A stretch of 64,000 nt of DNA from assembly GCA_020137815.1 (NCBI GenBank), contig CM035361.1:3658001-3722000 (forward strand). The letters run 5' to 3'. The translations under genes and the position numbers were made by a program. The notes under the pieces were generated by a model. That model was given only the letters and a program-made list of their open reading frames with translations. It ran no database searches and was not told the DNA's origin. This DNA is from Hormiphora californensis (lineage: Eukaryota; Animalia; Ctenophora). This document shows positions 1 to 64,000 of the stretch, piece after piece; within the stretch, counting starts at the first letter, position 1; every line of letters starts with the position of its first letter.

Positions 1-120
1 GATGCAGTAGCACAGTTCAGTTTTTCAATTGGGGTTATTTCGAGTCTTTTTAGCGAGCAGAAGACCTTTATACGACTTCAGGGGACTTCGCGTGGGGGGG
101 GGGGGGCAGGGGCAATACCC

Positions 121-338
121 TAGTAAAAAAGCAGCCTGGCGTTGCTTTTTGAGCGAAAAGCTTGGCATCTGAGCCAGCCTTCTCAGCTCCGTCGATAGCC
201 ACCCCAAAGGCGAAGTGCGCTCACTTCGCCTAGCTTTTCATGGGGTGCAGGTTATCGACGGAGACTAGCCTGGCTCAGACGCCAAGCTTTTCGCTCAAAA
301 AGCCACGCTTTCGCGACGCGCAGCCAGGCTATTTTTCT
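121..338. mobile_element. Degenerate palindromic MITE-like element
   Basis: Arms agcctggc..tttttgagcgaaaagcttggc / gccaagcttttcgctcaaaaag..gccaggct around the central hairpin aggcgaagtg-cgct-cacttcgcct. Confidence 0.6.
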
Positions 339-1134
339 ATCTCTTACTATGTTTTGACAGAGGGGAGGGGGGTCTTTAAATCAATATACAGTAGTTATAA
401 CTGCAGTTCCCCAATGGTGTATTATTTTAATAGATATATAGTTGTAGAAATTCGGTCCGACAACTATTAGAGGGGGGAATGATCCTCGGGCCTGTCCTAG
501 GTAATTAAGGGCAGCCGTCTTTAGTGCGCGACGTGGTGGGCGGGTCATTAGTTGAGGTGCATCATGGTGGGTGGGAATTAATAAATCCCAATTACTATAT
601 AGTATATTTAGTAGTACTCTATCTTCTATAACAGTATTACTTGCTATAGGCTTCAATGGGACAACAGTGTCAATAATTCGGTATGGAGAGGGGCTAAGGC
701 GTTTCTCTCTCTCTTCTTTTCTCCTCTATAATCCTTCCATTCAAGGAGAAGAGAGAGAGAGAGGAGAGATGAGAGAAGAGAGAGAAGTAGAGATTGGAGA
801 GAGCAGAGAGATAGAGACGAGCGGAAGAGAGGGAGAGAGACAGGAGGCATATTGATACGGAGACCGACGAGAGAGGACAGAGGACGGAGAAGACGCGTGC
901 TTAAGGAGAGAGAGGCGAGAGGAGCAATTAGAGATAGAGAAGTAGGAAAGAGAGTATCTCGATCGCCGTCGATGGCTCGAGTATAGATCAGATATCAGCC
1001 TCATCTCTCGTCTCTCTCTCCCCGTGATACTGAGCTCTTTCGCTCTCTCTCTATTCTTGCCTCTCCCTCAAATAGAAAGATGACACTACTGTCACAGTGT
1101 CACAGTGGGTCAAACTAGGCCCCGGCCAGAGAAA

Positions 1135-1786
1135 TCACACGTTTGTTAATTTCTTTTGTGTAGGTTTTCCTAGGCGATTCTTGTAACGTGCAGCAATTTC
1201 TTGTATTTGGTACGAGGGCAATATATCGAGAACCGAGTTAAACTCGCACCGGAGCCAACCATTCGAGCTGAACATATCATTGTTAGTGAGGGCTATTTGC
1301 CCCAAATGGTACTATATTTCATGATGACAATGAACTAATTGAAACTCGATGATCTTCCCGCATCGATTTGTTTTGTTCAACCCGTGCGCGAATGGCAGTC
1401 TACCTTGGCCTTGGCAAGGATCGATATGATATCCCTTGAATTGTTTTGCTCAAACCGGGGATCGATCAGACCTTGATCTGAATCCGATATATAGCCGCAT
1501 GAAATAATACTGCTATATAGTTATTATGACCGTACTGTCACACAATTCTGGGCTTTATTCAATGAACGAATCGGAATTAGATGTGGTCGTAAGAAAGGAA
1601 ACAATTCACTATCATGATAGTTCCAGACCAGCCCTGTTTCAAGAAAATAAAACAATACACACCTAGGTTACATTGTCTTGTTCAGACTCGTCGCTGCGAG
1701 AGAGTCTCGTACCTGTATGGCGCCATGGCAGAGTGGCGACAATATGGTTATCAGGGTAGGGGAAAAAGGAGAGAGGAGAGAGTGAG

Positions 1787-1873
<87 letters not shown>

Positions 1874-1921
1874 AGAGGGAGGAGAGAGAGAGAGAGAGAG
1901 AGAGTAGGAGAGAGAGAGGAG

Positions 1922-1952
<31 letters not shown>

Positions 1953-1991
1953 CGAGAGTATGAGGAGCCTCGCTATATCTCTCCTCTCTCT

Positions 1992-2045
<54 letters not shown>

Positions 2046-5000
2046 TCTCTTTCTCTCTCTCTCTCTCTCTATCACATGAGTTATTGTACCATCGGTGCAC
2101 GTGAACTCAGGGCGACAAATATCCGCATTAAACACATGTTTAGACAATGTCTATTAGGCACGCTTTACCCCCTCCCAGCTATTGAAACAAGTCGGTGGCA
2201 GGGTGTTATGCAGCTCCTGCCTATTTTGCAGCGACGACATGAACTGAGGTGTTCCTCCAGTACAAGCTGCTTCCTTGTAATTACTTGTTTTGATAGATTC
2301 ACAATTCGTATCTATTCTTAATTAATAAAGTAGAAATGCGTGGTGGTAAATTTAGCACTTTCAGCTTTCCTCGGTTTGATCGATCATCAGATAAATGTAG
2401 CACTATTCGGTCAAGTTGGGCTACTGCAACTGACAGCTCAGACTAGATATATTAACTGATTCACTGAAAAGCAGTTTATCCAAAAAATCTCTGCGTGATA
2501 TTGTGACAAATGAACTATTGCGAGACAGTAGATTAGTATATGCTTGTCCCCTAAAATTCCAATGATTACATCATCCCAATCGAAAACTCATCTACCGTTA
2601 CTAATTTGTGTCCCAACCCCCTGGCATGGCGGCCGTGGAGGTGTGGTATGGTCTGGTCCTTTGGGTGCCATTGTCAACCTAGTCTTATTACATTAGATCA
2701 TCGCGCCAGTACCATCCCATAGTACCTCAAGGTATTGAAATATGTCAAAAGCAAATATTACCTAATTTCCCGCCCCCCCCTTCCCCTGACCCCTCCCCGA
2801 TCCCACCCCTCCCCTCCCGGCCTATAAAAAACGGTTTTTCATTACTACAAGCACAGTAGTTAGGTGCGCTTTACCGCGGACTCCCAGCTATTGAAACAAG
2901 TCGGTGGCAGAGTGTTATCCCTCCTGCCAACTCGCCCATTTCGCAGCGTTTTCCATCAGTGCACTAGGCTTCCTTGTCGAGTAATTAATTGTTTTGATAT
3001 CTCCAGTCTTCAAAATAAATATAGAATTATTATACTAGCTAAATTATGAAGCCTGATTTTCGAACTTTCAGCCATTTTATAGATTTTTTATGATTCCCTA
3101 GAGTTTTAATTGATATTACCATACATCCATTTTAGTGAACAGCTATAGGTAGTCTCTAGGGCAAAGTGGTCCACTCTGGGGCAAAGTGGTCCACCTCTAG
3201 GACCATTGAAATGGTGCCTGCAATACCACGTGACATTGGAATACTGCACTGGGACAAAGTGGTCCAGAGGAAAAATGTAGTCCAGTCGGTCAAATTATAT
3301 ATAATAGGGGCAAAGTGGCCCAAGGGCCATGTTCCATTGTTCCGGTGCAGAACATGGGCCACGTTGCCCCTGATTTGATCGTTTCTCTAACAACACCAGG
3401 CACGTGATAAAATCGAGCAATACTATTGGCTTGGTCCACTTTGCCCCGGTGCAAATTTTCCGAAAAAAGCCTCACCAAATTTTTAAATTGATTAGTTGAC
3501 CCATTTAATGAATCTTGTAGATTTTAAAATTTAGTTCGACTGAAAGGAAAACTTTTCAATAGATAGCCTATATATTTTTTTTTCTACTGTATAAATTGCG
3601 TGTTTTAGAACCTAAAACGTTAAAAATGGGCCGATTTTACCCCAGTTTACCCTATATAAATACTTTTATATGAGTGACAACTCAAGCTCACGAAACAGTG
3701 CATTCCACCAAAGCTTCATTTCATTTTACCATTTGCATATCTCGCTCTGCAGCCGTAGTGGTTACATTTTTAAAAGGATTCAATTTGACGCCTCTGCAAG
3801 TTAGTGCACAAAAGAAGAGAGATTTAGAGAGATTGCGTGCTAGTATAATTTGCAGTAGTCTATTTGCATGCACCATTGCGCCGTCTAGATCATTGATCTT
3901 AGCAAAATAATGATGGATGTTTTACCGACTCATTTAATTTATCGATACATGTGATGAGTTATAATAGATCGAGAGAAGATTCACCAGTTCAACTGAACTG
4001 AGAATGTAGACTGTACTGACTAGACTGCTAAGACCGGAAAGAGAGAGACCTCTCCGCAATGCCCAGACTGCTAAGACAGACCACTGGCAGGATGCGAAGA
4101 CTGGAAAGAGAGAGAGAGACCTCTCAGTGCCCAGACTGTACTGCCAATTAAGACTGCTAAGACAGACCCCTCGTATATTAAGATTGGTATAACAGTACTA
4201 GGTACCAGCTAGGATTACGGTGTCTCTCTTTGTTCCCCGATCGGAGAGAGGGATCAAGCCCGCTAACAGGGTGTTACTAATATACTGCAGTTGATCCTCG
4301 ATTTACCGGGCAAAACCTTGTCCCTATAGAGAGCATCCCGGTAAATCGGGGTCCGGTAACAATATATGTATATCGAATCTCCGCATCATAATATGCCACG
4401 CATATCCCGTCTAACTGAAATTTGTAGTAAATAGACTTGCAATTTGATCTATCACAAATTACCCTATATGATCTGCACTGCACTGCCGGCCGAATTAGGA
4501 AATACTGGTCCCTGATTGGCTGATAACCAGTCACGTGACCTAAATAACGAGTTCTGATTGGTTGTTTACTTGTTTCGGCCGAATTAGACTTTGTAGTTTA
4601 TCGAGATGAGCGTGTCTCTAATATGTTGTCTCTTTTATGTGTTATAGGTTTCCACAATTTGAGATATCCTATAGTGCATACTTATAACGATTTTGTATCC
4701 GCAATCCCAACACGTGGAGATCGAGCTATGACCGCGGCTTCTCTGCAGTGTCCTAGATTATAGGTACTCACCAAATATTTAGTACTGCATAGTATTATAT
4801 GAAACTTAGTATATCACTTGAGTGCACAGAAACACAGCGATCTCGCTAAATCTATTGAGTCTTCTATTGTAATAATCGTTTGGCACTATCAATTTCTGGC
4901 ATTTGGCAATATCGATCTGGCAAAAGTTTTCTCAAATTGCACGTGCAAGTATGGTATAACTGCCGTCGATAGTTGATACCTATGCGGCAGATAGCTATTA

Positions 5001-6550
5001 GAACAAAGATTTGTAAATGATTAGTAATCATATAATAGCATTTGTTACCCGCCTTTATTTCATAATAACTGCTAGGGTCGATATAAATAATTTGGGATGG
5101 ATTTCTCAACGGAAACAATTTAGATTTCTATACGACTCGCTCAAACTCTTTTTTTTCTCATTCGGAATGAATAGTTCAAGCGCTATACATCTGGGATCAG
5201 TCCCCTATATGATCTAGCGATCATACATGTAGAGCTTATAATTATTATAGTTAACTGTATGCATTCAATGTTGGTAAATCCCTATAGTTAGTAGTAATAT
5301 GGTGTGGTTAGAGGAGACATGCTCAAGATTCCATCGATTAATCTTGTTGAACATATAATGGTAATTTACCCGTTATTGTTATAACCCCTTATTGCAGTTT
5401 CTGTTCAGTATAGTTATCAGATGCCGCACGCTGATCTATCGAAACAAAATGCTCGACAAATCCTAGCAACGAATAAACATTCCATTTTTAATTCTTTTCT
5501 TTTAGGCCTCATCAAATCGTTATCTATAGATAGTAATTCAGATTTTGTTATCTAACAAAATGGAAATTATTCCCAGGATTTATCAAGATGACGTCAGAGA
5601 ATTTATCCATCCCCCGCACGCGTAGGAGTTGTGCAGGACATATATTGTTCCCCTTTATTCAGAGATTTCAATGCAAAAATGACGTCATATTATGCCCACA
5701 TATTAAATTATATGATAAGGCCCACCCACTAACTGAAGTATAATATGTTAATCTGTGAACTGTAACCGACCCACGCGGGAACTCAAACGCGTCAGACGTA
5801 CAGGTGCAGGTCATCTAGCTACTCATGCAGTTTCCTTTAGATCGACTAGTCCCATGCTTCATAATTAGTTCTCCTGCTTGAATGGCATTTTCGAGCACTT
5901 TTTGATCTATGCAATACTGCTCTAACAGATGGATAAACTTTTCTAGATTTTAGATCCCACTGCATGGACCGAGAATTAGAGGTGTCATAGTTAATTTCTT
6001 TTGCCTCTTTCCTCGATCGAATATATCCAATAAACTTATCCCATACTTCACCAATATGACGTAAATTTTCTATCACTCGTTTCAAAAATTACTCATACAA
6101 ATTACAGAAGCTCTACCGATTCCCTATATTTCCTTTCGGAATGACGTGATCGTGATAGATAAATGGAATTGAAACAGTATAAGTCCCATGTGTCGAGGAT
6201 ATTACGCAGCATTACAGACAGCTCTAAATTACAGTGTTATATATATAAGTATCATCTTATAGTAAAATATAAATGCGATGACTTTACGAATTACTCGAAT
6301 CTCTTCAAGTTGTTTGGCAACCCGTATAATACTGCTGTCCGTTTATACCTTCAGTAGTTCAGTAACTGTGATCACTTTTGACTTTATTCCAGAACATGCA
6401 TGCTTCCCGCGTTTTGAAATGCCATGTCGGCCGATATGAGATATTATGTAACTTGTGTGCAGTTTGAAGGGTTTCTATGAAGGAAGTTGTCAGCGTGATT
6501 TGCAGTATTAAAGCAATACAACCAACTTGAACAAACAATTGTGTTTCCAT
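1135..6550 (-). pseudogene. Frameshifted or error-ridden gene resembling prolyl 4-hydroxylase alpha N-terminal/TPR modules
   Basis: Signal-like start METQLFVQVGCIALILQITLT (6550); fragments SDAFEF..VGY (~5780, needs a frameshift), YFAKINDLDGAMVHANRLLQII (~3910-3845), SAKRLLQ..DLARSLCFCAL (~4890-4820), YHLGQIALTNNDMFSSNGWLR (~1310-1250) resemble P4HA DCFELGKVAY..W and GDLDKALLLTKKLLEL by eye. Many stops and indels. Confidence 0.3.
3158..3653. mobile_element. Probable Tc1/pogo-type MITE
   Basis: Imperfect termini tagggcaaagtgg ... ccagtttacccta; internal repeats of gggcaaagtggtcca in both orientations. Confidence 0.5.
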
Positions 6551-8586
6551 TATCCGTGTCAGCGTTGCGAATATAAAAGTTGAATTGCCCAGACTCTGAC
6601 TTTTCCAGACTCTGACTTTTACTCACAGATCGACACGGATCATTGTCTATTGCGCACCCAGACCCCCCCCCCCCCGGTTCCGCCACCCCTGATATCGTCT
6701 ATTCAAGGTGGTCTACTAGCTTGCTGCCCGATCCTGTCTTTCCACATTTGGATAGGGAATAACTGTATTAATCGCCTGAAATAGCAACCTAAGTAAATAT
6801 AATATTTTAGCGATATAGTGAGGGAGATATAATATTTTAGCGATAGTGAATTTGAGTGAGCAAGAACTATAGCTATAGCAACTCTGGAAAGATATAGATT
6901 CACAGAATCAGGATGATTCTTAGATGATTCTTATCTATAGGTCTGGCAGACTAAAACTCAGATCCTATATAAGTGATATAATCTAGATGATAGAACGTAG
7001 CTGATTCTAGGTTTCTATTTTTCTAAATCCTAGGTTCCAGAATTAAATCTTATCTAGTGGCTAATGATTCTAGGCAGGAAGTAGGAACCAACCGAAACAA
7101 GTAAACAACCAATCAGAACTCGTTATTTAGGTCACGTGACTGGTCATCAGCCAATCAGGGACCAGTATTTCCTGATTCGGTCGGTTCCTGATTCTAGATT
7201 TTCTAGGTTCTAGAATTGCAGTCTTGCAGACTCTAAAAAATCCCATATCAAGATTAACTCCTAGTACGAGATAATTCATATGCTGCAGTCGCGATCGATC
7301 TTGCAGACTTTAACACTTTAACTCCTAGTAGGAGATGATTCTACTAGCTCCTGCAGCCTAGAGTGCAGACTGGATCCAATATTAAGATCCGCCTAGTAGA
7401 GTCTAGGATCTCATTTGGATTCTCCCGCGTATCATGCAGCTACCGCAGAGTGAAAAGCGTGAATTATATTATATCCTAATAATTGAATATCCCATCTGGA
7501 ACAATCTCATACAGGGCATATTATATACTGAATTTTAGCTGATCTATATCCTCCATAAATATTCTGAAGTTTCGACTCTGCTGCAGTAATCTGCAGTGGC
7601 CAGTGCTGCTGCACATATCTGAGCTCAGCTATGAACTCTAGGTTGCGTTTGAACCATGAGAGACAGCTTGTATACGTCTTATCCTGCTAATATCTGGTCG
7701 AAATTGCAACCTTCATCCTAAGAAATTAAGTAAGTATACTTATTTAGCAGAATTTAGCAGAGCTAAGATGAGGAGTTATAACTCCTCATCTTAGCTCTGC
7801 TAAATTCTGCTAAATTCTGTCGAGCTCTTATACTTTGTCAGTCATATTGTGCAGCAATAGCTGATCAGTAATATATATTCAAGGCGACGTGTGTCTGTGC
7901 ACACCTTTATGTCAAGGTCAATTGAGAATGACTAATTAATTAGTTTGAATGGCTAGCCTAATTACTAGCCTTATTACTAGCCTATAATTACTCTTGACCA
8001 CTTCCCATTAAAACCGCGCTTTTAAATACTAGCTAACAGTGCACTTTCTCGCTTGAACAATATTAGTTTTGCTGTCGCCTGTCAGTTTTCTAACTTAGCT
8101 CTCGACCAGGTTTCAATGCACCAGACCCCAGACCCGATCTGAGCGATGCTGAAAACAACGGGGTTAGCTCCAGAATTATTTCTCAGATATATTAGCCCCC
8201 CCCCCCCCGGCACCCCATTAACTAATAATATAACATCAACTGTTATATAGAAATGATATTGGTAGTAGCGCTCGTTTTATCGGGCCAGATCATGGTAGCA
8301 GCAGGAGGGGAAACTTTGGTGGCAGCAGGAGGGGACACTTTGGATGATCTTCTTGTGGCTCGATTCAACGGTACAGTGATCGGACCCCGGTAAATCGGGA
8401 TACCGGTAAATCGGGGCCCGCTAAATCGGGGTACCGGTAAATCGGGGTACCGGTAAATCGGGGCCCGGTAAATCGGGGTCCGACTGTATATATGGTGTTA
8501 CGACATGATTAGTAAATTCATAACCAGTTAATTTAACATCTCTCTCCCCCTCCACAGATTTAATAAAACTGAATCACATTGATGAG

Positions 8587-11500
8587 ATGGGGGAGGATGA
8601 GAGGATGATGCGAGGGGCTGTTTTCTCCATTGCCTGTCTCGTATCAACACCTAATTGGAACACCACTACTGAGTGAGTTTTTTGTAGTATTTTGTAAAGG
8701 CAATATATTTGTAATACAAATACTTAAATAACTTTAAAATACTTTACTCTTCTAAATGATTAGAATAATTTTAGTAGTGGAACTGGATATTAAATGATCG
8801 GAAGATTTTGCTAAGAATAACCTGACCAAGTATGATCACGGCGGGAACATATAATCAGTTTAGACGATTCGATAAAAATACTAATGCCCCTCTTTACCGG
8901 GTGGAGGGGGGGGTAAATATTTTTATGCACTTTCGTATATGTGCCTGACATATTATGTATATCATGGTGCAGGTGGAGTCTACCGCCCGTCATGACACGT
9001 ATACTGCCGGACCCTGATTTAGGGACACCCTCGGGGGAAAGGCTCTTGTCCACTAAATCGGGGGCCCCTAAATCGGGGTCCGACTGTTATAGTATCATAC
9101 TGCATAAAAAGATTTTAAGATTATAACGGATTGCAGTGACTATTGTATGACAGCGATGTAATTTATGTAACGCTCTAATTTGGATTATATCCAAGCTGCA
9201 GGACTGATTTTACTTGTTAGTATCTGCAGCAGGAACCGACCGAATCAGGAATTACTGGCCCCTGATTGATAACCAGTCACGTGACCTAAATAACGAGTTC
9301 TGATTGGTTGTTTACTTGTTTTGGTCGGTTCCTGATCTGCAGATCAAAAACAGTAATTTGTTGAGAACGTCCCTCAGCATGAAGTATTAATTAATATAAT
9401 ATGACCGTCCCAGTAAACATACAGTTCCAATATTATTGAATATAAATAAGAACAAACAGATGGAGTCCACTGGAGCAAGGCCAGTGGCCACCCGCGTCTG
9501 GGTATCAGAAACAAGTTTTTAAGAACTTTAATCGGCATGGTCACTGGTCAGTCCCAATATACATGGCATGCAGATATTAGGGTTATTTTGTTCAAACTCT
9601 ATAACAATCAGGAATTTGTTTTATAAGATCCCGGTTAACCTAGATAGCCCGGATATTTGACATTTTTGAGATTTTAAAAGGAAGCTCGTGGAAATTTTTT
9701 ATTTTCATTATGACGTCATAGAATCTCGTCTCAGCATATGATACCCCTAATTATCTCGGCCAAAGATGCACGTGCTTCTTTTTCAGGGTATCATTATATG
9801 ATACCCTGTATCATAAGGCATTATCATTATAGGATCACTGAAGACTGAAAAGTAGCGGATCAAAGATATCCAATCAGTCAGGCACGGCCAGAGTAGCATG
9901 GGAGCTTTTTGCTCCATGTGCATGGCAGCAGGTCGATTCTGCAGCAGGAATATATTCAATCGGTGAGATCATAATCATTCTGCTGCAGAATGAACCAGAA
10001 CCTTCCCTTTTTTGAACCTCTATCTCTCTAATCTATAATGTCAATATTACTGGCCGACTCAATGAATTCCAACCCCCATCTCTCATCTCAGAGCATCAAA
10101 TTCAAACCCCAGATATCTCATATCTCAGAGCATCAAATTCCAACCCCATATCTCATCTCAGAGCAACAAATTCAAACCCCAGATATGATCTCATATCTCA
10201 GAGCATCAAATTCCAACCCCCATTTCTCATCTCAGAGCATCAAATTCCAACCCCATTTTTCATCTCACATCATAAAATTCCAACCCCCATCTCTCATATT
10301 CTCAGAGCATCAAATTCCAACCCCCATCTCTCATATCTCAGAGCATCAAATTCCAACCCTCATCTCTCATCTCAAAGCATCAAATTCCAACCCTATCTCT
10401 CATCTCAGAGCATCTCAGAGCATCAAAATTACCTTCTCATCCTCTCAGAGCATCCCAACTGTGTCCGGACATCACCACGGACGCCCTGTACCTCCCAGAG
10501 GAGCTAGACTCAATGAACTCGGGCACAGTTCTGGAGAAGAACAAGGAGATGGTCCCGCCAACAGAGGATGTGCCAGAGGAGGACCGATATTGGGGGAGGG
10601 CCAGACGATCGGTTAGTTATAATTATTGTTAATTAGTGATAATTAATTAATTCGGGCCCCGATTTACCGACCCCTGAATTACCGATATTCACGCCCGATT
10701 TATCTGGGTCAAATACCGTGCACCCCGATGTACCCGAGCATGAACCCGGTAAATCGGGGCCCGACTGAGCTCATTATAATCATGGCTTTTGATGCACAAT
10801 TGCCCCAATTGAAATGTCATTATAACAGCTAAAAGAACTAGGCTCACATTATTTGATAGTCTAGTCATGATGATGACAAATTAATAATGTGACAGCTCTT
10901 TCTCTTTCTCAATTCTCTCTCTCATCCAGATTATTGATCTTAGCCACATCAATTCATGCTCTCTCTTTCAGGGTACTCCAAGTAGTTTTGATGTCAGGGA
11001 TGAGCTCAATTGGGTCTCCGATCCACCGGTCCAGGGTGTATGCGGAAACTGCTATATTCACGCAGGTAACATCTGTAGTTTAAATACATCGTAATTGCAC
11101 TTAGAGACATGGTTTCGTGGCCGAGCGGTCTAAGGCGCCAGTTTAAGGCACTGGTCCTCCGGGGCGTGGGTTCGAATCCCACCGAAGCCAACTTTTTTTG
11201 GCATTTTTCTTTTTCCTTTTTTGTATTTCATCGTACCCAGTTAAGTAATAAATCAAATAGCTAATTAACAGAATTTATAGTAGCTTTTACCGCAGGGAGC
11301 AGGGAAAAAAGTACATTTAAAAAAAGCATTTAAAGCCGTATCATACTTTCGACTACTTTAAACAAAAAAGTTGGCTTCGGTGGGATTCGAACCCACGCCC
11401 CGGAGGACCAGTGCCTTAAACTGGCGCCTTAGACCGCTCGGCCACGAAACCATGAAGATAACGCAATTTGGAAATACCAAATACACGTACAAATACATCC

Positions 11501-14500
11501 GGAAGAAAGAAGTTAAGTTTTGCAATAAATTGGCTTCTTTGAGCTGGATTTAACTAACTAAACGGAATCGCGTATTTCTCGTGGTTTCGTGGCCGAGCGG
11601 TCTAAGGCGCCAGTTTAAGGCACTGGTCCTCCGGGGCGTGGGTTCGAATCCCACCGAAGCCAACTTTTTTGTAAAATTAACTACAAATTTCAGGGAAATT
11701 AATATTAATTCATCCCTTGTAAAACATTGTTTTAAAGTTTAAATTTAGCAATACTTTTTACCGTGTTTATTTTATCTAAAAACTATAGAATCACAACCAA
11801 AAATTCCAAAAAAAAGTTGGCTTCGGTGGGATTCGAACCCACGCCCCGGAGGACCAGTGCCTTAAACTGGCGCCTTAGACCGCTCGGCCACGAAACTATG
11901 TTAATATTGCAATTTCACTTAACTATATATGCTATAAATTTCAAGCGCGGCTGACATTGCATTATGTGTTATTTCGAACACCCTAGTTATAAATTACTAA
12001 TAATTGATTTAATTAATTATTTTCAGCTGTGTCATCGCTTGAGATCGCCAACACGCGGGCAACGGGAGCTAGGACATTCTTCTCTCGCCAAGAGCTGACT
12101 GATTGCTTCTTCAGGGGATGTGAAGGGGGAGATTTTAGGTATTTAATCATATTGCATCTCTCAGTCTCTAATATCCAATTCTATGGCAGTGGCCACCATT
12201 GACAGTATGTACATAAATCTCATGCATAACATCTAATTTATATCCCCCCAATTTAACAAGTAAAACCGCTCTCACAACCCCCTCCCAATTCCCCTGCCCA
12301 GAATGGTTGCTAACATGCTCGCCACAATGGATCATCTTGCATCAGCCCACGAGTATGGACCTTATCTGTCGAGGGGGGCTAAGCATGGATTTGCATGCAA
12401 GGCATCCCTTACACCAGATTCTCTACTCGGTATAAAGGTACGTTCAGACACGTAGATAATAGATATTTTCTGAAAATTCATGCAGATGGTTTACATATTT
12501 TATGTTTATATTAGAAATTCTATTTAATTATCTTGATCTTATAAATATTTTATTCCAATAAACGATCTCACAAGTATAAAATCAATGTTAATATTAAATA
12601 TCATATTTAGGTTGAGGGATACAGACCAGTTACGGTTGATAACTTTGAACGCTCCATAATTAAATATGGCTCTGTTATCGCTTGCTTTGATACAGGTATA
12701 CGGTGGCAGATTCCGGCCAAGAGTTTTTTTAGTCAAGTGAAATATTTTTGCTTGAAGTTTTATAAAAATTTTATTTAAAAATAAAAATAAACATGTCCTT
12801 AAAATTATTGGCCGGAATCTGCCACGCGAGTGGCAGATCTCGGCCAAGATTCTAAAAAAACCTTGGCCAGAATCTGCCAACCACGTGGCAGATTCCGGCC
12901 AACAAACTAATTTTACTTATATCAAAGCGAAAACCGATGTACCCGACTAATTTTGATACGCTGAATCACGTAAGCAACTTTTCCAATCCCTCAGAGGTCG
13001 GGAAAGTGTCCTAATTGAGCATAATAGGGTCTAATTGACCCCACTTACAACTTTTCACCTGGAAACGATAGACGCTTATGTGAAGGCACTTTTCCGACTA
13101 ATTTTGATACGCTGAATCACGTAAGCTGTTTATCAAAGCCCCCCGAGGTCGGTAAAGTGCCCTAATTGAGCAATTAAGGCCAATTAGACCCAATTATACT
13201 TAATTAGGCCAAATTCCCGACCTCGGAAGGCTTGGAAAAGTTGCTTACGTGATTCAGCGTATCAAAATTAGTCGGAAAAGTGCCTTCACATAAGCGTCTA
13301 TCGTTTCCAGGTGAAAAGTTGTAAGTGGGGTCAATTAGACCCAATTATGCTCAATTAGGACACTTTCGCGACCTCTGAGGGATTGGAAAAGTTGCTTACG
13401 TGATTCAGCGTATCAAAATTAGTCGGGTACAGCAGTTTTCGCTTTGATATAAGTAAGTTTCAGTTTGTTGGCCGGAATCTGCCACGTGGTTGGCAGATTC
13501 TGGCCAAGTTTTTTTTAGAATTTTGGCCGAGATCTGCCACTCGCGTGGCAGATTCCGGCCAATAATTTTAACAAAATGTTTGTTTTTATTTTGAAATAAA
13601 ATTTTTATAAAACTTCAAACAAAAATATTTCACTTGATTGAAAAAAAACTCTTGGCCGGAATCTGCCACCGTACAGGTATAATACTTGATTAGATTGGAT
13701 TTGAGATACTAGATTAAGTTAGATTCCTTCTTCGAACATATACGTAGTTAAATACACTAAATATTAATTAGCTGATTATTAAAAGCTGGCGTTTTAAACT
13801 ATAAAATATTAATTATTAAATGCTGGATAACAAATTACAGGTCATAAAAGTAAAACGTGCGGAGAGAATTATTTGCATCTCCCCGGTGGGGTGCTGGATG
13901 GACCTGCGGTGGACGGAGGGTGCACCCATGCCATCCTACTCGTGGGGTGAGTTTGGGCAGGTTTGGGCATATTTGGGCAGGTTATTATTCCTCCGATTTC
14001 ATGATTTTCGCGGCTTTTCTAAGGCCATGACTTTCGCAGCTTTTCACTCAAAGTTATTAATGAATTTTTAACCAGGAAAAGTCATAAACAATATTTTGAG
14101 ATAAGATTGTTATATCAATATCAATTATATACGTTATAACATATTATATTTGTTGCCTAGATACACTCCGGAATACTACATAGCACGTGATAGCAGAGGT
14201 GTTTCAAAAGGTAACCGGGGATACTTCAACATAAAACGAGGAGGAAATGTCTGTGGAATTGAAGACGACATGGCGGTAATTAATTGATTAATTACATATT
14301 ATCAAGTACATAATTAAATATTCAAACATGCCACTTTTTAACTAATTCATCAATCTGAATCAGAGTTTTAGTTGCAGATAAGTTGGCATTAATCGGTATA
14401 AGTTTATGATGAATCGCCCCATTCTTCATCTTCAAAAGTTGTCAAATCAATTTATTATTAATTTACTTATTTATCAATCAGGCTCTAGTGACAGTTCGAA

Positions 14501-16065
14501 GGAGAGGATCAAAGGCGGTTGCTTCTAGGACCCACTGTCCACTGGACAAGCCCCGGTTTTGCCCCCAATCTTTCTCCTGTACAAGCAACAACCGGTGTTT
14601 TGATCCGTATGGGCGATCGGGCGAAAGGAGGAAACGGAGTGCGATGTCCAAAAGGGTAATTGTTGTGAAAGAACAACATCTCTCGCATCTCTTTCATTTT
14701 ATCTCACGCTCTGGTCTCTAGACGGTGTCTAGACGGTACCGTCCCGGCGTCTGGACGGCGTCTGGACGGTGTCTAGACGGTATCCGTCCGAAATTGAGAC
14801 GGCACGTCTGAAAATTGTACCAGACGTTGAGACGGACTTTTAGAACTCCGTCTGTATTTCAGACGGAGTTTTAAAAGTACGTCTCAACGCAGTCTAAAGG
14901 AAAATCGATGAAAGTACCGTCTAGACAACGTCTCAACTGAAACCGGTCAAAATACCGTCTAAACAACGTCTAGACAACGTCTTAAGCGAATCCGATACAG
15001 ATACCGTCTAAACAACGTCTCATAGTATCAGCCATAAACAGTATCTCACAGTTGTATTACAACGCGATAGCTGGATGTAAGAGTGAATGTGGAGATACCA
15101 AAACAGTTTGGCTGAATGTAAGAAGAAACAGCAACCCGCCATTGTCGTCTCATGAATGTAAAGGCGCGAAGTTTAATTCTTTAGACTGCCTACCACACAT
15201 CTACCACTAATTCCAACTGGCATGGGTAATCCAGAATGGTCTTCGAAAACGGTCGAGTCTAGACATCATTATTTGAGACGTTTTCTAGACGTTGTTTAGA
15301 CGGTATTCTTATCGAAATTGCTGGAGAAGTTGTTCTAGACGGTATTTGAAACTGAATCGCGAGATTCTGTTTAGACGTTGTCTAGACGTTGTTTAGACGG
15401 TATATTGACCGGTTTCAGTTGAGACGTTGTCTAGACGGTACTTTCATCGATTTTCCTTTAGACTGCGTTGAGACGTACTTTTAAAACTCCGTCTGAAATA
15501 CAGACGGAGTTCTAAAAGTCCGTCTCAACGTCTGATACAATTTTCAGACGTGCCGTCTCAATTTCGGACGGATACCGTCTAGACACCGTCCAGACGCCGT
15601 CCAGACGCCGGGACGGTACCGTCTAGACACCGTCTAGAGACCGTCTGATACCGTCGCAACACCGTCTGATACCGTCTATAACCCGTCTAGAGACCGTCTG
15701 ATACCGTCTATAACCCGTCTCAAGCAATTTCGGTACCGTTTTTAGCTGATTTCACCGAAACCCGTCCAGACGCCGTCTAGACGGCGTTGCGACGCCGTCT
15801 AGACGCCGTATGCCGCAAATGAGAAATTGCCCTCTTATCTCCCTCCTATCACCCTTTTATAATAACCCCCGCTTGCCACCCTCCCGGGACACCAACTTTT
15901 CTCACTCTTATCTATCTCTTATCTCTCTCTCTCTCTCTTATCTTACTCGTATCTCACATTACCCTCTTATCTCCATCTTATATCCCCTTATCTCCCTCTT
16001 TATATCTCACTGTTATCTCTCGTTAATCTCACTCTTATCTCCCTCCTACTCTGATCACCCTCTTA

Positions 16066-16163
<98 letters not shown>

Positions 16164-18415
16164 GCTCTTATCTCCCTCTTATCTATCTCTCTCTATCTCT
16201 CTTATCTCTCTCTTTATATATCTCACCATTATCTCCCTGTATATCTCCCTCTTATCGCCCATTCTCCATCTTTTCTCCCTCTTATCACCCTCTTATCGCC
16301 CTCTCATCTCCCTCTTATCTCTATCTTTAGTCTTTATATCTCGCTCTTATCTCCTATTCTCCCTCGCAGGAAACTAACTTTTCCACCTGTGAAGACACGA
16401 TCCAAAGCTGTTTGGTTTTCCGGAACACAGGTCGATGCTCTCAGAGCAACGTGAGGAACACTCTGTGCAGAAAAACGTGTGGAACGTGCACGAGCACCAT
16501 GTAAGATCAGCCAATCAGAAGATGCCATTACTATATCACGTGATCTATATTGACCAATCAGAACACGCCATTACTATATATCACGCAATAATTGTTAACC
16601 AATCAGAACACATGTTTCACAGGAATGTTTGCCGAGATTTGAGTGGATCATGTTTATCCTTAACTCCGGAGCAGTGCAAAGTTGGAAACATGAACAGAGC
16701 TTGTCCACAATCTTGTGGAATGTGCCGAGGGTAGGTTCATTAATTAATTAACTAATTTACTATTTAACTAATAGGCTAATTATTTAAAATTTTACTAGCA
16801 GCGGACTTTATTCTAGCTCACGTGTGACTTGTGTATCTTTTTTTACTAAAATTGTTGACCATTCAATCACGTGTGAAGGGCGGGTCAGCTATTATTAATA
16901 TCTAATTTCCAGGAACCGACCCAATCAGGAAATACTGGTCCCTGATTGGCTAATAACCAGTCACGTGACCTAAATATCGAGTTCTGATTGGTTGTTTACT
17001 TGTGTCGGTCAGTTCCTGTCTAATTTCTACTATTTCTATCCCCTCAGATCACGTGGAGGGAGACAAAGAGGACGGTTTATTGGTCACATGGCACTTGGTG
17101 GCCCCAAGGCGCTGTCAGGAGATTGTGCTGTTCCAACCATTGACCACGGACGCGTCATGACATCACGGTATGTTATTGTAGGGCATCACTCAGATCACGC
17201 GTGACTGATCACGCATCCAGCTCACGCGTGATTGATCACGCACCATGGTCATTAAGATTCAATGGTCCTGAATCAAATCAATCTCTAAATTAGGTCGAGA
17301 TTGGTGAGCGGAGAGAACCTGAATGTTGAATGTGATCCGGGTTATGTTAAGACTGGACAGGCAGTGACTTGTGTGATACAAGAGGTGTTCAGTAGAGATA
17401 GCCGCTTCCATCCTTCTTGCATCGAGGTTAGAAAATGAACGTTCGTTTAGCGCTTTCATGGTGACAGTGCTCCTTCATAAAATATTTTGTGCGCACAAAC
17501 AAGTAAATAATTATTCTTGGCACTTTTGGCCGTTTGTGATTATTTTCGAATTCAATTCATGGTTACCATGGTTACCGCCCTGTAGGTTGGTGGTGAGGAT
17601 TATACTGGAACGGGCGAGGATTATAAAGGGATCAAAAGTACATCCGCCACGGGAGAACAATGTCTCTACTGGAACAGTGCTATCGCATCAGGTATTAATA
17701 ATTCCCCTGCCTTCAAACTTTCACCAACTTTCCAAGTAAAACAATTAATCAATTGTTAATTATTCAACTTTTGTTTAGGCTCTCTGACCGGCCTCGAGAA
17801 AAAGGACTTGTTTCTAACGGAGAATCACAACTTTTGCAGAAACTTTGGAGGGATCGAGGTAATTTAATATTTCAATGTACAGTCGGACTCCGATTTAGTG
17901 GCCCCCGATTTAGTGGCACCCCGATTTAGTGGCAGGATTTCCCCCGAGGATGCATCTAAATCGGGGTCCGACTGTACTACATTTATCAGAATAAGTAAAT
18001 TAATTAATTGAATCTACGTTTTTAGGTAATGCCTTACTGCCTTGTGGACGTTGGCGGGTCAATTCAGGAACAACTCTGTTTCAAGGTACTTTTCACTAAA
18101 TCTTTTTTCTTTTTATACACAATTTGGAAATACGCGTCACCGGCGTGGGTTTAATTTTGCAACCTTGATTCGATCGGGAATGCTATATTACAATTGTTAA
18201 ATGTATTTTATATCCCGTTATTATAAATTTCGTTTCAGACTCCCAAATGTGAGGTCTGTGAAGGCCCTGAAGACCACCCTACTTCAACCTTTAACTGCAA
18301 CCAATTAACGGAGTGCGAATACGGAGAAGGACCAGAGACGGACGGCATGACGTGGAATTGGAAGTATTGTACCGCTACTTGTTGTAGGTTGTCTGGTGAT
18401 TTGTGTCATAATTAG
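8587..18415 (+). CDS. Multidomain papain-family (C1A) cysteine peptidase: propeptide - peptidase - 4-Cys mini-domain - ShKT x2 - Sushi/CCP - kringle - ShK-like Cys-rich domain (spliced)
   Basis: 16 phase-compatible GT-AG exons: 10449-10611, 10972-11065, 12027-12138, 12302-12437, 12611-12695, 13841-13946, 14161-14275, 14482-14655, 16370-16500, 16623-16730, 17048-17167, 17294-17426, 17586-17691, 17779-17858, 18026-18085, 18239-18415 (~632 aa, TAG stop). Papain motifs: PSSFDVR, QGVCGNCY (Cys at 11050), FSRQELTDC..GCEGG, HAILLVGY (His at 13927), GYFNIKRGGNVCGI. The 5' exons (8587-8672 MGEDERMMRGAVFSIACLVST and noisy pieces to ~9960) are uncertain. Confidence 0.9.
10060..10455. repeat. ~30-bp minisatellite (catctcagagcatcaaattccaacccc) ending at a splice acceptor
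   Basis: About a dozen degenerate units; the last ctcag|agcatc is the acceptor of exon 10449. Confidence 0.9.
11111..11190 (+). tRNA. tRNA-Leu(AAG), copy 1
   Basis: Acceptor stem GGTTTCG/CGAAGCC, anticodon arm CCAGT-TTAAGGC-ACTGG, long variable arm, GTTCGAATC T-loop/B box, T-run terminator. Confidence 0.95.
11372..11451 (-). tRNA. tRNA-Leu(AAG), copy 2
   Basis: Exact reverse complement of copy 1, followed by a T-run on the minus strand. Confidence 0.95.
11583..11662 (+). tRNA. tRNA-Leu(AAG), copy 3
   Basis: Identical to copy 1, followed by acttttttg. Confidence 0.95.
11818..11897 (-). tRNA. tRNA-Leu(AAG), copy 4 (G1->A variant)
   Basis: Reverse complement of copy 1 except the first base is A, giving an A1:C72 mismatch. 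Confidence 0.9.
12701..13671. mobile_element. Foldback (near whole-length palindrome) non-autonomous DNA transposon, Mutator-like TSD length
   Basis: cggtggcagattccggccaagag ... ctcttggccggaatctgccaccg; arms pair almost to the centre; flanked by the 10-bp direct repeat tacaggtata (12691-12700, 13672-13681). Confidence 0.9.
14713..15810. mobile_element. Foldback element with internally repeated (ccgtctagac-type) arms
   Basis: ~300-bp arms (14713-15020 vs ~15370-15643) built of short gacgg/ccgtc repeats around a unique spacer; the repeats continue to ~15810. Confidence 0.75.
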
Positions 18416-19484
18416 TTACACTAGTTAATTAATTGGTAAACAAGTTAAATAATTAGTTACTAATTAGCTAATTAGTTAGTTTAATTAGAGAGATAATTAC
18501 AGCTCCGAGCAAAACCAGAGACTCGATATTTTAAAGTTAACATCTGAAAAACGATGGAAAATTTATTTTAACAATTATTGTGCATGTGAAGTATATTTGT
18601 TATTTATTTAATCTTTATTTCATCCAAGATATGTATGCAGGACAATTCTGTGAATATGATAATTTAATTTTTGAGTTAGACATCACCGAGTTAATTATTG
18701 TGAATATATCTACAGTCAAACCTCCATTTGTGCATGGTAAATATTCGTATTTATGAGGAATTTACCTGTCCAGCAGGAACCGACCGAAACAAGTAAACAA
18801 CCAATCAGAACTCGTTATTTAGGTCACGTGACTAATTATCAGCCAATGAGGGACCACTATTTCCTGATTCGGTCGGTTCCTCCAGTATAATAAGCTGATG
18901 TTCCGGTAAGTCGAGGTTTGACTTAAAACTCAATATATACATATACTGTACAATTACCCATTGATTTTGTTTTATTCTGCATTTGAAATTATTTTGTTTT
19001 CACTGTCTCGATCTGTCCCCCGATTTACCGGGATACCCGGGGGAGTTTCCCTTTCCCCGGGAAAGGGTTTTGCCCGGGGTTAAATACCAGGGGTTAAATA
19101 TCAGGGGAGTATGTATCTTCTTGGTAAATCAGGGTTCCGGTAAATTGGGGTCTGACTGAATTTTCACTGCGCTGGCAAGCACAAAGGTGGCCACCCTCCC
19201 CAAACCTTTCCCAAAAAGTGTATTTGAGGTTTCTACTAATGGGATATTTCAGAAAGGATCCATTTAAGGTATAATAACGCCAAATCGCATTTTATAAACT
19301 CAATCCATAACATCCTTACAAGCAGCTTGTAATCATCCAGGTGCACTTTGCTGACCCTTTGTCAATTTTCACTGGCCCTTTCTCTCCTGACACAAGACAA
19401 AGCTGTCTGTCGGCGCCATGATACCCAATTTGCTCAGATGGGTTCGCGGCGCCAGACAGAGACAAAGCAGTCGGTATAAAACTC

Positions 19485-19700
19485 TTTGATACTTGATACT
19501 TGGAACGGTCTCCTCAATCATTCGAGTGGCCGGCTTCCGGTATCCTCACTCTTAGCGTCGTAAGCTGTCGCCATTCGTTACGGTTCATTGCAGTCGTAGT
19601 AATTGTACGGATAGACTGGGATTTCCCTGTGACTCATAAGTATATGGTTACCCTAGCTTTCTCTCTTGGGCAGCTTCTCCTCAGTAATGTTGAAAAGCTG
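19485..19700 (-). mobile_element. 5'-truncated RTE-like LINE 3' end
   Basis: Minus strand encodes ..AMNRNEWRQL.. followed by a short UTR and a (caagtat)n tail, as in RTE-clade 3' ends. Confidence 0.45.
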
Positions 19701-20885
19701 ACAAGCTGTCAGGCCAATGTAATGCTCTGACCATGACAGTACATACTGTCATGGTCAGAGCATTGGCTCCGTGAGAGAAATGAGGATAGGGCCAGGCCAA
19801 TGCTGCTGACAGTTGAAAATTGATGCCAATATTTGCCTTGTTTGAACAAAACAAGCCAATATCGGGGTTGTGAAAGTCTTTCTGGCTGATCTATTTTCAC
19901 AGTTTCAAGCTTAATTTACGTTGTAAAATGATTTTTTTTCATATTTTTACCAAGCTCTTTTCTAGCCAAAACTTACAGCTGATATTACTTAGCCAAAACT
20001 TACAGTCGACATTAAAAACTGTTAGTCCGTGTCCGATTTTCATACGGATTGTATTGTTTTCTCTACCATATTTCTATTTTCTCTTCTCTAAGTTCTATAG
20101 AATTGCGTATACTACTCCCACTACCAATAAAACAGTTACATCTCTATTTGACCACCCTGATAAGTGGTTTATTTAATAAGAAACTAGAGAGAGACCTATC
20201 CGGCCACATTATAGCTCTCAGGCACCATCTGAATATAAAAGGGGAAACTTCCAGAGCAACAATTTTAGTTTGAACATCATTTTACAGCTGCACAAGTGTG
20301 ATGACCTAGTTGGAGCAGATTTGTAAAATGGTTTATAGTTTGCCATACCTTAATTTAACTTCTGAGACCAGAGTAGTTTAAAGTTTTACTACCCCACAGC
20401 TCGACTAGTAAAAGGGAGGGCAATATCACATGCATTACATAACAGTTTCTAAGCTTCCACATAAATATAATTGAATTACAAGTTCAACGCTAGTTCCATG
20501 TGAAGTAACATACTTCACTGCGTGTTCCTGTGTTCATTTGAGAGATATCAGATTCTGCAGAGTTTCTCGAAGCTTTTCTATGATACCCATTTATACTGGA
20601 CCAATGGTAACGCTTTGGGCATCACCACTGGACACTGGTTATAGAGTGAAAGGTAATGCGTTTGATTTGGTTAGTACTTAGATGTTACAATATATTTTAC
20701 ATCCACTTAAAATGCTTTTTCCTCTGCAGTTTTCACACTGCTTTACTTTTACACACTCTCAGCTTCCTACCTCTTTCACCTATTTACACATTTTGTCTTT
20801 CTCTTCCTCACACAGTACTTCCCCAGCTCTGTCACTCTCTGCCCCTAGCTGTGTGTGTGTGTCTCTCTCTCTTTCTATCTATATG

Positions 20886-20917
<32 letters not shown>

Positions 20918-22881
20918 CCCCCTCTCTCTCTCACTTCCCTCTCCCTCTCAACAGTTGATGCAGCACCTACTTCCTGCGTCGGAACAATGACATTTGCTGT
21001 AGCTCGCTAGCACGTGTCCAACTGCTACTACAATTCACATGTGTGTCAAATCACGTGCATTTGCACGTGCAAATATATTGTGTTTCATACCGTACACCAC
21101 CAATCGTGTCAAATATATTGGGAACTGGATTTGAAGTTGCCTTTTGCCTTGCTCGACCCTGTTTCACAAACTGTAAAGGAGTGTTAGAACATAACATGCT
21201 GCCATATAAAGTTTATTCCTGCAGTTCTCTCTTCAGCTTTTATAGTTTTACATAGCTTTGAGGTGCAACTTCAGTCTTTAGGGTCCTCTGACCCGGCTTC
21301 TTCTTCATTTTCTTCGAGACTCTCTCAGCCTCCGACCCGGCTTTTTTCTTTTTCTTCTTCGAGACTCTCTCAGCCTCCGACCCGGCACTCTAAGTTGAAG
21401 AAGCTGAAGTGAATTTAACATGAAGTTAGTGTGGGCTACTCTATATAGCTATTGTATTACTCAACCTCATAGGACATATATAGAGGTTCCATTATAGATG
21501 AGCTATTGTATGAGAAGAGACAGACAAAGGGCTGTGTACTGTGTGAGCTCTTCATAGCTATAATAATTGGTAAAATTCGTAAGGAAAGAGAAGCACCTCT
21601 ACTTGAAAGTTCTGTGTTTGTAATTGTCATATTTTGTGAAAATTTTCTGTGAAATTTAAGTTTTATGCTTTCAGTTCAATAGGTTTTTTTGGAGCTACAC
21701 TATAGTTTGCAGAAAGGAGGGCTTGTTTGTAGGAATGAAGGCGGAAGAAATAACGCTATGCCAAGAGAAGTAGCTTAGTTAGAAAATTAAAAGAATTATG
21801 TTTGGTTAGTATTTTCTCACCATGCTGACAGCTACAAGAAAAGAAAACATGAGTTCGCATGAACAAAGGGTGAGGCCGCTGCAGCAGTGGCCAATGTGTT
21901 TTGGGAATTGCATTGTGGTTGATGTTTAGTGCTAAAGTATTGGAATGAACTCGACGTGATGTAGAAAGTTCCTGACGGTAACATGATCTCATAATTCATA
22001 CGAAAGATGATCTGTAACTGGATCAGGCCTTCATTTCAACACCAGCTTCGATACACTGTGTATGTAAAACAGCAACCCCTAAATTATATAACACTGCAGA
22101 ATCTTTTCATGATCTTCTTCTTCTGGGAGAGTTGTTTTGTTCAAACCCTTTTTGGAGGGTCGAACACAAGGCAATGGGAGAGTCGAGTTTGGAACTACAT
22201 ATCGCGAATTTTGTCAATGCGATATGATCGACTCTACTATGAGTGCAGTTGTCACATTGGTCAGTGTGTAGGAGGTGTGTATGACATGGTACCAGGTGTG
22301 TTCCAAATTATAGCACCCACCCTGCTGCCCCCTGCATGACAGCCTTTTTGAGAGTTGAGAGCATCTCCCCTGCCCTCTCTGGAGATAATAGTTTGTGATA
22401 GGTAGCTAGGCATTTGGCTACTTTGAATGAATAAAGTATCGAATATCTCAAACTGGTGTTTGAGCATGTACTGGGTGTCTGAGTGTGGTCTGGATAAATC
22501 CACCATACCACAGTCGAAGACAGATATTGGGTGTCAACCAGCTCATCCATCATGATCAGGAACCGATCGAATCAGGAAATACTGGTCCCTGATTGGCTGA
22601 TGACCAGTCACGTGACCTAAATAACGAGTTCTGATTGGTTGTTTACTTGTTTCGGTCGGTTCTTGATCAACGTAAAACTATTCACTGAGTAAATAACACA
22701 CCCACTTATAGGGCGTAACTATTTATTGAGTTGATACAAAGTTGCCGGCCATATCCTATTCCTTTTTCCTGTTGAGTAAGAAATAAAAACTACTTGTATA
22801 ATTAAGTAGCTCACGTACTGCTTATTTTTCATAAATTGATGATTGTGATCACAGTCGAGGGTTCACTGAACCGGTTCAGAT

Positions 22882-22990
22882 CAGGAACCGACCGAATCAG
22901 GAAATACTGGTCCCTGATTGGCTGATAACCAGTCACGTGACCTAAACAGCGAGTTCTGATTGGTTGTTTACTTGGTTCGGTCGGTTCCTG
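22882..22990. mobile_element. MITE family A (hAT-like, ~107 bp), representative copy
   Basis: TIR caggaaccgaccga/tcggtcggttcctg with 8-bp TSD gttcagat; the 9230-9334 copy has TSD atctgcag. Other copies near 4487, 7083 (rev), 16910, 18774 (rev), 22557, 24128 (partial), 48118 (partial). Confidence 0.9.
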
Positions 22991-23897
22991 GTTCAGATCA
23001 AACAAAACCATAATCTTTTACAATTGGAGCTTTAACACATAATATTTCCCAATTGCTCAACTTTCCCAGTCTTTGTTGTTGAGTTACTCAACTCTTTGTC
23101 TTTTTCTTCAGCAACTACGCCTCTGATATAATTTTATAATTCATGCTGAATGATCATATGTTTTATGCTGAATATGCAGAGTCAGAGAGAGATGAGTCAG
23201 CAGCATGGTGAACCCTAATATAGCTGCGCATAGTGTAACATAAACATAGAGTAAAACACAAGCTGTCAGGCCAGCGCATGAGCTTTGACACATTGCGACT
23301 CATGCTCTGACAGCTGTGAAACATCATGAGTTTCTTTATAAACATGAGTCTTTGTACGTGTGTTTCAGACCGACAATATGTTGTTGCTTTAGTTACCATT
23401 CGCACAATGTACAGTCGGACCCCGATTTACCGGAAATGCTCAGGGGAAAGGGGTTTTGCCCGGTAAATCGGGGTCCGAAAGTACCTTTGTCAATATCCTA
23501 GCAATTAGTTTGTAATAGGTTTGTGTGGTAGGCAAGGTGCGGAAAACTATTCCACATGGTGTTAATTGGTAGAATTCTACTGTGGAGAAAGAACGGACAT
23601 AATTCTTACTTTTTATTTCCTCGCTGTTATAGCCTATCCGCGAAATAGTAGCTTTCATGAGCCTTTTCTATGCAGCTTATGATGCTTCTAGCATGTGTTA
23701 TTTTTAGTTAATTATTTGCTACGATTATTCATTAAGCGATACCCCCAAAATCTGTTCAGGCCTAAATCTGTTCAAAGTCCAAAAATATATTTTGTTGGTT
23801 GTTTACAGTATGAACCCATAAATCCATTCGAAAATAAGCACACTAGTGCACAGTACCCGTAATTAAATCCAGTTATTAACCCAATAGTGCATCAGCA

Positions 23898-26800
23898 ATG
23901 ATCAAGCCTAAGAAGTATGATTGGAAGGATTCCAACATGGCCCTTTTTGGGTCCGACCTGGATAAGGGTGTCAAGAAGGAGGCGGCCAAACTTGAACCTG
24001 CCTGGGAGGGATCTGGTAAGAAATTACTTTACTAATATTAGTATGAATTTAGTCGTAATTTTACTATACTTTTATCTAAAAATGAAAGTACCCTAGACAT
24101 AGCTTCCGCGTGAAACATCCCTCTGATCAAGAACCGACCGAATCAGGAAATACTGGCCAATGGCTGATAACCAGTCACGTGACCTAAATAACGAGTTCTG
24201 ATTGGTTGTTTACTGATACCCATATAATTTCAGGTCAAAAGGTTGGTATGGAGATCTGGAGAGTCGTCAAGTTTAAGATTCAGAAGTGGCCTGTTGAGGA
24301 CCATGGAAAATTCTACAGTGGAGACTCTTACATTATTCTCAACACTTACAAGTAAGAGCTAAATTGCAACCTATTCTTGCTCCTATGTGAGATCGATCTC
24401 AGTCGCGCGCGACGTCGATCTCACTCAGGTATCAATGTGGCCAATACAAGTAAGAGCTAATTTCATGTCTATATGAATGAGTAGATCTTGTACAATTTTA
24501 TTAATTCAGTTAAAGGATATTTTATCTTCAATTCAGGAACACTATAGTGCATTCATTGTTCATTCATCACTCATCAGGAACCCTTAGTTTATTCATTGTT
24601 CATTCGTTAGGAACCGTTAGTTTATTTATTGTTCATTCATTGCAGGAACCCCGATGAGGATGACCTAGAATATGATCTCCACTTTTGGATTGGAAAATAT
24701 TCCACACAGGATGAGTATGGAACTGTTGCCTACAAAACTGTCGAGTTGGACACTTACCATAACGATAAACCCGTCCAACATAGGTGTGATTAGTTAATTA
24801 GTTGGTAATTAATTAGTAATTAGTGGTCCAGCACAGGTGTGATTAGTTAATTATTAATTGGTAATTAATTAGTAATTAGTGGTCCAGCACAGGTTTTAAA
24901 ACCATTGATGAGTTAGTATTAAGCGATCCGTAAACGTTGACATTTAATTTTCTCAACACAGCTGCCCTATGCAATAAACTATTAGTTAATTAATTAGTTA
25001 ATTGATGACTATTCCAGGGAGATCCAGGGAAATGAATCAAGTTTATTCCAGACCTACTTCCCCAAGGGAATCGAGCTGCTGAAGGGTGGTGCTGAGAGTG
25101 GATTTAGGCACGTCAAACCCACAGAGTATAAACCTCGACTTTTCCAATTCGTCGGTAATTACAACAACAAATTGATCCTTGTGTTTTTTTAGGACACGAC
25201 ATGACAGCTTCACATATTTAATTGATCGCTATAATAGATAATACAAATTAAAAACGACAGCAGTTTTTAAGGTCTATACACATGTTTCATGGTGCCCCAC
25301 GAGGAGGCACCAATCATATAAGATAATGATAATTTTAGTTATTTTAAAGTTTAACACCTTATTTTCAGGCACAACCTATGCCAATACCGTCATCAAAGAG
25401 GTGGGTCTCTACAGGCAGTCACTGAACAAGGAGGATGTTTTTGTTCTTGATCGAGGTCTGGAGATCTTCCAAATTAACACTCCTAAATGCGACAAAGATG
25501 AAAAGGTAACTAATAGTTATATCATATGCCCAAATATGGACAATAGTTACTAACTATTGTCCATATTTGGGCATATGATATCATCACATGTCCAAATATG
25601 GTCATATATGACGTTGACACACCTAAATTCGAGAAAGTTTATTTTGCCTTGCAAGCCTTGTCTTTTCTGTTCTAACCGCTTCCCGATCTATAGAATATAG
25701 ATCTATCGAGTTGCTTAGTTGCTCATTAATAAGCACGTCAACTGCTCAGGAACCGACCTTAAGTTAACTAATTCTAATATATCTGTTTGGTTTCATAATT
25801 CACACCAATGGTGTTGGTGAATAATCAAACCAAACAAATATATTTGCACTGCAGCCTCCACCATCTCATCCAAATAATTCTAATATGTACTTGTAGGTGA
25901 AGGCAATGCACTATTGTTTGAAACTAAAGGATGAGAGATGCGGAAGACCCAAGATTATCCAGGTTGACGACAATAACCCTCTAGAGGAAGAAAAGGTGAG
26001 TGAGCTGCACGTGCAGATATCGGGAAGGGGGAAAGGGGCAAGAAAAGGTGAGTGAGATGCACGTGCACCCCTTCTTGGCTCCATTGCAACCTATTCTCGA
26101 TCTCACTCAGGCATCAATGTGGCCAACACCCTTTCCAACAACAGATCTGGGAAGATCAATCTAATCTTTTTATTACAAAATACAACCAGCTGAAAGGGAG
26201 TGCCACTAACTATACGCACACTTAACTATAATATATACTATTAATTAATCAATTAACTAATTAATTAACATTCCTAAATAGGTTGCTGAGGTGATCAAGG
26301 ATAAGACGAAGAAAGAAAAGACCGGACCTCCCCCTGGACCACACACCAACAAACTCGTCAAGGTAGGAGTCTAGAAACTGATCTTCTTCTAGGTACTAGA
26401 GTAATAATAATTGTAGAACTAGTAGTAGTAGTACAGTCGGACCCCGATTTAGTGGCACCCCGATTTAGGGACAGAATTTTTTTTCCCCGATATAGGAAAT
26501 TAACCTTATTTGACCCCGATTTAGTGGACACCCCGATTTAGTGAACAAGAGCCTTTCTCCCGAGGGTGTCCCTAAATCGGGGTCCGACTGTAGTAGAAAT
26601 TATTTAGTGGAAGTAGTAGGTGCTATTCATATAATAGTGGGATAAACTTCTATCATTAGTTAGTAAGTTTAATTAGTTATTTAACCAATTAATCATGATT
26701 TCACCCCTGATCAGGTGTCGGATGAGTCGGGAACCTGCAAAATGGTTGAGATTGCCAGTGGTCAGCTGGAACAGGACCAACTTGACCCCAACGATGTCTT

Positions 26801-27150
26801 TATTGTCGACCTGGAAAAGGAAATCTTTGTGTGGGTCGGAGACAGTAAGTTTACCAAATATTAAGGGTAACCATGGTAACCATGGTAACTAGGACATGGT
26901 AACCATGGTAACCATGGTAACTTGAATTTCTAAATTTCAACGCCATAGAACAGCTGTTTCCTAATTGGTATATTGATGAATATCCAATGTTACCTTTGCA
27001 GACGCGAGTAGTGAGGAGAAGAAGAACGGAATGGCATACGCCCATACCTACGTCTCCAAGACTGACAGACCACTGAGGAGTATCAGCGTGGTGAACCAGA
27101 GACGGGCACACCATTGTTACGCCATGATGAACAAGGCGAACACAGCATAG
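23898..27150 (+). CDS. Gelsolin-like protein (three-domain severin/fragmin type), 368 aa
   Basis: 9 phase-compatible exons: 23898-24015, 24234-24351, 24646-24783, 25018-25154, 25369-25505, 25897-25995, 26282-26362, 26715-26844, 27002-27150. Motifs [94 protein letters not shown]. Confidence 0.95.
26433..26590. mobile_element. MITE family B (Tc1/mariner-pogo-like, TA TSD), representative copy
   Basis: ta|cagtcggaccccgattta...taaatcggggtccgactg|ta with internal ccccgattta repeats. Related copies near 4287, 8373, 9003, 10652, 17880, 19010, 23411, 43494, 47070, 49460. Confidence 0.85.
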
Positions 27151-28190
27151 ATTCTGCAGTGATTGTGCGGTAGTTCTGCGGTAATTCTGCACGGCTAGAA
27201 CCTTCTGCAATGATCTACATGAGAAGTTTGTTCTGGCACGACTTCAAGAACCGGAACTTTAACTTTTTTCACTGTGGCCTGGATCGACCGATATATCGGT
27301 TATAGTTCTGATCTAGAAGGATCTTGTATCAATCCGATACGAAAGCTGGTGCTTACAATTGTGGATGTGTTTTTTCCTCCAAGCTGATGAATGTAATGTT
27401 GAAAAATTTGTAAAAAATTATATTTGATCGCCTAAAAACGTTTTTTCTTTGTTTTCGCGGATTCTATTTAACATTTTAACAGTTGGTCTTCACAGTCAAA
27501 GTAATCACGTCAGGCACTATAATTAAGGTCTTCCTGAGGCCATGTTCAGGTCCCCCAATGGTAAATCCATGAACATCTTCATGGTCGACCAACTGGGGGA
27601 CCAACTGGGGGGAAAACAGTCGTGCCCGAACCTCAGGTTCTGACCGTACTCGCAATCGCTTATTGAGACGCAATCGCTTGAGATACCATGGCGTACTAAC
27701 TCTTTGGTGTTTACTGTATCGAAACAACTCTTGTTCTTTCAAGTGTATCCCCTGCAGCTCACAGAACTCGAGATCTTTCAGAGTTATACTGTAGAACAAT
27801 ATTCATCAAATTAACTCCTTGATGTAGCCTCCCCACGCCGCTGCATTTCGCGAGTGGCCCCGTGGGTGATTCACTCTTTACACGAATATATTCTTAGCCT
27901 CTCTCTGGTTTTCATTTTTTTGACGTTATGTATGCATGTTGACTTTCGGATCCACTGTCCCTTGTTCCATCGGCAGAATTACGCCGCAGAATTACGCCTT
28001 GTGTATACGTTGGGCCTGATAATGAAAGGCGTAATTCAGCCTAAATCTTGCCGAATTCTACCCATGGAACAAGGATGGAGGTTAGAGTTGGATGTAAATT
28101 CCGCTTGGGGTTTAGATAGCACTATAGCGTCCGCCTATCTCCAGGTATAATTTTGTTCATTGCAGTTCTCACATGCTTTACCCCTAATCT

Positions 28191-28534
<344 letters not shown>

Positions 28535-29275
28535 TGGGCCTCCTGCTGCACGGAAAGTGTTGAATAAGTCAGCGGACAGGTCTGGTTGGATAACGCAATC
28601 ATATTGTCAATATGCTAATATGGTTTCCCTGCCCGGATGCCTTTTGCAAAAAAGCATCTATAGGAGTTTAGGAATGTACGAGTTCGAAGCTTATAATTAA
28701 CCCTTTGGGGATGATAAGCCCCCTGTCGACAGAATTCTCTAAAACTTTCTGGAGACACTCACTTTGAACCTACTTGAACGCAGGAAAAGGAATTTTGGTT
28801 CTACCACCTGTATTTCTATTGGGTCACCTGTGACCCAATCGTCCCCTAACGCTAAAATAGGAATTGAGATTTTGCCGCTATTTTGCCCGATAACTCGAAA
28901 ACCGCTCATTTTAGACCCTATGTTTCTTCTTGCCAGGTTAGACTGTTTTTTCGCGCGCCCCGCCCGCGAACAACTTGTTTTTATAAAATAAAATAAAAGA
29001 GTTTGTACAAAACAAGTTTCTTCATAACACTTATATAAACCCGGCCATTCTGCACAGTTTGCACACCCTATGGGTCTCTCTATCTCATCTGTAGCCGATT
29101 TTAGAATTTCAAAATTGGCCGAGATGAAAAATTTTCTGAAGGAGCACGGATCTCAAAATTTTTTTCTTCGACTCCCTAAGATGTTGAGATAACAATGATG
29201 GATTCGGTTAGTCGCTAGCACCTGTTTAAAAAATGCCGTTTTAGACTTTTATTTCCTTTAAATAATGTAAATAAT

Positions 29276-30298
29276 GTGAAACGACAATGTGGACTGATGC
29301 TGAAGAACCTCTGGCAAGTTAACAAGTGCCTAGACAAGAGTACTAAGATCCTTCTTGTAAAGCAGTTGGTGATATCAAAGATTGACTATTGTAATATCTT
29401 GTACTATGGACTGCCACAACGAATCCTTCAAAATCTACAGAAGACTCTGAACTCCTGTATACGGTTTGTCTTTAATCTGAATGGTCATCAAGATGATTAC
29501 ATGGAGTATTTCAGAGAGGCTCACATTCTTCCGATACAGCAGAGATTAACTTTTAAGGCATGCCTGCTGGCTTACAAGATTGTTCGAGGAACTGCCCCTA
29601 GGTACTTGTTGGATCTGGTACCTAGGGATGAGGAATATGGATCACTGAGGATGGCGAGGGCTACAACTGTTCCAGACTTTTTCCGGCTAAAATATCCCAA
29701 ACTGTCAAGTATCAATGCAAACTCGAAGTTGCGTCGAAGAAGACTTTCGGTGTTTCTTCCTGACGTATGGAATGATCTCCCCCTTGAGCTCAGATCAGTT
29801 CATCCTGTTGATCTGTTTAAGACAAGACTAAAGACAAGGTTATTTCAGGAGGCATTCGGATCTGCTTCAGAGTTGTAATCGGAGGTGTCCTATCCTTCCC
29901 CTTTCCCGTGTCGAGCAGACAATTCTAGCATAGCAATTCCTTACTATTTCCCTTCCTAGGGCTATTATAGCAGGGGGGCTGCTGATGCAGTTGAGCTGAC
30001 TTTTGTTTGTAGCATGAGGGCTGCTGGCTCTGTTTCTTTATCCCGATTTATAGTCTGTTATTTAATTGCAGCTAACAAGTTGTTTTCCAGAAGTTTATGT
30101 GTCCCGTTTTTCCTTAGGCTTTTTTCAATTTTTTGGAGTATATAATCAGTAGATGTGTCTATTTTGTTCTAAGTGAGTCAGGATATTAACAATCTTGGTG
30201 TACCGCTCTGAATCTGGGCAGTGTTGGACTCATGTCAATGATCCAGCCCTGTCTGGACTGAGCGGTATACTAAAAACCCTTTATTATTATTATTATTA
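29276..30298 (+). mobile_element. 5'-truncated LINE (CR1/L2-group) with C-terminal ORF2 fragment 29276-29878
   Basis: LVISKIDYCNILYYGLP..LQ..LN..RFVF..HILPIQQRLTFK.CLLAYK..G.AP.YL..WNDLP..FKTRLKT; 3' UTR ends in a (tta)n tail. Confidence 0.85.
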
Positions 30299-30299
30299 T

Positions 30300-30710
30300 C
30301 TTTCAAGACAAGACTGAAGACCCGACTGTTTATGGAGGCATTTGGGTCGTCGGAAGGTGTAAGTACTCCTTAGGACTTGTTTTCAGTTTTTTCATTCCTT
30401 TTCGTTTGGAACAGTTTGTATCGGATTTTTAATCAGCATTTTTCTGAGGGTTTGAAGCACGAGTGGATATTGTGTGAAGCAGTGTGAATTTGATCTATAC
30501 AGGATTATTTTGGGACTTTTATCCATTTAAGTCAGTGATTGTCATCAGTTTTTCCCCACATTATGTGAGCCGTTTTAATTCAGTTTTTCCAAGTTGGTCT
30601 TCTAAGAGAGTGTTTTTTCTAACTTTGTATCCCGCTCTGATTGCCGTCAGTGGTAGTAGTTATATTTTGATCTGCTGCCCCTGGACGGTATGGGCGGAAT
30701 ATAAGTACGT

Positions 30711-30742
<32 letters not shown>
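30300..30742 (+). mobile_element. Second, shorter LINE 3' fragment of a related subfamily
   Basis: Begins FKTRLKTRLFMEAFG directly after the first tail; shares ccgctctga...gcgg.atat 3' motif; (tat)n tail. Confidence 0.75.
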
Positions 30743-30829
30743 TAGAAATGCTCGTAAAATGCAAATTTCTGTTTTAGCGTTAGGGGACGATTGGGTCACA
30801 GGTGACCCAGCACTTTGGAGGCCCCTGAG

Positions 30830-31698
30830 CAGTGGCGTAGCCAGGGTATGTGCAAACGTGCATTGCACTACCTGAGCGCTACCAACTGCACTACCTCAAA
30901 TTTTCCTGGTGTGCACTACCACGCCTAAATTTTGATCAAAATTGCACTACTTCGGAGTTCGATAGGATATAAACGTTTGAGATGTAATGTACGACACTGA
31001 ATCCCAAACAAATAGAGATAAAGCACAAAGAACGAGAAAAAGAGAGGGGTTCAGGTGACAAGTTTGTAGAGAGCAATCGCCAGTACCATGCGTTCCATGC
31101 CTCGATGGGATAACAGCACAACACCCAATTGCTAGGATTGTGCAATCCATGGTGTATTACCCTTCTTGGTTTGCGTGATTGTGTTCAGATTGTTCTCAGA
31201 TTGTCAAAATTGACAAAAATCGGGAAAAATTTCCGGGGGGCTTCGCCACATGCTCCCACCAGAACCCTGTCCCTGGACCCTGGTTTGTCTCCTTCATATT
31301 GTTTGAATTATTGTTTTCAAATTGCTCTCAGATTGTCAAAATTGACAGACATCAGGAAAAATTTCCGGGGGCTTTGCCCCACACCCCCACCAGGGCTTGT
31401 AATCCCTGGACCCTGCTCGTGGGTGCTTTGTCCCCGTCATATTGCCCGAATTATTATTTTCAAATTGATCTCAGATTGTCAAAATTGACAAAAATTAGGA
31501 AAAATTTCCTGGGGCTCCGCCCCACGACCCCGCCGGGGCTTGCAATTCCTGGACCCTGCTCGTGGGGGCTGTGCCTCCTTCATATTGTATAAAATTGCTC
31601 TCAGATTGTCAAAAATCGGTAAAATTTTCCGTCATTAAAGGTGCACTACTTCAAATTCTTAATGCACTACCATGCTCGAAACCCTGGCTACGCCACTG
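30830..31698. mobile_element. hAT-type MITE with internal tandem repeats
   Basis: TIR cagtggcgtagccagggt/accctggctacgccactg; 8-bp TSD cccctgag; internal repeats of ctcagattgtcaaaattgac. Confidence 0.9.
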
Positions 31699-31896
31699 CC
31701 CCTGAGAGGCACAAAACTTAAAATATCGCCCTGAAACTTTACCCCGGGGTTAACTCATCCAAATATTCAATTTAGATCGATGAGATAAACGGGACGTGGA
31801 TAAAGCTTCCCTCGTTACCTGCAGCTCGCAAAGCTGACTCTGAAATAGAGTCCATCCTGTGCTCGGCATTACTCAACTGGAACCTTTTCCTCTTAG

Positions 31897-32476
31897 CCAC
31901 CGTTGCTAAGGACTCCATTCCACCTTTGGTAAGGACTCCATCCCACCGTTGCTAAGGACTCCATCCCACCGTTGCTAAGGACTCCATCCCACCGTTGCTA
32001 AGGACTCCATCCCACCGTTGCTAAGGACTCCATCCCACCGTTGCTAAGGACTCCGTCCCACCGTTGCTAAGGACTCCATCACACCGTTGCTAAGGACTCC
32101 ATCCCACCGTTGCTAAGGACTTCATCCCACCGTTGCTAAGGACTCCATCCCACCGTTGCTAAGGACTCCATCCCACCGTTGCTAAGGACTCCATCCCACC
32201 GTTGCTAAGGACTCCATCACACCGTTGCTAAGGACTCCATCCCACCGTTGCTAAGGACTCCATCCCACCGTTGCTAAGGACTCTATCCCACCGTTGCCAA
32301 GGACTTTATCACACCGTTGCTAAGGACTCCATCCCACCGTTGCTAAGGACTCCATCCCACCGTTGCTAAGGACTCCATCCCACCGTTGCCAAGGACTCCA
32401 TCCCACCGTTGCCAAGGACTCCATCCCACCGTTGCCAAGGACTCCATCCCACCGTTGCTAAGGACTCCATCCCACC
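31897..32476. repeat. 23-bp minisatellite (ccaccgttgctaaggactccatc), ~25 copies
   Basis: Period 23 (actcc at 31981, 32004, 32027), highly homogeneous. Confidence 0.95.
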
Positions 32477-34264
32477 ATGGTAAAGATTAAAGGAATGGAT
32501 GGTCCCGTGATCAGGGTGAATGCCAGTACACCACCACCCCCTCCTACTGACCCCGGTGGGGTAACTCTAGGTGGTATCGGAGGGGGGTTATCGGCTCCTG
32601 ATCCTACTGGACCTGATTTTGATAACAACAATGTGGAACAGAACTGTACTGACGAAGATGGAGAGAAACAACCAGGTATAATATTATGAGTCAGAGTCAG
32701 AGGGTTGGGTGGGGGCCCTTCCTCCCCTCTTGTTGATAGTACAACATGACCGCTATAATAGTGTAGTCTGCATTATCTTATTGAGTCAGAGTAAGCCGGG
32801 TATACAATTAAAGTCATGTACAGTATGACAAACTTTAACTCACTGATCCAAAGTTGAAGCGATATGGGAATTGGTGGAATCACGCAATCCTATAAGAACT
32901 AGTTTTAAATACCTCAGAACTAGTTTTAAATACCTCATATGACGTTTTTTTCTCACCATAAAAGTTGTAAATCTAATTCCACTTCTAGGGTACTCTAATA
33001 GGTCCCTAAAATCACCAAAAAAATCCTTCGCGAATTTCGCGGTGAAGAACTTAGGTTTTTGGGGCACGCCCTTTTACCTATGTTTTTAGCCTGTTTTGTA
33101 AGACGTAACATGGCTTAGGAACGGAGTAGAGACAAAACTGAGGGCATTAAAGTGATCAGCGTCCTCGCATTAGTGGGGGTAGAGACCGAAATTAAGTCTC
33201 TATCTTTTCAGGTTAATTAGATAATTGGATAATTAGATGCACACATAACCGTTTTGTGTGCTATATGGTAAAAACCATCATAGGAAACAAGTAGAGATGA
33301 AACCGAGGGCACCAAAGTGATCAGCGTCTTCGAATTAGTGGGGGTAGGTACCGGAATTAAGTCTATCTCATCTGGTTAATTAGATAATTAGATAATTAGC
33401 TTTGCCCATAACCGTTTTTGGGCTATATGGCTATAGCCACTTAGGAATGGTTAAGAGACTTTTCACTGGTGCCATTTTGTAGGCAATGGCCAATTTATGG
33501 GGGGTCAACGTCGGACTTTTAAGCTCTATTTCCAACCGTTTAGCCGTTATTTGGCTTTAAATGTGCCCAAAATGGGCAAAAACGGTAAAAAGCCCGATTT
33601 TGAGCACCTTTAGAGCCAAATAACGGCTAAACGGTTGGAAATAGAGCTTAAAAGTCTGACGTCGACCCCCCATAACTTGGCCATTGCCTACAAAATGGCA
33701 CCCGTGAAAAGTCTCTAAACCATTCTTAAGTGGCTATAGCTATATAGCCCAAAAACGGTTATGCGCGAAGCTAATTATCTAATTATCTAATTAACCAGAT
33801 GAGATAGAGACTTAATTCCGGTGTCTACCCCCACTAATGCGAGGACGCTGATCACTTAAATGCCCTCAGTTTTGTATCTACTCCGTTCCTAAGCCATATT
33901 ACGTTTTACAAAGCAGGCTAAAAATATAGGTAAAAGGGCGTGCCCCAAAAACCTAAGTTCTTCACCGCGAAAATCGCGAAGGATTTTTTTGGTGATTCTA
34001 GGGACCTATTAGAGTGCCCTAGAAGTGGAATTAGATTTACAACTTTTATGGTGAATTTTGATCTACATCCGACATCATATGACTGGCCTATTCAGCCAAA
34101 GAAAATTCTCTTTCCCCACTCAGGCCACATTGGGAGCGCCAACAAGGCGTTAGCGATTCTCCGGAAGGCTGTTATTGGAAGTCGGACCTTCAAGGCCCAA
34201 CGATCACCACTTCTTCTGCGCAATAGATATCGCAATTTTGAGGAAATTCCCAGTCAGAATGAAA
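32477..34264 (+). CDS. Partial hypothetical gene (two linked exons; 3' end unresolved)
   Basis: Exon 32477-32675 (MVKIKGMDGP...EKQP, G|gtata) joins in phase to 34124-34264 (tttccccactcag|GHIGSANKALAILRK...SQNE, A|gtaag). No recognisable domain. Confidence 0.45.
32953..34054. mobile_element. Foldback element related to the 50429-52616 family
   Basis: tcaccataaaagttgtaaatc...gatttacaacttttatggtga arms; shared motif cattagtgggggtagag...gataattggataattag; left arm has an internal duplication. Confidence 0.8.
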
Positions 34265-34365
34265 GTAAGTGAAAACTTGCTATAGCGTGTCATTGGTGAC
34301 ATAGACACCTGACACGACCGAGATTGTGCGGGGGGTCGCGCCATGTGTCTATGTCACCAAAGTGA

Positions 34366-34920
34366 AGACTAGATCTAGTGGGAGGGGTGGGGACTAGATT
34401 TGGGAGTCGGGTGAATAGATCTGGGTGGGAAGGGTGGTGACTAGATTTGGTGGGAGGGTGACTGGATTTGGGGGTGGGGACTAGATCTAGTGGGAGGGTG
34501 GGGACTGGATCTGGTGGGAGGGGTGGGGACTGGATCTGGTGGGAGGGGTGGGGACTGGATCTGGTGGGAGGGGTGGGGACTGGATCTGGTGGGAGGGGTG
34601 GGGACTGGATCTGGTGGGAGGGGTGGGGACTGGATCTGGTGGGAGGGGTGGGGACTGGATCTGGTGGGAGGGGTGGGGACTAGATCTGGTGGGAGGGGTG
34701 GGGACTAGATCTGGTGGGGGGAGGGGGGTGGGGGACTAGATCTGGTGGGAGGGGTGGGGACTAGATTTGGGAGTCGGAACTGGATCTGGGATTGGGGCCG
34801 GGGTATGGGACTAGACTAGTGGCAGGGGTGGGGGACTAGATCTAGTGTGAGGGTGGAGGACTAGATCTAGTGCGTGGGAGAGGATGGGGACTAGATTTGG
34901 GGGTAGGGGGCTAGATCTGG
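34366..34920. repeat. G-rich 25-bp minisatellite (gggactggatctggtgggaggggtg)
   Basis: Homogeneous core 34500-34710 with degenerate flanks. Confidence 0.9.
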
Positions 34921-37788
34921 CGGCCGCAAGGTTTTTTTTTCAAAGCTATTATTAAGCATCAGGAATCAATAGTTTATTTAAAGAAATTATGGTATATCGC
35001 AATTAGATTATTTACATTCAATTGACTTGCAACGTAATATTTTTCACACATACACATAAAGTTAAAAACGGACGGAAATAAAATTAATTGCAAATTCTCT
35101 CTCTCTGAAAACACACAGCAATCCATATATAAATTGATGTCAGATCAGATATGTTTGACTCGCTGATCTCTATACTGTAAGGTTCAAGTCAGTGCCAAAT
35201 ATTTGAGATTGACTCGCACAGTTCAAGTTTCAGCTTGCACTGAATATATTTGGAGCTCTTAATTGTCAGACTAATATTGTCCTAACTCCTCCACCACCAC
35301 TACTGCCACTACTACTACCCCGTGTTGACGAAGAAGAGTCTAATGAAGATGAACTAGGCGGGGGAATCCTCGGCAGAATCTTCTTTCTTGCCAGAACCTT
35401 CTCTTTCCGTTTTACCACACACACCACACTGACGCCCTCATCTTCCTTCGGGTGTGGCGATCTTCGGCGAGTCATCCGAGGGCTGGTGGTTTTGTTGTCT
35501 GGCCGCTTGCAGCACCGTCCTCCCCGGTCCCGTTTCAGTTTTCCACCCGATCGTATTAGTTTCGTGTCTGGGGAAGGCGAGGGAGGCCTGGTGGAGAGAT
35601 AGATGGGTGTTAGAATTGGGGAGAGAGATGGGTGTTAGAATTGGGGAGAGATATGGGTGTTAGAGTTGGGGAGGGAAGGGATTAGAGTTTGTAGTCGGGG
35701 GAAGAAGAGTTTCGGGATGTCACAAATCCACATGAAAAGTTATGCCCTGGTACCTTACAATATAATATCTCGGGTTGTACTTGTAATTAGTATGTTAAAA
35801 CTCCGTGCCTTACTCTACTATTACTCAACAATTAGATACCCCGTCAACGATTAGATATTATCTTGTATCTACCTTGTGTCTGTCAACTTATACTCAGTCG
35901 ATATCGTTTATATACATATCGTGAGCTTAGATCTGATATCATTCGGGGTATCTACTTATCTTAAGGGGTCTGCAGTCTGCACACAGGATTGTACAATTAA
36001 GAGAGAGTTATCAGAATTTCCCCATGGTCGCGTGTTCTCGCTGCTGGACCCCCTTTATATGATCCGTTGACAAGCGTTTGTTTAAAACTGTACAACGATG
36101 GACGACTGATCACTGTCGATATCAGTTGCAGTTTGACGGCAAACCAGTTCTACTAAAATCAAGAATTACATATGCTGTACTATTAAAACTGTACATTTTG
36201 GCATGAAATAAAACCACACAGATCCACATCCACACGAATTGCCAAATGCCAATTAATGAACCGCAAAAAATACATGCAATTGCACATAAAGTGTGTCCGC
36301 GCAGATCTGCATCAATGTATCAAGGCCGAGAAAATTTAGGGTAAAGTTAATTTGATCTTGGAAGTATTGGATTTTGTAAAGTTTAAGATCAGCTGTGATA
36401 TGAAGCGTTGAAACCTTTCTAAGTTAAGAGTGTTGACACGTCGACGTATATTATACCGAACTAATTGACCCGAAAGTGATATGGAATGGATTGAAAGTGA
36501 TCCCCTAGGAGCTGTTTCATGCTATGAAAATTCCGTAATGGTACTTATTTGATCCCAAACTTGACTTGTTTCTCTATCACAACGATAAACCAAAAAGACG
36601 GAAATCCCCAGTATCGTAGGTTTCTTTTTTTTTGTAACTTGACGAACATCTTGAACAAGCTAATGCTAAAACACAAAACAATTATTCCAAGCGATAAAAA
36701 AATATCGGTATTGCTCGAGATTAAAAAGAATCGAACAAAAATAAGATAATCGAGACAAAGAAATGTTGCTGGCACGAGTTCATGCAACAATAATTGTAGT
36801 TCTGCCCTCAACTTAGTCAATTTGCTTAGCCGCAAATCTTCAAACCGTGTTTGACTTTGAGGACAACAGAGATCTGCTTGGAAATTAAAACAGACCATGG
36901 GGAGTGGGAAATAAAGTATAAAGGAGTATAAGGAGAGACATCTTTGTCGTAGTATATAGAAGTGGTAAAGAAGTTAGGAACAACGATTAATATTGGTACT
37001 TATCCCATTACCCGCCCACGCGGAAGAGAAAAAAGATAGAAAGATAGAGAGATAAAAACTAAAAAGATAGAAAGATAGCGACGCTGGCATTCATGATGTG
37101 ATCCTGAACAGAAAAAAAAAACTCAAATTTTAGTTCCTGGGAGTTTATTCATGAAACAAACGTCAATTCAAAATTAATTTCACCTCAAAAGAGAGAAATA
37201 ATTATATCCGGCTCAAATTCAGATATATGTTATGCTTTTAGGTCATAACTTTTAGGTCATAACTTTTATTTCGATCATTTATGTGCTCTAATTTTCCATC
37301 CATCAGCCTAGTTCTATCATTTTTTCATCTTGTACACTATCTTTGTCTCTATACGGTAAGATGAGGTGTCGAGCTGTGATTAATATATCATCACTTTTAG
37401 GAGGGGAGCGTGACATAAATTGTTAAGAAGTAAAACGGATGAAATAATCGTTTAGGAAAAAGTTAATTGACATTTTTATATCTTAGTTCTTCCCTGTGCA
37501 AAATTGGGTTGTGCAATAAAAATAATAAACAGTTTCGGGAATAAGCCAAACACAGCTGTTTTCAAAAGTTCAAACAAATTATTTTATTGAAATGTATTAT
37601 TGAAATATTTTTGAAAGGTATGAAATAACTTATGATATGTTCATCAGAATACAAGTTATTTATACAAATTAATAAAATATCATTGTTTTATCGTCTTATG
37701 GAGATTACGTAACTTTCACTGTCAGTCATTTCCCCAATGCATATCCACGCGGCTGGCTTCAAATTCTTTATAGGGGATTGGGATGCGA

Positions 37789-40700
37789 TTACAGTATTAA
37801 ACCTCCTTTAGAAGATGCAACGGTGAATATCTCCATCATCAATCCTACATTTAGACACGTTGCTCCTGGAAATAAATTAGTTGAACTTTAAATCGTTTTA
37901 TAAAGGAGTTAGGAGCAATGAAGTATTTATGAAGAAACAGTGAGGTGTTTTATGAAGGAGTAAAATAGACTTACCAGCAATTCGAATGGTTGCATTGTAG
38001 AGGAGGGTGTATGTGTATAGCACCATGGCCAAACCAACGATTATCAGCACAATTCCTACAGTAAAAAGAGGTTTTTAGGTAATTTGGTAATAATAATATA
38101 TCCCATTCCTGTAATTTACAGTGTAAATAACGATTTATACTGGGTTGAGGGTAGTTGGTGTAAGCTCTCATTAGTTATTAGTAACCACAACTGCGACAGT
38201 GCACACGGTGTCCCTTAAGGAGGTGGAACCTCGGCTAGATAAAGTTTTTTGGAGACCGGACCTAGGTTACGTATTTTTGACCGAGGAATCCGAAAAACAT
38301 AAAATTAAAATCGAAAACGTAGCGGTTTTTGCGTAAAACGGCAAAAACTGTCATTTTTCAGCGATTTTCGACTTTTTACGCTTTCTAGAGATTTAAAAAA
38401 TATTTCCTTACAAGATATGATCTTGTGCTTCTAGACTAATAAAATACAATCGATTTGCTACAAATTGGTCCCGGGTTTGTGTGATTTGGTCAAAAGCTCT
38501 CTTTACTGTGGCCCATCAAAGATGGCCACTCTTCAAATACGTTTTTGGCTCCTGTGGCCGCAGATGTAAACCAAAAGAAGATTTATTATACACCAAAATT
38601 TGCGTCTTCTGAAGGCGAACAACCTGGTTTTTACGAAATTTGATTTCATGCAGGCGTTCAAAAATTACAGCCGAAAAACTGGTACAGTGGATTTCGGAAA
38701 TACCCCTACTTCAACAAACCCTAATCCAGATAAGATTTCGAAAAATATACATCTTCATACATGAAAATGAAGCTCAGACAAATGCCAACGTGATGCAAAA
38801 AACGGGAAGTGTGTAACTTATTTCGTTTAGAAGCTATAGCGAAAATAAAAGTGCCTGTATTTGCCTTGAAAACACCCTCTAAAAGCCCTGAAAAATAGCA
38901 AATCTGTCTAAAAATGCAATACGAATAAAATGTCACCTCCAGTGCACCAACTTAGCCCCCTGTGGACAGAATTTGTTTGAAATTGTCAGAAATTGTCTGA
39001 AAGTATGGTTTTTAGAGGGTGTTTTCAAGGCAAATACAAGCACTTTTATTTTCGCTATAGCTTCTAAACGAAATAAGTTACACACTTCCCGTTTTTTGCA
39101 TCACGTTGGCATTTGTCTGAGCTTCATTTTCATGTATGAAGATGTATATTTTTCGAAATCTTATCTGGATTAGGGTTTGTTGAAGTAGGGGTATTTCCGA
39201 AATACACTGTACCAGTTTTTCGGCTGTAATTTTTGAACGCCTGCATGAAATCAAATTTCGTAAAAACCAGGTTGTTCGCCTTCAGAAGACGCAAATTTTG
39301 GTGTATAATAAATCTTCTTTTGGTTTACATCTGCGGCCACAGGAGCCAAAAACGTATTTGAAGAGTGGCCATCTTTGATGGGCCACAGTAAAGAGAGCTT
39401 TTGACCAAATCACACAAACCCGGGACCAATTTGTAGCAAATCGATTGTATTTTATTAGTCTAGAAGCACAAGATCATATCTTGTAAGGAAATATTTTTTA
39501 AATCTCTAGAAAGCGTAAAAAGTCGAAAATCGCTGAAAAATGACAGTTTTTGCCGTTTTACGCAAAAACCGCTACGTTTTCGATTTTAATTTTATGTTTT
39601 TCGGATTCCTCGGTCAAAAATACGTAACCTAGGTCCGGTCTCCAAAAAACTTTATCTAGCCGAGGTTCCACCTCCTTAAGGGACACCGTGTGCAACCTTT
39701 ACTATAGCTAATGGCCGTTGCACATTCAAATGATCAATGTGACATTCGCCTTATTAACTTTATATGTTTAAAACAGTGATGCCATATCTAAATCTTGGAA
39801 AAATTGATAGACGTTCCAAGAATAAAAGTTTTACTCAGATCATCGTTTACAGCAGCCAAATATACTAGACTACTACCAAGCAGTTGCTTCAGACTTTAGT
39901 ACAAGCAGTACCATAATATGTCTAGTTTTGTTTTGTTTTCTAGTTTTTTTTTAAAAAACGTTTGGCTTGCGAATAAACGTTTAAAACCTCACGTGGTTGG
40001 TCAACAAAAGCGATTCCAAGACATCTAGAAGTTTATTTTAAGTCCAACTAATTTTCAAATATGGTGTGCGGAGTGCGGACTTTATAAGTACTAAAATCAC
40101 GAAAAGCGAACTCGAGATTTCGGCCATTAGGCTTGAAACGAGAGTTTGCATTGCCTAACGAGGTTAGGGGTTAGAGTGGTGGTTTCCCCAGAGTATCCAG
40201 GGAAATTGGGGTCCGACTGTACTTACCGAGGGATAAGAAAGTGGTGAAAAGCCGTTTGTTGGAACTTTTATAGACGCTATTTGCCTTACTAAATTCCTCT
40301 CGCATCTCATTTGGTACGTCCACGTTTAGTTGACCTTCCTGTAATGAAGCAGTTTATGAAGGAGCAGGGGATGCAGAATACATATATTGAGATACAGTAG
40401 TAAATTATTTTATAAAGGAGCAGAAAATTATGTTTATGAAGGAGCAGTCTGTAATCTGTTATACAGACTGATCTGTATTTAAACTTGAAGGATGTTCAAC
40501 TCTACCAAGACCGCATTGAACAACAGAGATATAAAATATATTTTCTTCATAAATCATTCTCTCTTAATCTATGAAATTACAATACAATATCTTCCCTCTT
40601 TTGCAATGGAATAATGCTTATTACGGTCTGTAGACGACTCGTTGATTTATTGCAGGAAAACATAAAACTTCCCTCTTTTGTATATCTAATAAAGTATTTT

Positions 40701-43192
40701 GTGCAACTTAAATTGTTCCAGATCAATAACTGTTTATAACAGCTTCCAATTTCCTAGCAGATATCTGCAACACATTGCCTTAGTGCCATATAGCTTCATA
40801 GAACTATATTGGCTTTGCACATTAATATGAAGTATGTGCAGTGAGAACTTTATTTCGCCAGCTTGGAATTCGAATCTCCTATAGTATTTTAATTTCCTCA
40901 ATATCCTCGACCCTATATTACGATCAATTCACCAATATGTTTATATAATAGCCTGTAGGGTACTTGGGAAATTCCCATCCAGAAATGTCCGAGTATATAT
41001 AAATGAGCTTTGGTTGCAATGATATTATATAAGCTGCTCATTTCAATAGCCTGGTAAAAGTTCTTTGCTTGCTTAAAATAAATTTACAAATCTGCAATGT
41101 TTAAAATGCAAATTTGGCCAGATAAAACCCTGAGCAAATAATTATTATTTCCTGACTTGCTTCTATTTTTAGTCCACACTACCATGGATCTACCTCGTAT
41201 CAAGGCTGCTAGGAGAAGGAAAAATATTGAAAAGATGGGAAACCAACCACTCATAGGTTTGATTCATTATTTGTTAGCAACCAACCACTCATAGGTTTGA
41301 TTCACTATATTTGTTAGTGTTTTACCTAGCAAACAACCACTCATAGGTTTGATTCACTATATTTGTTTTCATAGCCATTTTAGTCTATGCATATGGGCTC
41401 AATGGGTATTATGGGACAGCCCTCGAGCTCATCGGATGATTTCTAAAAGAATTTATTTTTCGAGACGATAATAGCTGATGACGTCTGACATAGATCAGTC
41501 GAAAGCTCCTGTTCTTAATTGAATATTAGTACTGCAAAATCGTTGTTTCTCTTTAAACGATAATTCAGTCCTAACTTACGTTAAACTTGTTAAAGCTATC
41601 CTGCAGCTGGTATGTTACATTAGCATGATTCAGCAACCCAGCCATGTGTTCTCCCATAGCGACCTGGTGTTGTTTGACCATTGGATACGTTGCTGGGTCC
41701 GTCGTGGGATTATCTATAGGGAATTAGAGAAATTATAATTATAATTAGAATAATTATGTAAAGGGAATTAGAGGAGTTTGGGAAACGGGGCAATAATTCC
41801 GGATGCGTTGGATTCAGAAAAGCTCCATGCCTAGCTGGCCTGGTCAAGTTTCAACCCATTATTGCAAAGGAGTGGTAACCATGGCAACCTTTGTTGAGTA
41901 ACGTGTAACCATGGTAACGTGTAACCATGGCAACGTACCCTGTTTCTCAGAGGGATCAGTTTGTTGATCACTTGGAGCTGCAGATGGCTTCTTTTCCATT
42001 GTTTCCTTATCAAAGATTGTAGTGTTCCAGTTCTTGTCGTCCTTCTTCTCCTGCGGAATTTAGGGGTTTTTCACGGTTCAGAGGGGTTTAGGGTTTATGG
42101 TTCAGGGTTTAGATGGGTTCAGGGTTTGAAGTTTAGGGTTCAGGGTTTAACTGGTTCAGCCGGTTCAGCTGGTTATCAGGGTTCAGCTGGTTCAGAGTTC
42201 AGGGTTCAGCGGGTGATGGCGTCCAAAAAACAAGATGCATATGAAAATGGATGAGTTATACAATTTAAAAAGTGGTTTTACCTCAAAATAAGCTTTACAC
42301 GCAATATCTGCAACATCAAATTTAAACCCTCCAAGACCCCCTCCCCCTCCTCCTCCTCCTCCCATCGGAGACTTCCCTGATGTTAGTGGTGTATTGGGAC
42401 CGCTGCGTTTCCGTGGGGTTGACGGGGAGAGGGCTACAACAAGACCGGCAGAAGGTGCATCTCTGGTTGTCACGCTTTTACCCGATTCAGGATTTGATGA
42501 GCCCCTAGGGGGAAATAGTATAGCGATATGTACAATGGGTTTTGGATTAGATGTACGTATTACGTAACCAATTAGTTAATTGGCATAATTGGTATGAGGA
42601 AAAGCTAGTGTTTGTCCTAACCCATGAAACCCAATTCGGAAGTACCCAGTGCCCTATCAGAAGTTAGTGGGGGAAATAGCCGCGTGTCCTGAACCTGAGG
42701 CTCAGACCACGACTGTTTTCCCCCAATCTAACGTGAAAATCGTCACGTCGGTAGTTTAAACCGGTCGCCATGGTTACAATACCCGTACAAACCCGGTCGC
42801 CATGGTTACCACACACTCACACACTCGACTCACAGTATATGGGGAGGTGGTGAAACGTTTTCCTCAGATTCCTGTTCCCCTCCCGCCGCTGCAGCAGTAC
42901 CATCAATCTGTTCGTCTTGATCTGGCATTTACTGGACATGTTAGATAGTCAGAATATGTAATATTTATTACTCGAACATTCCGTACGAATATTTGAGTTT
43001 GGAAAACAAAGCAAACAGTTAACACATTTCACACTAGAACAAAACTGTAAACTATAACCTTTAACTAAAACTGTAAACTATAAAATTTAAGCAACTATAA
43101 GTAGAAGCAAATATAAGTTATAGAAGCAACTATAGTATACACAAAATTCCTAGTAAGTATATATACCAATACGAATGTACTTGTGAGGGATC

Positions 43193-43224
<32 letters not shown>

Positions 43225-43314
43225 GAAAATGACCAACTGTGAGGCTATGAATTTACGGCTCCCTTCTTCTTCTAGGAGAGAAAGAGGGAGAGAGAGAGGG
43301 AGAGGGAGAAAAAA

Positions 43315-43365
<51 letters not shown>

Positions 43366-44251
43366 ATGCTCATGAAAGCTAATTATAGAAGCTCTGTGCA
43401 ACTCACATACTGGGAGAGTAACAACAGAAGAAGCTCCCTACATCATACAGCAAGCTCTGCAGTTTACACACAATGAGAGCTATATAATAATACTCGGACC
43501 CCGATTTACCGGGGTGCTCGGGGGACCTCCCGGTAAATCGGGGTTCCTGTAAATCAGAGCCCGTTAATTCGGGGTCCGACTGTTATAGCAAGCTCTGTTA
43601 TATCAAAACACACAATGAGCTTCGTAGACTCGAGGAGCGCTTTGCTCTATGCCAATTTACCAATTACCATAAGCTCCTGTATATAAGCAATACCCTATCT
43701 TTCTCTTCCTTTCTAAACAATTCATTCTCGAACCCCCTCTTCTTTTCCTTTTTCTATCCTCTCACTGATCTCTCTATCCTATAATACAGCTGTAGGTAAT
43801 ATATCATCGATCATTAAATTTCCCAACAACAAACATGCAGCAACCAAGCTCAAAGCTGAATATTTGCTCGACCCTCTGCAGCTATCCGTGAACAAAGCAA
43901 AATAAAGAAATATGGTAAACATTCGTAGGTTATAGGTTATGCCGAATAATGACACATGGAATATGCGGAATAAATATCCTATTCGGAAGAATGGGTAACT
44001 GATGGAGAGAGAAGGAAATTGCTGACAGTGGCAGTTCTTGTAGAACTTTAAACAAACTCAAGAACATCCTGCAAGAGCGTTTCAGGTATAAAATATCAGT
44101 AAAATAATATACCGGCTGTACATTGCAAACTCACATATAACTGAAGCACAACTACTTTCTTGCGGGCAAGGAACAACACACAGGGAAAGAAGCCATTACC
44201 GGAGAGAAAGAGAGGAGAAAGAGAGAGAGAGCCCTCCCTTCTCTCTCTCTA

Positions 44252-44283
<32 letters not shown>

Positions 44284-45327
44284 CTCTCTCTCATCGCTTC
44301 TCTTCTCTCTCTCTCTCTCTCTCCTTCGCTCGGAGCTAACTCTCCTCTAGATAGGATCAGAGCGACGCATCAAGATCCCAATGGAGAAAGTCCGCCGAGA
44401 GCGAGCTCATCTCCATTCTCTTCCCTATTCCCAAGAGAGAGGTCGGTCCGCATAGACGTGCGCTCATGGCTACTCTTTCTCTAGACTGCACATACATCGC
44501 CCGATCTCCTCTTCCCACACAAACGAACAACTCACATCGTTAAGATTAAGTACCAGCGGATTTTTATATTTTAAACCAATCATCTCAAAGGATTTTCTCA
44601 AATCTGAGTTGGTTTTCTAAACTGCAATTCATCCTGGGTAGATACTCAGACCGCCTTCCCACCCAGCATCACCCGCCTTCCCCCGCCCCAGATTGATTGA
44701 CCGTGCACTGCAGTACTGCCCACTTCCCCCACCCAGATTAAGCCAGGGCCGCCTTCCTCTGCCTCGAGGTTCCAATAATCTACCGCTGACCAAGTACCTC
44801 TTCACCCAAAAAAAAGTTCACCAAATGTAAGTCATTCTTCCTCCTCAAATTTAGTTTTTGTATGCGTGTCACTGTCAAAACTCGGCAGATGTTAATTTGT
44901 TCGTTAGCAATGCGGATACTACTTTCACAAGAGCAAGATAAATGGAGAGGAGAGACCCGCACGATAGAACAGAAATGAGAGGAGATAGAGTGGAGATATA
45001 CAGACTAGAAGAGATAGATAGAGATCAGATATAGAGATAGCATGGGAGAGAGAGAGATCATATCGAGAGATGGGCTTAGGGGTGTGTTTTGTGTGTGTGT
45101 TTACTTGTGCCTAGGGCGTGACTATGCAGGAACTATGGCGTATACTAAGTTCCTCATGTCATTGTATGCATTTTGTAAATCTAGTCCACTGTTTGTTAGC
45201 CCTCAAATGATAACCATGGTAACTGTAATGATGCAACATAATCGAAGAATCAATTTGCATTTCTATTTCTATGTATACTCTAACAATCGACAACGTCTAT
45301 AGTAATGATCGTTCACTCGGCACCCAT
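37789..45327 (-). CDS. Uncharacterised 249-aa protein, disordered N-terminus, two C-terminal hydrophobic (TM-like) segments
   Basis: 7 phase-compatible exons: 45327-45317, 42504-42282, 42050-41939, 41713-41580, 40338-40227, 38055-37975, 37865-37789 (750 nt). Starts MGAEGSSNPES and ends LFTTFLSLGIVLIIVGLAMVLYTYTLLYNATIRIAGATCLNVGLMMEIFTVASSKGGLIL*. The 11-nt first coding exon is the least certain part. Confidence 0.75.
38204..39690. mobile_element. Young foldback element, ~680-bp near-identical arms, CACGGTG termini
   Basis: 38204-38884 is the reverse complement of ~39009-39690 with only a couple of mismatches seen; flanked by tgca on both sides. Confidence 0.9.
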
Positions 45328-46441
45328 TGTTGTTGTCTTTGGTGACCTCAAATTTCCTGCCAGCAACAGAAATTGTTGACCATTTCCTTAATTTGTATAT
45401 TATATATATGTGTGACCGGGTCAGATAAAATCACCCCCGTAAGATTCCCCGAACTTGATCCAGGAAGTGGGTATTTCAGGAGGATGAGAGAGAGAGAGAG
45501 CGATATAGGGAGAGAGAAAGATAGGGAGAGAGATATAGGGAGAGAAAGATAGGGAGATAGAGATAGGGAGAGAAAGATAGGGAGAGAGATCTCGCGCGAT
45601 CGCTCGCGCTCGCTCTCTATCTCTCTCGCGTCTCTTTCTCTCTCTCTCTTCTCTCCTCTCCTTCTCTCTGGCGGCGCTCGCGCGCCTCGCTCTCTCTTCG
45701 TCGCGCTCGCGCTCTCTCTCTCTCTCGCCTCTCGTCTCTCTCTCGCGCTGCCCGCTCTCCGGTCTCGCCGCTCGTGGAGCTCGCGCTAGCTCGCCCGCTT
45801 CTGTTCGCACTCTTCTTTCTCCTCCCTCTCGGTGCGCGCGCACCCTCTTACGCTCCCTCCTGGGAGAGAGATAAGAGCGAGAGAGAGAGAGAGAGAAGCG
45901 AGAGTAGAGAGGAGATAGAGAGACCAGGGAAGCGATGAGACGAGAGAAAGAGGAGAATAATGTACATCGTCATTGTGGTCGAGAATCAGATTCACACTAA
46001 CATATCTGTATGCTTCCGTTAGGGACCCTAAAATTTTATGAGTTTACTACCCAATTGCTACAATATTATTCTTTCACCGTAGCTCTTATCTCTATAGTTA
46101 ATCAGTAACTATAATAATAATTATAATCTATTGATTATAAAAAGTCAGTTAATTTATTGGACCAGCAAAATAATCATTAATGCCCACATAAGCATATGTG
46201 GCATATACTTTGTACCAGCATCCAACTTGTACTAATTTCCTTTAGCGGACCCGCAGTGTGTAATTAAGATTGAGAGAGATAGGAGCTAGCAGAGACTGCG
46301 CGATAGAGAGATAGATGCTAGAGAGAGATATGAGCGAGATAGTAGAGTAAAAGAGTCTCGAGAGCCCGAGATCGCTAGAGATATGCGAGTATATATATCT
46401 CGATATATAGAGAGCGCCTAGATGCTATAGAGAGAGAGAGT

Positions 46442-46480
<39 letters not shown>

Positions 46481-46521
46481 AAGCGCGATGACAAGCTCTA
46501 GATATAGAGAGAGCGAGAAGA

Positions 46522-46575
<54 letters not shown>

Positions 46576-46798
46576 AAGAGAGAGGTATAGTTGGATGGAC
46601 AGAGAGTCAAACGAGTCATGAAGCATATTAATTCTAGCGTGTATTTTTACATGTTTTTATTGTAGTCCGTTGATTTTGCCTCAATCTTGTATCCACGTGA
46701 AGCTGCCTAGGTCAGTGTCATGTATCTTGGATATTTTAAGTTTTCGACAATTGATCCATTCTCAAGCTGTATAAATAGCGGGTCTCGTTTTGTCACAC

Positions 46799-48598
46799 AT
46801 GTCTGAGGAGACCAAGGCAGGTCCTGTTCCTACCACTACTAAACCTGGTCCTGTTCCCACCACTAATAGACCTGGGCCCCCTCCTGTTGCCACCACTACT
46901 AAACCTGGTCCCCCTCCTGTTGCCACCACTACTAAACCGGGTCCCCCTCCTGTTGCCACTAAAAGACCTCCCAAAAGGAGACAGAGCTTAGTTAGCAAAA
47001 GCAGCGTGACCAAGCTCAGACTTGCCTGCACCGGGACTGTTCAAGGTACCTATACCCCAATTTATAGGGATCCGATTTTCCCGAACCCCGATTTTCCCGA
47101 ACCCTTTTCCCGGTAAACCCGGGGTCCGAATGTACAACAACAACAATACATTTGGTGTTATTTGCCCCTAAGTGGGTTGACTGTGAGCGACAGGGTCCGT
47201 TATGGGTAGCTTCAACTGTGGGTTCCGAAGACCGAGTACCGACCCAATCTGAATATAGAAATCAAAATGGGTAGGGCGACGGGTAGGGCGGCGGGTAGGG
47301 CGGCGGGTAGGGCGACGGGTAGGGCGACGGGTAGGGCGGCGGGTAGGGCGGCGGGTAGGGCGGGTGGGGCGGTGTTTCACTTCAGTTGGTGCAACTCAAT
47401 TAACCATCAACTAACTCCCCCTGCTTCTTTTGCAGGTCGATTAAAAAGTGTTTTCTCCATGAATAGTTTCCAGGAGGCGCTCTACGACGCAGATGACAGG
47501 TAGGTTTTACAATTTCCCTCCAGCGATTTACCCTGTCTCACATGGGAGCGTGCAAAAAGTCAGTTCAGCAATCAGCACGATATATTATGCCCGTGAAAGT
47601 TCCTCGGCCTCTCACCCCTGTAACCACTCTCCTCGCTCCTCACGGGAGTGTGGGAGAAAAGTTTGCACCTCCACCAATGATCTCTCCCCCTCTATGTTGG
47701 TGTGTATCACCTCCTCTCACCCCTATCTCCCCCTATAATAGGTTGGTTTGTGTGTCACCTCCTCTCACCCTTACTCCCCCTATACTAGGTTGGTGTGTGT
47801 CACCTCCTCTCACCCCTATCTCCCCCAGGGGAGTCCCCCTCTAGGTTGGTGTATGTGTCACCTCCTCTCACCCCTTACTCCCTACTCCCTACTCTAGGTT
47901 GGTGTATGTGTCACCTCCTCTCACCTCCTCTCACCCCTATTCCCCCTCTAGGTTGGTGTGTGTCACCTCCTGATCTCACCCCTTACTCTCTATACTTTAG
48001 GTTGGTGTGTGTGACGTTTAGTGCCAAATGGTGCGGTCCCTGGAGAATGATAAAACCAGACGTTCAGAGACTCAGTCACATACATGGTGACGTTCTATTT
48101 TATGAGGTACTTTATAGCAGGAACCGACCGAATCAGGAAATACTGCTCCCTGATTGGCTGATAACCAGTCACGTGACCTAAATAACGAGCTCTGATTGGT
48201 TGTTTACTTGCCTTAGGTCGATGTAGACGATAATGAAGACATTGCACTGCAGAGAAAGATCGTCTGCATGCCTACTTTCCAGTTTTTTAAGAGCGGCTTC
48301 ATGCTGGAAAGATTTGCAGAACCGAACAGGTAAATCAGTTTCCTTAGATCCGTGTACTGTGCTTGAGTCCCGTGTCAGAGACAGTGTATAATGTACACAA
48401 CTCCCTTGATGATAAATCCCCCCCCCCCCCCCCCGTAGTTGTCCCAATACCATCACATGATTGATAATTAATAAACAATTAATTACATCCCGCCGCAGGA
48501 TTAAGTTGGATGAGACAATACGGAAACTCAGAAAGTTGGAAGTTCGGAGATACGAGGGTTCCTTCGAGAAAATCTGCCTCCTCTCGGACTCTAATTAA
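46799..48598 (+). CDS. Thioredoxin-domain protein with N-terminal Pro/Thr repeats, atypical WCGPW site, 209 aa
   Basis: 5 phase-compatible exons: 46799-47045, 47436-47499, 48001-48106, 48217-48329, 48499-48598. Trx motifs LVCVTFSAKWCGP, FYEVDVDDNEDIA, MPTFQFFKSG; N-terminal (PGPPPVATTTK)-like repeats. Confidence 0.9.
47269..47369. repeat. 12-bp G-rich tandem repeat (gggtagggcgRc) in intron 1 of the thioredoxin-like gene
   Basis: About 8 copies. Confidence 0.9.
47685..48012. repeat. ~45-bp minisatellite containing the exon-3 acceptor (tag|gttggtgtgtgt)
   Basis: About 7 units of taggttggtgtRtgtcacctcctctcacccc; the last unit is the real acceptor. Confidence 0.9.
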
Positions 48599-48729
48599 TT
48601 ATTAATTAATTATTTATCATGTGATGGTATTGGGATGATACATACAAAGATTTCTGGGATACATATCGGAGATTTACTTACCAGTTACATAAATTCGTAA
48701 AAGCTCCAATTTGTACAATACCCATAGGC

Positions 48730-49365
48730 TTGGTGACATTGACACCTAGTGCGTGCGAGATCGAGGTCGCGCAGCGACCGAGATCGAGCTCGCATATAGG
48801 TGTCCGCTCCGCCCCCTAAAAAAGGTCGTGACTTTCAAGCCAAATTGCACGTGATCCACTGGACCGATTTACATCCGGTTTGTCCTAATATACTAGAAAA
48901 TACCCGAGAAGTTTGTCTGTCATCAGGAAGTGGGTCAAAATCGACACTGAAGTCAAATCTATAACCTGGCTTCCGAGCCTTTTTGCACCACTCCCAGACG
49001 GTTTAGAATGAATCTGAGGGTATTAGAAGATAGGTTGAACTCTTGTGAGTACTGGAAAATACCCGGCATTAATAGCTGATGCTAATTGCATCAACATATC
49101 TCCCAATATCTTCTAAATCGCATATCATGGGCGTAGTGCAGAAACACTTCAGTGTCAATTTTGCCCCATTTCCTGTTGACAGACAAACTTCTCGGGTATT
49201 TTCCAGTATATTAGGATCATTTGTAGTCTTTTGCGACAAACCGGATGCAAATCGGTCCAGTGGATCGCGTGCAACATCACCTTGAAAGAAACGACCCTTT
49301 TTGGGGCGGAGCAGACATCTGTGTGTGAGCTCAATCTTGGTCGCGCACAGTGTTTATGTCACCAA
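48730..49365. mobile_element. MITE family C (ttggtgaca TIR, 9-bp TSD, Mutator-like)
   Basis: cccataggc|ttggtgacat...atgtcaccaa|cccataggc. Short relatives at ~34293-34361, ~24363-24444, ~26075-26125. Confidence 0.85.
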
Positions 49366-50428
49366 CCCATAGGCTAGGCAGGGATCTTTTGGGGATATTT
49401 ATTGGGCACACAGGTTGTGTAAAAAATGTAAAATAAATATGTATTTATCAGGAAGTGAGATCGGATCCCGATTCACTGTGTCGAGCGCTCGGGGGAAAGG
49501 GTTTTCCCGAAAGATTATCCTCCCGATTATTCGGGGTTCCGGCAAATCGAGGCCCGGTAAATATGTAATTATAGACAGAGAACCCGCGGATATCAATTAC
49601 TCAACAAGCTATTCTCGCTGTTTTACGGCTGATATTTTAGTCTCAAACGTTTTTAAATAGCCAGTATACATCTATTTATTATTGTATTCATCAGCATCTT
49701 GTTTTACCTCTGTCAGAGCATTGACAGTTTTACTTCCACTCTGAGAGAGGTCTTTAGGACAAAAAATGGCAGACAGCCTTATAGTTGTCTTAAAATTTTA
49801 GAGAAATATTTCAACCAGTTTTAACGCCATGATGACGTCACGTGATGTGATGACGTCATATGTCCATATTTGGAGTGGCTCACTTTTAGGTGAGACAGCG
49901 GTACCATATTACCTACTATACATACTGCCATGATGTCAGTTTGAGAATTTTGTTTCTCAATCATTAAGAAACATATGTTTCTATATATATATATGCATTA
50001 TATATCTATATATAGACACATGCACTGTATTATAATGAGATATTTTATTTGACGGAAACTATTTAATTCTTTATCATTCTCAAAATTTGCTGAGTTTTAT
50101 TTTGCTATCTCTATTATAATTTGGAGATGAACGTCGAAGTGGTCGTTCGTTCAGTGCGTTTCTACGCGACAGACTGCTCCTTCATAAAACATTTTATGTG
50201 ACTAAAGCTGTAAAGCTGTTATTAACACTTTTGGAACTTCCAGTGGAAGTTTGTTAATATTTTCGAATGACTTTTAACATGCCAGTCTTCATGGTTATCA
50301 ATTCAGTTGCCATGGCAACCGTTTTTATTGATGTGGAAAGGGGCGAAAAGAACCACCCGGCAAAGCCGGGTGGGTTATCAAAAAGCCCTTACTTGAGGCG
50401 CACCCAATGGGTGCGCTAGTTTGGTTAA

Positions 50429-52616
50429 CCCTTTGACGGCGACAGAGCATATATGCTACAGTCTATACTAGGCGGCCTGGAAGTCCTTATGTTTTATCTA
50501 GGTGGCCCATATTTTGTCACAAGCTAGTTTTAGGGATTATGAACCTGAAACCACGTCCAGATCAGCTCAGAAAATCAAGAAAAAAAATTCATAGCCCTTC
50601 TTAGGAGGCTAATTTCGGCTTTTTTTTAAAAACATTTCTCATTTTTTTGTATTTTGGGGGCACAACTAATCCTTTGAAGGAATAAAAGTGCTCGACATAA
50701 CCGACCGAATGCAAAAAGCCGCATCAAAAAATATTGAAAATTGAATGAATTATTAACATTTAAGGCGCCGTATCATATATGATACTATCGCCCGTAAGGG
50801 AATTCTAGTAACAAATCTAAATTGTACAAGTTTGTGGGTGCTATGGCATAAATTTATGCTTTCATGTGGTATGTAGCTACAAGTTCTACAATCGTGAACG
50901 GTTTTTACCAGAAAAAGAACCCAAATTTGAGATTTGTATCATATATGACACTATCGTCCTAAGGGCAAATTCTCCTAAAACATACATAATTCGGGCTAGA
51001 AAAGGAGCTAAGAGACAAATGGGGGCACTTAAATGTGTAGAATCATCGCATTAGTGGGGGTAGAGCACATATTTAGGTCGCTATCTGGATCCCTAATTGA
51101 GATAATTGGATAATTAGCTAATTATCTGTCCCGCGCGTGCTAATTATTCATGAAACTTTGCTCTGGGAAGGAGTTATGAGACAAATGGGGGCACTAAAAT
51201 GTGCAGAATCATTACATTAGTGGGGGTAGAGCACATATTTAGGTCGCTATCTGGATCCATAATTGAGATAATTGGATAATTAGCTAATTAGTTGCCCTGG
51301 AGCGCTAATAAACGAGACTTTACAGAGTATCCAAGACAAGTAGGGGCACTAAAATGCGTAAAATCATCGCCTTAGTGGAGGTAGAGCACATAGCTGAGTT
51401 TCTATTCCAACTCCTAAATGAGATAATTGGATAATTAGCTAATTGACGGTTGCACACCGTCCACTTTTCACCAAATCCCGTAGTAATCCTGAGCTCTTTT
51501 GCTCAATCTAAGGATCTTCTGGACTTCTGACAACCGCTAACCCCATTTGTATCACCTTTGACTCGTTTTACACAATAGTATAGCACTCGATACAACCCTA
51601 GACACTGCCTTCAGCTCTTTAGAACCCTCTTGCTCCATCCTAGACCTCTCATACATCCAAGATCCAACTACAATCCTATAACATTTTTATATCCTATTGC
51701 TCCTACAACACGTTCAACCTCTAATGTACTACAGTTTCCCATATTTATTGTTTGGACACACGGTTATAGGGGTTTAGGGATGTTAGGGGATGTCAGAAGA
51801 TCCTTAGATTGAGCAAAAGAGCTCAGGATTACCTAGAAACCACGGGATTTGGTGAAAAGTGGACGGTGTGCAACCGTCAATTAGCTAATTATCCAATTAT
51901 CTCATTTAGGAGTTGGAATAGAAACTCAGCTATGTGCTCAACCTCCACTAAGGCGATGATTTTACACATTTTAGTGCCCCTACTTGTCTTGGATACTCCG
52001 CAAAGTCTCATTTATTAGCGCTCCAGGGCAACTAATTAGCTAATTATCCAATTATCTCAATTATGGATCTAGATAGCGACCTAAATATGTGCTCTACCCC
52101 CACTAATGTAATGATTCTGCACATTTTAGTGCCCCCATTTGTCTCATAACTCCTTCCCAGAGCAAAGTTTTTATGAATTTTCACGCGCAACAATTTTACT
52201 AATTTCCAATTACCAACAGGGTCCAGATGTGACCTAAAATGTTTCCCCTAAAAACCCCCCCCTTTTCATGATTTCATTTTAGTGTCCCCCTTTTCTCTGC
52301 TCCTTTTCCCAGCCCCCATTATGTATTTTTAGGAAATTTCCCTTAGGACATGTATCAATATGATAACCCCCTCCAAATTTGGGGTTTTTTTCCTTAAAAA
52401 CCTTCCATTTTGCTTTTCTTTCCCCCCCTCATAAAGCTAATTTTATCCTAACCCCCCCCCTTTTTCAATTGTTTGTTTTCGAACCCCCCCCGGCATTTCT
52501 TTCTCGTGGCCCCCGCCCTTCGGGATTCTTTTTCCCTTTTTGAGGGGTTTTTTTGTTTGTTTCTCATAAAAAAAAGAATTCTATCGAGCCCCTCCTTTTC
52601 CCCCCGTCAAAAGGTT
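50429..52616. mobile_element. piggyBac-like palindromic non-autonomous element
   Basis: ttaa|ccctttgacg at the left, degraded cgtcaaaagg..ttaa at the right; long inverted arms with ~180-bp internal repeats; empty site visible near 57950. Confidence 0.75.
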
Positions 52617-52829
52617 TTAAAAATTTGTAATAACAGGGGCTTGGAAAAACTTCGTCCCCCCCTAAAAACTAAACTGTTCATGGTATTTTTTCCACGAATC
52701 GTGTTCAACGGCCTTTTTTTTTCCCGGCAATTGCCTGAATTTTTCCCTAAACTTTCATTGAATATAGTCGTTGGATCACTGAAATCAGAGGCTTCTTGGC
52801 TAAATTATAGCCGTGACCCTAGCCTCTTA

Positions 52830-52881
<52 letters not shown>

Positions 52882-55800
52882 TTTCCTCTCCTCTTTTTTC
52901 ACCGGGAAAAGGAATCAATGGCTTTGGTTTCCCGCTCCCTTCTCGAGATTATCTGGATTTCTCCTTTCTTTTTCCCCTCTGTCCTGGCTTTTTTTTCCCC
53001 CTTTTTTTTTTCTTTTTAGCTCCTGGTTTTCTTCTCCTCTCTCTCTCTCTCTCCTCTCCCTCTCTCCTCTCTCTCCTCTCCCCCCCATCCTTCCCCCCCT
53101 TTCTCCTCCCCCTTCCTCCTCCTCCTCCCCCCTTTTTCGTCCTCTCCTTTCTCCCCTCTTTTTCTTTTCCTTCGTCCTTTTTCCCCTTTTTTTTTTTTTT
53201 TCCTCCTTTTTCTCTCTTTTTTCCCTCGCCCCCCCGCCAAGCCCCCGGAAGGTTAAGGGGGGGTGGGGGTTGGGCTACCATTTTTCAATACCCACAAAGC
53301 ATACGCTCTCCCATAAAAAACCTCGATCCCTCTATCCTATATTCCTGGCTCTGGCTTTCTCTAATCAAGGCTTTAAAATGTTAAAAAAGTGACAAACGGG
53401 GATGTTTTTTACTTGTCTTGGTCGTGCCAAGGGGCGTGGGGCTGTGTTCTTTTCTTTCCCTGGCGCGGGGGCCGTGTTCCCTTTTTTTACAGTGGCGCGG
53501 TGCCGTGTTACTTTACTTTACAAGTGGCGTGGTGCTGTGTTACTTTACTTTACAAGTGGCGCGGTGCCGTGTTACTTTACTTTACAAGTGGCGCGGTGCC
53601 GTGTTACTTTACTTTACAAGTGGCGCGGTGCCGTGTTACTTTACTTTTAAATGGCGCGGTCCGGTTTTACTTTTTTTAAAAAGGGCGCGTGCGGTTCTTT
53701 CTTTACAAGTGGCGCGGTCCGTGTTAATTTTCTTTTCAAGTTGCCGGTGCCGTGTTTCTTTACTTTACAATGGCCGGTCCGTGTTATTTACTTTACAGGG
53801 CGCGGTGCCCTGTTACTTTTTCTTTTCAAGTGGCGCGGTCCGTGTTTTCTTTTTCTTTACAAGTGGCGGGGGTGCCGTGTTATTTTACTTTTTTGGGGCG
53901 GGGGCCCGGGTTTCTTTACTTTTACAAGCATGGCGCGGTGCCTATTTTTCCCAAATTTCATTTTAGAAATTTTTTTAACCTTTATCCCTTCTCCCTCCCC
54001 CCTCTCCCCCCCACTTCTCCAATTCCTTTTATTTTTAATTATTTTATTTTTTTCGTGTGTTTTTAGTTATTTTAAATTGGGAAATCCCCCTTTTACTCCC
54101 GTTAACAAGGAATGGAACTGGGGGGGTTTGGGTTACCTCATATCTACGGCAAATAATATCTTTGAACGAATTCTCGAAAGAACAGTTGGGCTTAACATTA
54201 TCACGTTATTTTTTAATATTAGCAGGTTTTTCAGTCTTTAAAAACTAAAATATACTTAGCACTTTCCCTTTTTTGAGTGTATGTGTGGTTTTAATAACGC
54301 CTCCTTCTCTTCACACTGCTTGTGTGGAACAATTGTTCTAGCAGTTTTCAAACAATTTAAAATTTTATTTTTTAAATAGCTTAGTTCAAAAAAACTTAAA
54401 ACTGTTCTTTTTTTTTATCACACCTCGTTCAAAAAAATCATTTTAAACCCTTCAGACGGGACACTGTAAAGGGGGGTTTAGTAAGATACCCGGCCCCTGG
54501 GGGCCCCACCCTCTCCAATAAAGCGGACTACATTTGGTAGTGATGAGGGGATCATTTGTATTTACAAAAGGGAAACATCAACACACTTAAATGGGGGTGT
54601 CAAGGGTCTCCTCCCAAGGGGGTTCAGATAGCATTTGCCAGGGGCTCCCCAACTCCCAGGGAACCCCCCCGGTAGAGTGGATAAATCTGGGGCAACCCCA
54701 AAAACGGACCCGCCATCAAAAACACTGAAACTGTGGAGATACGAACTACCTGTTCACAATTTTCATATACAACGTTTTTCCAAGGGGGGTGGGTGACGTT
54801 GTACAGACCCGTTTCCAGTGCAGGTGACACACCCCTACTTCCGAGCAGTAGGCCCGGGGCCACTTCAAAATGTAGTGAAACCTTTAATAACTTTTTTATT
54901 TAGTACGCCCACATTTCTCACTGGGGTATATCCTATAGTATTTGATCTTTGTAGGGATTGTGATCTGGAGATCCCCTCTCGTAAAAAACCGGCACTTGCC
55001 TAAAGGTTCAGGCACACTGTTCCCGGCCCCGCCCGAATTGCAATGACCCAACCAATTAATATTTTCATTCACCCAGGGTCCTGCCTTTGCTTTTTGAGGA
55101 TCAACAAAAGGGAACTGGCCTGCCCCCCAAAAGGGGACAACTGCCCTATTAATGTGTTCCGCTCACGTCATGACGGGAAACGCCTCCTGACATGTCAGGA
55201 GACGAAACAGGGTCAAGTGATGTCCGCAGGTGAAAAAAATTGGGTAAGTGTAATTTATAACGCAGCCACTATGAGGTAGCAATGTGAGATCACCCCGGCT
55301 TCTGGCGCGGCCCCCCCACCTGAAAATAAAAATGGGGTGGGCCCCGCAACCCCTCTGAAAATAAAATGGGGTCGGCGCCGCCAAAAGGGCCCCGGGGCCT
55401 TGTCAGTGTTGTCAGTGGATAATGTATTATTGTTATTTTACTTTTGGGGGTTTACAAATTTTATTGTATTTCAGACGGACGCTGTAGAGTGGGGCGGGGT
55501 TGAGTAAACTTCGCTCCTAAAAAAGGCTGCAAAAAGCTGCATAAAAGGCTGCAAAAAAGGCTGCAAAAAAAGGCGAAAAAAAGGCTGCAGAAAAGGGCTG
55601 CAAAAAAAGGCTGCAAAAAAAGGCTGCAAAAAAAGGCCAAGGGATCCTATCCGCCAGCTAAGGGGGGGTTTAGCCAATCGCCCTCCCCAAAATGTTTTCG
55701 TTCACGTATGGGCTGTATGAACCGTCACCCTCCCCAAATTATAGTGATTCGTGTCACGTACCAAACCTAGACCAAGGAAATAGAGAAGCCCCGAGTAGAG

Positions 55801-58800
55801 AGCGAGTACAGTGAAATGATGGAAAAATCGAATCACGGTATGGGTTCACTACCATGGGGTTTCCCCTAAAGAAAAACGTTCCCCTTGACATGAGACCCTC
55901 GTCCCGATACGTGTTCTCAAAACCCTATATATTCTCCTTTGTCTTCCTATCGATCCCGATTCGTAAGGTAGTCAGTAACTACTGAAGTTTGGGGCTAATG
56001 AGGGGGGTAATCTATCGATTGAGCGTGTGCCCCAAACTAGGTGAACCCCCCAACACTTGGTTCACCTATCATTATTATTGTGATTCCGCCTACTGAATTG
56101 TGACAAGACATTGGCGAATAACGGGAGAAACATATCACGTATTGGCACCGATTGGTCAAATTATAGGGACCGCCTTTCATTTTTTAATTTGAGGGATCAG
56201 AAACGTGATACTCTTATTTTTCGTCATATTCGGATCCTCACTCTCACCCTCTAACTCTCTATCTCCGTCTATCTCCGCCCATGGGTTTAGTTGGATACCA
56301 GCACAAACACTATAATTTGGGGGGGGTGATTCGGGCCAAATCGCCGAACTGATACGAAACACTATTAGGGGGGGACGTTTGGTCTATCCCCGCTTTTGTC
56401 TGGGTGGTACGTGTCCCTTGCCCTTTTTTGCGCCTTTTATTGCAGCCCTTTTTTTGCAGCCTTTTATTTCACCTTTTTTTTGCGCCTTTTTTTTAGCCTT
56501 TTTTTTCCCGCCTTTTAATTGCGCCTTTTTTTGGGGAGCCTTTATTAGGAGCGAATTTTTACTCACCTGCCCAAATGGGGTGATGGAAGATACCCGGACT
56601 GGGGGAAAAAAAAAGGCAACCCAAAAAAACCTCTTTCCCAAAAGGGAAACCAGAAAATTGGGGGAAAGTTGGAGATACGAGGGTTCCTTTGAGAAAATCT
56701 GCCCCCAAAGGAAAATTAAATTAAAATTTTTAAAAAAAAAAGGGGGATGGGGAATTGGGATGAATAAATTAAAAAAAATTTTGGGGGGGAAAAAAAATAA
56801 AAGGAGATTTACTTTACCCCGTTTCATTTAAATTTTGTTTTAAAAAAACCCAATTTTTTACCCAATTTCCCATAGGCTAGGCAGGGATATTTTTTGGGGT
56901 ATTTATTTGGGGACAAAAGGGTTTGTTTAAAAAAAGAAAAAAAATATGTTTTTAAGGAAATGAGATCGGGGGTCCCGATTAAATGTGTCGGAGGGGCTCG
57001 GGGGAAAGGGTTTTTCCCCGAAAATTATCCTCCCGTTTTTTGGGGTTTTCCCGGGAAAAAACGAGGCCCGGTTTGGGGAAATATGTTTAAATTTTAGACA
57101 AGGGGGAACCCCCCGGAATCAATTATCAACAAGCTATTCTCGCTGTTTTAAGGTGCCTTTTTTTAGTCTCAAAAAAGTTTTTTAAATAGCCAATTTTCAT
57201 TTTTATTAAAGGGAAATTAAACAGAAACTTTTTTTACCTTGGGCAGAGCATTGACGTTTTTTTTCCACTTGAGAGAGGGCTTTTGGACAAAAAAAGGCAG
57301 AAGCCCTTTTTAGTTGTCTTAAAATTTTTTGGAAAATTTCAAACCCGTTTTAACGCCCTGATGACGTCACGTATGGAGAAAGTCATATTCCCTATTTTGG
57401 GGGTTGGGAAAATTTTAGGTGAGACAGGGGACCCCTTGTACCTACTTACCTTTCTGCCCCTGGGTGTCAGTTTTAGAAATTTTTTTTAAAACAAAGGAAA
57501 AAGGGGGCAAATTTAAGCCAAAAAACAAAAGACACATGCACTTTGGGGGAAAAAGGGGAAATTTGAGGAAACCCCATTTAAACCACCCCAAAAAGGGGGG
57601 AGGGGATTTGGTTTTTTTTTATCTTTATAATTTTGGGGATGAAGGTTTATGGCCCTTTTGTTTGTTTGGTTTTTAAGCGAAAGGGGGCTCCTTAAAAAAA
57701 AATTTTTGTACCCAAAGCTTTTTTAAAACGTTTTAACACTTTGGAACTTCCAGTGGAAGTTTTTTAAATTTTCGAAGACCCCTTTTTAAAATGCCCGTCT
57801 TTATGGTTTAAAGATTCCAAATTGCCCTGGGGGAACCGGGTTTTTGAGTTCAAAGGGGGGGCCCAAAAAGAAACCCTCGGGGAAGCGGGTGGGTTAAACC
57901 AAAAAAAACCTATTTTGAGGGGCACCCAAGGGGGGGCGCTAGTTTTTGGTTTTTTAAAAAATTGTGAAAAAACAGGGGCTTGGTGGAAAACATTCGTTTC
58001 CCCAAATTTAAAAACGAACAGGGGTGTGCCCTGGATATTTATCCCGCTGAGACTGATGTTTCAAAAGGTTTTTGGTTTTCCCCGGGAATTGCCTTTAATT
58101 TTTCCCTTAAAATTTTATTGAAAATAGTCGTTTGGGTCACCTTTAAAACAGAGGCTTCTTGGGGGTAAAAATAGCCGGGGGCCCTAGCCTCTTAAAATTT
58201 TTTTCCCGGGGGAAAAAATTTTTTTTTTTTCTCTCTTTTTTAAAAAAGGGAGAAAGGGGGGGAACAAAGGAGGAAAATTTTGGGAAAAAAATTTTTAACC
58301 AAAGGAAAAAAACCCTTTTCTGTAGATTATTGGATTTTCATTTTTTTTCTCTTGGGTTGGGGCGGGTTTTCCTTCTTTCTTTTTTAGTTCCCGGTTTTTA
58401 AAAATTTTTACTCTCTATCTCTCCTTTTCTTTTTTTTTTTTTTTTTTTTGGGGTACTAAGCTGAGGTTGGTTTTCCAAAAAAGGAAATCAGGTGAATTGA
58501 AAACCGACACCGAGACACATGCTCCCGGCCCTGGTAAACATAACCCCCCGGGCCGCACACCTTTCCCGCACTTGGTAGTTTAGGGGTTCCAATAAAAGGA
58601 AAAAAAAACGGGGGTTTTTGGGTTGCCCCAAAAAAAAAAATGGGGGAAAAAGGGGGGGCCCCCACCTGGGGGGGGTTGTTCCAAAGGTGGGGGGGAAGTA
58701 AAAATTGGGGGCCTTGGGGGAAAACCCCCAGGTTGGGGGGTGGGGGCCGGTGGGGGGCCCCCCCCTGGGGGCCCTGGCCCGCTTGGGGGGGAAATTTGCC

Positions 58801-61800
58801 CCCCTCCCCGTTCGGTCTTTCCCCGGAAATTGAGTTAAAAAAGGGGAGGGGGCAAAAAAAACCCCGGGTTGGGGCCTTTAAAAAGGGAAGGGGAAAGGGG
58901 AAAGGGGGAGGTAGGGGATGGGGTTTTTGGGGTTTAAGGATTAAAAACCCAATTTTACACAATTTCCCTTAAAAAAGATAACATTCTCGGCTGGCTCCTA
59001 AAAACCAAAGGGAAAAAAAAACAAAAGCGTAAAAAAGGGAAAAAGGGAAAAGAGGAAAAAGGGAGGAGGGGTAAATGTAAAAATTTAAGGGGGACGGGAA
59101 AAAGAAACCCAGGGTGAGGAAACCCAGGGGAAGGGAAAGGGGGGAAACTTTCGATCCAGAAGCAGGAAAGGGAATTAAAGGGTAAAGGTTTTCAAGGGAA
59201 ATTAGGAGAAAAAACTGCCAAAAATGATAGGGGGACTCCCGGGAACAAAGAAAAGGGAAAAGGGGTACTGGGAGAATGAAAAGGGGGTGGGGGCTGGAAA
59301 AAAAATGAAAAAGGCAAAGGGGAAAAGGGCCCGGGGGAACCCGGGAATTTTGAAAAATAGGGTGAAATGGTACAAAAGATAGGGGAAAGGGGTAACTGCA
59401 GGAAATGAAAATAGGGGGAAGGTAAATGATGGGGAGGGAACTGGGGGGGAAAGAAAATAGGTGGGACTGGTAAAAATGGGGGGGTTAAGCGGGGGTTAAA
59501 AGGAAAATTTAACAAGGGTTTCGACTTGGGGGTTAGGGTGGCCGAAGCGGAAATGGCGGTTTCAATGATAGGGGGGAAGGGAAAAACCCTTTGGGGGGCC
59601 CAGGGAAAAGAATGAACTAGGTGTGACTGGTACAATTTATAGGCAGGGGTAACTGCCCCAATGAATAGGTTTTTGGGCGGGTACAAAAGATAGGCCCGGG
59701 GGTAAATGCCCAAAAAGAATTTGGTTTGGGGGGGTTTTAATGGGGGTGCGGAAATGGGCGTTAGGACCAAACACGAAAATTACATGCGAGCAGGGTAGCC
59801 CTGTCAAGGAAAAATTAAATGTTGAAAAAAAAATTTGGAATTGGAAAAAAATAAATCACCATTTAAAAGGAAAAAAGGAAAAGGTAGTTAGGGGCCCAAA
59901 AAACTTTAAAAAAAAGACATATGAGCAGGGTTAAAACCCGGGAGGGGGAAAGAAGAATTTGGGGAAAGGGAAAAGGGGGGGAAGACAAAAGGCTTTAAAG
60001 AAGGGTAATACAGTGGGAACCCCGGGGGAAAAAGGTTACAACGGCAATCTCCCGTAATTGATACGCCCGGGTGGCCCCGTAAAAAGAAATTTTCACGATT
60101 GGGGGCCGATTTTCACATAATCAGCCTAAACCAAAAGGGGGAGAAGCAAGGGGTTTATTTTCACACTGGGAAGGGGGGAAAGGGAAATTTTCCCTTTGGA
60201 TTAAATTACACCTGAAAAAAAGGAATAGAAAGGGGGAAAAGAAAAGAGTTGGGGGAAAGGTTTTTGGTGAAAAAAAAAGGGAAAAAGGGGGGGAGGGAAG
60301 GGGAAAAAAGGGGGAAAAAACTGGAGAACGAAGGAGGGGAGGGGGTAAAAAGTGGGGGAGGGGGGGACCGGGGGGAAAAATGGGAATAAAGGGAAACTCG
60401 ATGCGGGGATCACTGATGGCCCCGGGGGAAAAAGAACACCAGGGGGGGGGAAAGGGAAATAGTAAAGAGGGAATGCAGGGCCCGGGGGCCCTTTCAGGGG
60501 CAACTGATTTAATCAGTATTCGGTCTGGTAGGGGAACCCCTTTTTTCCTTGGGGGAGTTTTTAAAAAAGGGCAGTATGGGTTGGGGCCTTTTAAGGCTAT
60601 AACCAGAGTCAGTCAAAAAAGGGGGGGCTACTTGTACGGGCCCGGGACCTGAAAAGAGAAAATTCTACCCGGGACTTACTTTTCTCTCCTAATCCCGCTA
60701 CTTTCTTAAAAAAACTAACAGAAAAATGAGGGAATTTCCCCCTAAATCGGAGGTTTTAGGCGTACGCGGCGGGGAATGTACAGAGAAAAGGGGAAAGGGG
60801 GGTTTGATGGGAAAACCCATGTTTTTGGGAAAAAAGAAGCTGAGAAAAAAGGGTTTTTTTACAGGGGGCTTGTTTGGGAAGACGGGCCCGCCCGAAAAAG
60901 CACGGAAACCGGGTCACAAGGGGCCCCAGACACACCAATTTAAAATAAAATACAACACATCCCCCTTTCAACCAAATTATATAAAAATATAACATGTACA
61001 TACCCTATATATTTTTTACCCGAAATACACAGACAAACACCCCAATTTTCGAAGGACAAACGTGTGGTTTAATCCGGGGGACTCCGATTTCGTCCCCTCC
61101 CACCGGGTCCCCCCCGACCAAACCCCTCCCCCCCACCACAAGCACCCAAAGGGATAAGGGAAAAAACTCAAATCTTGGGTGAGAAAAAGGGAAAAATATA
61201 AAACCAAAGGGAAATTGCCCAAAAGAAAAACCTGGTGGGGGTGGGGGTTTTTTTTTTAAGGGTTAAAAATTCTAAAAGGCCCCAAAAAAAGGGGAGGGGT
61301 GATATAACACAGGAACTGGAACCCCCCAAACAGGGCGGACCAACCCCAAACCCCAAAAAGGGCCCCAAAAAGAGAACTAAGGAAAGGGAAAAAGGCCTTT
61401 TTCAGGAAAAACTTTGGCCCCCTTTCCAGGCCCCAGTAAAAAAATTAAAGAACAAAACAACAAAGAGGAGGGGGCAGGGGAAACTGGAGCCAACCCAGGG
61501 AGGGAGACAGAGGCCCAAGGGGGCCGAAAAAAGAGGACGCCTTGCCCCAAATACTGGCCAAACCCCTTTCCTTGGGAAACCAAAACCGGGGTAAAAACCC
61601 CTAAAAAATGTAAACCCAAAGAATAAAAGAATGAACCGAAAAATTTAAAATTGTTGGAAAAAAATGTTTTGGGAGGGGATTAAGGGGGGGGTGCCGTTTT
61701 TTGTTGCTGGTCCCCTGGGGGGGAGGGGATAAAGGGGTGGTGGGGGGGTTTTTGGGTTCCCCGGTTTTGTTAGTCGTTTAAATTCCGAGACCTTTAAATT

Positions 61801-64000
61801 TCGGGCCCCCGATAAAAAAAAAAAAAAATTAAAAAAAAAAGCCCGGGGGGGGGGAAAAAAAACAACCTTGGGGGGTGGGGAAAAACCCTCCTTTTTTTTC
61901 CCCCTTCCTTTTCTTTTCCCTTCCCTCCTCTCCTCTCCCCTCTCTTTTTTTCCCCTTTCAAGCTCTTTTTCCTTTTTTTCTCTTTTTTCTTTCCCATCAG
62001 ATTATCTTTCCTCAAGGCCCTTGTTTTTTTAATTCTTCTTTTCCCCGTGCCACCAGTCCCGGTGAAGGTTTGAGGAGGGGGGGGGGGTTTGAGGGCGTTA
62101 ACCCATTATCAATACCCATTATAAGTAAAATTCCCCAAAAAACTAAAAAAAAAAAAAAAATATTTTTTCTTGGGTTAATTGGGGCCAAAAACCCAGGTTA
62201 ACTTTCCCCCTTCTTTTTTCCTCGGATCCGCCCCCAAAATCCCCGGTAGGTTTAAAAGGGGGGAGTGGGTGTTCGAGGGGCCCTAAATTTAAACCAAAAC
62301 CCAAACCAAAAACAGTAAAGTCTCCTTAAAAAATCTCTCGGATCCCTCCCGATCTCTATTTTCCTGGTTTCTCGGGTCTTTTCTAAAACAAGGCTGTTAA
62401 AAGTGATTTGATAAGTGAAAAACGGGCATGTTTTTACGGGGTTTTGGGGTGCCAAAGTGGGGGTTTTTGTTACTTTACTTTACAAGTGGCGCGGTTTTCC
62501 GGTTTTACTTTCCCTTTTAAAATGGCGCGGTGCCGTGTTACCCCTTTTTTTTACAAGTGGCGTGGTTTCGTGTTTACTTTACTTTTCAAGGGGGGCGGTT
62601 TCCCGTGTTAACCTTTTCTTTACAGTGGGGCTTTTGCCGTGTTACTTTACTTTTTTAAAATGGGCGGTTTCCCCCATTACTTTACTTTTTCAAGTGGCGC
62701 GGGGCCGTGTACTTTAATTTAAAAAGGGGGCGCGGTTTGGGTGGGGTTTCTTTTTACTTTACAAGTGGGCCGCAGGGCCTGTTATTATTTCTTTAACAAG
62801 GGCGGGGCGAAGGGGGGATTCCCCCCATTTTAAAAGGGTAAAGGGGGGCCCCGGGGAAAGGGGCCCCGGGGGGGTGGGGGTTAAAATTTAACTTTACAAG
62901 GGGGGTTTAAACCTTAAGGGGGGGAGAAAGGGGGGGACCCCAAACCCAAAAAGCCCGGGGAACCTGGAGGGGTTTCCCTGTTCTTTTTTTTCTTTTTCCA
63001 AACCCCCTTTTTTCCCGGGGCCGGGGGTTATTTAATTACAAAGGGGGCAACGGGGCCTTTTTTACTTTTTTTAAAAGTGGGCGGGGGGTGCCGTGTTTCT
63101 TTAATTTTCAAAGTGGGGGTGCCCTGTTACTTTACTTTTCAAGTGGCGCGGTTGCCGTGTTTTAAATTTTCTTTACAAAATGGGCGGTGGGCCCAGTTAG
63201 CCCAAACTGTTTTATTTTGAGAAATTTGGGAAAAGGGGGCCCCTCCCCCCCACTAACCCCCCCACAATTGAAAAATTCCTTTATTTTTTAATTATTTTAT
63301 TTTTTGGGTTTTTTTTTAAATGGGTAAATCCCCCTTTTAAAAAAAGGGAATAATGGGGGAAAGGGTTTTCCTCAAGGGAAAGAAAAAAGGAAGGAAAAAG
63401 AAGGAAGGGGAAATCCGGGGGGTTTTTTGGGAAGGGACCTTAACAGACGGGGAAAATAATACTTTGGGGAAAAAGGGGAAAAGAAGGGGAAGGAGGGGGG
63501 AAAAAGGGGGAAAAAAATGAAAAGGATAATCAATGCCTTGAAGGGGGAAATATTAGGGAAAAGGTTTAGATTAAAGTACCCCTTTTTCCCCAAAGCCTTT
63601 TTGGGGAACAATTTTTGCTCCGATTTTTTGAAACCCAATTTTAAAAAAGACGGAAACAAAATAGCGGGAAAAAAGGGGAAAAACCCCCCAATTCCCCCAA
63701 AACAACAAGCCCCAGGATGCAAAAATTCCCCCCGCCCTGGGAATGAGGGCCGCGGGTAAAAAATTTTCCCATTTTTCCCCCCCAAACCAACCCCCCCTTT
63801 TCCCGGAAATAAAAAATTGCACCCCGGCCGGTGGGGAGGCATAAAGAAGATGAAAAGGAGAAGAGGGCCCCAAAAGGGGAAGTGCACCTCGAAAAGGAAA
63901 ACGAGAGGGGAAGGGAAAACCCCCCCGGGTAAGGGCAACCTGAGGGGAAAAACGGGCCCAAAAGGGGTTGGGAAAACCAAAAAGGGGGAAAAAAAAATTT
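52200..64000. other. Low-quality homopolymer-inflated sequence with a duplicate of the 48.5-54 kb region
   Basis: The right arm of the 50429 element decays into homopolymers; 56580-58420 mirrors 48505-50428 plus 52617-53050; 62250-63330 mirrors ~53255-54110. Confidence 0.85.
53488..53942. repeat. 32-bp minisatellite (tacaagtggcgcggtgccgtgttactttactt); noisy second copy at ~62450-63190
   Basis: Period 32 (53551, 53583). Confidence 0.85.

What the first reader, a model, noticed from the sequence alone, without database searches (positions are those of the whole stretch)
10449..18415. Papain-family protease fused to ShKT, Sushi and kringle domains
Seen: the spliced ORF runs from a C1A peptidase into two six-Cys modules (CEDTIQSC...CRKTCGTC; CRDLSGSC...CPQSCGMC), a CCP-like module (CAVPTIDHG...ECDPGY...TC...PSC), a kringle-like module (GTGEDYKG..S.SATGEQCLYW..NHNFCRN..PYC..C..PKC) and a final Cys-rich domain. 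Known: kringle and Sushi domains usually accompany serine proteases; ShKT usually accompanies astacins, peroxidases and tyrosinases or stands alone as a K+-channel toxin. I know of no described C1A protein with this combination. Inference: a lineage-specific secreted protease/toxin-like protein for prey capture, digestion or defence.
Basis: partly seen in the sequence, partly recalled or inferred. Interest (0 to 1): 0.9.

Follow-up and report, generated by a model that had tools for sequence, protein, structure and literature searches.

The report
Comb-jelly papain protease with kringle tail
This is a predicted 18-exon gene for a papain-type protease joined to ShKT, Sushi and kringle modules; it belongs to a still unnamed multi-gene family whose named members are all comb jellies, is likely secreted, is predicted to be cut into an enzyme and a separate tail, and likely helps digest prey outside cells.

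Summary
The fusion is real. It scores 520 bits over residues 38-704 against a profile of 26 relatives. Thirty database clusters belong to the family. Of 24 with both peptidase and kringle marks, 21 lie on 2.0-2.9 kb contigs, which fits single spliced transcripts. All 8 named clusters are ctenophore paralogues: four Mnemiopsis, four Bolinopsis, all 'hypothetical' or 'uncharacterized'. It is therefore a conserved family, not a one-off. The family peptidase is cathepsin L/H-like with its own active site (CGNCYxH, NSHG, Asp at papain position 67). The window copy keeps Gln/Cys/His but reads DSRG. KR pairs are enriched in the linker (100 vs 22 expected), so the tail is likely cut off. The toxin reading is weak: the window's ShKT modules lack the Lys-Tyr pair. 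Best reading: a secreted, convertase-processed digestive protease, a candidate for the unidentified cathepsin-like enzymes of ctenophore pharyngeal juice. No expression or activity data were obtained.

The parts
8253..8370 (+).
   Evidence: 9-residue hydropathy 3.58; BLASTP to P0033 starts at aa 12; least secure exon
8558..8672 (+). Exon 2: propeptide with a degenerate ERFNIN-like helix (R...F kept)
   Evidence: (F62 kept, 25 of 26 relatives)
10449..10611 (+). Exon 3: rest of propeptide, ending in RARR|S, a furin-type site before the mature peptidase
10972..11065 (+). Exon 4: start of C1A peptidase; oxyanion Gln153 (11032-11034), catalytic Cys159 (11050-11052), family motif CGNCYxH
12027..12138 (+). 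Exon 5: C1A; GCxGG followed by Asp199 (12131-12133; papain position 67, Asp in 27 of 27)
12302..12437 (+). Exon 6: C1A
   Evidence: 33.5 bits alone
12611..12695 (+). Exon 7: C1A; Cys271 of the family's extra Cys pair
13841..13946 (+). Exon 8: C1A; catalytic His304 (13927-13929)
14161..14275 (+). Exon 9: end of C1A; DSRG in place of family NSHG (Asp320 at 14189-14191, Arg322 at 14195-14197)
   Evidence: the same DSRG stands in the independent record P0001
14482..14655 (+). Exon 10: four-Cys module, then short linker with RRKR (14626-14637) and a second KR
16370..16500 (+). Exon 11: ShKT module 1 (six Cys), no Lys-Tyr pair
16623..16730 (+). Exon 12: ShKT module 2
17048..17167 (+). Exon 13: linker and start of Sushi/CCP module (Cys512)
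17294..17426 (+). Exon 14: rest of Sushi/CCP module (Cys539, 552, 568)
   Evidence: fold of a relative's module matches CCP domains
17586..17691 (+). Exon 15: start of kringle; first kringle Cys absent
17779..17858 (+). Exon 16: kringle core NHNFCRN; no Asp-x-Asp after CRN
18026..18085 (+). Exon 17: kringle PYC...C
18239..18415 (+). Exon 18: last kringle Cys and an unnamed terminal Cys-rich module ending C-x3-CC-x6-C; stop codon
   Evidence: no Pfam match

Best explanation
The gene encodes a member of a ctenophore family of papain-type proteases that is likely secreted as a zymogen, predicted to be cut at KR/RxxR sites into a free peptidase and a separate ShKT-Sushi-kringle tail, and likely used for digestion outside cells. 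Steps: (1) shown by sequence: signal-like start, cathepsin L-type propeptide, C1A domain with Gln/Cys/His, four-Cys module, dibasic linker, ShKT(s), Sushi, kringle, terminal Cys module, no membrane anchor. (2) Inferred: export through the secretory route, where a furin/PC-type convertase (or the enzyme itself) removes the propeptide and cuts the linker. (3) Inferred: the peptidase with its four-Cys module cuts proteins, with a leaning to basic residues because of the invariant Asp at papain position 67. (4) Inferred: the tail is a binding module that targets, sorts or restrains the enzyme on prey, mucus or matrix rather than a channel toxin. (5) Inferred: the site is the acidic pharyngeal juice. 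The window copy is a fast-evolving paralogue that likely works with a Cys-His-Asp triad.
For: Architecture: (30 rows scanned: kringle 30, Peptidase_C1 27, Sushi 23, ShK 7 at E<=1; three rows were tail-only fragments). One chain in relatives: of 24 hits with both Pfam marks, 21 are single ORFs on 2.0-2.9 kb contigs and 3 are NCBI gene models. Active site: Gln, Cys, His kept in the window and in 26 of 26 relatives; 112 of 138 near-invariant columns kept, with every near-invariant Cys among them. Asn175 is described as important but non-essential and often replaced (PMC8244254, passages; PMC6357015, passages). Processing: KR 100 observed vs 22.1 expected from linker shuffles while the reverse pair RK is 17 vs 22.1; KR/RR within two residues of the first ShKT Cys in 19 of 27 vs 1.7 expected (rows are relatives, not independent); KR/RR also shortly before the mature peptidase in 26 of 27 (no control). 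Secretion: hydrophobic N-terminus in the window and 21 of 26 relatives, no internal membrane-like stretch in the window. Role: ctenophore pharyngeal juice is acidic and proteolytic, the enzymes are unidentified, and inhibitor studies point to tryptic and cathepsin B-like activity (PMC6733828 section 7 read whole). ShKT-astacins are mostly epithelial or digestive (PMC9848320, passages). The many transcript-sized records in environmental assemblies suggest good expression (inference).
Against: No expression, localisation or activity data for this gene or family were obtained. The window copy has changed two residues that are invariant in 26 of 26 relatives (Asn320>Asp, His322>Arg) and loses 26 near-invariant columns against 0-18 for family members; its branch is the longest in the family (2.48), so reduced activity is possible. 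The whole family replaces papain Trp177, which helps shield the active site, by His. In the window the KR is six residues before ShKT, not adjacent, and 3 of 27 rows (P0034, P0035, P0041) have no KR in the linker. The peptidase is closer to L-type than B-type enzymes, whereas the old inhibitor data say 'cathepsin B-like'. A 320-aa partial C1A model, ML00328a, is among Mnemiopsis tentacle candidates (PMC6278862 supplement rows); it may or may not be a family member. A role for Asp67 in basic-residue preference is my inference from recalled subsite roles.
Confidence: 0.5

Rival explanations
1. Prey-capture or defence protein: the released ShKT-led tail acts on ion channels or cells of prey or predators, and the peptidase acts as a spreading factor.
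For: ShKT starts right after KR in 19 of 27 rows, like a propeptide-released product. Exon 11 weakly matches ShK and a nematode ShKT in PDB (E 0.01-0.1). 12 of 27 family ShKT segments have Lys or Arg next to an aromatic residue at the matching place. A partial C1A model is among tentacle candidates.
Against: Both window ShKTs lack the pair. By eye there is no conserved cleavage site behind ShKT, so it stays tied to about 220 further residues (alignments). Tentacle and colloblast candidate sets showed no significant overlap with toxin domains, and no kringle (PF00051) occurs in those candidate tables (PMC6278862).
Confidence: 0.15
2. Matrix-remodelling, wound or immune protease: a modular extracellular enzyme that works like plasminogen or complement proteases, with kringle and Sushi modules docking it on mesoglea, cell surfaces or microbes.
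For: Kringle and Sushi are confirmed and serve as docking modules in such enzymes (established knowledge). One Mnemiopsis paralogue lies next to a matrix-metalloprotease-like gene. Hydra ShKT-astacins are morphogenetic.
Against: In those enzymes the docking modules stay linked to the catalytic domain, whereas here the linker is built to be cut. The kringle lacks the Asp-x-Asp lysine site in 27 of 27. The neighbour in this window is gelsolin-like, not an MMP.
Confidence: 0.17
3. The window copy is a weak or dead enzyme that serves as a binding protein or as a carrier of its tail, while NSHG paralogues do the catalysis.
For: DSRG in 1 of 27; longest family branch; Trp/His position taken by Arg; conserved Met272 and Trp274 lost.
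Against: Cys159, His304, Gln153 and all peptidase disulfide Cys are kept. DSRG is shared with a second record at 84% identity with the same exon borders, so it is maintained. Asn175 is non-essential in papain.
Confidence: 0.13
4. Intracellular lysosomal or phagosomal cathepsin with a tail that acts only as a sorting or folding aid and is destroyed after delivery.
For: Cathepsin L/H-like peptidase and propeptide; ctenophore canal cells digest by phagocytosis.
Against: The tail's Cys pattern and many surface residues are invariant across the family, more than a disposable aid would need; convertase-type KR sites point to secretory granules.
Confidence: 0.1
5. Two neighbouring genes wrongly joined at 14655.
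For: Intron 10 is long (1714 nt) and repeat-rich; no transcript of this very gene was seen.
Against: Relatives carry both halves in one ORF on transcript-sized contigs; no stop at the end of exon 10, phases match, no AATAAA in intron 10.
Confidence: 0.02

Closest known systems
Cathepsin L/H/K and papain (MEROPS C1A, L-like branch)
   Same: Gln-Cys-His(-Asn) site, the three papain-type Cys pairs by position, degenerate ERFNIN-like propeptide; best PDB matches of two relatives' peptidases are papain-like plant enzymes and cathepsins H, K, L, S, and pro-cathepsin H aligns from residue 40.
   Different: Only about 100-120 Pfam bits; CGSCWAF becomes CGNCY[LIM]H in 27 of 27, NSWG becomes NSHG (26) or DSRG (window), Asp at position 67, an extra Cys pair, KR sites at the propeptide end, and a 330-430 residue C-terminal extension.
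C1A enzymes with C-terminal extensions (plant RD21-granulin, cruzipain; recalled, no call)
   Same: Peptidase first, Cys-rich extension behind a linker, extension removed during maturation.
   Different: Different modules (ShKT, Sushi, kringle, unnamed Cys module) and a dibasic, often acidic linker instead of a Pro/Thr-rich one.
ShKT-astacins (PMC9848320, passages)
   Same: Secreted zymogen with ShKT behind the catalytic domain; epithelial or digestive setting.
   Different: Zinc metalloprotease rather than cysteine protease; this family adds Sushi and kringle and a cleavable linker.
Plasminogen/HGF and complement serine proteases
   Same: Kringle and CCP modules joined to a protease; kringle matches plasminogen and HGF, CCP fold matches factor B, factor H, CR2.
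   Different: Here modules follow the enzyme, one each; the kringle lacks Cys1 and the lysine-site acids; catalytic type differs.
Uncharacterized ctenophore gene models (Mnemiopsis ACHWQZ_G000882, G000394, G000395, G000936; Bolinopsis LOC134824568, LOC134823997, LOC134824374, LOC134824158)
   Same: Same domain order and family motifs; this is the family the gene belongs to.
   Different: They have one ShKT, a longer linker and NSHG; the window copy has two ShKT (as P0003/P0004), a 25-residue linker and DSRG; 31-39% identity.

Membership tests
C1A papain family | Peptidase_C1 profile match above cut-off | tested here: met
   exon 9 alone 23.1 bits > 20.7; relatives 100-120 bits; window 253 bits against the family's own C1A profile
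C1A papain family | Catalytic Cys and His, oxyanion Gln | tested here: met
   Gln153, Cys159, His304 align with invariant columns and with papain-like enzymes through relatives
C1A papain family | Asn of the NSWG motif (third residue) and Trp177 | tested here: not met
   window DSRG; 26 of 26 relatives NSHG. Asn175 is not strictly required, so this lowers 'canonical', not 'C1A'
C1A papain family | Proteolytic activity | not testable with these tools
   needs enzyme assay
Cathepsin L-like branch | ERFNIN/GNFD propeptide (I29) | tested here: inconclusive
   E/D-x3-R-x3-F-x2-N in 9 of 27 vs 0.06 expected, R-x3-F in 24 of 27 vs 5.2; the window has only R-x3-F; no Pfam I29 hit in 30 rows; hhalign to an I29-bearing cathepsin did not cover the propeptide; pro-cathepsin H aligned from residue 40
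Cathepsin B-like branch | Closer to B-type than L-type peptidases; occluding loop | tested here: not met
   family profile scores an L-like enzyme 109 bits and six B-like protist enzymes 41-58 bits; no cathepsin B among the best 60 PDB rows; no long insertion after GCxGG
ShKT domain | Six-Cys pattern, Pfam ShK above cut-off | tested here: met
   28 and 23 bits, cut-off 20.9
ShK-type potassium-channel toxin | Lys-Tyr functional pair (its role is recalled) | tested here: not met
   Asn-Val aligns with the Lys-Tyr of ShK in exon 11; none in either window module
ShK-type potassium-channel toxin | Free short peptide, channel block | not testable with these tools
   no conserved site behind ShKT seen in alignments; activity untested
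Sushi/CCP domain | Four-Cys CCP fold | tested here: met
   four Cys invariant; Pfam above cut-off in P0005 and P0009; relative's model matches CCP domains, best Z 6.6, rmsd 2.2 over 62 residues and Foldseek prob 1.0 but E>0.001; window exon alone below cut-off
Kringle domain | Kringle profile match | tested here: met
   P0003 49 bits > 34.3; 30 of 30 rows at E<=1; plasminogen/HGF alignments; window pieces align in order
Kringle domain | Six Cys, three disulfides | tested here: not met
   first Cys absent in the window and no Cys among the commonest residues of columns 572-580 in 26 relatives; five Cys remain
Kringle domain | Lysine-binding acids after CRNP (recalled; visible in plasminogen kringle 4) | tested here: not met
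   0 of 27 have D-x-D after CRN; 1 of 27 has the first Asp
ShKT-like fold for the terminal module | Profile or fold match to ShKT | tested here: inconclusive
   no Pfam hit; hhalign probability 8% over 9 columns; Atlas lead ShK at 0.80, below its useful level; model pLDDT about 50 there
Unnamed ctenophore C1A-ShKT-Sushi-kringle family | Full domain order, CGNCYxH, GCxGGD, terminal C-x3-CC module | tested here: met
   520 bits, aa 38-704; 112 of 138 near-invariant columns

The most novel reading that the evidence does not exclude
This family is the long-missing extracellular digestive protease of ctenophores: a lysosomal-type enzyme turned into a secretory-granule polyprotein. One precursor would release a basic-residue-preferring papain with a rebuilt active site, able to cut its own KR sites through the invariant Asp67, plus a second product, an ShKT-Sushi-kringle-Cys module protein with its own target on prey or gut cells. 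Ctenophores would then have built, from a cysteine protease, the modular secreted protease that other animals built from trypsins and astacins, and the window's Cys-His-Asp copy would be a further re-engineered paralogue.
Probability: 0.25. Interest if true: 0.8.

Novelty: new variant of a known kind. Interest (0 to 1): 0.6.

Why it matters
A 2019 review states that the proteases of ctenophore pharyngeal juice are unidentified though cathepsin-like, and asks whether ctenophore extracellular digestion arose separately by co-opting lysosomal enzymes (PMC6733828). Here is a concrete, expanded, ctenophore candidate family with signal peptide, convertase sites and accession numbers in two laboratory species, so the question can be tested directly. 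For protease specialists it adds a C1A lineage with a rebuilt active-site neighbourhood (Tyr26, His28, Asp67, His/Arg177, in one branch Asp175) and a kringle/Sushi tail for which my searches found no description. The parts are all known kinds and no function is shown, which limits the score.

Tried and rejected
No whole genome is held for the window. RNA: no RNA holder listed; the one run offered covered only repeats, so no splice joint of this gene was seen; this is no evidence either way. Search of longer proteins with exon 9 found only P0001 and the representative library with exon 10 only P0003 and a chance sheep repeat protein, P0002, rejected: no full-length close orthologue of the window copy was found. 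The one metagenome scan, with the DSRG exon, returned 12 loci, none of the family: six read as cathepsin B-like ORFs, used as outgroups, the others weak partial matches. AlphaFold2 of the full-length relative failed (pLDDT 37) and was not used; the tail model was good only for ShKT and Sushi, so fold searches say nothing on the kringle or terminal module. Atlas: nothing for exon 18, a weak ShK lead for a relative's terminal module. An alternative last exon after donors near 18387 was scanned and rejected, since the read-through Cys708 matches an invariant family Cys; no A[AT]TAAA lies in the 1.2 kb after the stop, so the 3' end is not fully settled. Sequencing error as the source of DSRG was rejected because P0001 shares it. 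Linking ML00328a to the family by checksum failed for 83 proteins tested. Linker peptides were not found in the ctenophore peptidomics supplements (PMC9525235, 4 files searched, one unrelated match). The tree places the window row on a long branch without a starred group (the quick tree gave 97 for a group with P0003/4 and P0036-41), so no orthology is claimed. The Mnemiopsis single-cell atlas paper (id recalled) is not held, and bioRxiv supplements such as mesoglea proteomes are closed; either could show where the family is expressed. Earlier findings of this scan: nothing by sequence or first word set; one unrelated note.

Full report
1. Observation. The window sequence holds 18 exons on the + strand from 8253 to 18415. 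All 17 introns begin GT and end AG, phases match, and the product is 710 residues with no internal stop. Pfam on single exons finds Peptidase_C1 (exons 4, 5, 9), ShK (11, 12, both above cut-off), Sushi (14) and Kringle (15), the last two below cut-off as partial domains.

2. One gene, and a family. A search with exon 10 found P0003, a 701-residue single ORF on a 2431-nt contig. It aligns with the model at 35% over 620 columns, across the disputed point at 14655. Two further searches gave 7 hits and 31 hits, of which 29 are family members and 2 are an ordinary cathepsin and a bacterial C1A; with P0006 this makes 30 clusters at 90% identity. Of 24 hits marked with both peptidase and kringle, 21 are on 2.0-2.9 kb contigs, barely longer than the ORF, which fits spliced transcripts. 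I looked up cluster members for 19 proteins; with names shown, 8 family clusters carry names, four Mnemiopsis leidyi and four Bolinopsis microptera genes, all hypothetical or uncharacterized. In each species the four lie on contigs of one and the same length, and two Mnemiopsis genes have adjacent numbers. The other 22 clusters have no name, so restriction to ctenophores is likely but not shown, and the searches depend on shared five-residue words. That the window itself is from a ctenophore is inferred from these relatives. A profile from 26 near-full-length relatives (fragments such as P0009, P0039 and P0042-P0046 left out; some clusters represented by a named member) scores the model 520 bits over residues 38-704.

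3. The peptidase. It is closest to papain and cathepsins H, K, L and scores an L-like enzyme 109 bits against 41-58 for six B-like ones. The propeptide keeps a worn ERFNIN-like pattern (strict form 9 of 27 vs 0.06 expected). Family marks in 27 rows: CGNCY[LIM]H 27, Asp after GCxGG 27, NSHG 26, DSRG 1, the window, and an extra Cys pair. The window keeps Gln153, Cys159, His304 and 112 of 138 near-invariant columns, but loses more than any relative (26 against 0-18) and sits on the longest family branch (2.48, placement unresolved). DSRG also stands in P0001, an independent record 84% identical over exon 9 whose flanks stop matching at the same exon borders, so it is not a sequencing error. Papain Asn175 is described as important but not essential and Trp177 as shielding the site (PMC8244254 passages; PMC6357015 passages; Vernet 1995 and Gul 2008 seen only as citations there).

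4. The linker and tail. Behind the peptidase is a four-Cys module, then a linker of 17-162 residues, often acidic. KR occurs 100 times against 22.1 expected from shuffles, RK 17 against 22.1, and KR/RR lies within two residues of the first ShKT Cys in 19 of 27 rows against 1.7. Three rows have no KR; in the window the linker is 25 residues with RRKR and a KR six residues before ShKT. The rows are relatives, so the counts are not independent events, but the KR/RK asymmetry is what convertase sites give (established knowledge). The window, P0003 and P0004 have two ShKT modules, the other 24 rows one. The window modules lack the Lys-Tyr pair of ShK; across 27 parsed segments 2 have Lys-aromatic and 10 Arg-aromatic, and three rows were not parsed. 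Sushi is supported by profile and fold (best Z 6.6, rmsd 2.2, 62 residues, a middling Z). The kringle lacks its first Cys and the lysine-site acids throughout. Its last Cys is thus free, and the terminal module has an odd number of Cys, so a bond between them is a reasonable inference; the model was too poor there to test it. The terminal module has no Pfam name; an ShKT-like origin is only a weak lead. No membrane anchor is seen.

5. How it likely works. Shown: domain order, catalytic Cys/His, dibasic enrichment, multi-gene family. Inferred: secretion as a zymogen; cutting at RARR and at the linker; a free peptidase with its four-Cys module; a separate tail of about 300 residues that binds a surface or partner; a leaning to basic residues from Asp67. 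For the biological role, the review PMC6733828 (passages, section 7 whole) says that ctenophore pharyngeal juice is acidic and proteolytic, that the enzymes are unidentified and look tryptic and cathepsin B-like (Fankboner and Reid 1978, seen only as cited), and proposes co-option of lysosomal enzymes. A secreted, expanded ctenophore C1A family fits, though it is L-type by descent; a basic-residue preference could make it look B-like in old assays (inference). I put this at 0.5. Rivals: matrix or immune protease 0.17, prey-capture or toxin-like 0.15, weak or dead window copy 0.13, lysosomal enzyme 0.1, two genes 0.02. In the tentacle study PMC6278862 (passages, supplement rows) no kringle occurs in the candidate tables; three C1A models do, one of them (ML00328a) partial and of unknown relation.

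6. Known or new. Full-text searches for the combination gave 0 papers or only unrelated listings (listings only, except the papers named here). Term searches in the Beroe genome paper (PMC11184263), the mesoglea preprint (passages) and the peptidomics supplements (PMC9525235) showed nothing on it. PMC9712828 (passages) and PMC9848320 (passages) were used for background. Subscription papers, the Mnemiopsis atlas and bioRxiv supplements were not visible. It works like other tailed C1A zymogens and like ShKT-astacins, and it is a C1A by profile and catalytic dyad, but it is not a canonical cathepsin L or B, not an ShK toxin by the tested pair, and its kringle is non-standard.

Noticed in passing
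window 11110-11898 (intron 4): Four tRNA-Leu(AAG) genes in two inverted pairs (11110-11192 +, 11370-11452 -, 11582-11664 +, 11816-11898 -), arms 88-100% complementary.
   Followed up: partly
window about 12700-13671 (intron 7): A 1-kb foldback element (arms 94-95% complementary) inserted four bases into the intron, flanked by an 8-bp direct repeat that duplicates the splice donor of exon 7, so the exon keeps a donor.
   Followed up: partly
window 14713-15642 (intron 10): Second foldback element, 280-nt arms 98% complementary, followed by a CT microsatellite.
   Followed up: no
window 10075-10430 (intron 2): Tandem array of a roughly 35-40 nt unit just before exon 3; the acceptor of exon 3 resembles the end of the unit.
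   Followed up: no
window about 23898-27152, + strand: Multi-exon gelsolin/severin-like gene downstream; Pfam Gelsolin on two exons, 13.9 and 20 bits, below cut-off.
   Followed up: partly
window 29219-29878, + strand: 219-aa ORF that looks like the end of a non-LTR retroelement ORF (by eye); no Pfam match.
   Followed up: partly
window about 52000-64000: Sequence looks noisy, with homopolymer runs and strong skew, suggesting low-accuracy assembly there; the gene region does not show this.
   Followed up: no
protein P0014 (with P0007, P0013): An older Mnemiopsis model of 1030 aa joins a family member, cut before its terminal helix, to the neighbouring matrix-metalloprotease-like gene ACHWQZ_G000881; the newer annotation splits them, so this is likely a mis-fusion.
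   Followed up: partly
linkers of P0005, P0007, P0008, P0022 and kin: Repeated short motifs such as KREVR[IV]PGE between acidic stretches and a conserved VPG[KR]L..[LM]L.KRG helix; they look like released peptides, are absent from the window copy, and were not found in the peptidomics supplements searched.
   Followed up: partly
window 9230-9345, 16911-17018, 18774-18881 and elsewhere: A dispersed repeat of about 110 nt and a second GC-rich dispersed repeat occur several times in introns and flanks.
   Followed up: no

Follow-up and report, generated by a model that had tools for sequence, protein, structure and literature searches.

A ctenophore papain-family precursor with a ShKT-sushi-kringle tail and predicted prohormone-like processing sites flanking the peptidase

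The window (the whole 64-kb stretch of DNA that was analysed) carries a gene for a papain-family precursor of apparently undescribed architecture, equipped with prohormone-like processing sites. Judging from the sequences of the window protein and its relatives, we consider it fairly probable (about 0.68) that a secretory convertase cuts this precursor after residues 131, 400 and 406, with a pro-piece (14 kDa), a peptidase chain (29 kDa) and a tail (33 kDa) as the expected products. Two results carry this reading. Across relatives, the dipeptide KR is far more frequent than RK in two regions only: the pro/mature junction and the linker that precedes the ShKT domains. As read from the alignments, the sites are kept as dibasic KR and not as the strict furin motif (R-X-K/R-R).

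The gene was modelled on the + strand as 18 exons (8253-18415), with GT-AG borders for every intron and an open frame encoding a predicted protein of 710 aa. For assessment of the model, a 675-position profile was built from 30 relatives with the window protein left out, and the window gene model matched profile positions 26-673 of 675 with E=5.5e-169. The predicted order of parts is: hydrophobic N-terminus, pro-region, peptidase, 4-Cys mini-domain, two ShKT domains, Arg-rich linker, sushi domain, kringle and Cys-rich end (Table 1). The original prediction had named the peptidase, the mini-domain and both ShKT domains, all of which were recovered, and had missed about 200 aa more (sushi, kringle and Cys-rich end). 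The signal peptide is predicted from hydropathy alone: the maximum lies at residues 1-7, and long hydrophobic stretches are absent elsewhere in the protein.

When single exons were compared with Pfam, Peptidase_C1 was matched in three of them and the cut-off was passed in one; in relatives, the same domain was found with E values down to 1e-36, and Kringle was matched in full-length members. The window peptidase is, by homology, a member of the papain family (Pfam PF00112, MEROPS C1A). A model with an additional exon at 9882-9931 was set aside, since its family-profile score was lower (541 bits with the exon, 548 bits without), and the remaining candidate exons in 8673-10448 were weakly supported. 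The Cys-rich C-terminal domain was also compared with ShKT as a possible third copy (hhalign probability 5.5%). No further paralogue was found by tblastn within the window. The window DNA is eukaryotic and intron-rich.

Table 1. Predicted features of the gene, listed in order along the window.
Feature	Coordinates	Strand	Basis or remark
Exon 1: start codon, then hydrophobic N-terminus (signal peptide, predicted)	8253..8370	+	Translation, hydropathy
Exon 2: pro-region, degenerate ERFNIN-type helix	8558..8672	+	GT-AG, in phase with 10449; aligns with pro-regions of relatives
Exon 3: end of pro-region	10449..10611	+	Alignment with relatives, family-profile score
RARR, predicted convertase site at pro/mature junction	10597..10608	+	6 aa upstream of the conserved F/Y at the mature start
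Papain-family peptidase, six exons	10972-11065, 12027-12138, 12302-12437, 12611-12695, 13841-13946, 14161-14275	+	Pfam, PDB alignments
4-Cys mini-domain	14536..14598	+	Kept across the family; without Pfam match
RRKR, predicted convertase site after mini-domain	14626..14637	+	Then Ser; 18 nt upstream of exon end 14655
KR, exon-terminal	14650..14655	+	6 aa from ShKT1 Cys1; corresponds to the family KR just upstream of ShKT
ShKT domain 1, six Cys, without Lys-Tyr dyad	16370..16500	+	Pfam ShK 28 bits (cut-off 20.9)
ShKT domain 2, six Cys, without Lys-Tyr dyad	16623..16730	+	Pfam ShK 22.9 bits (cut-off 20.9)
Arg-rich linker, ShKT2 to sushi	17048..17123	+	Without KR/RR; unconserved in relatives
Sushi domain	17124..17420 (exons 17048-17167, 17294-17426)	+	Pfam Sushi below cut-off in one exon; above cut-off in several relatives
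Kringle-like domain	17586..18250 (exons 17586-17691, 17779-17858, 18026-18085, start of 18239)	+	Pfam Kringle E 2.6e-5 in one exon, below cut-off
Cys-rich domain at the C-terminus, specific to the family, with stop codon (18413-18415)	18257..18415	+	

Only two R-X-K/R-R motifs, RARR and RRKR, were found in the 631 aa scanned; each is followed by Ser and each lies in an inter-domain linker. Their placement agrees with the original prediction, which had put the first directly before the mature-like start, the second between the peptidase with its mini-domain and the first ShKT, and both near exon ends. The Ser after RARR is the last residue of the exon ending at 10611, and the mature-like sequence opens the next exon (10972). 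In shuffled sequences 0.35 such motifs are expected (P(>=2)=0.048), so that by themselves the two motifs are mildly above chance and the case rests on their position at domain borders and on the family data. The linker between RRKR and the ShKT domains also contains the exon-terminal KR, which is nearer to ShKT1; the whole window pre-ShKT linker measures 25 aa and is free of the R-I/V-P-G repeats described below. The RRR at 14497-14505, which follows the peptidase directly, is not claimed as a third site, because only 9/31 relatives are dibasic there and none has the furin motif.

Relatives were collected as follows: a query of one peptidase exon was searched against 1.84 billion representatives (27 matches), and an alignment search gave 27 matches at E<=1e-60 among 7993 scored candidates. 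The counting sample comprised 32 relatives (33 rows minus overlaps), the rows being 11 exon-search matches, P0035 (used for its cluster-mate P0015) and 21 new alignment-search matches. Single-exon fragments (P0001, P0004, P0005) and cluster members at >=90% were left out of the counts, as were matches without the family tail or of generic C1A type (P0002, P0003, P0006, P0007, P0008, P0010, P0020, P0022, P0023, P0025, P0026, P0027), P0007 and P0020 being excluded without a Pfam scan. P0092 and P0096, which were found later, were used for the tail tree only. Each count has as its denominator those relatives for which the borders of the region could be set; the post-ShKT linker of P0056 was missed by the search pattern and, by eye, is without KR or RR.

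Judging from these matches, the gene is a member of a multi-gene family of which every named member is a ctenophore protein. The species-named members all come from Mnemiopsis leidyi or Bolinopsis microptera, with several per species, and are annotated 'hypothetical' or 'uncharacterized'; KAL5272856.1 and XP_063692342.1 are two of the named paralogues. The relatives include both paralogues and orthologues, at ~30-47% identity. P0001 is 85% identical, over one peptidase exon only. Among the matches, no true orthologue spanning either basic site was found, and a query with the RRKR exon returned no homologue of near length. In a metagenome scan, 12 loci were matched along short segments with 45-67% identity and were taken as generic C1A matches. 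Structure prediction of the full-length relative P0013 gave a model (pLDDT 72.5, pTM 0.72) with a papain fold, and the model of P0018 (9 sequences) was poor (pLDDT 54).

At the pro/mature junction, 22 of the 24 relatives counted have KR in the 30 aa that precede the mature F/Y (shuffle mean 4.6, maximum 10), and the 42-aa region holds 34 KR vs 3 RK, where shuffling gives ~8 of each. Strict R-X-K/R-R is present in one of these 24. The pre-ShKT linker is dibasic in 28/30 relatives, with a strict furin motif in 15/30, and contains 102 KR vs 19 RK (shuffle ~22 each); a dibasic pair lies within 6 aa of ShKT Cys1 in 23/30 (shuffle mean 3.7, maximum 9). The other regions of the relatives (peptidase, ShKT domains, linker after the ShKT domains, and tail) show no KR excess. 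Since composition alone gives KR = RK, the bias fits selection for convertase sites. Of the nine subgroups in the tree, most have KR sites. Some members are without them: at the pro/mature junction P0047 and P0054, in the pre-ShKT linker P0013 and P0054. The relatives share ancestry, and these counts are therefore not independent trials. In many relatives the pre-ShKT linker is long, acidic and split by up to 10 dibasic sites, and in 10/30 it contains R-I/V-P-G units.

The term furin-type, used originally for RARR and RRKR, holds for the two strict motifs of the window but not for the family, in which the P4 residue of the KR sites is mostly aliphatic (54 Leu, 20 Val and 11 Ile, against 17 Arg). 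Conservation in orthologues had been proposed as a check; in the relatives collected here the answer is likewise divided: the dibasic sites are kept and the strict furin motif is not.

In the mechanism that we favour, a kexin/furin/PC-type convertase would cut a precursor predicted to be secreted, at the basic sites flanking the peptidase. The products would be the pro-piece, a chain of ~269 aa with peptidase and mini-domain, and one tail of ~304 aa (ShKT-ShKT-sushi-kringle-Cys-rich); trimming at the second KR would set the tail N-terminus at residue 407. With 13 Cys in the predicted peptidase chain (catalytic Cys included) and 28 in the tail, an inter-chain disulfide is not required. A C1A pro-piece would probably stay bound after the cut and go on inhibiting the peptidase, to be removed by pH or by further proteolysis, and the cut would thus prime the peptidase and not switch it on. 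The tail would probably serve in binding or targeting, and not as a channel toxin. Of the processing scheme first proposed, cutting at basic sites around the peptidase is retained, given the KR conservation and the KR-over-RK bias in these two regions, but the release of free ShKT is not. For Mnemiopsis, the gene ML200226a is listed as PC1/2/3/Furin-like in the supplement of PMC9525235. The accessible part of the same study describes basic cleavage sites in ctenophore peptides, detected by mass spectrometry, and acidic cleavage sites as likewise major in ctenophores, which counts against a convertase. The accessible text of PMC6850559 held nothing informative on ctenophore convertases.

The claim that an active protease is released has become uncertain. 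The window peptidase has intact Gln (11032-34), Cys (11050-52) and His (13927-29), but Asn175 is replaced by Asp (14189-91) and Trp177 by Arg (14195-97), and the Trp that follows the Trp177 position is Lys. The resulting motif is Asp-Ser-Arg, as against the canonical Asn-Ser-Trp and the Asn-Ser-His of the majority of relatives; the pair Asn175 and Trp177 of canonical active cathepsin L/H-type enzymes is absent, and the window protein is not classed here as a canonical cathepsin. According to the accessible part of PMC8244254, Asn175 is important though non-essential and Trp177 shields the active site. Because of these two substitutions proteolytic activity is in doubt, and the window gene probably encodes a paralogue whose activity is weak or changed, with a Cys-His-Asp site and Arg in place of Trp177. 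Asp-Ser-Arg recurs in P0001 and in P0017, the latter with His retained, so that it is no sequencing error.

The same residues bear on the possibility, rather unlikely in our estimate, that the window gene is a dead or nearly dead paralogue that acts as a binding or structural protein. Such a protein might still be cut, and the idea is compatible with cleavage by a convertase. Catalytic residues have indeed been lost in some relatives (P0011, P0019 and P0021), and the peptidase tree groups the window protein (94/95) with P0011 and P0019, both of which lack Cys and His. However, this grouping has long branches and is absent from the tail tree; the window protein itself keeps Gln, Cys and His, its Asp-Ser-Arg motif is shared as noted above, and a non-essential Asn175 weakens the argument from its loss.

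The original prediction ended in furin processing combined with a further cut in the Arg-rich linker, by which single or tandem ShKT peptides acting on Kv channels would be set free; we regard this as improbable. The basic linker is real: it is Arg-rich, spans the exon junction 16730/17048 and is the richest of its kind (5 Arg in 27 aa vs 0-2 Arg in each of 28 relatives), and it holds two RxxR. Both window ShKT domains score above the Pfam cut-off. Nevertheless, the linker contains no KR, RR or R-X-K/R-R, its RxxR pair is at chance level (P=0.13), and after the ShKT domains only 1/28 relatives are dibasic and 0/28 have a furin motif. The gap between ShKT1 and ShKT2 is likewise without a basic site, and any chain starting at ShKT1 would continue into the sushi, kringle and Cys-rich domains. 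Lys-Tyr/Phe between Cys3 and Cys4 is missing from both window ShKTs and occurs in 4 of the 33 ShKT segments examined. This lowers, without excluding, channel activity, since the dyad is described as neither necessary nor sufficient, and not strictly needed for channel effects, in the accessible part of PMC6409789. Free ShK peptides from the window gene are thus not supported, mainly because a conserved downstream site is lacking, with the missing dyad as the lesser argument, and the gene is no evidence that ctenophores have a ShK toxin.

Similarly improbable is self-processing at the basic sites, or processing there by active paralogues, in place of a convertase. An acidic residue at the position of cathepsin B Glu245 favours basic P2 residues, and in the PDB alignment the window protein has Asp there (14267-69), as do 9/32 relatives, which makes self-cleavage at basic sites conceivable. 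Yet members in which this position is Val, Gln, Thr, Asn or His have KR sites just as well, and the bias is specific to KR, the RR counts in relatives being at shuffle level. P0011 and P0021, which lack the catalytic His, still keep R-X-K-R before ShKT, a pattern that fits cutting in trans.

It is very unlikely that the motifs arose by chance, as basic patches of flexible linkers, in a protein that remains a single chain: the shuffle probability given above is modest, and P0013 is without a linker site and was modelled at full length, but the family-wide KR-over-RK bias, with positions kept in two regions only, speaks against it.

A wider idea, which we hold to be doubtful, is that of an expanded ctenophore family of protease-prohormone hybrids, whose precursors convertases would split into a papain-like enzyme, a ShKT-sushi-kringle module and, in many paralogues, several short repeated peptides (R-I/V-P-G units flanked by KR) with a signalling or prey-directed activity of their own, the window gene being a Cys-His-Asp variant. 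In the more restricted reading, with a convertase cutting around the peptidase, the conserved KR sites, together with linkers of prohormone type, would connect a cysteine protease with peptide processing along the secretory route, in an animal lineage that branched off very early. The family would provide a defined, testable set of substrates for ctenophore convertases, and the window gene a natural Cys-His-Asp variant.

In the papain family, maturation normally proceeds by self-activation in acid or is carried out by other lysosomal proteases. No precedent for a furin-processed papain-like precursor was found in the literature, the furin mentions in the accessible text of PMC3599101 being irrelevant, and no description of the family or of its C1A-ShKT-sushi-kringle architecture was found in the literature searched, which was mainly open-access and was judged by listings and the openings of abstracts. 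In the accessible supplement of PMC6278862, C1A and ShKT entries belong to separate genes and kringle is absent; in those of the amidated-peptide study PMC9525235, the family motifs matched nothing save one unrelated GPCR row.

The closest known systems are the C1A proenzymes (procathepsin L/H, propapain). The best PDB match of the family profile is pro-cathepsin H (E 2.7e-31), the alignment extending over the procathepsin H pro-region; the P0013 model matches procathepsin L structures (E 1e-17), and Gln, Cys and His are shared. Unlike these enzymes, the family has Tyr after the catalytic Cys, His (most relatives) or Arg (window) for Trp177 and, in the window, Asp for Asn175. It gave no match to the Pfam I29 propeptide in the window exons or the members scanned, and it has a conserved KR at the pro/mature junction and a 300-aa ShKT-sushi-kringle tail.

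Removable C-terminal extensions are known among C1A enzymes, in cruzipain and in plant proteases of the RD21/granulin type, where a Cys-rich module is split off during maturation; the modules differ, however, and the border in the window family has dibasic convertase-type sites, often arrayed. Sea anemone ShK-type toxin precursors share the six-Cys ShKT pattern and, with most relatives, a basic site immediately upstream of Cys1, whereas the ShKT domains of the window protein are internal, with three domains downstream, no conserved downstream site and no Lys-Tyr dyad. ShKT-carrying astacins (Hydra HMP1, HMP2 and HAS7, and nematode members), as described in the accessible part of PMC9848320, likewise combine a protease, in their case a secreted one, with ShKT and further extracellular domains, but they are zinc metallopeptidases, while the window family consists of cysteine peptidases in which the stretch from peptidase to ShKT holds conserved basic sites. 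Prohormone and neuropeptide precursors share with the linkers of the relatives a layout of acidic spacers and short peptide repeats set off by KR sites; in the window family, by contrast, the sites are embedded in a protease, and the linker of the window protein itself is short and repeat-free.

Paralogues of the family that combines a peptidase with a ShKT-sushi-kringle tail are named in Mnemiopsis (P0048/P0104, P0050, P0051 and P0055/P0097; P-numbers designate related proteins found in database searches), and Bolinopsis members are likewise named. Within each species a longest contig of equal size was reported for the named paralogues, and two of the Mnemiopsis genes carry the neighbouring locus tags G000394 and G000395, which together suggests that the family paralogues arose by clustered duplication. 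The gene beside one Mnemiopsis paralogue resembles, as judged by eye, a matrix metalloproteinase with an R-X-K-R site of its own, and an older gene model joins the two genes into one (P0060/P0061). The family tail was also found in relatives missing catalytic residues (pseudo-peptidases P0011, P0019, P0021 and P0092), and in P0019 the pro-region is nearly absent as well.

In the Hormiphora window, a gelsolin-like gene neighbours the studied gene, and one of the gelsolin-like gene's exons gave a Pfam Gelsolin match slightly below the cut-off. Within the studied gene, the intron separating the first peptidase exon from the second houses tRNA genes. The upstream foldback element is located where exon 12611-12695 has its splice donor. 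A short direct repeat borders the element and copies this donor, so that a second donor-like site is present downstream of the element. The other foldback element occupies the intron directly 3' of the KR-ending exon.

Repeats and other features in and around the peptidase gene
Feature	Window position	Strand	Details
Tandem repeat array	10060-10430		shortly 5' of exon 3
tRNA-Leu(AAG) genes (n=4)	11110-11898	alternating	
Foldback element, MITE-like	12699-13673		direct repeat flanks
Foldback element	14713-15812		280-nt arms, 98% complementary
Gelsolin-like gene	23840-27150	+	
Tandem repeat array	31895-32460		farther 3'; contains an open repetitive reading frame

The acidic pre-ShKT linkers of P0009, P0035, P0039-P0045, P0051, P0056 and P0057 contain arrays of KR sites, which bracket repeated short R/K-I/V-P-G peptides. 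In these KR-bounded repeats the relatives' linkers resemble a peptide-hormone precursor, here within a protease.
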